Source: a virus | Lineage: Duplodnaviria; Caudoviricetes | IMG/VR virus record: IMGVR_UViG_3300033076_001589 | Span: 1-30,105 of that record | Length of the DNA stretch: 30,105 bases | Reading direction: 5' to 3' (one strand) | Shown here: positions 1-30,105 of the stretch, piece after piece | How positions within the stretch are numbered: the stretch's first letter is position 1 | How the letters are laid out: each line of letters begins with the position of its first letter | Translations under genes and position numbers: made by a program | The notes under the pieces: model-generated | The model's input: the letters and a program-made list of their open reading frames with translations, nothing else | Told to the model about the DNA's origin: nothing | Databases searched by the model: none

Positions 1-1
1 A

Positions 2-2575
2 CGTGCCGTCCAGGACCAGCAGGCCGGACGCCACCACGGTGCCGGAGACCCCGGTCGTCCGGCCAGTGATGGTGGTGTCCAGCCGGAATGCACGATTGCT
101 CACTCCGCTGCCCAGCGTCACCGCCCCGGAATCCAGCAGGGTGGTGGACCCGGCCTTGAGCCGCACGCGGATCGTGGGTGTCCCGGTGGTCGAATAGTAT
201 CCTCCGGCCGACACGCCGACAGATTTGCCCGCCGAACTGACGCCGGTGCCGCGCAGCCAGTTGGCCGGCAACGTGGCACTCCCAAGTCCGGAGCCGACCA
301 GCGTGGTCTCCGTGACCGTGTTGGCCACGGTGACCGAGGCAGTCTGGCGGAAATGCTCGGCCACCGGCTTGTCAAAGCCGGCATCGCCCATCTGGTTCTC
401 CCCGCGCGTGTTCAGCGTGCCGCTGTCCGTAAGCAGGAGCCCGCGATCATTGCAGGCATTGTGTGTGAACACGCAATGGGACGCCTCGATGCTGGCGAAG
501 TAGCCGTTGCCGTTGGCGTTGGCCACCGTGTTGCCCTGGGCCACCGAATACAGGCAGGTCCCGGAATCGAACCGGATGGGGATGACGGCCGCGGAATCGA
601 GCACAAACGTGTTGCCCATCACCACGGCGCGGGGGCCGCGCACGCGAACCTGGCTGTTCAGGTTGGGCGTGGAGCTGTTGTCCAGGAACACGCACGAGAC
701 GACCCGGCACCGCTCGCTGGTCGTGTCGAGGTTGAGCTGCATCGAGCTGCTGGATTTGGCGTAGTCCCAGCGGCACCCCAGCCACTGCGTGCCCGTGCCG
801 GCATCGGAGCAGACGGCGCCACTGGGCGTGCCGGTGCTAGGGCCGAAGTAGCAGCGGTCGAAGATGACGTTCTCGGCGCCGTCAATGATCTCGACCGCCT
901 TGGCGTTCCAGCTCCGAAAACTGACGTTGCGCAACGTGATGTTGCGGGAAGCCGCGTCAATGTAGGCACAGCCGGCCGACAGGCTGGACGGCTGGCCGAT
1001 GATCTCGATGTTCTCAAAGAGCACATCGTGACCCTGGGCAAAGATCGGGGACTTGGATCCGGCCAGCGTGTCATCCGGAGAGACGATCTGGATGTTGCGG
1101 AAGGCAATCTGCCGGGGGATGTCGTCCGCCGCCAGCAGGGTGGCCGCCTGCACGTCCAGCGCCTGCCCGCTCCGGCTCACGATGCCGTTCTGGAACGTCA
1201 CGTTTTCCACCCGCTTGGTGTCGTCGTGACAATGCACGTTCACGACGAAGGTGTAGGTGAAGTAGCTGACGTTGGAGACGTTTCCGGCGGGCTTGATCAG
1301 GTCGCACTTGAACCCGTCCACAAACAGGTTCTCCGACCCGTCCTCGAATTCAAATGCCCGGTCGCTCCGCCACATGGACACCGCCTCAAACCGGCAGTTC
1401 GAGGCCGCCCTGAACCAGCCCACGGTGCCGGTGGCGGGCGAGGCGGCCGGCGTGGAGTCCGTCTTGTAGGTGAAGGTGGTGCTGGTGGGCGTGGTTTCCA
1501 CCACCCACTTCCCGTTGTAGGCGGTCTGCGTGGCGTTGCGCACCCACACGCGGTCGCCCGGCACCAGGTTGTGCGCGGCGGAAGTGGTCGCGGTGGCCGT
1601 CGTGCCGGAGCTGGTCAGCGACGAGAGGTTCGCCTGGGTGTCGGAGCTGTTGACGTGCAGGCAGGACGCCGACCCGTCCCAGCTCTTGATCTGCGTGAAG
1701 GTGCAATGAGAGACAAGCACGTTGCGCTTGGCGTTGATGTCCACGCCGTGCCCGGCGTATTCCCAATGCACATCCGCAATCGCGCTGTCATCGCCCGCCT
1801 GGATTTCGCGCGAGTCACCGTCCCAGTGCGCCGCAGTGTAAGTCGAGATGTCCGCAGTGTAGGGCGACGTTCCGGTCAGCGACGCGAGCACCGTGTAGCG
1901 CCCCATGCTCACGGCCGGCGTGTTGGCCGGGATGGCAAAGCTGAGGATGGTAAGGCTGCGGCCGGCACCCACCAGGGCCTGGCCGGCGGAAAGGGTCAGC
2001 GTGTTCGTCACCGTGTAGGTCCCGGCCGGAAGCAGGACACTCTTGCCCGCAGCCAACGCCGCCGTGATGGCCAGGTAATCGTCCAGACCGTCGTCCGGGA
2101 TGGCGCCGTATTCACGGGCGTTCACCGCCGACTGCTTGAGGTGGTTGAGCTGCGTCTGGAGGGTGTTGGTTGCGCCGTCCAGATAGCTCAGCTCGTTGGT
2201 GCTCAGGGTCACGCCGCCCACGGACAGCGGGCCGGAGATCCCCGTTGTGCCGCCCAGCAGGCCGCCCGTGATCATGCCGCTGTAGGGCACTGATACCCAG
2301 CGCCCGGTGCTCGCGCCGTAGGGCGAGGCGATGACGCGGGGGAATCCGCTGCTGTTCGTCGCTGCGGTCGAGCTGTTGTCCCACACGAAGAGCTGGGTGC
2401 CGCCGGTGTCGCCGATCTGCACGGTCGCCTGCGTTGTGCCGCCGCTGTCCTTGCGGCCGAGCAACTGTGGCCGGCTGGTCTGCAGCGCGCCCACGGTGGG
2501 CACCGTGACCACTTCCTGGGCCAATGCCTGCAGGAGCGCGAAGGCCGTGAAGACCAGTAAGAAGATGCGTCTCAT
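2..2575 (-). CDS. Tailspike / pectate-lyase-like beta-helix protein, >=858 aa, 3' end outside window (not in ORF track)
   Basis: Manual translation: MRRIFLLVFTAFALLQALAQEVV... NELSYLDGATNTLQTQLN... VNAREYGAIPDDGLDDYLAITAALAAGKSVLLPAGTY (Pectate_lyase_3-type start of beta-helix); ATGA overlap with the upstream stop. Confidence 0.88.
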   Translation of the reverse strand, partial: MRRIFLLVFTAFALLQALAQEVVTVPTVGALQTSRPQLLGRKDSGGTTQATVQIGDTGGTQLFVWDNSSTAATNSSGFPRVIASPYGASTGRWVSVPYSGMITGGLLGGTTGISGPLSVGGVTLSTNELSYLDGATNTLQTQLNHLKQSAVNAREYGAIPDDGLDDYLAITAALAAGKSVLLPAGTYTVTNTLTLSAGQALVGAGRSLTILSFAIPANTPAVSMGRYTVLASLTGTSPYTADISTYTAAHWDGDSREIQAGDDSAIADVHWEYAGHGVDINAKRNVLVSHCTFTQIKSWDGSASCLHVNSSDTQANLSSLTSSGTTATATTSAAHNLVPGDRVWVRNATQTAYNGKWVVETTPTSTTFTYKTDSTPAASPATGTVGWFRAASNCRFEAVSMWRSDRAFEFEDGSENLFVDGFKCDLIKPAGNVSNVSYFTYTFVVNVHCHDDTKRVENVTFQNGIVSRSGQALDVQAATLLAADDIPRQIAFRNIQIVSPDDTLAGSKSPIFAQGHDVLFENIEIIGQPSSLSAGCAYIDAASRNITLRNVSFRSWNAKAVEIIDGAENVIFDRCYFGPSTGTPSGAVCSDAGTGTQWLGCRWDYAKSSSSMQLNLDTTSERCRVVSCVFLDNSSTPNLNSQVRVRGPRAVVMGNTFVLDSAAVIPIRFDSGTCLYSVAQGNTVANANGNGYFASIEASHCVFTHNACNDRGLLLTDSGTLNTRGENQMGDAGFDKPVAEHFRQTASVTVANTVTETTLVGSGLGSATLPANWLRGTGVSSAGKSVGVSAGGYYSTTGTPTIRVRLKAGSTTLLDSGAVTLGSGVSNRAFRLDTTITGRTTGVSGTVVASGLLVLDGT

Positions 2576-3270
2576 GGTTCGTAACCCTCCAGCACCCAGC
2601 GGCCGGGCGAGGCGTCGCTCGGCACGTCAATGGGCAGGATGATGGTGATGCCGTCGCTGATCCGCGTGTCGGTGGTGTCCTTGTTGAACCAGCGCCCGGA
2701 TCCCAGGATCGCTCCGTTCTCGTCGCGAAGGACGCGGACGCGCGTGGGGTAGCTCGCGTCGAACACGCCGAAGCTCGCCAGATCCTGGAGATCGCCGGCG
2801 GTCACGTTGACCAGGCTGCTGATCCCGTGCGCCTTCAGCGTCACGTTGGTGGAGCTGGTGACCGTGAAGTAGTTCGTCGGCAGCGCGAGCCAGGCGCTCT
2901 TCGCGTTGAGCTGGGCCTGGAGACCCGCCGTCACGCCGGAGAGGTAGCCCGCCTCCGTCCGCGTCACGCCGACGGACACCAGGTAGCCGTTGTCATCGAG
3001 CGCGAGCACGCGGTTCGTGCTGCCGATGCTCAGCAGCGTGTCGCCGATCAGCGTCGAGTTGGCCAGCGTCAGTCCGCTGCCGGAACCGTTCGCCGCCTTC
3101 AGGTAGCCGTTCAGCGCAATCGCGTTGCTGATGCCGGCCATGTTCGTCTTCCAGAAGCCGCTCCGCAGCACCGTGCCGTTGGTGTCGGTGAGCAGGCCGA
3201 TCTGCGGGGCGGCGCTCGCGGCCAGCAGGACGAACAGCGAAGACGCGAGGAAGCGAAGGAAGGTGCTCAT
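2572..3270 (-). CDS. Putative tail fibre/tailspike-adaptor protein with signal-peptide-like N-terminus
   Basis: TEAGYLSGVTAGLQAQLNAK fibre motif and C-terminal D..DG.TII.P...GRW motif resembling tailspike N-terminal domains; both motifs shared with the downstream gene. Confidence 0.7.
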   Translation of the reverse strand: MSTFLRFLASSLFVLLAASAAPQIGLLTDTNGTVLRSGFWKTNMAGISNAIALNGYLKAANGSGSGLTLANSTLIGDTLLSIGSTNRVLALDDNGYLVSVGVTRTEAGYLSGVTAGLQAQLNAKSAWLALPTNYFTVTSSTNVTLKAHGISSLVNVTAGDLQDLASFGVFDASYPTRVRVLRDENGAILGSGRWFNKDTTDTRISDGITIILPIDVPSDASPGRWVLEGYEP

Positions 3271-3749
3271 GTCGGGGTGGCGGTGCCGGTGGAGTCGAGC
3301 GACAGGGAGAACACGCCGCCGGACACGACGCCCGTGACGCGATGGAACTGCGTGGTGTCCGGGTTCCGCAGGTAGAGGTGCCCGTTGATGATGAACACGT
3401 CGTCCGTGCTCTGGCTTGCCGGCAGGTAGCTCGGGTTCGGTGTCGGGGTGACCGGCGTGGGCGTGACCACGCTGTCGTCGATCAGGTCCACGAAGTCGTA
3501 GCTGCCCGACTCCTCCGTCACCTGGATCTGGATCCGCGGGCCCGCGCCGAAGGTGAACTCATACCATCCCGGCGCGAGCGCGACCGTGAAGGCCCCGTCG
3601 TCGTCGCTGCGGATGTGGCGCGTCTGGGCGGCCACCACGCTGCCGGACTCGGTCACCACGGGTGCGGTGGCCGACGTCTCGATCTTGATGGCCAACGACA
3701 CACCGCTGCCGGTGATCGCGAGCACGTTGCCGGTGATGGTGGCGGGCAT
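3267..3749 (-). CDS. Putative tail fibre N-terminal-like (attachment) protein, 160 aa
   Basis: Start reassigned to MPATITGNV (TGATG coupling); SDDDGAFTVALAPGWYEF resembles prophage tail fibre N-terminal domains. Confidence 0.65.
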   Translation of the reverse strand: MPATITGNVLAITGSGVSLAIKIETSATAPVVTESGSVVAAQTRHIRSDDDGAFTVALAPGWYEFTFGAGPRIQIQVTEESGSYDFVDLIDDSVVTPTPVTPTPNPSYLPASQSTDDVFIINGHLYLRNPDTTQFHRVTGVVSGGVFSLSLDSTGTATPT

Positions 3750-4402
3750 CAGGTGAGGAGTTCGTTGACCACGTTGCTCGGCAGCCAGCCGGCCAGCCAG
3801 GCGCGGGCCTTCAGCCGCGTGCCGGCCGCGGGGCGGCCGAACGGGCCGGTGTAGAGCGTGCCGTTGCGTGGCGCGGGGTTCCGCCCGTCGAGCGTGTAGA
3901 AGATCGCGGCGCCAGGCGTCGCGCACGTCAGCTCGATCGGATCGCCGCTCACGTCGGCGGTGAGGACCAGCTCGTCGAGTTCGGCGTCGAGGCCGCCCGC
4001 GGCGGTGAACTCCACGTTGTGCGCCGTCATGCCGGGCTGCGGATCGGCCAGCACCAGGCTCCGGCCCACCAGAGGCACCGACAGCGAATCGGGCGTCCAG
4101 TGGTGGAGCAGCGTCAGCGCCCGCTCGGCACACGCCAGGGCGCGGGGCCCGGCGGCGTTCAGGAGCGGCGTCTCGGCACACGCGACGACGATGCGGATCG
4201 GATCCAGCCGCGGGCCCTGCAGGTCGCCGTTCGTCACGTCGGCGTTCGGCGTGAGGATGACGATGGACACACCCAGCGTCGCGAGCGCCCGCTCAATCTC
4301 GCTGTCGAGGTCGGCGGACTTCTGGGTGAGCACGTCCACGTCGGCGAAGAAGGCGTCGGCCTCCAGCCGGGCGGCGATCTCCTGTTGGAGTTCCAGGAGC
4401 AT
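3749..4402 (-). CDS. Putative tail-completion protein fused to a chitobiase/beta-hexosaminidase C-terminal (FN3-associated) domain
   Basis: Start MLLELQQEI (TGATG coupling); C-terminal IELTCATPGAAIFYTLDGRNP..GTLYTGPF..LKARAW is the CHB_HEX_C pattern; position after neck genes. Confidence 0.65.
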   Translation of the reverse strand: MLLELQQEIAARLEADAFFADVDVLTQKSADLDSEIERALATLGVSIVILTPNADVTNGDLQGPRLDPIRIVVACAETPLLNAAGPRALACAERALTLLHHWTPDSLSVPLVGRSLVLADPQPGMTAHNVEFTAAGGLDAELDELVLTADVSGDPIELTCATPGAAIFYTLDGRNPAPRNGTLYTGPFGRPAAGTRLKARAWLAGWLPSNVVNELLT

Positions 4403-5064
4403 CAGGCCTCTCCCTTCTGCGCCTTGGCGGCGGCGCGCTTGGACTGCAGGGCGACCCACGCATCGAGCGCCTGGGTGGACGCACCGATGATGGCGGCGCG
4501 ATCCGGCAGCACGGTGGGGTCGGGTCGTTGGGTCACCGACTTGACCAGCCAGAACCAGACGCCGCCACCGCGCTCGAACTCCGCCGCGGCCGGCTCGTCG
4601 CCCCGGCGCCGGCCGGAGAGGGCTTCGTCGCGCGCCCCGAGGTCGCTGCGGTCGGCCTCGACCAGGGCACCGGCCCCGGAGCGGAAGAAGATCGGCACGA
4701 GGAAGGGATGCTCCTTGGCCCGCGTGCCGTAGGCCTCGCTTCGCGCGGGGATCGTGAGGAACTTCCGGCCGTTCGTGGGCCGGATCGTGCCGCCTTCGAC
4801 GCGCTGCCGGATGCCGACGTGGGCGACGTTCACCTTCACGGTGCCACCCTCGGCGGTCGCGCTGGTGGCCTTGGCCGCCTGGCTGAAGAAGTTCGTGCGC
4901 TTGCCGCCGAGCCGGTTTGGGCGCTCGTCGTTGAGCTTGAACAGGTGCGTGCGGAAGAGGTTCGCCGCGGCGGGCGCGACCACGCGGGCGGCGCGGGCCG
5001 GCTTCACCTGCTCGATGAGGTCGGCGAGCGAGCCCGTGGCCTGGTCGTTGAGGAGGACTCTCAT
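4402..5064 (-). CDS. Virion morphogenesis / neck protein (Mu gpG-like)
   Basis: GGTIRPTNGRKFLTIP and WLVKSVTQ.PDP motifs, basic composition, synteny. Confidence 0.65.
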   Translation of the reverse strand: MRVLLNDQATGSLADLIEQVKPARAARVVAPAAANLFRTHLFKLNDERPNRLGGKRTNFFSQAAKATSATAEGGTVKVNVAHVGIRQRVEGGTIRPTNGRKFLTIPARSEAYGTRAKEHPFLVPIFFRSGAGALVEADRSDLGARDEALSGRRRGDEPAAAEFERGGGVWFWLVKSVTQRPDPTVLPDRAAIIGASTQALDAWVALQSKRAAAKAQKGEA

Positions 5065-5822
5065 GCGGCGAGGGCGAAGGGGCGGGACTGCGGCTCGATC
5101 ACGTCGAGATCACCGATGACGCCGAGCGCCACGGCGGTCTCGCGGTCCACGTCGCGGGTCCACATGCCGGAGTTGAAGTCGAAGGGCGGGTAGGGCGTGC
5201 CGAAGCGGGACAGCTCGCTCCAGATCGGCGAGTCCTTGCGGGCGATCAGGCGGCCGGTGGCGGCGGCGACCTCGGCGGCGTCGGTGTCGCCCACGGCGGC
5301 GGCGGCCTCGGCCCAGCGTTGCGACCAGTCGCGGGGCACCTTGCGGCCCTCGGCGCGGAAGAGTTCCCAGCAGGGGAACAGGTCCAGGGCTTCCTCGGTC
5401 TGCGCCTGGGCGAACTGGCCGTAGCCCTGCGCCTGCTCGACGTTGGTCTTCAGGATCAGGTCCAGGCGCACGTTGCTGGACAGGTCCTTCAACGTGCCGC
5501 GGTCCTCCGGGTCGGGCTGGTAGCCGGCGTCGGCAAGGGCCTGCTTCAGCTCGGCGCGGGCGCTGGCGAAGTCGAGTCCCTGGGTGAAGGGCGAACCGTC
5601 GGCGCGCACCTGGGCGCTGGGCCGGAGGATTCGGTCCACGCGGTCGGCGAAGGCTTCCAGGAAGTCCTGCCGGGCCACGCGGGCGCTGAAGAAGGACCGC
5701 TCGCGCACCTCGGCCGGGAGCTGCTGCAGCTCGGCCGTGCCCCAGTTCGTGGGCAGCAGCGACTGGGCCGCGCGGCGTTGGAGCGCCTCGGCGAAGTCGG
5801 TGATGGTGTCCAGGAGGGGCAT
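5061..5822 (-). CDS. Head morphogenesis protein (Mu gpF-like)
   Basis: RSFFSARV, RLDLILKTNVEQAQGYG and YPPFDFNSG motifs typical of Phage_Mu_F-like proteins. Confidence 0.78.
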   Translation of the reverse strand: MPLLDTITDFAEALQRRAAQSLLPTNWGTAELQQLPAEVRERSFFSARVARQDFLEAFADRVDRILRPSAQVRADGSPFTQGLDFASARAELKQALADAGYQPDPEDRGTLKDLSSNVRLDLILKTNVEQAQGYGQFAQAQTEEALDLFPCWELFRAEGRKVPRDWSQRWAEAAAAVGDTDAAEVAAATGRLIARKDSPIWSELSRFGTPYPPFDFNSGMWTRDVDRETAVALGVIGDLDVIEPQSRPFALAA

Positions 5823-5834
5823 GGAGCGGGGAGT

Positions 5835-6290
5835 TCAGAGGCCGGCCATCTGGCTCGGCTTGGCGCGACGGGGGGAGGAGGAGAGGACAGTGACGCGGCC
5901 GCTGCCGATGACTTCGGCGGAGACGGTGGCGGGTTGCTCGACCTTGAACGTGCAGGCGGCGACGCGGGCGAAGAGGCGTTCGGCGGCCTTGTTCGCCTCG
6001 ACCCGGTCCTCGGTCAGCAGCGACCGGCCGAGCGGCAGGCGGGTGAACGCCTCGAAGCGGACGCGGGCGAGCGTGGCGGACTTGAGCTCCTCGGGGATCG
6101 TGAGCCCGTCGCCCAGGGAGTTCTCGGCACACGCGGCCACGTAGCCGCGGACCTCCTTGATGATCTCGGCCAGGATCGCCGTGAAGGGATCACTCTGGCC
6201 GCTGCTGAGCGCGGCGGTCTGCAGGGCGGTGAACTCGGCTCCGGTGAGGGAGCGCTTCACGTCGTCGGTGCTGAGGGTGATCCAGGCCAA
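5835..6290 (-). CDS. Head-tail adaptor (Mu gp36 / DUF1320-like)
   Basis: TTG start MAWITLSTDDV, EVRGYVAA, TIPEELK; lies immediately after the capsid gene. Confidence 0.75.
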   Translation of the reverse strand: MAWITLSTDDVKRSLTGAEFTALQTAALSSGQSDPFTAILAEIIKEVRGYVAACAENSLGDGLTIPEELKSATLARVRFEAFTRLPLGRSLLTEDRVEANKAAERLFARVAACTFKVEQPATVSAEVIGSGRVTVLSSSPRRAKPSQMAGL

Positions 6291-6313
6291 GGCGAGTGGA
6301 GAGTGGAGGGTGG

Positions 6314-6352
6314 AGAGAAGGGCGCGCGGCGCGACAGGAACGCAGCGCGCCC
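6314..6352 (-). terminator. Possible weak terminator/stabilising hairpin after the capsid gene
   Basis: GGGCGCGC...GCGCGCCC stem followed by TTCTCT on the minus strand. Confidence 0.4.
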
Positions 6353-6365
6353 GTGGTGGGTCACG

Positions 6366-7364
6366 TCAGGAGACGGTGATCTTCCGGATGTTGCTGGTGA
6401 GCCCGGAGGTGATGACGACGTTGGAGTAGTGCTCGACGGTGATGTCGGTGAACTTCTCCTGCTCGGTCACATAGACGCCGAACTTGCCGCCGCGGGCCGG
6501 GCTGCGGAACAGCTTGATGTCGGTCGCGTCGTCCTTCGTCACGCCCTGAAGCGCGAAGTAGAGCAACACGGTGCTGGCGGTCATCACGCCGGCCTTCGCG
6601 GACGACGTGGACTGGTAGCGCGCCTTGATGGGCAGCACGAGGTCCACCATCAGGTGGCGGGCCAGCTCCTGCTCGGTCATCGCGGCCTTGCGTGCGGCGG
6701 CGGGCGCGGTGCTGGCCTCGTAGGCACCCACGCGGGCATCCCACGCGGCCTCGGCGAACAGCACGGTGTTGGGCCGCACGCCGCTGATGTCGGCGGAGGC
6801 GCGGAGTTCCGTGCGGAGGTTGTCGTCGGGGTTGGGCGAGCCCGAGGTCCAGATGCGCGCCTGGTTGTTCGCCGCGGCGTTGAGCAGCACGAGCGCGCGG
6901 CGGAGGTCATTCCGCAGCAGGCGCATCATCAGGCGGTCCACCGCCTGTTCGCGCCAGGCATCGCCCACGACATCGTCGTGATCAATGCGCGTGGTGAGGC
7001 CCTTGTTGTGGGTCTTCTCGTTCACCGAGCTGCCGGTGTATTCGACGCGCTTGAACGGCGCACCGATGGCACGGATGTCATCGGTCTCGCTGAGGAACGC
7101 CTCGGCGTTGTTGGCCGCCTTGAACTCGAACCGGCGGGCCACCGACACCTCGGGCGCGACCTGCGCGAGCAGGGCCTCCAGGTTCTCGGGATCCTTCCAG
7201 CCCACGGTGTAGGCCGTGAGGGGCTCGGAGTAGTTGGCGGAGGTGAACCGCGCTTCGTTGGCGGCGTAGATCTGGCCCGCGACGAGGTCGCGACCGGAAT
7301 CGGCGGGGAGCGCAAAGGCGCGCTCGGCGGAATTGATGGCTTCGATGATCTTCCCGTGTTTCAT
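6366..7364 (-). CDS. Major capsid protein, 332 aa
   Basis: Start MKHGKIIEA; size and position after protease and decoration genes; GVRPNTVLF motif seen in HK97-fold capsids. Confidence 0.75.
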   Translation of the reverse strand: MKHGKIIEAINSAERAFALPADSGRDLVAGQIYAANEARFTSANYSEPLTAYTVGWKDPENLEALLAQVAPEVSVARRFEFKAANNAEAFLSETDDIRAIGAPFKRVEYTGSSVNEKTHNKGLTTRIDHDDVVGDAWREQAVDRLMMRLLRNDLRRALVLLNAAANNQARIWTSGSPNPDDNLRTELRASADISGVRPNTVLFAEAAWDARVGAYEASTAPAAARKAAMTEQELARHLMVDLVLPIKARYQSTSSAKAGVMTASTVLLYFALQGVTKDDATDIKLFRSPARGGKFGVYVTEQEKFTDITVEHYSNVVITSGLTSNIRKITVS

Positions 7365-7398
7365 GGGATTGGGACTTGGAGTTGCGGTGGAGCGCGCG

Positions 7399-8277
7399 TT
7401 AGCTCGCCTGGGTGAAGGTGACTCCCGCGGCGACGCGGCTGATCGCGTAGGCGAACCAGCTCGTGCCGTCGGTGTAGAACTCGACCTTGTCGCCGGCCAC
7501 CGACTGGTTGGCGACGAAGGACACGGTGTCGTCGGCGGTGCCGGAGTCGCCCGCATCACCGGCCACCGAGTTCTGGTTGCCCTTGATGATGTTGGCGGAG
7601 CTGGCGGTGACGACGGTGTAGGCCCCGCCGGTCGGCGCGGTCTGCACGATGAACGTGAACCGCATGCCGGCGACGGGCGCGGGCAGCGTGCTGACGAAGC
7701 CGGCGGCGGCGTTCAGGTAGAACGTCTTCCCGCTCTCGCTGGCCGCGATGACGTTGGTGGCGGTCACCGTCTCGGTGTTCGCCACCTGGATCGGCTCGCA
7801 GTCCTGCACTTCGACCACGTCGCCGTCGGCGGCCGCGGTGGTCAACAGCGTGCCGACCAGCACGGACCCGCTCAGGGCGATCTTGCCCGACGCGGCGGCA
7901 TAGACGTAAACGCCCGTGGTGGCCATCGCCTCGCTCGCGACCATTCGCTTGGTGCTGCCCTTGCCGAGCAGACCCAGCGTGACGGGCACGGCGGCGATGT
8001 CAGCGGTGGCGACCTCGTCGGCGATGACGCCGAGCGGCAGGTCGGTGGCGCCAGCCACGGCGAAGGTGTTGGCCGCCACGCCGCGCTTGTAGAGCAGGTG
8101 GCGGGTGGTGATGGCGGCGTCGGCGTAGCCGGTGAGGCCGTCTTCGTGGGTGCCTTCGGCGATGTTGGCGCCGTAGGTGATGCGGGCATCGCCACGGCGC
8201 CGAAGCGCGATGACGGCCAGGAGGCCGGCCGCCAGGATCAGCGGCAGGCAGAGGAGGAACAGGAACAGGGAGTTCAT
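7399..8277 (-). CDS. Capsid decoration/cement protein (DUF2190-like) with N-terminal hydrophobic anchor and C-terminal extra domain
   Basis: Start MNSLFLFLLCLPLILAAGLLAVIALRRR; AGATDLPLGV..VGTLLTTAAADGDVVEV is DUF2190-like; between protease and capsid genes. Confidence 0.7.
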   Translation of the reverse strand: MNSLFLFLLCLPLILAAGLLAVIALRRRGDARITYGANIAEGTHEDGLTGYADAAITTRHLLYKRGVAANTFAVAGATDLPLGVIADEVATADIAAVPVTLGLLGKGSTKRMVASEAMATTGVYVYAAASGKIALSGSVLVGTLLTTAAADGDVVEVQDCEPIQVANTETVTATNVIAASESGKTFYLNAAAGFVSTLPAPVAGMRFTFIVQTAPTGGAYTVVTASSANIIKGNQNSVAGDAGDSGTADDTVSFVANQSVAGDKVEFYTDGTSWFAYAISRVAAGVTFTQAS

Positions 8278-8308
8278 GGGACTGGGGAGGGGACTTGGTT
8301 GCGGGGAC

Positions 8309-8476
8309 TCAATCGGCCTTCTTGGCCTTCTTGTCGGCCTTGGCCTTCTCGGCTTCGGCTTCGTCATGGGCGACTTGGGCGCGGACCACTCGGACCGCGT
8401 GTTCCCGGCTCAGGCCGGCTTGGACCCGCCAGGCGATCTCGTCGGCGTAGGTCTCTTCAAAGGTCTTCTCAGGCAT
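8309..8476 (-). CDS. Small hypothetical head-module protein, 55 aa (below ORF-track cutoff)
   Basis: MPEKTFEETYADEIAWRVQAGLSREHAVRVVRAQVAHDEAEAEKAKADKKAKKAD; fills the gap, with a C-rich leader like its neighbours. Confidence 0.7.
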   Translation of the reverse strand: MPEKTFEETYADEIAWRVQAGLSREHAVRVVRAQVAHDEAEAEKAKADKKAKKAD

Positions 8477-8506
8477 GGGAGGGAGAGGATGGGAGTTGGG
8501 ACTGGT

Positions 8507-9640
8507 TCACTTGCCGTTGGCGGCATCGACGAAGAGGGCGTGCTTCTCCTGGCGCAGCCGGACGAAGGCTTCCTGGTAGGTGCAGCCGTCCTTCCGCATG
8601 CGCTCGTTCACGGCGGTCTGGATCTGGTCCAGCTTGGAGCGCGTGTCGGCGTTGCGCTGGCCCAGGCCGGCGCTGACCGGCTGGGTGTGGAGGCGCCTGG
8701 TCCGCGCGGCGAGCTTCGCCACGGTGGCGTCGAAGGCGACCTCGTTCGCGAACTCCGCCTCCAGGGCGGGCCGTTCGGCGGCGGTGAGCCGGCCTTCGGT
8801 GACCGCGTGGTCGAGCAGGAGCTTCGCGCGCTCCTTGCGTTCGTTGGCGGCGGTGGTGGTGGCGGCGGTGGCCCTGGCCTCCGCGGCGGTGAGCTGGCCG
8901 GTGAGTTCGGTGACCCTGGCCTTGGCCGTGGTCGCCTCGTTCGCGGCCGAGGTGAGGCGTTCGCCGATCTGCATCAGCGCCGCCTTGATCTGGTCATCGG
9001 TCGCTTCGGGGGGAAGCTCGATGCCCTGGCTCTTGAGCCAGTTGAGGATCTCGGTCTTGTTCATGGTGGTGCTGTCACCTGGGAGTTCGTTGGCCGCGGT
9101 GACGGGCGGCACGGGGATGTTGGGCTCGTTGGTGAAGCCGACGCTCTTCAGCCGGAACGGGCGCCAGACGTTGCCTTCCTTGCGCATGGCCCAGTTCACC
9201 GAGTGGCCGTGGAAGGCCTCGCTCTCGATGAGCTGCCGGCCGGCGTCGCTCCACTTCACGTTCGCGGCCAGGCCGGTCTCGGTCGCCTTGAGCTGCTTGA
9301 TGCGGCCGTAGGCGCGGGTGTCGGTGTAGCGGGCCTTGAAGGCGTCGTGGTCCGGGTGGCCGATGTAGAAGGGCAGGCCGAGCAGGCGCGTGGGCAGGTT
9401 CGCGAGCCGTTTGAACTCGTTGACGATGTTCTCGGCGTCCTCGCGGCGGAAGCGCTGCAGGCCCACGCTGTTGTCGTGGTCGCCGTAGGGCGCGAGGATC
9501 ACCCAGTTGTCGGCGTCGGCCTTCAGCTCGTTGGCGGCGGAGATGTGGTCGCACTCGGCCGGCGCGGCTTCGTTGGCGGCCAGGGCAATGGCGGAGCGCG
9601 GAATGCGGAGTGCGGAATGGAGGCGGCGAAGCAGGTTCAT
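8507..9640 (-). CDS. Mu-like prohead protease I / scaffold Z
   Basis: YIGHPDH, AYGRIKQL, VKWSDAGRQLI, LKSVGFTNEPNI motifs; coiled-coil C-half with a possible internal start at 9064 (MNKTEIL). Confidence 0.9.
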   Translation of the reverse strand: MNLLRRLHSALRIPRSAIALAANEAAPAECDHISAANELKADADNWVILAPYGDHDNSVGLQRFRREDAENIVNEFKRLANLPTRLLGLPFYIGHPDHDAFKARYTDTRAYGRIKQLKATETGLAANVKWSDAGRQLIESEAFHGHSVNWAMRKEGNVWRPFRLKSVGFTNEPNIPVPPVTAANELPGDSTTMNKTEILNWLKSQGIELPPEATDDQIKAALMQIGERLTSAANEATTAKARVTELTGQLTAAEARATAATTTAANERKERAKLLLDHAVTEGRLTAAERPALEAEFANEVAFDATVAKLAARTRRLHTQPVSAGLGQRNADTRSKLDQIQTAVNERMRKDGCTYQEAFVRLRQEKHALFVDAANGK

Positions 9641-11259
9641 GCGGGGGTTCCGGGGGTGAGTCCGCGGAGAAGGCTGGTGGCGATGGCCTGGGCGAGCACG
9701 TCGGCGGAGTCGTCGGTGCGGTCGAGCTGCTGGCGGAGCGCGGAGGCGGGGTTGCGGAGCTCGCTGACGAGCCGGGCGGCGTTGGCGGCCCAGGCGACGG
9801 GTTCGGTGAGGGCGTTGAGCTCGGCGAGGCGGCGGGCGAGCGGCGACAGCTCGGCGGCCGTGGCGCGGCCGAGGCGGCGCCGGGCGTCGGCCACCAGGCG
9901 GAGGGTGTCCGCATCGGGCGCGGCGGCGGCGGCACGGGTGAGGGCGCGGCCCACCTCGTTGGCGGCCTCGTTCAGCGGCGGCCGGGGGAAGGCCCCGAAG
10001 GGATTCGCGGCGACGGGCGCGGGCGCGGGGCTCGTGAGGACCTGGTCGTCGGCATCGGCCGGGGTGCGGTCGTAGCGTTCGAGCGCGTCGTCCACGCTCA
10101 GGCGGGCGCCGCTGGCAATGAGGAAGCGGTCCACCTCCAGCTCGCGTTGGGCGTCGCGCTGGCGCGGCACGACGATCTTCACGTAGGCGAGGGGCTTCAC
10201 GCCTTCGCCGAAGCTCCAGGCGATGACGCGGCGATCGAGCTGTTCGTTGAGGGTCTCGCTCACGAGGGCGGCGTCGTCCTCTTCCAGGAGATCGCTCTCG
10301 CTGCCCTGCACGCTGGCGCCCTGCCCCTGCCCGGCCCCGGCGCTGAGGGTCGAGAGGTCCGCGCCGCGCCAGATCCGGGCGAGGGCGCGGTCCATGCGCT
10401 CGATCATCGGCTCGAACGGGAGCTGGCCGCTGTTGCCGACTTCCAGGAGGTTGATCTCGGAGGAACGGCTGCGGACCAGGGAGACTTCACGGGCGAGGCT
10501 CTCAACGGCGGTGCTGAGGGCGGTCCACTCGGGCGAGTCGGGCGCGGCGTCCGTGGCGGCATCGATGATGGGGAAGCCGAAGCGGTCGTTGTAGTTCACC
10601 CAGTCACCGAGCGCGAGGCGCTTGTAGGTGTAGGCGACGGCGCTGGGTTCGAGCAGCGCGGACTCGGAGGTGGTGATCAGCCAGGCGTCGCGGTCCATCG
10701 GCTGGCCGTCCCAGGCGGTGTCGCTGGGGAGGAAGCGCAGGGCGCCGGTGCGGCCTTCGAAGAACCAGAGGGGGACGTGCTGCAGCGTGGCGGTGAGCCC
10801 CATGGGCGAGGGCTGCCACAGGATCTCGTGCACGGCCCGGCGCAGGCCGAGGGCGCCGCGGAGCATCTGGCGCACGAGGAGCTTGAAGCCGCCGCGCACG
10901 TCGCGCTCCACCGCATCGGTGACCGCGAGGTTCGCGTAGAAGTGCTCGAGGGCGGCCTTGTGCGCCTCGGCCTCGGCGCGGCGCTCTTCGGGCACGTCGT
11001 CACCGATCAGGATGGCGTAGCCGTGGCGGGCCGGGCCGCCGGTGCGCTTGGCGATGACGGTGGCGAGCACGTCGTCGCGGCGGGCGATGGCATCGGCCAG
11101 CAGGGCGAACTCCCGGAAGGTGCCGGCGGCGAAGTGGTCGAGCCAGTCGCCGAGCTTGCTCGGTTCGAGCAGGCGGATGGGGTTCGTCCGGGTGCGCTTC
11201 TGGAAGGCGACGCGCTGCGGGGAGATGACCGAGGCGGTCGGTTCGGGGGTGGGATTCAC
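9637..11259 (-). CDS. Portal protein (Mu gp29 / DUF935-like)
   Basis: DWVNYNDRFGFP, ARIWRGADLST, LVSETLNEQL; between terminase and protease. Confidence 0.9.
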   Translation of the reverse strand: MNPTPEPTASVISPQRVAFQKRTRTNPIRLLEPSKLGDWLDHFAAGTFREFALLADAIARRDDVLATVIAKRTGGPARHGYAILIGDDVPEERRAEAEAHKAALEHFYANLAVTDAVERDVRGGFKLLVRQMLRGALGLRRAVHEILWQPSPMGLTATLQHVPLWFFEGRTGALRFLPSDTAWDGQPMDRDAWLITTSESALLEPSAVAYTYKRLALGDWVNYNDRFGFPIIDAATDAAPDSPEWTALSTAVESLAREVSLVRSRSSEINLLEVGNSGQLPFEPMIERMDRALARIWRGADLSTLSAGAGQGQGASVQGSESDLLEEDDAALVSETLNEQLDRRVIAWSFGEGVKPLAYVKIVVPRQRDAQRELEVDRFLIASGARLSVDDALERYDRTPADADDQVLTSPAPAPVAANPFGAFPRPPLNEAANEVGRALTRAAAAAPDADTLRLVADARRRLGRATAAELSPLARRLAELNALTEPVAWAANAARLVSELRNPASALRQQLDRTDDSADVLAQAIATSLLRGLTPGTPA

Positions 11260-11423
11260 CGGTCACCTCCCGGTTGGAGGTCGGAAGCGGGGTTAGATGC
11301 ACCCACAGGAATGCCCCAACGCGTGCTGCTATGCCCGGCCATTGAACGATTGGCGCCGGCCGGGGTGTTGACACCCCCCAATTCGTCCTGGGGCATTCTG
11401 GAGCGTCGGCGGAAGAGGGTCAT
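11256..11423 (-). CDS. Small coupled ORF, 55 aa, between terminase and portal
   Basis: ATGA overlap with the terminase stop and GTGA overlap with the portal start; open throughout (MTLFRRRSRMPQDELGG...GGDR). Confidence 0.4.
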   Translation of the reverse strand: MTLFRRRSRMPQDELGGVNTPAGANRSMAGHSSTRWGIPVGASNPASDLQPGGDR

Positions 11424-12877
11424 ACGGCACCCCTCCGGCGGTTGAACCGGTCGCGGCTGACCGGGGAGGCGTGGAAGGGGCCGCTCACGTCCTTGCCGGC
11501 ATGGACGGCGAGGGCGAGCGCCCAGAAGCGGTCCGCGTGGCCGTTGGTGCCGCGGTCGGCGGTGAAGCGGATGTTGCCGGACGCGGTGGTCTCCTTGCGG
11601 ATGGCGCGGAGATCGGCGCGGATGAGCTTGTCGTTGGGGATGCAGAGCGAGCGGTCCTCGCAGGCCGAGCGCACGGGGTAGGCCAAGTCCGCCTTGACCG
11701 GGCCGGTGAAGGTGACCGCCTCGACCCGGTAGTTGCCGAAGCGCTTCTGCGCCCGCTCGGCGAACTGCTTGCCCAGGCCGGTGGCGTCAATGCAGCAGCG
11801 GCGCACGCCGGGCAGGGCGAGGATCTGGTAGAGCGTGTCCTCCTGGGCGTCGAAGGTCTCCCGCTGCATCGTCACCACCTCGCGGGTGTGCAGCACACCG
11901 CCGTCGCGCTCGATGACCCAGATGACGGTGAGATCGTGGTCGCGGCCCACGTCCACCCCGACGAACAGCGGATTGCGCGCCTTGGCCAGCTCGGCAAGCG
12001 GGTGGCGCCATTGCTCCGTCAGGGCATACTCGCAGCCCGCGATCAGGTCGTAGGAGAGGAACGCGGCGTTGTCGTCGGCCGGGACGCAGCAGAACTCCTG
12101 GAGGAAGGATTCCTCGTCGGCGCACTCGGCGCGCACCGCGTTGAAGTAGTCCGTCTCGTCGTAGCCCTGGCGCTCGTCATCGGCGGGGAGCTTGGACTGG
12201 AGCTTGTAGAGGAAGCCCTGGTCCAAGGCGTCCTGCAACGTGACGCGGTGGAGCGAGAAGCCCTTGGGGTTGCCGCCGTGCCGCGCTTCCTCGATCAGCT
12301 TGTTGAAGAAGTTGTGCGATCCGCGGTGCGTGCTGAAGATCGACATCTTGCCGCCCCAGGTGATGCCCGGCTGCATGATGGAGTAGAGGAGGCGGGGGTC
12401 CTTGTGCAGGGCGAACTCGTCGGCCACGCGGTCGCCGCGCTTGCCCGCCTGGGCGTCGGGCGACGAGCTGAGGCTGTAGGCGGTGGCCCCGCTGGCGAAG
12501 GCGAGGGTGAAGGCGCTGCGCTGGCGGTCGCCGTCGAAGAAGGTCTCGCCCTGATCCTCGGCGCCGATCTTGAGCAGCGCGCCCCAATTCTTGAGATCAA
12601 GGATGAACAGGCGGGCCTGCATCTCATCGCGGGACGTGATCCACGCGTCGCGTTGACTGCCCTGCTGGCCTTTGTCGCGGACCAGGTCGTAGGCCGTCGC
12701 CCAGGTGAAGCCGATCTGGCGGGACTTCTCGCAGATGCGCTTCCGGCAGGCGTCCATCACCCAATCGCGCTGATACGGCAGCAGCATGGCATCGCGCACG
12801 GGGAACAGCTTGCACCGGCCGGCGAACGGCGCCGGCACCCACGCGGGCCGCTTGGTGGTGACGACGGACGCGCTCAC
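11420..12877 (-). CDS. terL: Terminase large subunit (Mu gp28-like)
   Basis: LLPYQRDW, EKSRQIGFTW (Walker A), VADEFA (Walker B), VGVDVGRDHD, IDATGLG, GHADRFWALALA; GTG start overlaps the upstream stop. Confidence 0.95.
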   Translation of the reverse strand: MSASVVTTKRPAWVPAPFAGRCKLFPVRDAMLLPYQRDWVMDACRKRICEKSRQIGFTWATAYDLVRDKGQQGSQRDAWITSRDEMQARLFILDLKNWGALLKIGAEDQGETFFDGDRQRSAFTLAFASGATAYSLSSSPDAQAGKRGDRVADEFALHKDPRLLYSIMQPGITWGGKMSIFSTHRGSHNFFNKLIEEARHGGNPKGFSLHRVTLQDALDQGFLYKLQSKLPADDERQGYDETDYFNAVRAECADEESFLQEFCCVPADDNAAFLSYDLIAGCEYALTEQWRHPLAELAKARNPLFVGVDVGRDHDLTVIWVIERDGGVLHTREVVTMQRETFDAQEDTLYQILALPGVRRCCIDATGLGKQFAERAQKRFGNYRVEAVTFTGPVKADLAYPVRSACEDRSLCIPNDKLIRADLRAIRKETTASGNIRFTADRGTNGHADRFWALALAVHAGKDVSGPFHASPVSRDRFNRRRGAV

Positions 12878-13422
12878 AGGATCTTCGCCGCCTCCTCGAT
12901 CTTCGCGAGGGCCTCGGGCGTGAGGCCGCCCGGTTGCTTCGCGGCACTGATCGCCTCGCGGACCTTCTCCGCCTGCGCCTCCAGCAGCTTCAGGCGGCGT
13001 TCCGCCTGGGCGATCTGCTCGCCCTTCTGGTCCTGGTCGCGTGCCTTGAGTGCCAGGCTCAGCAGGCCCCGCACCTCCTCCGGGTCCGCGTTGGAGTCCG
13101 CCAGCAGGTCGAAGGCCTTCTGCCGGAGCACGGCCAGCGTGGCCTTGGTGAAGATGCACCCCTCCTTCTCGGCTTCCGCGGCGATCTTCTCCGCCCCGAT
13201 GCGCGACTGCGAACGCCGCGAGATCAAGCGCGGCGCACAGACCTGCGACCAGAAGGCCGAGAGCGAGGCTCGCGAGCAGCTGACCCCGAACTCCTTCCGC
13301 ACGAGCGGCCGGACCTTCTCGTAGGTCATCCCGGCCGAGAACAGCCAGGCGACCAGCTGCTCCTGCTGTTCCTCGGGGAGGTTGAGCAGCTTGGCGTCCG
13401 CGCGGGGCTTCTTGAGGCTCAT
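12874..13422 (-). CDS. Terminase small subunit (Mu gp27 / DUF3486-like)
   Basis: KLLNLPEEQQEQL, SRASLSAF, C-terminal GLTPEALAKIEE; directly upstream of terL. Confidence 0.8.
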   Translation of the reverse strand: MSLKKPRADAKLLNLPEEQQEQLVAWLFSAGMTYEKVRPLVRKEFGVSCSRASLSAFWSQVCAPRLISRRSQSRIGAEKIAAEAEKEGCIFTKATLAVLRQKAFDLLADSNADPEEVRGLLSLALKARDQDQKGEQIAQAERRLKLLEAQAEKVREAISAAKQPGGLTPEALAKIEEAAKIL

Positions 13423-13425
13423 GAG

Positions 13426-13674
13426 TCACAGGTTGCGCTTCGCGAGTTGGGCCCGGCCGAGGTCGGTGATCTGCCAGCGCACGGCGTGGGTCAGGTCGTC
13501 GCGCACGGCCACGGCGTAGCCGCGCCGTTCGAGGTCGTTGAGCGCCTCGCTGATCTCGGTGCCGGTGGGCACGGGTGTGACGGCGAGGCGGGCGTCGTTG
13601 CGGAGCTGCGTCTCGGTGGTGAGCAGGTCGCCCGCGGCGCGGAGGAATTGGAGCAGGGCCAGTTGGAGGTTCAT
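13426..13674 (-). CDS. Winged-helix protein (Mu gp26-like), 82 aa
   Basis: MNLQLALLQFLR...LNDLERRGYA...WQITDLGR; ATGA coupling; Mu synteny. Confidence 0.7.
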   Translation of the reverse strand: MNLQLALLQFLRAAGDLLTTETQLRNDARLAVTPVPTGTEISEALNDLERRGYAVAVRDDLTHAVRWQITDLGRAQLAKRNL

Positions 13675-14054
13675 GCGTTGGGGCGTTTGGTCAGCGTCTC
13701 CAGGCGCTGGGAGATGGATTCGAGCGTGCGGGTCTGCAGGCGCGTCTCGGTCTCGATGGCGGCGACGGAGCGGTCCACGCGGTTGACCTTCTCGTGCAGG
13801 CCGTCGAGCTGTTCGCGGAACTCGGCGCGGGCCTTCTCCACCTTCTCGCCGGCGCCGCGTTCGACGCCGCCGAGCTTGCTGAAGATGTTCTCGTGGACGC
13901 GTTCGTGCTGGGCCATGCGGCGGTCGGTGTCCACTTGGCGGCTCTCGACCTCGCGCCGGGTGATGAAGAGGGCGAACACGCCGCCGCCGGTGGCGACGAG
14001 GACGGCGAGGCCGCTGAGCCAAATCGGAAGGGTGGTGGAAGCGTCGGCGAACAT
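13671..14054 (-). CDS. Single-TM coiled-coil protein (Mu gp25 / DUF2730-like)
   Basis: N-terminal TM then coiled coil; synteny before gp26/gp27-like genes. Confidence 0.65.
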   Translation of the reverse strand: MFADASTTLPIWLSGLAVLVATGGGVFALFITRREVESRQVDTDRRMAQHERVHENIFSKLGGVERGAGEKVEKARAEFREQLDGLHEKVNRVDRSVAAIETETRLQTRTLESISQRLETLTKRPNA

Positions 14055-14057
14055 GGG

Positions 14058-14204
14058 TCAGGCGTGCAGGTCGTCGGAGTCGTCGGCGGGGGCGGGCAGC
14101 TCAGGGCGGTCGGGGTCGCTGAGGAGGACGTTGGCAATGACGAGCAATCCAAGGCAGATGCCCAGTCCAATCAGGATGCCGGCGAGGAACGGGTTGAGGC
14201 TCAC
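14058..14204 (-). CDS. Small single-TM protein, 48 aa (below cutoff)
   Basis: MSLNPFLAGILIGLGICLGLLVIANVLLSDPDRPELPAPADDSDDLHA, GTG start. Confidence 0.6.
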   Translation of the reverse strand: MSLNPFLAGILIGLGICLGLLVIANVLLSDPDRPELPAPADDSDDLHA

Positions 14205-14425
14205 GGGCGCGGGGGACGGGGTGAACGGGGCGGGCGCGGGGAACGCGGCGCACGGGCGCGCCGCGCTGAAGTCAACGGGGCACCCACTCGGGATGACGCC
14301 TCGGGCTTGCTGCGGACCGACTCTTGCTCCTGACGCGGCACGGAGATTCCGCGCGACGCAGCGGGCGAACCCGCACGGTCGCTGAACACCTGAGCATCGG
14401 TTGGCACTGGGGCCTTCTTCGTCAT
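14201..14425 (-). CDS. Possible short basic low-complexity ORF, 74 aa
   Basis: MTKKAPVPT...PRSPRPPRSPRPPRP; its stop overlaps the next GTG; no recognisable motif. Confidence 0.3.
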   Translation of the reverse strand: MTKKAPVPTDAQVFSDRAGSPAASRGISVPRQEQESVRSKPEASSRVGAPLTSARRARAPRSPRPPRSPRPPRP

Positions 14426-14480
14426 CTTGCTGGGTGCCCCTTCTCGGGGTGGTAGAGTGGCTGGGTGAAGGGGGCGGTGA

Positions 14481-15158
14481 TCAGGGCTTGGCGGCTTCGA
14501 CGAGCTTGGTCGCGGCCTCAATGACGGCGACGGCGTTGGTCGGGCCGCGGTTGTTGATCGAGTCGGTGCCGAAGCTCTGGGTCTTGTCGGTCTGCATGGC
14601 CTTGAGGTTCGCGATGGCCTGCGAGCCGCTGAACCAGGCGCGGCCACGGAGCTTGAACGTGATGCTGCGCTCCGGACTGGTGTCCCCCTGCTCGACCACG
14701 AACGAAGTGCAGCCGGGGAACAGCAGCAGGCCGAACAGCAGCAGGGCCACGGCGGGCGGCGACTTGCCCACGTTGTGCTTCACGATCTCGCGCACGCCCA
14801 CGCCGGCACTGCCGGCCACGGCGCCCGCAACGGTGCCACCGGCGTTCAGGCCCGCTTGGGTGAGGGCATACTCCAGGAGGCCGCCCAAGATGGGCGCAAT
14901 CACCGGCAGGCTGCCGGCGGGGAGTTGGGGGAAGGCCCGCTTCAGCCCGGCGATGAGCAGCGGCACCAGCACGGTGATGATCAGCGCGGTGGGCGGCAGC
15001 GCGGGAGCGGCTGGGCCGGGCACAGTGACCACGGCGGCCGGGTCAACCGGCGTGGCGACCGGCAGCTCCTGGGCGCCGGCGGCGAAGGTGAGGGCGAAGA
15101 CGGCGAACGCGGCCAGCAGACAGGCGCACGCCGCCGCGAAGGTGCGGGGAGTCTTCAT
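14481..15158 (-). CDS. Holin-like membrane protein fused to a lipoprotein-like C-terminal module; first late gene
   Basis: Start MKTPRTFAA; signal peptide; holin-like IITVLVPLLIAGLK..LPVIAPILG..GAVAGSAGVGVREIVK; internal ALLLFGLLLFPGC. Confidence 0.6.
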   Translation of the reverse strand: MKTPRTFAAACACLLAAFAVFALTFAAGAQELPVATPVDPAAVVTVPGPAAPALPPTALIITVLVPLLIAGLKRAFPQLPAGSLPVIAPILGGLLEYALTQAGLNAGGTVAGAVAGSAGVGVREIVKHNVGKSPPAVALLLFGLLLFPGCTSFVVEQGDTSPERSITFKLRGRAWFSGSQAIANLKAMQTDKTQSFGTDSINNRGPTNAVAVIEAATKLVEAAKP

Positions 15159-15273
15159 GGGAGAGGGAGGAGCCGGACGCAGCGCGAGGGAGGGACGCGA
15201 CACGTTGGACGACGGAGGCGCGGAACCGCGCCACGTCCGGCGGAAGGGGGTGGTCAGGGCGGCAAGACCCGAC

Positions 15274-15475
15274 CATAGTATCCTGAGGAGACTATGCTCG
15301 CCGGAAAGGCGATTCCGGGCCGGGGACGGAGCATAGTATCCTGAGGAGACTATGCTCGTCTTCGAGGGGCAATTCGGGCTCAGGACCGACCATAGTATCC
15401 TGAGGAGACTATGCTCGCCGGAGAGGCGATTCGGGGTCTGGGAGCGACCATAGTATCCTGAGGAGACTATGCTCG
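15274..15475. repeat. Array of four identical 27-bp palindromic repeats with 31-32 bp related spacers
   Basis: CATAGTATCCTGAGGAGACTATGCTCG at 15274, 15332, 15391, 15449 (period 58/59/58). Confidence 0.97.
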
Positions 15476-15586
15476 TCTTCGGGGGCCGCTGCGCTGTGTC
15501 CAACATGCGCTCACAGGGTGAGCGCACCGGGAATCAATTGTCCCGTGACCGAAGGGAAAGCCGGGGGCTTTGGGCGGAAATGTGGC

Positions 15587-16294
15587 TTAAGTGGCCGCGG
15601 GTTCGGGGGAGAAGTCCCAAGACCGCAGCAAACGGGCCATCTGCTCCTGTCGTTCTTCAGCGGTTCCGCCACCAAGAAGGGTGATGCGGTCGCATTGCCG
15701 TTGAAGCACGCAGGCAATGATGTCGTCCCGAATCGCCTTCACTGGGAGCATTCCTGAAATCCGCCGGATGTGCCGCCCCTCGACCGCGGAGAAGATGTCG
15801 TGACACCGGCGGAGATCCTCAACCTTCTCGAAGTGGTTTGCCCGACCGTCCCGGAGGCTTACCCGCTCCACCCCGATGTCAGGCGGAATCTCGATGATCG
15901 CCAACAGGTCGGGCACTGGTGCGAACTCCTCGTTGCGGCGGATGATGTCCCGCCAATCAAGCCCGCGGCATCCCTGGTAGGCCGCAGTGGAGTAGTAGTA
16001 GCGGTCCAGAATCACCACCTTGCCCGCTTCCAGGGACGGCCGGATCAGATCGCGAACATGTTCCCTCCGGTCCGCAATGAATTCCTCCAGCTCCTCTTCC
16101 GGGGACAGGCGGCCGCTCCAGGCGGATTCCCTCAGGCGACGACCATGCGGACCGTTTGTCGGTTCCTTCGACAGCACCACTTCCAAGCCAATTCGCCGGA
16201 GCTCCTCCGCGACAAGATTGGCCTGGGTCGTTTTGCCGGCGCCGTCGATGCCCTCAATGGCAACGAGAATGCCGGGATGTCCGCAGGAGTTCAC
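15587..16294 (-). CDS. tmk: Thymidylate (dTMP) kinase
   Basis: IEGIDGAGKTTQ P-loop, KEPT, ILDRYYYSTAAYQG, PDL motifs. Confidence 0.93.
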   Translation of the reverse strand: MNSCGHPGILVAIEGIDGAGKTTQANLVAEELRRIGLEVVLSKEPTNGPHGRRLRESAWSGRLSPEEELEEFIADRREHVRDLIRPSLEAGKVVILDRYYYSTAAYQGCRGLDWRDIIRRNEEFAPVPDLLAIIEIPPDIGVERVSLRDGRANHFEKVEDLRRCHDIFSAVEGRHIRRISGMLPVKAIRDDIIACVLQRQCDRITLLGGGTAEERQEQMARLLRSWDFSPEPAAT

Positions 16295-16355
16295 GCGGCC
16301 GGGACGGTGCCACGTTCCGACGGAGGGGCTAGCCCAAAATGGACAGCCCGTCCGG

Positions 16356-16829
16356 TTAGTGGGGTCCCCGCGGATCGTAGCCGTGGGAGCGCGCCAGGCC
16401 GTTCGTCAGCAGCAGGCGGCCCAGATCGCGGCCGTCGGGCAGCGTCACGTAGCCGGTCACCCGGCCGCCGCTGGGCGTGTGTGCGCCGCGGGTGATGATG
16501 GTGAAAGGGGCCGCCGCGAGGTGCGTGCGCGTGAACTCGGTGGCCACCTGCCCCAGGGCGAGCACGCCGGCGGTGTTGGTCTGCCAATGCGCCGCCTGCT
16601 CGGCCACGCGGGCCTTGAGGCTCCGGGTGGTCTCCGGGCAGTCCACGGCGTAGAGGCGCAACACCAGGCGGTTGGTGCCGTGCGCCACACGGAACGAGTC
16701 GCCGTCGTTGTGCGCGTCCTCGATCATCGTGCAGTTCGTCCACGTCTGCCACGTCTGCCACGGCGGCGGCGGGGGCGCGGCCAGGGCGCTGAGGACCCAC
16801 AGCGAAGACGCGAAGGCGCGAAGGAGCAT
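16356..16829 (-). CDS. Secreted thermonuclease (SNase-like), apparently C-terminally truncated
   Basis: Signal peptide; DGDSF, LRLYAVDCPET, GRVTGYV, DLGRLLLTNGLAR; no final A...GIW-type helix. Confidence 0.8.
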   Translation of the reverse strand: MLLRAFASSLWVLSALAAPPPPPWQTWQTWTNCTMIEDAHNDGDSFRVAHGTNRLVLRLYAVDCPETTRSLKARVAEQAAHWQTNTAGVLALGQVATEFTRTHLAAAPFTIITRGAHTPSGGRVTGYVTLPDGRDLGRLLLTNGLARSHGYDPRGPH

Positions 16830-17194
16830 CAGGCGAAGGGTTGGCCGGAACCGTCGCGGGTCACCAGCACGATGTCGCCGATCAGCCACACGCCCAGCAC
16901 GGCGAGCGCGATCAGGTTGCCCAAGGCCAAGGCGGCCACGAAGCACAGCAATTGCAGCAGGCCTGACAGCGTCCGGCCCGCGTAGAAGTTGTGCAGGCCG
17001 GACCCGCCGACGAACAGCGCGAGCAGCAGGTAGGCAAGGCGCGACCGGGGCGGACGGGGCGGCGCATCCGGCGCCGGACCGAGCGGGCTTGCCTTTGCCC
17101 TGGGCCTTGTTCCGAAGACGAAGCCGGGCGGGCGTCCCGATTGCACGGCCAGCTCGGCCGCGGCACAGCGGGGTTCGGAGGTGGATTCGTTCAT
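16829..17194 (-). CDS. TM2-domain (NINE) membrane protein
   Basis: SRLAYLLLALFVGGSGLHNFYAGRTLSGLLQL...VWLIGDIVL. Confidence 0.88.
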   Translation of the reverse strand: MNESTSEPRCAAAELAVQSGRPPGFVFGTRPRAKASPLGPAPDAPPRPPRSRLAYLLLALFVGGSGLHNFYAGRTLSGLLQLLCFVAALALGNLIALAVLGVWLIGDIVLVTRDGSGQPFA

Positions 17195-17559
17195 GGCGCG
17201 ATCGGGGACGCAATTCTGCGTTGCTGCTGGGGCGGCGCAGCACGCATAAGGGTTTCACGCTGCCTTGCCGAGGCCAACTGGTAAACGACGGCCACTGTGT
17301 TCGTGCTTACAAACCGCAGCTCTTCTACGGCCCGAGAGCTGGATTCAATGTGTGGCCAAATGGCATCAACGCAGGTCTTGGACATCTGCGCGATCTGGTT
17401 GGTGACCGTCAGTGTGAGCTGCTCGTGGTTGCTGATCACCTGTTCGCGCAGAACGGCAAGTTCGCGTTCGAGCCTGGCAATCTTCTCGTCGCGTGGATCC
17501 GGTGAGCAGCCGGACAAGCAAACGATTCCGGCACAGACAAGGGGCGTGACAATCTTCAT
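17191..17559 (-). CDS. Putative lipoprotein with coiled coil, 122 aa
   Basis: MKIVTPLVCAGIVCLSGC lipobox; KIARLERELAVLREQ. Confidence 0.7.
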   Translation of the reverse strand: MKIVTPLVCAGIVCLSGCSPDPRDEKIARLERELAVLREQVISNHEQLTLTVTNQIAQMSKTCVDAIWPHIESSSRAVEELRFVSTNTVAVVYQLASARQRETLMRAAPPQQQRRIASPIAP

Positions 17560-17628
17560 GACGTGAGTTGTTCGCAGGTTATTCCGTGGGACGGCGGTTG
17601 ACTGAGGTGGCCCGGACGATGCCGGGCG

Positions 17629-17874
17629 ATGAAGCCCAAGAGGACAAACGATCCCCGGCAACTCAAGTTGGATCTCCGGGTCAGATTGGAACCGGTGCTG
17701 GAGCAGACGGTCATTGGACGATCGAGTGCGGAGGTGGAGTCGCTGGCCCGTGCTCACTACCGCTGGGCGAAGCAACTGTGGGTGTTGCACGAGGTGATGC
17801 AGCGGGACGGGGTGCCATGTGTGCCGGCACCAAGGCCGCGTGTGCCTCCATGCTCGTGTCCCGCGCGGAACTAG
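17629..17874 (+). CDS. Hypothetical protein antisense to the repressor C-terminus
   Basis: MKPKRTNDPRQLKLDL...; protein-like composition, whereas the overlapping repressor tail is low-complexity. Confidence 0.4.
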   Translation: MKPKRTNDPRQLKLDLRVRLEPVLEQTVIGRSSAEVESLARAHYRWAKQLWVLHEVMQRDGVPCVPAPRPRVPPCSCPARN

Positions 17875-18331
17875 GCGGCGGCGGGGGTGGCTGGGAGTAG
17901 CGGGCCCGCGGCGGATCGGCGGCGGGTGCCTCGGCCAAGGCATCCAACATGGAGTGAACCGCAGTGAGGACGCGGCGAAGGCGCCACTCAGGCAGGTCCG
18001 CCATCCGATTGGACAAGTCCCGTTGCCAACTTGGGATCTCATCACGGACCACGGCCGGCGCGTCCCGGTGATCGCCTGGCGACTCGCCTGCTGCATCCCG
18101 AGCCGCGCTGGCGTCGTCCCCGAACAGGTAGCCGATCGAGACGTGCAGAACTTCGCTCAATCTGCGCAAGTGCGCAGGCCTTGGAAGATTCGCATTCCCA
18201 CTCTCCCAGATCTGGACAGAGCGCAGGGAAACCTCCGCAGCACGGGCCAATTCAGATTGAGTGAGCCCCTGTGCGTTGCGGCACCCAATCAGGCGACGGG
18301 CGAACTTCTGCGCCTTTTCTTCACTTTGCAT
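17711..18331 (-). CDS. Prophage repressor, XRE/HTH_3 family
   Basis: RNAQGLTQSELARAAEVSLRSVQIWESG...LSEVLHVSIGYLFG; divergent from the Ner-like gene. Confidence 0.88.
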   Translation of the reverse strand: MQSEEKAQKFARRLIGCRNAQGLTQSELARAAEVSLRSVQIWESGNANLPRPAHLRRLSEVLHVSIGYLFGDDASAARDAAGESPGDHRDAPAVVRDEIPSWQRDLSNRMADLPEWRLRRVLTAVHSMLDALAEAPAADPPRARYSQPPPPPPSSARDTSMEAHAALVPAHMAPRPAASPRATPTVASPSGSEHGPATPPPHSIVQ

Positions 18332-18379
18332 TTGACGTGATGCGTAGTTCTGCGTAATCCTGCATACAGATTACGCGAC
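18332..18379. promoter_or_regulatory. Divergent lysis/lysogeny switch with operators
   Basis: 48-bp gap; TTGACG-N17-TAATCC on +; TGCGTA/TGCGTA/TGCATA at 10-bp period; inverted repeat GCGTAATC-N9-GATTACGC. Confidence 0.7.
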
Positions 18380-18571
18380 ATGACGCCTCAAGCAAGAGCC
18401 AACTACCAGCGCCTCCGGGCTCGGATGATCGAGTCCGGATTCACGGTGCGGTCTTGGGCGGAGTCTCGGGGGTTCGTTCCGAGCACGGTCTATGACTCCC
18501 TTAAGGGTCTTCGGAACGGGGTTGAGGCTCGGAAGATTCAGCGTGCTGCGGAAAGGGCCTTCAATGCCTGA
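18380..18571 (+). CDS. Ner/Cro-like DNA-binding protein
   Basis: GFTVRSWAESRGFVPSTVYDSLKG, similar in pattern to the BcepMu gp16-type family; first early gene. Confidence 0.8.
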   Translation: MTPQARANYQRLRARMIESGFTVRSWAESRGFVPSTVYDSLKGLRNGVEARKIQRAAERAFNA

Positions 18572-18809
18572 CCATCGGACAATCCTCTTCGACCACGTCA
18601 TGCGAACCGCTCAGCAAGAGCCCGTTGCCGTCCGCTCGAATCTCTACCGCGCATTGGCCGAATACGCCGGCAACCCTGATCAGACCGATCAGCTCCTCAA
18701 GCTCGCCGCGGAACTGGAGGCGGTGGACCAGCGGTGCTTCGCCTTTGCCCGCCAGCTCCGCCAAGCCCCCCTCTTCACGGAAACCACCAACGGAGGATTA
18801 GGACGATGA
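18564..18809 (+). CDS. Hypothetical early protein, 81 aa
   Basis: MPDHRTILFDHV...; overlaps the Ner-like stop. Confidence 0.7.
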   Translation: MPDHRTILFDHVMRTAQQEPVAVRSNLYRALAEYAGNPDQTDQLLKLAAELEAVDQRCFAFARQLRQAPLFTETTNGGLGR

Positions 18810-19144
18810 GCACACTTAGAACGGGCGCTCAGGAAGTGGCCGCATGGGTTCGCCTGGGGCTGTTTCGGCTGGAACTGGCACGCCGGGCGGAAGCGGAAGC
18901 GCAACGGCCCAATACGTCTCCATCTCAGCCAGGCGGCTGTCCGCCGCTCCCGGCGGCCAGTGACAGCCCAGCCGGGCCGACAGCCCCGCCAGCATCTCCG
19001 TCTGCACCTGTTGCCGGGCCAGCAGGGAGATCAGTGCCGACTCCAGTTGATGGATGCGTTGCTCCAGCCGTTTCGATTCCTCCGGGGTCATTGGTGGAGG
19101 CTGCCGCGGTCGGCGCAGGCGTCAACGGCGGAGGTGCCCGATGA
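18806..19144 (+). CDS. Coupled Pro/Ala/Ser-rich sense ORF overlapping an antisense gene
   Basis: GGAGG SD, ATGA coupling at both ends, ends in GGAR. Confidence 0.5.
   Translation: MSTLRTGAQEVAAWVRLGLFRLELARRAEAEAQRPNTSPSQPGGCPPLPAASDSPAGPTAPPASPSAPVAGPAGRSVPTPVDGCVAPAVSIPPGSLVEAAAVGAGVNGGGAR
18816..19091 (-). CDS. Antisense hypothetical protein, paralog 1
   Basis: MTPEE...LAGLSARLGCHWPPG...RLAEMETYW; clear similarity to 19166-19447. Confidence 0.72.
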   Translation of the reverse strand: MTPEESKRLEQRIHQLESALISLLARQQVQTEMLAGLSARLGCHWPPGAADSRLAEMETYWAVALPLPPGVPVPAETAPGEPMRPLPERPF

Positions 19145-19575
19145 GCACCACCAACCGCAGTCCGTTCACGGTTCCCGGCGCGGCGGAATGGGAAGCAAGG
19201 GTTCGCCGATTCCGACGGTCGGTGGAACTCCATCGTCTCGCCGAAGGGCTTCCTGAAGATTGGAGTAGTAATCCTCCAGCTCGGCCTGCCGGTGGGTCCA
19301 CGAGCCCGGTGGCCAGTCACAGCCCAGCCGGTCACTCAGGGCCGCCAGCACTTCCAGGGTCAGCCGCTGTTGGGCTTGCAGGGTCACCAACATGGCTTCC
19401 AGCGCGAGGTGCCGATGAGCGGCGTGCTTCCGATCTTCCGGGGTCATGCGGCGAGGTTGTCGTGGCCCTGATGGTGGTCAATGCGCAAGGGGTGGACCAG
19501 CGGTGCTTCGCCTTCGCCCGCCAGCTCCGCCAAGCCCCCCTCTTCACTGAACCGACCCAGGGAGGTGCCCGGTGA
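19141..19575 (+). CDS. Coupled low-complexity sense ORF overlapping an antisense gene
   Basis: GGAGGT SD, ATGA/GTGA coupling; C-terminus duplicates that of 18564-18809. Confidence 0.5.
   Translation: MSTTNRSPFTVPGAAEWEARVRRFRRSVELHRLAEGLPEDWSSNPPARPAGGSTSPVASHSPAGHSGPPALPGSAAVGLAGSPTWLPARGADERRASDLPGSCGEVVVALMVVNAQGVDQRCFAFARQLRQAPLFTEPTQGGAR
19166..19447 (-). CDS. Antisense hypothetical protein, paralog 2
   Basis: MTPED...LAALSDRLGCDWPPG...RQAELEDYY. Confidence 0.72.
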   Translation of the reverse strand: MTPEDRKHAAHRHLALEAMLVTLQAQQRLTLEVLAALSDRLGCDWPPGSWTHRQAELEDYYSNLQEALRRDDGVPPTVGIGEPLLPIPPRREP

Positions 19576-20012
19576 AGCCTCAATGGTCCAATGAGCCCGG
19601 CAACCGCAGCGTGATCGAGCCAGAGATGACCATCGCCGTGCCGATCAGCGCCTGGGAGATGCTGGCCATCGTCACCGGCGGGTTGACGGCCATCAGGGTC
19701 ATCAGGAGGAGCATGCCGATGACGGTCTGGGCGACGTCGAACACCGCCTGTCGCATCCGCGAGTTGCGCCACCACTTGGCCGAGGTGGCCGGATCGTTGG
19801 GCTGGTTCGCGGCGTTCAGCGCGTGCGTGGTCTTCCGCCATTCGTTGGCGGCGGCCATCAGCTTGGACGAGGCGAGCACCAGCGCGCTGATGCCGGCGAT
19901 CACGGCGGCGGCGGCAGTCATGGGGTTGTCGAGCGGCATTGGGATCGGGGTGTTCGTGCGCAGGCTCCGGATGGCCACCCAGGAATGCAACTGCGGAGAC
20001 GCCACCCGCTGA
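19572..20012 (+). CDS. Coupled sense ORF overlapping an antisense membrane-protein ORF
   Basis: GGAGGT SD and GTGA coupling. Confidence 0.45.
   Translation: MKPQWSNEPGNRSVIEPEMTIAVPISAWEMLAIVTGGLTAIRVIRRSMPMTVWATSNTACRIRELRHHLAEVAGSLGWFAAFSACVVFRHSLAAAISLDEASTSALMPAITAAAAVMGLSSGIGIGVFVRRLRMATQECNCGDATR
19580..19939 (-). CDS. Antisense putative membrane protein (about 3 hydrophobic segments; start uncertain)
   Basis: AAAAVIAGISALVLA, TVIGMLLLMTLMAV, ALIGTAMVISG. Confidence 0.5.
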   Translation of the reverse strand: MPLDNPMTAAAAVIAGISALVLASSKLMAAANEWRKTTHALNAANQPNDPATSAKWWRNSRMRQAVFDVAQTVIGMLLLMTLMAVNPPVTMASISQALIGTAMVISGSITLRLPGSLDH

Positions 20013-20033
20013 ATTTCTCCAAGGACGACGGAC

Positions 20034-20198
20034 ATGAAGACACCACACCATCACCTCCTGACGTTTGGCCGGCGCGTGGGCCTCACTCTGGTCGGGCTGA
20101 GCACCGCGCTGATGCTCGCCCTCTTCCTCGGCTTCGCCGGGGGCGCCTTCGTGCGCGGCTGCAACGCCGCCCTCACGGTGGGAAAGGCCGCCCGATGA
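20034..20198 (+). CDS. Small single-TM protein, 54 aa
   Basis: MKTPHHHLLTFGRRVGLTLVGLSTALMLALFLGFAGGAFV...; ATGA coupling to the next gene. Confidence 0.6.
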   Translation: MKTPHHHLLTFGRRVGLTLVGLSTALMLALFLGFAGGAFVRGCNAALTVGKAAR

Positions 20199-20482
20199 AC
20201 CGCCGCACCACCCTGGCACCCCGCGTGCCCGAGACCGTGGCCTTCCGCGTGGAAGTCTGGCCCGCGATGCGTCTCGCCCGCATGGCCGTGGAAGAGATCC
20301 GGAACAACGCCCTGCTCGCGAGCCGGCTGCGCCCCTACGCCGAGCATGCCGCGGCCCATCGGCTCGCCCTGGTCGAGCTGCACACCGCGGCGCGGGAGAT
20401 GCGCCCGCTGATCCGGGCCGTGCTCGCCGCCGGCTGGAACCCCGCGCAATTCCGCCGCCGTCCAACCGGAGGTGCCAGGTGA
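20195..20482 (+). CDS. Hypothetical early protein, 95 aa
   Basis: MNRRTTLAP...GGAR; coupled at both ends. Confidence 0.65.
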   Translation: MNRRTTLAPRVPETVAFRVEVWPAMRLARMAVEEIRNNALLASRLRPYAEHAAAHRLALVELHTAAREMRPLIRAVLAAGWNPAQFRRRPTGGAR

Positions 20483-21735
20483 AGCCGGGAGCCAAGAGCG
20501 CGGCGCCGAACGAACACGGCGTGCTCGCACCCACCGAGACCGTGGTCATCCCCGGCCTGCCCCGCGGCTGCCAGGCCGTGATCCGGCTCTGTGAGCACGA
20601 GGGCGGGTGGCACGTCGGCTACGACTTCAGCTCGCCCAAGGCCGGAACCTCAGGCCCCTGCAAGGTCGGCGTCCGCCGCTGGGCGACCCGTGACACGGCG
20701 CTCGACGTGGGCTTCCGCTGGGCCCGCGGCTTCTTCGATCAGGAGAAGGTCACCGAGGCCGTCCGCATCATCGACCTGCGGATCGGCGACGAACTGCCGG
20801 ACGCGGCGACACCCTCACCCCTCTCGGAGGCCACGCCTCCATCACAGCAACACGTTGGACCCATGGACACCAAGACAGCACTGACCAAACGACCCCTCAC
20901 GTTCCGTCCGCTCAAGGAGCTGACGATCCACCCCGCCATCGCCGACGACCCGCGCATGGCCCCCAAGGACCCGCGCTACGTCGCCATGAAGACGGCGTGG
21001 ACCGAGCAGGGCGGCTGCCCGCCCATCTACGTGACCGCCACCGGCGCGATCGTGGACGGCCGCCACCGCTACTGGTGGCTCGTGGACGCCGGCGAGGACA
21101 CCGCCCCGTGCATCGAGGTCGGCGAAGACGAGGTCTTCACCATCATCCTCGGCGCCATTGCCGGGCGGAACCACCAGACGCAGGGCCAGCGCGCCTACTT
21201 CGCCGCGGCGAAGATCGGCCCGGCGATGCTGGCGGCGAAGGAACGCCGCGAGGAGCAGCTCCGCCGCGGGGGCAAGATCACCCTGCCGCCGCTGCCCACG
21301 GCCGACGAATTCGCGGAGCAGTTGCACCTGGGGCGCAACCTGCTGTTCCAGGCGGCCAAGCTCCACACGCTGTTCACCGACGGGAAGGTGGGGGCGAAGC
21401 TCCGCCAGGAGTGGGAGCCGAAGATCCTGGATCCGCACGAGCCCATCGGCCTGGGCGCGGCGATTGCCGGCATCGCGGGTTCGGGCGCCACCAAGGGCAA
21501 GTTCAAGCCCGACCGCAACTCCGCGCTGAACAACTGGGAGGCCGGCTGGAAGAACCTGGTGAAGCCGGCGCTGCACTTCGTGAAGTGGGATGAGGAGCAG
21601 CGCGACTACGCGGCCGAGACGCTGCGCCGAACGCTCACGAAGCTGCCGGGCGACGTGCTTGAGCTCGTGATCGCGAGCGCCCGCGCCGCGAAGAAGGCCG
21701 TGGACGCGGCGAGTGCGGAACCGACCGCCGAGTGA
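20479..21735 (+). CDS. ParB/Srx-like domain protein
   Basis: LTIHPAI..PRM, PPIYVTATGAIVDGRHR, RNHQTQGQRA, then HTH-like ADEFAEQLHLGRNLL. Confidence 0.8.
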   Translation: MKPGAKSAAPNEHGVLAPTETVVIPGLPRGCQAVIRLCEHEGGWHVGYDFSSPKAGTSGPCKVGVRRWATRDTALDVGFRWARGFFDQEKVTEAVRIIDLRIGDELPDAATPSPLSEATPPSQQHVGPMDTKTALTKRPLTFRPLKELTIHPAIADDPRMAPKDPRYVAMKTAWTEQGGCPPIYVTATGAIVDGRHRYWWLVDAGEDTAPCIEVGEDEVFTIILGAIAGRNHQTQGQRAYFAAAKIGPAMLAAKERREEQLRRGGKITLPPLPTADEFAEQLHLGRNLLFQAAKLHTLFTDGKVGAKLRQEWEPKILDPHEPIGLGAAIAGIAGSGATKGKFKPDRNSALNNWEAGWKNLVKPALHFVKWDEEQRDYAAETLRRTLTKLPGDVLELVIASARAAKKAVDAASAEPTAE

Positions 21736-21765
21736 TCCCCGACCCTCTCCACTGAGCCTCACCCC

Positions 21766-23865
21766 ATGAACGACTTGACCTCCATCGTTGATCCCGACCT
21801 GTCCGCCTGCGCAGCCATTGAACCGCGAGGCGATGCCGGGGAGATGGAGGTCACCCCTCTCCCCACCGCCGCCACGGATCGCCTCCCACAGGACGTGCAT
21901 GCGTGCGGTCTTCCGCCCCTCCCGGCGCCGGCCTGCGATCCGGCGCCGGACTCCGCCCCCGTCTCCGCCGAGCGCCTCACCGAGGCCGGCCGCCGGCAGC
22001 GGCTCGTCGAGCTCTACCGCTCCCTGCAGGCCAGCGGCCGCACCCGCAACCAGGCCGTCGCCGAGATCTGCCGCCATGTGGATGGCGACTGCTCCCGCGC
22101 CACGCTCGACCGGTGGGACGCCCGCTTCACCGCCGGCGGCTTCCCCGCGCTGCTGCCCGAGACGCACCGCTGCGGCCGCAAGTCGGCGATGGCCAAGCTC
22201 CGCGAATCCCTGGGCGACGTGACCGTGGGCGAACTCATGCGGCAGGCCCGCGGCCTCGCCCACGACACCCAGAGCGAGGTGATGGCGCTCCGGATGCTCG
22301 CCCACTCGCCCATCGCCCCCGAGCCGCTGGCCCAGCTCGTGGACTACGCCGCGCACGGCGGCCGCCGCAGCAGCAAGCACGCGCTGCCCCCGAGCGTGCG
22401 CGACGAGCTGCGCCGCAACCCCGCGTTGGCCCTCCGCCACCAGGGCCCGCGCGCCAGCGCCCTCCGCGGCTTCTGGATCCCGCGCAAGGTGGACATCCTG
22501 CCCGGCGACGTGTGGACCTCCGACGACACCACGCCCATCTGGGGCTGGTGGGTGCCGTGGCCGCACGCGCTCGGCAACCCGGCGTTCCCCAAGGCGAGCT
22601 GCGAACACCGCTTCGGCGTGAAGCTCCTGCAGGGCCAGCTCCTGCCGCTGATGGACGTGGCCTCGAACGCCATCTTCAGCGTCGCGCTGATCGCCCGCGA
22701 GACCAGCGCCTACCGGGCGAGCGACATCTGGGCCATGTTCGGCCGGGCCTTCCAGCTCTACGGGCTGCCGCGCCTCGGCTTCCAGCTCGAACGCGGCTCC
22801 TGGGAGGCCAACCTGATCCGCGGCCAGAAGGTCGAGACCGAGGTCGAAGGCATCCCGCTCGAACGCCGCGTGGGCGGCCTGCGGATGCTGCCGACCAACG
22901 TGACCGACTGGCACCGGCAGACGCACGGCGCCGACTTCGCCTTCCCCGGCACGCTGCAGACGTGGACCAGCTACCTGCCCAAGTCGAAGCCGGTCGAAGC
23001 GGCCTTCGACCGGATGCAGACGCTGGAGGGGACGCTGTGGGGGAACCTCGGCCGCGACCAGATGCGCCGGCCGAACGAACGGGCGAAGCGGCAGTTCGAG
23101 GCGTGCCGCCGCGGCAGCGCCGATCCCCGCGAGCACTTCCTCAGCGGCACCGAGCTGATGACGCGCCTCAAGGGCCTGATCGAGTTCCTGAACAGCGAGC
23201 CGATGGAAGGCGAAGTCTTCAAGGGCGTGCCCCGGCTGCTGTGGGAGCAGGGCCTGCGGGAGCATCCGCTCCGGCACCTGCCCGACGCGGAGAGCTACCT
23301 GTTCCGCCGCTCCTGGCACGTCACCAAGGTGACCCGCGGCTGGGTGACCGCGCGCTTCACGGATGCGCAGGGCGAGCGCGCCCTCGCGCGCTACTGCAAC
23401 CCTGAGCACTTCCCCGCACTCGAAGGCCGCGAGGTGGCCGCCTACTTCGACAGCGAGGCGCCCGACGAGCCGGCCCAGATCCACGACGCGGCGACCGGGG
23501 AGTTCCTCTGCACGGCGGAGGGCTTCGGCGCCCGCGGCCTGTTCCTCGATCACAGCCGCGACGGCCACGAGCTGAAGCGCCGCTACAACCAGGCGCTGAC
23601 CACGCTCTACGGCGACATCGCGGCGACGGCCCCGAGCCGGCAGTTGCCCGCGGAGATCAAGGCCCGGCGGGAAGCGGCCGGCGGCACGCCCGAGGACGCC
23701 GCGGCAGCCCCGCGGCCGGAGGACGGCCGCACCGTGGCCCCGGCCCGGCCGGCGGCCATCCGGAGCGCGAACGCCTTCGCGCCCGTGACCCAGGACGACT
23801 TCGCCTCACGGATCGCCAAGCAGCGGCGGCGCCAGGCGGCGCTGGCCGCGACGGACGCGGACTGA
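21766..23865 (+). CDS. Mu-like DDE transposase A
   Basis: N-terminal HTH (SRATLDRW), GDVWTSDDTT, LMDVAS, YGLP, SKPVEAAF; followed by an AAA ATPase. Confidence 0.9.
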   Translation: MNDLTSIVDPDLSACAAIEPRGDAGEMEVTPLPTAATDRLPQDVHACGLPPLPAPACDPAPDSAPVSAERLTEAGRRQRLVELYRSLQASGRTRNQAVAEICRHVDGDCSRATLDRWDARFTAGGFPALLPETHRCGRKSAMAKLRESLGDVTVGELMRQARGLAHDTQSEVMALRMLAHSPIAPEPLAQLVDYAAHGGRRSSKHALPPSVRDELRRNPALALRHQGPRASALRGFWIPRKVDILPGDVWTSDDTTPIWGWWVPWPHALGNPAFPKASCEHRFGVKLLQGQLLPLMDVASNAIFSVALIARETSAYRASDIWAMFGRAFQLYGLPRLGFQLERGSWEANLIRGQKVETEVEGIPLERRVGGLRMLPTNVTDWHRQTHGADFAFPGTLQTWTSYLPKSKPVEAAFDRMQTLEGTLWGNLGRDQMRRPNERAKRQFEACRRGSADPREHFLSGTELMTRLKGLIEFLNSEPMEGEVFKGVPRLLWEQGLREHPLRHLPDAESYLFRRSWHVTKVTRGWVTARFTDAQGERALARYCNPEHFPALEGREVAAYFDSEAPDEPAQIHDAATGEFLCTAEGFGARGLFLDHSRDGHELKRRYNQALTTLYGDIAATAPSRQLPAEIKARREAAGGTPEDAAAAPRPEDGRTVAPARPAAIRSANAFAPVTQDDFASRIAKQRRRQAALAATDAD

Positions 23866-23895
23866 GGACGACGGAACGATCGGAGGAACGACACA

Positions 23896-25011
23896 ATGGA
23901 CGACACCAACACCCCCGCCGGCACCATCCGGCCCGACTACGACGGTCCCATGATCAAGTGGGACGACGTGACCATCGCCCACGAGGCCGAGCACATGCCC
24001 GGCGAGCTCCGCGAGCTCTACGTGTGGCTGAAGGTCTTCACCCGCGAGCACTGCCACAAGGACGTGGACATGCTGGTCTCGCGCTTCCGCGAGCTGGGCA
24101 TCCACCGCGACAAGACCACCTGGTCGAAGATCCTCCGCGGACGCTGGAAGCGCGACGCGCGCGGCGACGAGACGGTCAACCCCGTGGTGGCGGCCGACAA
24201 GCTCGTCGAGGAGATCGGCGCGCTGCGCACCAACCAGCGCATCGAGTCCATGCGCGGACTCGTGCCCTTCGTGGAGACCACCACCTGGGAGGCCATCGCC
24301 GGTCTCATTGACCAGCGGCGCACCGCGGCGCGGGTGAACAAGTGGGGCATCATCGTGGGCGCGACCGGCAGCCAGAAGACCGCGTGCATGCGGGAGTATC
24401 GCCAGCGGCACAACCACGGGACGACCGTGCTGGTCGAAGCGCCGGAGCGCGGCAGCTTCGGCGAGTTCCTCCGCGTGCTCTCGCGCTGCTACGGGCTGAG
24501 CTCCAAGGCCAACACCACGGACATGCGGGCGCACATCATGCACCGGCTCTCCCTGGGCACGGCCACCGAGCGGGCGCAGCGCTGTGTGATCGTGGACAAC
24601 GCCCAGGAGCTGTGGCTGGGCGAGCGCGACAGCGATCAGCCGGCCTTCACCTTCCTGCGCCGGCTGCAGGACACCACCGGCTGCACCATCATCCTGTGCA
24701 TCACGCCGCTGTTCGAGCGGCGGCTGGTGGCGGGCATGATCGAGGGCTGGTTCGAGCAGATCGAAGGCCGGAGCGGCGGTCGCAACCGCTGGCTGCGCCT
24801 GCCCGAGTGGGCACCCGACGAGGACGTGCTGGCCATCGCCAAGGCGTTCGGCCTGCGCGACGCGAAGGCGCACCTGAAGGAGCTGGTGAAGATCAGCCGC
24901 GAGCCGGGGCGCATCCGCCGGCTGTTCGAGGACCTGCAGGAGGGCAAGCTGCTCGCCGGCAGGGATCCCTTCACCTGGGGCCACATCCTGGAAGCAAGGG
25001 GGGAGGCATGA
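23896..25011 (+). CDS. Transposition AAA ATPase (MuB-like)
   Basis: IIVGATGSQKT (Walker A-like), CVIVDNAQ (Walker B-like), LRRLQD; SD GGAGG. Confidence 0.88.
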   Translation: MDDTNTPAGTIRPDYDGPMIKWDDVTIAHEAEHMPGELRELYVWLKVFTREHCHKDVDMLVSRFRELGIHRDKTTWSKILRGRWKRDARGDETVNPVVAADKLVEEIGALRTNQRIESMRGLVPFVETTTWEAIAGLIDQRRTAARVNKWGIIVGATGSQKTACMREYRQRHNHGTTVLVEAPERGSFGEFLRVLSRCYGLSSKANTTDMRAHIMHRLSLGTATERAQRCVIVDNAQELWLGERDSDQPAFTFLRRLQDTTGCTIILCITPLFERRLVAGMIEGWFEQIEGRSGGRNRWLRLPEWAPDEDVLAIAKAFGLRDAKAHLKELVKISREPGRIRRLFEDLQEGKLLAGRDPFTWGHILEARGEA

Positions 25012-25355
25012 GCGACACCATGAAGCTCGAACTCTGCCAGAAGGCGGTCCGTCATGTGCTGATCCAAGTGCAGGACCGGGCGGAGTTCCGCTACATCCTC
25101 GGTCCTGGAACGGAATCCTTCCGGCGGCTGATCAACGCGTTGGCAGCACTCCAAGACACCCACCCCGACGAGATGGAATCCAAGGTCCTGAGCGGCTGCC
25201 GGCAGCGCGACGAGATCATCCGCGTGATCCGGTTGGTCGATCTGAATCACCGGCTGAGACGCCAAGGGCTGGCCGAGGACACCCGTCGGACCGTGCTCCG
25301 CGAGTGCGGCTTCGACAGCGACGAGATTGACCAGGTGGTGGGAGGTGCCGCGTGA
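25008..25355 (+). CDS. Hypothetical early protein
   Basis: MSDTMKLEL...; SD and coupling. Confidence 0.65.
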   Translation: MSDTMKLELCQKAVRHVLIQVQDRAEFRYILGPGTESFRRLINALAALQDTHPDEMESKVLSGCRQRDEIIRVIRLVDLNHRLRRQGLAEDTRRTVLRECGFDSDEIDQVVGGAA

Positions 25356-25633
25356 AGACCTGCTGCATCTGCCACGCGGCGTTCCAGCCCGCGAAGTCCT
25401 ACGGCGAAGCCTGCCCGACGTGTGAGTGCGTGTGGCAGACCTGCTGCACCAGCGCCGACGAGGCCGTGCGCCACCAGGTGCCCAAGCTCTCGGCCGCAGA
25501 GGTCGAGCGTTGCCTCACCTACGAGCGCAGGCACACCCACCACCGCTCGGTGATCACCGCCCTGGAGCGCCGGCAGCGGAAGCTGGCCAAGGCCGCCGCC
25601 GTGAAGCCCTACGTGAACGGAGGTGCCGCGTGA
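25352..25633 (+). CDS. Cys-rich hypothetical protein
   Basis: CCIC...CPTC and YERRH..RSVITALE; coupled. Confidence 0.65.
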   Translation: MKTCCICHAAFQPAKSYGEACPTCECVWQTCCTSADEAVRHQVPKLSAAEVERCLTYERRHTHHRSVITALERRQRKLAKAAAVKPYVNGGAA

Positions 25634-25851
25634 ACGCCCTGTGCGCGACGTGCCGGTGGTTCCGACCGATCACCCAGGTCACCCGGCTGGGCCAGCCCCT
25701 GGGCGAGTGCCGGCGCCGCTCGCCGATGGTGTTGGAGAAGGACACCGAACGCGGCCGGCTGGTTGTCACCCGCTGGCCCCAGACGCAGCCGACCGACTTC
25801 TGCGGCCACCATGCCGCGGCCACCCCGAGCCCGGAGGGCATCCCCGCATGA
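25630..25851 (+). CDS. Small Cys4 phage protein
   Basis: CATCRWF..GECRRRSP..WP.T..DFCGHH; coupled. Confidence 0.7.
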   Translation: MNALCATCRWFRPITQVTRLGQPLGECRRRSPMVLEKDTERGRLVVTRWPQTQPTDFCGHHAAATPSPEGIPA

Positions 25852-26027
25852 ACGCGCTGCATCTCCTCGGCTGCCTGCTGGGGCTGGCCGGCACGGGCGT
25901 GCTGCTCGTCGGCGCGATCTGCTTCGCCCACCACCGCGGCGACGCCCGGATGGGCGTGGCCGACACCCAGGGCCACGAGGACCGGGGCCCAATGAATCTG
26001 GAACGCAGGAACGACAGGAACCACTAG
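25848..26027 (+). CDS. Small single-TM protein
   Basis: MNALHLLGCLLGLAGTGVLLVGAICF; coupled. Confidence 0.6.
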   Translation: MNALHLLGCLLGLAGTGVLLVGAICFAHHRGDARMGVADTQGHEDRGPMNLERRNDRNH

Positions 26028-26031
26028 ACCC

Positions 26032-26592
26032 ATGAGCACAGGACTGAAGACGAGACGAGTGAAGGTGACCGCCCCGGTGATCAAGTCACGGGCCGCGGCC
26101 GAGGCAGCGCTGGCGGAGATCCGCGCGCTGACCATCCAACGCAACTCGGCCGCGCTGGCGCGCGAGACCGAACTGCAGGCGCTCGACGAGCGCTTCCAGG
26201 GCGAGATCGAGGCGGCGAACGCCGAGATCGAGGCCCGCGCCGAGCAGCTCCGCGTGTGGGCCGAGGCGAATCCGGGCGAGTTCGGCCAGCGGCGCTCGGT
26301 GGAGTTCACCCACGGCACGCTGGGCTGGCGCACCGGCAACCCCACGCTGAAGACGCGGACCGGCTTCACCTGGGACCGCGTGCTGGAACGCCTCCGCGAG
26401 GGCGGCAAGGCGTGGGCCCGCTTCATCCGCACCAAGGAGGAGGTGGACAAGGCCAGCCTGCTGGCCGAGCGCGACGCGCTGGGCGAGGACGGCCTGAAGG
26501 CCGTGGGCGTGCGTGTGGTCCAGGAAGAGCCCTTCTTCGTGGAGCCGAAGCTGGAGGAGACCCCGGACAACCGACTGAAGGAGGCCGCATGA
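26032..26592 (+). CDS. gam: Host-nuclease inhibitor Gam
   Basis: RRSVEFTHGTLGWRTGNP, FIRTKEEVDK, VGVRVVQEEPFFVEP. Confidence 0.93.
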   Translation: MSTGLKTRRVKVTAPVIKSRAAAEAALAEIRALTIQRNSAALARETELQALDERFQGEIEAANAEIEARAEQLRVWAEANPGEFGQRRSVEFTHGTLGWRTGNPTLKTRTGFTWDRVLERLREGGKAWARFIRTKEEVDKASLLAERDALGEDGLKAVGVRVVQEEPFFVEPKLEETPDNRLKEAA

Positions 26593-26843
26593 AGCGCAGG
26601 CAGCCGAGCAGGCATCCGGCCCGGAACCGGGCGGTGAGTGAGTTCGACACGCCGGGGCCGCGGTTCGACGTGCTGGCGGCGGGCAACGATCCGCTGAAGC
26701 GGCGGCGCTTCGGCTTCGCGCCGGCGCCCGTGCCGGTGTCGGATCAGGACGGGCCGGCCACGCCGCTGACCGCGGCCGAAGTGCAACGCCTGGTGGCGGC
26801 CGGAGTGATCCGGTTCCCCCAGCCCACCGGGGAGGGCGCATGA
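26589..26843 (+). CDS. Hypothetical protein
   Basis: MKRRQPSRH...; SD and ATGA coupling. Confidence 0.55.
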   Translation: MKRRQPSRHPARNRAVSEFDTPGPRFDVLAAGNDPLKRRRFGFAPAPVPVSDQDGPATPLTAAEVQRLVAAGVIRFPQPTGEGA

Positions 26844-27076
26844 ACGTCGCCCAACAGCTCCGGCTCCACCGGCGCGGCGCCCATGTGGCGGAAGTGCTCG
26901 CGGAGGTCGAGGCCACCCTGGCGGCGCATCCCGCCGACGCCCAGTGGTTCCGGCGGGCGGGTGAGGACGTGCAGGCGGAAGCCCTCGCCCGGCTGCAGCA
27001 GGTGGACGATGCCGCCTACGTCACGCTGACACGGCTTCAACTGGCCGCCGCGCACCCGGAGGGAATCCCCGTATGA
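26840..27076 (+). CDS. Hypothetical protein
   Basis: SD and ATGA coupling. Confidence 0.6.
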   Translation: MNVAQQLRLHRRGAHVAEVLAEVEATLAAHPADAQWFRRAGEDVQAEALARLQQVDDAAYVTLTRLQLAAAHPEGIPV

Positions 27077-27315
27077 GCACGGTGAGCCAGTTCGAGTGGC
27101 CGGAGGGGCAGGTGCATGACGTGGGCAACTCGCGGGTGATCTACGGCCGGGCCGTGGGGATGATCGTCCAGGGCGTGCCCGTGATCGTGATCACGCCGGA
27201 CTTCGGGACGCTGCGGGCGCGGCACCCGGAGCTGTCGCTGGATCCGCGGACGTGTCCGGCCGTGCGCCTGGAGATCTCCAAGGACGGCACGCGCGACGTG
27301 CCGACGAAGGGATGA
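27073..27315 (+). CDS. Hypothetical protein
   Basis: SD and ATGA coupling. Confidence 0.6.
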   Translation: MSTVSQFEWPEGQVHDVGNSRVIYGRAVGMIVQGVPVIVITPDFGTLRARHPELSLDPRTCPAVRLEISKDGTRDVPTKG

Positions 27316-27578
27316 CCATGAACGCGCTGTCACTGACCATCTCCGGAGCCCAGTCGGGCGTGCCGTTGCCGGAGCGGTCCCGGCGGCCGGGGCGGCCGCG
27401 GGGGGCGTTGGCCACGGCGTTGGCCGCGCTGGAGGTGGGGGATTGCGTGGATGTGTCGGAGTTCGCCGATGCGACCCGGCTGATGAAGCGGGTGAGCCGC
27501 TACACGCAGATCTGGCGGCCACGGCGTTACCAGTCGCGGAAGCTGGACCACCTGGTGCGGGTGTGGAGGACACGATGA
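27312..27578 (+). CDS. Small phage putative DNA-binding protein (GVPLP...LEVGD...VRVWR type)
   Basis: Motif pattern common in phage early genes; coupled. Confidence 0.65.
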   Translation: MTMNALSLTISGAQSGVPLPERSRRPGRPRGALATALAALEVGDCVDVSEFADATRLMKRVSRYTQIWRPRRYQSRKLDHLVRVWRTR

Positions 27579-28120
27579 ACGCGATCCGGACGATGGAGGA
27601 CCTGATCGAGCTGGTGATGGACCGGGTGAGGCTGCGGTTCTACCACGACAAGCCGGCCCGTGAGTGGGCGCGGGACCGCAACGCGCTGATGAAGGCGGTG
27701 ATGCGCTACGGTCACGAGTGCCATCGCCGGGGCTGGCGGTTCGACGTGGAGTCGCTGGCGGTGCGGCTGCTGGAGCTGCTCAACCGCATCGAGCGGCCGA
27801 CGGGCGCGGGCTGGTTCCCGATCTACCTGGAGCAGGCGGTGGACCAGCATGTGCGGGAGCACGCGGAGGAGATTCAGGCGGCGGCGCGGGCGATCGAGTC
27901 GAAGCTGGCGGCGGTGCTGGGCCGTCTGCCGGCGGCCTCGGCGGTGCGGCCGCCGGACGCGGCGGAGATGGCGGGGGCGGTCTTCACAGAGCTGAAGCGG
28001 CGGCAGCGCGAGGCGGCCGAACGCAAGCGCCTGGACCGGGAGCTGCCGCCGGTGGAGCCGGACCTGTTCGGGGCGGGAGCACAGCGAAGGCGCGAAGGCG
28101 CGAAGGGGGAACGGAGATGA
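27575..28120 (+). CDS. Hypothetical protein
   Basis: Start MNAIRTMED with SD; coupled. Confidence 0.65.
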   Translation: MNAIRTMEDLIELVMDRVRLRFYHDKPAREWARDRNALMKAVMRYGHECHRRGWRFDVESLAVRLLELLNRIERPTGAGWFPIYLEQAVDQHVREHAEEIQAAARAIESKLAAVLGRLPAASAVRPPDAAEMAGAVFTELKRRQREAAERKRLDRELPPVEPDLFGAGAQRRREGAKGERR

Positions 28121-28272
28121 AGTGCAGCGACTGTGACGGTTCAGGCGAGTCAGCCAATCCAGGCCAGCCATGCTTCCTCTGCAATGGCAGCGGAGCGCTC
28201 TGTGATGTGTGCGGTGAAGCTGTTCGCGATGGCGGCGACGTATGCGCCCAATGCGAGGAGGAACGGCCATGA
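28117..28272 (+). CDS. Small zinc-finger protein (CxxCxGxG repeats)
   Basis: MKCSDCDGSG..CFLCNGSG..CDVC..CAQC. Confidence 0.7.
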   Translation: MKCSDCDGSGESANPGQPCFLCNGSGALCDVCGEAVRDGGDVCAQCEEERP

Positions 28273-28835
28273 CGCGCTCGCAGGCCAGGCGGCTCTACTT
28301 CCCGGCGTGGACGCGGGCGTTGCGGGCCAACTGGGAGATCAATGACTGGGCGATGCCGGTGCGGCGGGAGGGGCGGGCGTCGGCGGAGCTGGTGGCGATC
28401 GAGACGGCGGCGCTGGCGCTGGCGCGGCAGCGGTGCGGCCGGGTGTCGGCCGAGGATCTGCGGCACGCCTGCGGCATCGTGGCGTTGGGCCACGGCCGGT
28501 CGTCGAAGGAGTTCACGGACGCGGAGCTGGACCGGATGGTGGCGTTCTTCGGGCGCCTGGCGGACGGGGATGATCTGAAGGCGGTGATCGCCTGGGAGCA
28601 TCCGGAGCAGGATGCGCGGCGGCGGGTGGTGTGGGCGGTGGAGCACGCGGGCTTCCCGGAGGCTTACGTGCGGGCGATCTGCCGGGCGAAGTTCGGCACG
28701 CAGGACTGGCGGTCGCTCAACGACGGGCGGCTGCGCCAACTGATGGTAACGCTGAAGGCGCGGGCGCGGGCGCGCCGGGCACGGCAACCCGTGGAGACGA
28801 AGGTGGAGACGAATCTGGAGGGCACGAAGGCATGA
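28269..28835 (+). CDS. GemA / DUF1018-like protein
   Basis: GRSSKEFTDAELDRMVAFF and LNDGRLRQLMVTLKAR patterns; Mu synteny. Confidence 0.65.
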   Translation: MTRSQARRLYFPAWTRALRANWEINDWAMPVRREGRASAELVAIETAALALARQRCGRVSAEDLRHACGIVALGHGRSSKEFTDAELDRMVAFFGRLADGDDLKAVIAWEHPEQDARRRVVWAVEHAGFPEAYVRAICRAKFGTQDWRSLNDGRLRQLMVTLKARARARRARQPVETKVETNLEGTKA

Positions 28836-29161
28836 AGAAGGACGCTCAACTGGACCTGTTCGCGGCGGCGCCGGCGGACCCGAACGTGGGCTGGCTGGAG
28901 CGGACGTTGCTGGAGTCGCGGGAGTGGTGCCGGGCCGCGGCGCTGGCCAAGGCGAGCGGCGGGCGGCTGGATGACCGGGACGTGCGGGCGCTGGCGGCGG
29001 CGAGTCCGGCGGTGATCTCGGGCCAGTGCGGTTACAAGCATCTGGCGTGCGCGACGGCGGAGGAGATCAGCCGGTTCGTGGCGTGGATGGAGAGCCAGGG
29101 GAAGCTGATGATCGCACGGGCGGAGCGGGTCCGCCGGCAGGCGCATGGGAGGATCGGATGA
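28832..29161 (+). CDS. Putative winged-helix protein
   Basis: AAALAK..DDRDVRALA..VISGQCGYK..TAEEI. Confidence 0.6.
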   Translation: MKKDAQLDLFAAAPADPNVGWLERTLLESREWCRAAALAKASGGRLDDRDVRALAAASPAVISGQCGYKHLACATAEEISRFVAWMESQGKLMIARAERVRRQAHGRIG

Positions 29162-29523
29162 ACGTGCTGCTGTTCCAGGGCCGGTTCGAGGCGTTGATCG
29201 TGAGCGGGCAGAAGGTCCACACGATCCGGCCGCATCGCCGGGATGGCCGGCCGCGGGCGCGGGTGGGCGAGGCGCTGTCACTGCGGGTGTGGTCGGGGCT
29301 GCCGTATCGATCGCCGCAGCGGGAGTTCGCGCGGGTGGTGGTGACGCAGGTGGGCGAGTGCATCATCGGCACGCACGCGGCGATGGTGGATTCGGTGATC
29401 ATGGATTCGGAGCCGTTCGCCCACGCGGACGGGTTCGTCTCCTGGGAAGAGCTGGCTTGCTGGTTCCGCGCCACGCATGGGCTGCCCTTCAGGGGCGAGC
29501 TGATCCGATGGAGGATTGACTGA
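29158..29523 (+). CDS. ASCH/PUA-like protein
   Basis: FEALIVSGQKVHTIR, FAHADGF..WF..HGLPFRG.LIRW. Confidence 0.8.
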   Translation: MNVLLFQGRFEALIVSGQKVHTIRPHRRDGRPRARVGEALSLRVWSGLPYRSPQREFARVVVTQVGECIIGTHAAMVDSVIMDSEPFAHADGFVSWEELACWFRATHGLPFRGELIRWRID

Positions 29524-29835
29524 ATGGCGGGCGGGCGTCTCAAGGGCGGGACCGGGGGGCAGCAGGAGGAGCTGCCTCTGTTCGTGCCGTTGGTCTCGAC
29601 GCCGCAGGGGGACGGGTCGTTCGTGGTGCGCCCTGGGAAGCCGATCGAGTGGCTGTCGCCGAAGCAGTTCGCCCAGGCGGTGGGGCTGCACCGGAACACG
29701 ATCTACGGCTACATCGGGAGCGAGTTCATCCCGGAGCGGTTCGTGCAGCCGGCCGGGGTCCAGCGGCTGAAGATCAACGCCGCGGCGGTGGAGCATTTCC
29801 AGGCGGTGAGCCGGCGGCTTCGGGATGGGGTCTAG
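29524..29835 (+). CDS. MerR/excisionase-like HTH protein (last early gene; candidate late regulator)
   Basis: WLSPKQFAQAVGLHRNTIYGYI. Confidence 0.75.
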   Translation: MAGGRLKGGTGGQQEELPLFVPLVSTPQGDGSFVVRPGKPIEWLSPKQFAQAVGLHRNTIYGYIGSEFIPERFVQPAGVQRLKINAAAVEHFQAVSRRLRDGV

Positions 29836-29841
29836 GGACCC

Positions 29842-29979
29842 TTTTCAAACATTTCTCGGGCGGGCCGTTTCGGGCGTTTCATCCATTTCTCACGCTGCGG
29901 CCGTTTCAATCTTCGCAAGTCGTTGGTATCTGGCGTCCTTCGGGCTCCTTCAGGCTGTTTCAACCTTTTCTCTCTGTCA
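29842..29979. other. Prophage end: transposase-binding repeats and terminal CA
   Basis: TTTTCAAACATTTCTC (29842), GTTTCATCCATTTCTC (29876), GTTTCAATCTT (29903), GTTTCAACCTTTTCTC (29957), then TCTGTCA; GTTTCA matches the MuA site core. Confidence 0.8.
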
Positions 29980-30035
29980 TGGCGGAGCGCCTGCTCGGCG
30001 TCGGCGGCGGCCGGTGCAAAGGCGGCCGCTTTCAT
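29980..30035 (-). pseudogene. 5' fragment of a flanking gene interrupted by the insertion
   Basis: MKAAAFAPAAADAEQALRH runs into the phage end; ATGA-coupled to an upstream ORF ending ...QLAIAKKAVAP. Confidence 0.5.
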
Positions 30036-30105
30036 GGCGCCACCGCCTTCTTCGCGATAGCCAACTGACGCGCGTCAGCGTCCGCCTCCGCCTCGCGCGC
30101 GTACC

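Follow-up and report, generated by a model that had tools for sequence, protein, structure and literature searches.

The window, a stretch of 30,105 nucleotides, carries a Mu-like phage with MuA, MuB, Mu portal, Mu protease, Gam and gp27 markers (Pfam and PHROG profile matches). Judged by its gene content, the element is a transposable phage, as its MuA-like transposase and MuB-like ATPase show. Its early genes run opposite to its late genes, and these divergent arms and all six markers are shared with Mu-like transposable phages of the B3/BcepMu layout, in which early and late arms diverge; unlike those phages, it has leader-bearing fibre genes, and the tail block of its relatives, judged by position only, contains no recognisable sheath gene. 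The closest relatives of the capsid are found in genomes of Verrucomicrobiota (Verrucomicrobia); it is present in 16 of 401 genomes of that phylum. The other end of the element may lie at three short repeats near 29843-29972. The contig stops within ORF A, so the tail genes of this phage lie beyond the sequence and are unseen. The features are as follows.

2..2575, minus strand: ORF A, with leader, short N-terminal domain, coiled coil and beta-helix tailspike-like body (>858 aa, open at the contig end)
1421..1627, minus strand: inserted small beta domain of ORF A, about residues 317-385, common to many leaderless phage virion-type proteins
2144..2203, minus strand: coiled-coil fibre motif of ORF A, residues 125-144, common to ORF B, in a region weakly matching the phi29 pre-neck appendage
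2519..2575, minus strand: predicted Sec/SPase I leader of ORF A, 19 aa (from sequence; our heuristic cuts after residue 19)
2572..3270, minus strand: ORF B (232 aa), with leader, short fibre and conserved C-terminal domain; a likely adaptor
2572..2853, minus strand: conserved C-terminal domain of ORF B, about residues 140-232 (alignment of homologues)
3211..3270, minus strand: predicted Sec/SPase I leader of ORF B, 20 aa (our heuristic cuts after residue 20)
3267..3749, minus strand: ORF C, leaderless, 160 aa, with a predicted prophage tail-fibre N-terminal (PF08400-like) fold (Atlas structure match)
3749..4402, minus strand: gene in neck/tail-completion position, with a C-terminal Fn3-associated domain (PF13287), coupled to ORF C (role from position only)
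4402..12877, minus strand: Mu-like head module of terminase, Mu portal, protease, decoration protein, capsid and head-completion genes (Pfam/PHROG); only the decoration anchor is leader-like, the rest are leaderless
7399..8277, minus strand: decoration-position protein, an N-terminal membrane anchor and then three Arg, an N-out/C-in pattern (sequence and heuristic)
14481..15158, minus strand: lysis-position gene with leader (by heuristic), holin-like segment (phrog_1129 holin, E 4e-6) and lipobox-like C-terminal part (by eye)
21844..25011, plus strand: MuA-like transposase and MuB-like ATPase (Pfam and PHROG matches)

The sequence-only reading had described ORFs A and B as adjacent, coupled late genes and had quoted their first residues. 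Their starts are indeed those quoted, being fixed by gene overlaps: TGATG joins the 3749-4402 gene to ORF C, and ATGA joins ORF C to ORF B and ORF B to ORF A. The gene arrangement confirms that A and B are late genes of this Mu-like phage and that their translation is coupled. The fibre block begins one gene earlier than had been noted, with the leaderless ORF C.

The proteins of the fibre block

The tail-fibre character ascribed to both proteins holds, through Pfam, PHROG and tblastn matches in ORF A, a weak PHROG match in ORF B and the coiled-coil motif common to the two. ORF A contains a right-handed beta-helix with a pectate-lyase-like start (PF12708, E 4e-8; PF13229, E 4e-6). Its PHROG matches are to pre-neck appendage, tail fibre and virion structural families, and weak tblastn matches are to phi29 gp12 and Vibrio phage tail fibres. 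The inserted domain takes 106 of the 108 matches of ORF A, several of which carry PF16190, and none of the 108 is a full-length homologue. The last 180 residues resemble residues 717-899 of P0032, a leader-bearing beta-helix protein of 946 aa, and a homologue in phage L006 is leader-bearing with an identical mature start. A PDB sequence search gave only a weak polysaccharide lyase match (E 0.24). The single-sequence AlphaFold model of mature ORF A had a pLDDT of 37, and Foldseek with this low-confidence model found no PDB match at E<=0.001.

The conserved C-terminal domain of ORF B occurs behind several different N-terminal anchor modules and matched no Pfam, PDB or Atlas family; the sole PHROG match of the protein is virion-structural and weak (E 8e-4), and its AlphaFold model, built on an alignment of 19, had a pLDDT of 40. 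The B family was not found in 401 genomes of the phylum, in a metagenome scan or in GenBank phages, and only one viral contig carrying it was found. The C-terminal domain of B and the N-terminal domain of A may resemble solved tailspike N-terminal domains; compared with each other by hhalign they gave a probability of 3%, a mere lead.

ORF C is leaderless in five of five cases. Its comparison with the Atlas model, model against model, gave TM 0.48/0.76 (0.76 by target) over residues 1-95. A carboxypeptidase-regulatory-like fold (PF13620) likewise scores against it, and the PF08400 Pfam profile has no match at E<=0.5 in ORF C or in the related P0009, P0017 and P0018.

The arrangement of putative N-terminal anchor, coiled coil and beta-helix body in ORF A is that of phi29 gp12 and the P22/Sf6 tailspikes, and the predicted fold of ORF C resembles that of lambda Stf. 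No leader is present on tailspikes and appendages of these types or on Stf, which fold inside the cytoplasm, whereas here the spike and the adaptor bear leaders and only ORF C does not; synthesis in the cytoplasm without a leader, which characterizes beta-helix tailspikes, is found neither for ORF A nor for its L006 homologue.

Leaders in homologues and related elements

Leaders were detected with a heuristic of our own that looks for a basic n-region, an uncharged core and small residues at -3/-1, with false positives of 1-3% (2 of 79 shadow ORFs, 6 of 435 pseudo-starts in core proteins, 1 of 64 capsid orthologues). It flags both A and B, in line with the basic n-region, hydrophobic core and cleavage site first described for them. 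Among B homologues the leader was flagged in 16 of 18 by the heuristic and seen in 17 by eye. The starts of homologues do not lie past the hydrophobic segment, and two of 19 full-length B relatives (P0019 and P0134) are leaderless. In five close homologues of ORF B, identity is 20-55% in the leader and 70-88% in the mature part. The properties of the leader are conserved without its sequence, in homologues and also in the wider phage family, and the proposal of export is well supported by this. A and B are very probably Sec/SPase I substrates, exported and cleaved, as predicted from their N-termini; since they carry secretion-type leaders, these host-recognition parts likely leave the cytoplasm.

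Of the 37 related elements that could be read, 16, scattered over the capsid tree, have leader-bearing genes in the fibre block; the fibre-block protein is leaderless in the other 21, and therefore the phage family does not need export. In P0011 a baseplate wedge tail-fibre connector match follows directly after the leader, from profile position 2 (E 3.5e-6). In P0009, P0017 and P0018 it is the lambda-Stf-N-like domain of ORF C (hhalign probability 83%, E 9e-6) that lies directly behind the leader, with the alignment starting at the predicted cut. The leader-bearing gene of L012 ends in an S74 chaperone and has PHROG tail fibre matches; leaderless receptor-binding candidates follow the tape-measure block in some relatives (L012 continuation). 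The B-A pair, with an identical overlap, adjoins capsid genes in L006, a non-Mu phage.

Thr-Asn bias of leader-bearing proteins

ORF B and the leader-bearing proteins of several relatives are rich in Thr-Asn. Within single phages the excess goes with the leader: observed against expected counts in leader-bearing proteins are 50 vs 13.4 in L142, 42 vs 11.6 in L147, 28 vs 8.6 in L154 and 27 vs 6.3 in L158, and in leaderless proteins of the same phages 9 vs 10.5, 6 vs 10.1, 12 vs 11.1 and 15 vs 10.8, respectively. Secreted proteins of one of four sampled host genomes (G003) also show it (66 vs 31.6). No excess was found in the whole of ORF A (4 vs 5.0), in L156, L012, L032, L074 and L077, or in three of the four host genomes. 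A generic fibre trait was rejected as the explanation, with 843 vs 798.6 in 98 leaderless matches of ORF A, most of which belong to one family, and 31 vs 29.5 in nine leaderless fibre-block proteins.

It is possible, if doubtful, that the bias reflects modification in the periplasm, and it would then indicate that some of the Verrucomicrobiota have an envelope modification not yet characterised. N-glycosylation of the STT3/PglB type was rejected: N-x-S/T stands at 130 vs 133.9 in 25 leader proteins and shows no enrichment in A (11 vs 9.4) or B (5 vs 2.7, p 0.12), and STT3 was found in none of the four host genomes, whose assemblies are possibly incomplete. The O-glycoprotein motif of Bacteroidota, D-S/T-hydrophobic, shows no excess either (43 vs 50.1). 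A disulfide argument was also set aside, there being 14 Cys in A and none in B, with mixed parity among relatives.

Export, attachment and alternative roles

Assembly of tailed phages is generally taken as wholly cytoplasmic. The best reading of this locus, held with some confidence, is Sec export of A and B with later attachment to particles. The host Sec system would export both proteins, their leaders would be cleaved, and they would likely fold in the periplasm as trimeric fibre or spike parts; the head and core tail would be built in the cytoplasm, and A and B would attach late, once lysis opens the inner membrane. The sequence-only reading had placed joining to particles beside a secreted role; attachment is favoured by the modules behind the leaders and by the record of Cellulophaga phage phi18:3, and a purely secreted role less so. 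Proteins of the A/B type are, on this evidence, likely to attach to virions. More tentatively, ORF C may be the cytoplasmic dock, B the adaptor and A a polysaccharide-binding or -cutting spike. A bolder and rather unlikely version is that tailed phages of Verrucomicrobiota have a two-compartment build, with a host system in the periplasm that would recognise Thr-Asn and modify the fibres and spikes there, possibly by an O-glycosylation not yet described, and a C-B-A adaptor chain joining at lysis.

In phi18:3 (KC821620) the adjacent genes for gp085, gp086 and gp087 are annotated as MS/MS-detected structural proteins; Sec-type leaders are found in gp086 and gp087 by the heuristic and in gp085 by eye, and none of nine further MS-annotated proteins that were translated bears one. 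Like A and B, these are neighbouring leader-bearing genes, but phi18:3 has a Bacteroidota host and is not Mu-like, and its record is silent on leaders. Among the matches listed, none ties phi18:3 to A or B by sequence, and the MS detection could reflect co-purification.

The MAT fibres of Bdellovibrio, in the accessible part of PMC10769870, are chromosomally encoded and combine a signal peptide and a conserved ~130-aa domain after it with a phage-like trimeric fibre, with an S74 chaperone in 13 of 21; their cell-surface location was shown. They indicate that trimeric fibres can be exported and, unlike A and B, lie outside a phage late operon. Signal peptides on tail fibres are not described in the accessible parts of PMC10367356, PMC12309495, PMC10769870, PMC10172136 and PMC6116005, and the literature covered, main texts with few subscription papers, gave no such description.

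If the fibres are exported, tailed phages would have a second assembly compartment and a post-lysis step, receptor-binding proteins could use periplasmic folding or modification, and polysaccharide-cutting spikes would be kept apart until release. Phages could also recruit secreted host enzymes or lectins, leaders intact, as fibre tips, and annotation pipelines may misfile real virion parts as secreted "morons".

A less probable alternative is that A and B are exported but do not join the virion, serving as a free depolymerase that removes polysaccharide of the capsule or envelope upon release, or as surface fibres docked on the lysogen cell in the manner of the Bdellovibrio MAT fibres. The leaders would be equally real, the beta-helix of A is enzyme-like, no endolysin was recognised among the late genes scanned (Pfam/PHROG), and in some relatives the leader-bearing genes adjoin portal and capsid genes, so their position is loose. 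Porphyromonas gingivalis prophages carry genes with Q-rule SPase I leaders, which the accessible part of PMC10367356 gives as of unknown function and takes as possible modifiers of the host surface, at the outer membrane. ORF A resembles them in exposing Gln (Gln20, its mature start); they are not described as fibres in that part, and the Q rule is followed neither by B, which exposes Ala (Ala21), nor by many relatives. Attachment fits better with the virion-type modules that immediately follow the leaders in relatives, with the coupling to neck/tail genes and the lack of a promoter-like site in 1-9000 (a weak test), with the absence of a lipobox from A and B and of a visible membrane anchor from their available parts, and with the structural annotation in phi18:3.

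It is improbable that each gene gives two products, one leaderless, arising at an internal start or from precursor that escapes export and supplying the virion in the cytoplasm in the usual way, the other exported and either incidental or serving another function. ORF A could start internally, at an in-frame GTG five codons past the predicted cut with an SD-like motif upstream, which its L006 homologue also has. These two, homologues of each other, are the only ones among 23 leader genes with this combination, against a background of 16 in 230 windows, and the Gln-Glu-Val codons account for the motif; 16 of the 23, B among them, have no ATG or GTG near the cut.

Very improbably, the leaders are membrane tethers that hold the fibres at the cytoplasmic face during assembly and are removed by the phage head protease: the decoration protein does have an anchor of this sort, and after it an Ala-Asn motif like those recurring in protease, portal and capsid, but in A and B basic residues precede the hydrophobic core (N-in), small residues stand at -3/-1, Ala-Ala-Asn is absent near the leaders, and the Thr-Asn bias is common to leader proteins and secreted host proteins.

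Envelope-associated morphogenesis or egress, suggested earlier from the sequence, found no support in the tests made, the head and core tail genes being leaderless and the decoration anchor looking N-out/C-in. That anchor, whose charge pattern is the reverse of the one seen in the A and B leaders, is probably unrelated to them, and its removal by the phage head protease is likely. Decoration anchors with one or two helices occur in the relatives L012, L041, L048 and L074.

Predicted signal peptides on the last late genes of the window

The last two genes of the late arm within the window begin with N-terminal leaders (predicted Sec/SPase I signal peptides), which are real, conserved and unexpected in a tailed phage. 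The sequence-only reading had assigned such leaders to ORFs A and B as tail-fibre or tailspike genes, and the N-termini that it quoted are confirmed in the sequence. The arm ends with the following genes, in order, where every start overlaps the preceding gene's stop:

3749-4402, minus strand, gene preceding ORF C
3267-3749, minus strand, ORF C, leaderless
2572-3270, minus strand, ORF B, leader-bearing
2-2575, minus strand, ORF A, leader-bearing

Leaders were called with a purpose-written heuristic, not SignalP. Of the 18 late genes, three are flagged: A, B and the gene in the lysis position. Background flags were counted in shadow ORFs (2 of 79), pseudo-starts (6 of 435) and capsid orthologues (1 of 64). 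The lysis-position gene (14481-15158) combines a leader, a holin-like segment and a lipobox-like part; no endolysin was recognised among the late genes scanned.

ORF B has 18 non-self homologues, of which 15 are flagged with an SPase I leader and one with a lipoprotein-like leader (SPase I by eye), one has a long leader seen by eye only, and one is leaderless; a profile search added one further leaderless protein and one fragment. Because the homologues mostly retain the leader, they do not begin downstream of the hydrophobic segment. Identity to B in five close homologues is 20-55% in the leader and 70-88% in the mature part. The homologue search gave no full-length homologue of A, 106 of 108 matches being confined to its inserted domain. 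On L006, a viral contig of a non-Mu phage, a B-family gene is followed, with an overlap as in B-A, by an 807-aa leader-bearing beta-helix protein, the mature start of which matches that of A (E 9e-7). Homologues of C and B were found in two cases on contigs of equal size (9,647 and 13,857 nt), which suggests that they adjoin each other there too.

A Thr-Asn bias appears to be an independent, though patchy, mark of export. Across 25 leader-bearing proteins of the structural block, no dipeptide is more enriched than Thr-Asn (166 vs 77.5 in shuffles), and Asn-Thr is depleted; the count in 82 core proteins is 80 vs 60.4, and the excess is absent from leaderless fibre-type control proteins. Within each of four phages (L142, L147, L154, L158) it is found only in leader-bearing genes. 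ORF B has 5 vs 1.4; in ORF A the count is 4 vs 1.0 for residues 20-200 and 0 vs 4.0 past residue 200. Host DNA was sampled from four genomes, ~190-400 kb from each. Secreted proteins of genome G003 (sampled loci L102-L121) have 66 vs 31.6 and its cytoplasmic class 88 vs 60.6, 59 of these from two large proteins resembling secreted proteins with a misplaced start; minus these two, the class has 29 vs about 38. The samples of G001, G002 and G004 show no excess, and neither N-x-S/T nor the Bacteroidota motif is enriched in the leader-bearing set.

Fibre-like bodies and the capsid family

ORF A has matches to families of pectate-lyase-like and beta-helix proteins and a weak similarity to phi29 gp12 and to the fibres of Vibrio phages; it shares a coiled-coil fibre motif with B. 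The B family is modular, with differing N-terminal modules followed by one conserved C-terminal domain. The module that immediately follows the leader in homologue P0011 aligns with the family of baseplate wedge tail-fibre connectors, starting at position 2 of the profile. In P0009, P0017 and P0018 the ORF C domain follows the leader, the alignment starting at the predicted cut. Since ORF C itself is leaderless, one anchor-like domain, as judged from these alignments, occurs in both forms. The Atlas predicted structure of ORF C matches clusters of the prophage tail-fibre N-terminal domain, to which ORF C has no match in Pfam. Structure prediction of A and B gave no usable fold, which weighs against the export and docking scheme proposed below.

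The single 30,105-nt virus contig is assigned to a Mu-like transposable phage because of Pfam and PHROG matches to MuA- and MuB-like proteins, Gam, gp27, terminase, Mu portal, head protease and major head protein. Early genes lie on the plus strand; the minus strand holds a single late arm, which leaves the window's left end within ORF A, and the phage's own tail genes lie beyond the contig end. Three 15-nt repeats at 29843-29972 are candidate binding sites for the transposase at the end of the phage. Upstream of the late arm (15269-15485), a near-palindromic 27-30-nt element occurs four times at ~58-nt spacing, with mutually similar spacers and a 117-nt unit present twice (92% alike); it has no match above chance in Rfam and is possibly a late-control or protein-binding site. 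Between repressor and late arm (15587-17194) lie genes for a thymidylate kinase, a leader-bearing staphylococcal-nuclease-like protein and a small membrane protein.

Capsid relatives (46-63% identity) lie on 33 genome contigs, 32 of them labelled Verrucomicrobiota, Opitutia/Opitutales, Puniceicoccales or Kiritimatiellae and one unlabelled. Within the phylum Verrucomicrobiota, a capsid match was obtained in 16 of 401 genomes. Because its relatives occur there, the phage very likely has its host in this phylum. Genes on 95 capsid loci were predicted with our own caller; many loci were too short or duplicate, and 37 distinct elements with a readable tail block were labelled by eye. The labels tube, Dit-like, BppU-like, tape measure and Tal reflect position and size only, and those genes tested had no match in Pfam or PHROG. 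The fibre block contains leader-bearing genes in 16 of the 37 elements, several calls requiring an upstream start.

Elements with leader-bearing fibre-block genes
L012, L032, L035, L040, L041, L048, L065, L070, L074, L077, L078, L081, L147, L154, L156
By eye: L142

The bodies behind these leaders vary (S74-chaperone fibre, GDSL esterase, laminin-G lectin, kelch, glycine-rich), and four of the proteins match tail fibre PHROGs. In L070 a leader-bearing 792-aa protein is the sole large fibre-like gene as far as the record's end; in L012 leaderless 414-aa and 638-aa genes lie downstream of the tape-measure block. Another phage-like block, adjoining L012's prophage on the opposite strand, has a 365-aa leader-bearing gene amid tail-like genes (L166:7497-8594).

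In the other 21 elements the fibre is either a leaderless fusion or not clearly recognisable. Nineteen of them are compact clusters of one supported clade in Opitutales/Puniceicoccales-type genomes, where gene calls are patchy; L152 and L153 fall outside it. Leader-bearing elements are scattered through the remainder of a quick, provisional capsid tree (77 rows, midpoint root). The compact head-tail clusters (L013-L021, L024-L031, L036, L143-L149) directly abut host genes and may be domesticated, gene-transfer-agent-like elements.

Proposed export and docking, and the head

It is proposed that A and B would be exported through Sec and fold in the periplasm, and that the exported parts would dock late onto the particle. 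C is the candidate dock in the cytoplasm, B the candidate adaptor and A the candidate spike. This scheme is favoured with moderate confidence, its final step being less sure. In P22 and T4, fibres and spikes can join finished particles last. gp085-087 of phi18:3 have Sec-type leaders and are annotated as MS/MS-detected structural proteins; nine others so annotated are without leaders. Leader-bearing S74 trimers are described among Bdellovibrio MAT fibres (PMC10769870), and PMC10367356 reports the function of P. gingivalis prophage leader genes as unknown. The literature search, of partly available texts, found no paper on exported tail fibres.

As leader genes in relatives also adjoin portal and capsid genes, attachment of their products to the head is possible. 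A leaderless form of A, made from an internal start, is also possible because an SD-like motif and a GTG lie right behind the predicted cut in A and in its L006 homologue; only 2 of 23 leader genes have this combination, which is at the background rate, and B has no such start.

The decoration protein (7399-8277), earlier counted with the export of A and B as part of an envelope route, is here separated from it. Basic residues lie behind its anchor helix, followed by an Ala-Asn motif similar to the repeated motifs of the protease, portal and capsid proteins, and the anchor is read as a cytoplasmic tether. Decoration-position proteins of the window and of two relatives (L012:9322-9918; L048:8856-9809) have one or two N-terminal membrane helices and then Arg residues, suggesting that head assembly is tethered to the membrane. 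An Ala-Ala-Asn(-Glu) motif, which is likely where the prohead protease cuts, is repeated within 6366-11259: it occurs eight times in the protease and is also present in the portal, the capsid and the decoration protein; relatives have it too.

Follow-up and report, generated by a model that had tools for sequence, protein, structure and literature searches.

Why does a transposable phage carry three genes backward inside its early operon, each lying opposite an open reading frame (ORF) on the operon strand? The question is raised by positions 18806 to 20012 of the window, by which we mean the whole stretch of viral DNA analysed (30,105 nucleotides, IMG/VR record IMGVR_UViG_3300033076_001589). 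The three backward genes, here called A1, A2 and A3, are best explained as exchangeable cargo occupying a slot within the early operon. The coupled sense ORFs that cover them (S1, S2 and S3) are, judging from the sequences of this phage and its relatives, probably ribosome relays, which would be likely to prevent Rho polarity across the slot and to help silence the cargo on induction.

Organization of the early region

The window belongs to a Mu-like phage. Based on Pfam and PHROG matches, one arm holds a repressor, ner-like, ParB-like, transposase, MuB and Gam genes, and the other holds terminase, portal and head genes. Relatives of its MuB in named genomes come mostly from Verrucomicrobiota, and for that reason the host is probably a member of this group. 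The features needed below are as follows.

17711..18331 (-), repressor, in the same direction as A1-A3 (Pfam HTH_3, E 1e-9; PHROG repressor families)
18332..18361 (+), putative early promoter predicted by a relaxed motif scan, TTGACG-18-AATCCT
18380..18571 (+), ner-like first early gene (phrog_925, E 1.6e-6), with homologues in relatives
18564..18809 (+), gene X, a real conserved early gene whose stop overlaps the S1 start (homologues in L025, L006, L009, L039 and L031)
18722..18796 (+), first copy of a direct repeat of 75 nt, which lies at the gene X 3' end and bounds the slot on the left
18806..19144 (+), S1, bridge ORF of 112 aa, ATGA-coupled at both ends, spanning A1 and its promoter motif
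18816..19091 (-), A1, antisense gene of the MTPE family, 91 aa, nested in S1
19098..19125 (-), TTGACG-16-CAGCCT, predicted as the promoter of A1, with the ATG 6 nt downstream
19141..19575 (+), S2, bridge ORF of 144 aa whose last ~25 codons copy the end of gene X as an in-frame fusion
19166..19447 (-), A2, paralogue of A1, 93 aa, nested in S2
19454..19481 (-), TTGACC-16-CAACCT, predicted as the promoter of A2, again with the ATG 6 nt downstream
19491..19565 (+), second copy of the repeat, with 92% identity to the first
19572..20012 (+), S3, sense ORF of 146 aa with a GTGA-coupled start and, at its end, a 21-nt gap to the next gene without overlap
19580..19939 (-), A3, unrelated to A1 and A2, 119 aa from 19939, start uncertain, with two hydrophobic stretches
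20016..20482 (+), right boundary of the slot, which is conserved, with two further small early genes (20034-20198 and 20195-20482)
20479..21735 (+), ParB-like early gene (phrog_1033), conserved in relatives
21766..23865 and 23896..25011 (+), transposase A and MuB, downstream of the bridges (phrog_310, phrog_296, Pfam MuB_C)

A strict promoter scan gave no match for the early promoter. Around these features, a conserved 81-aa gene (17629-17874, +) is convergent with the repressor ORF and overlaps its 3' end; its profile matched 12 other loci, one of them a duplicate, and no known family. Behind the repressor, positions 16356-17559 (-) hold a putative lipoprotein gene, a TM2-domain gene and an SNase-like nuclease gene, a block that is likely cargo and is followed by a thymidylate kinase gene (15587-16294). 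At its N-terminus the ParB-like ORF is extended by 128 aa, an extension that, among the loci searched, it shares only with L005; this is possibly a fused small gene, or the gene may have two starts.

Geometry and coding of the nested pairs

Each of the three sense ORFs is open, begins in a 4-nt overlap (ATGA or GTGA) with the preceding stop and has a GGAGG-type Shine-Dalgarno (SD) sequence ahead of it, so the SD and start coupling that the initial annotation had reported at 18806, 19141 and 19572 are present at all three positions. Its description of three antisense ORFs lying entirely within sense ORFs holds for A1 and A2, and for A3 only if the start is at 19939 or 20005; the longest ATG-initiated form of A3 (20035) begins beyond the S3 stop. 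A1 and A2, recognized there as paralogues, indeed share 45% identity (41/92, E 2e-21). The RLGCxWPPG signature proposed for their family does not survive, as two further homologues keep only its G and W.

Codon scores favor the antisense frame in all three pairs (A1 -0.10 versus S1 -0.80, A2 +0.05 versus S2 -0.50, A3 +0.47 versus S3 +0.22), and over codons 1 to 60 the A1 and A2 regions have 30/60 residues alike in the antisense frame and 23/60 in the sense frame. Both results support the earlier proposal that the antisense frames are the selected ones. That the sense counterparts are of low complexity is not true for S3, which owes its positive score to the coincidence of S3 and A3 wobble positions. 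In the N-terminal block of S1 and S2, 11/26 residues are common in the sense frame and 9/26 in the antisense frame. Codon position 1 lies opposite position 1 in S1/A1 and S2/A2, and position 3 opposite position 3 in S3/A3.

Could such open frames arise by chance? The trivially open antisense frame in this GC-rich phage is the codon-aligned one, which is free of stops in 89% of cases. For the frames used by S1, S2 and S3, measured opposite the phage's own genes, the probabilities of staying open over lengths such as these are 0.06, 0.022 and 0.122 (product 1.6e-4). When the A proteins were held fixed and their codons shuffled, the open-frame probabilities became 0.55 (S1), 0.30 (S2) and 0.61 (S3). 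The window by itself is therefore only suggestive, and the case rests on the relatives.

Cassettes in relatives

Alignment of MuB retrieved 20, 15 and 60 loci, to which five more stretches were added. Forty-one loci, window included, had enough upstream DNA to be analysed, and 38 remained after removal of two duplicates and one locus without MuB. Fourteen cassettes were found in 11 of these 38 loci, not every one of which covers the whole early region: three in the window, two in L005 (L005a and L005b) and one each in L008, L011, L012, L022, L029, L035, L036, L075 and L077. The MuB proteins of the cassette loci are 32-56% identical and their GC content is 53-69%. Judged by sequence, the cargo comprises at least two unrelated families. 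The MTPE family includes A1, A2, L005a, L012, L029, P0124 and P0125, with weak pairwise support beyond A1/A2 and P0124; the second family consists of L005b, L035, L036 and L008, and the remaining cargo genes are singletons.

In 11/14 cassettes the start of the sense ORF lies in a 4-nt overlap (the others have an 8-nt overlap and gaps of 7 and 10 nt), and in 8/14 so does its end, the remainder ending no more than 24 nt from a start. Codon position 1 lies opposite position 1 in 11/14, position 3 opposite position 3 in 2/14, and a single cassette (L022) is codon-aligned, in the trivially open frame, a point against the relay; the position-1 relation is conserved though flank lengths range from 7 to 331 nt. 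Similarity among the sense ORFs is limited to those of MTPE-family cassettes, whose DNA is itself shared. In L029, L005b and L011 they score as non-coding over the antisense gene; in L005a, L036, L077 and L022 their N-termini score as coding. Several A genes show a rise in GC2 and a fall in GC3 in their last third, and several end in Pro-rich tails that resemble shadows of these N-termini. Together, the coding-like sense N-termini and the shadow-like tails suggest that some bridges are probably real early genes reading through. A real N-terminal part, such as the sense ORFs of L077, L036 and L005a have, and gene 10 of phage Fc02 as well (PMC9936078), had not been considered in the initial annotation.

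Two cassettes are distant from the repressor, that of L008 following parB and that of L075 following gam. In L075 the bridge ends 14 nt before the antisense start and is followed by a 7-codon ORF, which counts against a relay. A second-family gene of L013 that lies outside the early operon has a stop in its position-1 frame and no coupled start, and L001 gave a 12-residue match only. Low-scoring coupled sense ORFs in L034, L013, L075 (1886), L032, L027 and L028 lie opposite no convincing antisense gene. Variability in the ParB and second-family alignments was too high for them to serve in locus scans. When viral contigs were searched with DNA patterns in two scans, 9 and 7 loci came up; L005 was the one contig recovered each time, and the rest were chance-like. 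A rho gene product above the family cut-off was found in 4/5 host genomes of relatives.

Some other features of these early regions were noted along the way. Early ORFs of L034 (5532-6170 and 6640, +) contain repeated 'TGGNRGNR...SLLPLLPPVKN' units, and L075 has a unit like them near 7419-7799. In L058 the stretch just ahead of MuB (7708-8252, +), where a transposase would be expected, consists of low-complexity repeats with three frames open. Two different phages have a transposase divided between two ORFs, at much the same position (L011, 7618-9976, and L028, 7853-9954, both +), a possible programmed frameshift.

Loss of stop codons in the coupled frame

Frequent breaks in the sense frames of relatives, which the initial annotation had named as evidence against its reading, were not seen. 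The 13 cassettes that are not codon-aligned contain one stop (in L075) in the sense frame, against 18.8 expected from synonymous shuffling, and the other out-of-register frame of the same cassettes has 40 stops against 39.9 expected. In 19 minus-strand control genes the position-1 frame has 81 stops against 105.9 expected and is open in 0/19, so the shuffle null is about a quarter too high; with this correction the expectation for the 13 cassettes becomes 14.4 stops versus the 1 seen (P 9e-6). These figures are to be read with the fact that several cassettes were recognized partly by their open sense frame and that cassettes of one family are not independent.

Since an open frame was what had first drawn attention to some cassettes, a further scan disregarded the sense frame. 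It took minus-strand ORFs of at least 60 aa with xAxxxT 6 nt before the start and the best codon score, and returned 32 rows: 9 in the operon, 3 of them the window genes, 18 outside it, and 5 set aside as the reverse side of real plus-strand genes (L016 8210, L026 9006, L032 11101, L024 13513 and L039 6430; L024 is the one inspected base by base). The position-1 frame is open in 7/9 in-operon and 0/18 outside genes (P 4e-5), where in or out of the operon was called by position and the repressor is not anchored in every locus. The nine in-operon genes have 1 stop against 7.4 expected (P 0.005; corrected P 0.023). Single-cassette shuffle probabilities are often 0.2-0.6. Taken over the cassettes, the feature is real and recurrent.

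Predicted promoter motifs of the antisense genes

Upstream of A1 and A2 there is a common motif, TTGAC[GC]-16-CA[GA]CCT, located exactly 6 nt before the ATG, and neither gene has an SD sequence. A -10 to start spacing of 6 nt is that expected for a leaderless message, and the A1 and A2 messages are predicted to be leaderless. The strict promoter scan was empty here because the -10 begins with C. Both motifs sit within the 3' part of the covering sense ORF. A3, read from 19939, has neither the leaderless motif nor a clear promoter motif, which counts against the relay. Among the seven cassettes that were recognized without use of the motif, xAxxxT is present 6 nt before the start in 7/7, and a TTG -35 as well in 5/7, compared with 43 of 34,984 starts in the background.

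The same arrangement is present at some repressor genes. In L027 (4311), L029 (1796) and L077 (1876), all on the minus strand, the start codon, a GTG, lies 6 nt after a -35/-10-like motif, and these repressor messages, like that of lambda cI, which is leaderless, are predicted to lack a leader. The window has three further -35/-10-like sites on the minus strand (19603, 18700 and 18606), directed toward the repressor and with no ATG 6 nt behind them, which are candidate establishment-type promoters.

A slot swapped between close relatives

The 75-nt direct repeat explains why the end of S2 copies the end of gene X in frame. Contigs of close relatives show larger exchanges around it. One (run X2) keeps the end of gene X, then has 253 nt in place of 181 nt inside S1, a change by a multiple of three; it keeps 18979-19144, with the listed changes upstream of the A1 ATG confined to the 6-nt spacer, and after 19144 it has 241 nt in place of 871. 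In another (run X4), 1,252 nt are replaced by 376 nt. Both contigs rejoin the window at 20016. A weaker case is a 155-nt contig (run X7), with 29 nt on one side, in which 18721 is joined to 19491 and the A1-A2 block is absent. The region after ner and gene X is thus a slot that is swapped between close relatives. Neither this swapping nor the repeat and the promoter motif had been reported in the initial annotation.

Searches for the identity of the cargo

The A and S proteins gave no match of note in Pfam, PHROG or PADLOC; with PADLOC 2.0, whose library holds systems described by 2023, 0/17 proteins matched. A tblastn search of A1 and A3 against 50,697 phage records and an Rfam search over 17000-22000 gave no match. 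A word search with A2 found only A2 itself, an HMM search of 1.84 billion proteins returned three matches, A2 among them, and a 7-sequence profile found nothing beyond its own members. The predicted structure of A1 consists of a helix (3-41), a second helix (49-64) and a loose Pro-rich tail (model pLDDT 78). Structure prediction, suggested earlier as a check, did not bring a fold match that gives a function: the A1 model has no Foldseek match at E<=0.001 in viral or PDB libraries, and its best VIA hit (Z 6.2) reflects generic helices. A model of the second cargo family (pLDDT 74) has no Foldseek match in the viral library, and Atlas gave no usable lead of 0.9 or more. By analogy, superinfection exclusion or defence would be our guess for the function of the cargo.

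A probable ribosome relay and its alternatives

How might the two strands work together? In the lysogen the early promoter would be repressed and the antisense promoters would fire toward the repressor gene, so that the cargo is transcribed. Upon induction, ribosomes would be handed from gene X via S1, S2 and S3 across about 1.2 kb; they would protect the polymerase from Rho, begin translation again at the SD/ATGA junction that comes next, and load the downstream genes. The early polymerase, made strong enough in this way, would override the convergent promoters, with the cargo switched off and the transposase expressed as a result. Most of each sense peptide is then likely a by-product. In an artificial E. 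coli construct, extending an ORF through a convergent gene lengthened the transcript and repressed the convergent gene about 6-fold at the protein and about 38-fold at the RNA level (10.1101/2020.09.23.310730). The sense RNA over S1-S3 has a maximal C/G ratio of 1.2-1.75, compared to 2.3 in the transposase, and is not C-rich; strong Rho loading is therefore not evident, and this counts against the relay.

An alternative, which we think unlikely, is true dual coding, in which the sense ORFs make functional proteins composed of an N-terminal domain and a read-through tail and the frame is kept for the product. The N-termini of L005a, L036, L077 and L022, with their positive sense codon scores, and the change in GC2 and GC3 that several A genes show over their final third would fit this, and in the transposable phage Fc02 the overlapping early protein Gp10 is made and excludes phages, according to the parts of that report considered here (PMC9936078). 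The 11/26 residues common to the S1 and S2 N-terminal blocks also speak for it, but the same block has 9/26 in common in the antisense frame. The sense ORFs moreover lack any match of note in Pfam, PHROG or PADLOC and are unrelated between cargo families, those of L029, L005b and L011 look non-coding over the antisense gene, and a functional N-terminus would leave unexplained why the tail stays open up to the next start. Even less probable is that the open frames are only shadows of GC-rich genes, with ATGA junctions left over from the operon. The frequent openness of the codon-aligned frame in this phage (89%) and the ordinary single-cassette probabilities (0.2-0.6) are what such shadows would give, but only 1/14 cassettes uses the codon-aligned frame, which has stops in 9/13 of the others, and the frame that they do use is open in none of the 19 controls. 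In addition, the loss of stops is confined to the coupled frame, and one relative swaps 181 for 253 nt inside S1 in a multiple of three. We consider this explanation largely refuted.

It is also conceivable, at long odds though somewhat less remote than shadow ORFs, that the antisense units serve mainly as promoters or antisense RNAs running into the repressor gene, and that the open frame overrides them on induction instead of preventing polarity. All A genes face the repressor, no minus-strand terminator-like site was found in 17500-21800, the additional promoter-like sites at 19603, 18700 and 18606 point the same way, and the repressor genes of three relatives carry the same -35/-10/N6 pattern. 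Lambda PRE is a comparable promoter that runs into the repressor gene. In the Fc02 lysogen, as far as the cited portions tell, the repressor is transcribed from a distal promoter, pC1 (PMC9936078). Against such a role, no cassette was seen in 27/38 loci (some of them incomplete), which therefore manage without one, the cassettes of L008 and L075 are located far from the repressor, and the A proteins form conserved families. The relay thus remains the reading that we prefer. Whether it amounts to a general design rule is more tentative, and we would put this slightly below an even chance: in hosts where Rho acts on untranslated RNA, antisense cargo expressed in lysogeny may be accommodated inside a lytic operon only when a coupled, peptide-indifferent frame runs across it. 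The bridges would then be portable cassettes, each made up of the gene, the leaderless promoter and an SD/ATGA junction and swapped by recombination, and also a nursery of overlapping genes, of which Fc02 gene 10 may be an example.

Comparison with known systems

The sieB/sas region of phage P22 sits against the early leftward transcript. There a prophage exclusion gene is under the control of a cis antisense RNA (PMC7067206, PMC12197685). Unlike the cassettes, sas is a non-coding antisense RNA that acts on the choice of translation start, and the parts of these two papers used here describe no bridging ORF. Like the shadow ORFs of GC-rich genomes, the cassettes have a long open frame opposite a real gene and a low-complexity translation. 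Shadow ORFs, however, favor the codon-aligned frame and have uncoupled ends, whereas the cassettes use a rarely open frame and are coupled, and the stop deficit beyond codon use that shadow ORFs do not have is present here (1 versus 18.8, or 14.4 corrected).

In noncontiguous operons, antisense genes are likewise located between co-directional genes of one operon; among these is S. aureus phage 80alpha, in which a nested antisense gene with its own promoter is part of a lysogeny/lysis switch, as outlined in the sections of the two papers drawn on (PMC11034616, PMC11087260). With regard to an own promoter, A1 and A2 have the conserved -35/-10-like motif and A3, from 19939, has none. In the same sections the operon strand is left untranslated across the insert, which is put down to the runaway transcription of Gram-positive bacteria (PMC11034616, PMC11087260), whereas here the operon strand has a coupled open frame across it. 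How transcription persists across an untranslated antisense insert is presented there as an open problem (PMC11034616). That literature answers it for Gram-positive bacteria only, and a translated bridge would be a concrete answer for hosts in which Rho couples transcription to translation. In the open-access literature searched we found no proposal of translated bridges. If the relay is true, these are ORFs selected for being translated and not for their product. Annotation misses one strand of such sense/antisense pairs, and the cassettes indicate at least two protein families, so far uncharacterised, that are candidates for expression in the lysogen.

The closest parallel is the olg1/olg2-gene 10 module of the B3-like transposable phage Fc02. 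In the account given there, olg1 is antisense, expressed in the lysogen and overlapped by the early gene 10, and both have exclusion activity (PMC9936078). In both phages an antisense gene just after ner points toward the repressor and is overlapped by an early-strand ORF, and in the Fc02 sequence (MH719189.1) we likewise found position 1 opposite position 1 and a low-complexity gene 10 tail over olg1. There is no significant homology to Olg1 or Gp10 (hhalign probability 0.1%; best E values of 0.017-0.047, obtained in databases of just 2-24 sequences), so the arrangement here works like that module and is not a member of it by descent. It also differs from Fc02 in its three tandem cassettes, its unrelated, swappable cargo and its sense frames without a conserved product, and Fc02 olg1 has an SD-like leader, unlike A1 and A2, which are predicted to be leaderless. 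A relay role for gene 10 is not proposed in the parts of the report cited here (PMC9936078). The Fc02 sequence does contain, on the minus strand at 9832-9960, an unannotated ORF of 42 codons that begins 2 nt after the gene 10 stop, bridges the 127-nt gap over the olg1 upstream region and ends in an ATGA on the next gene.
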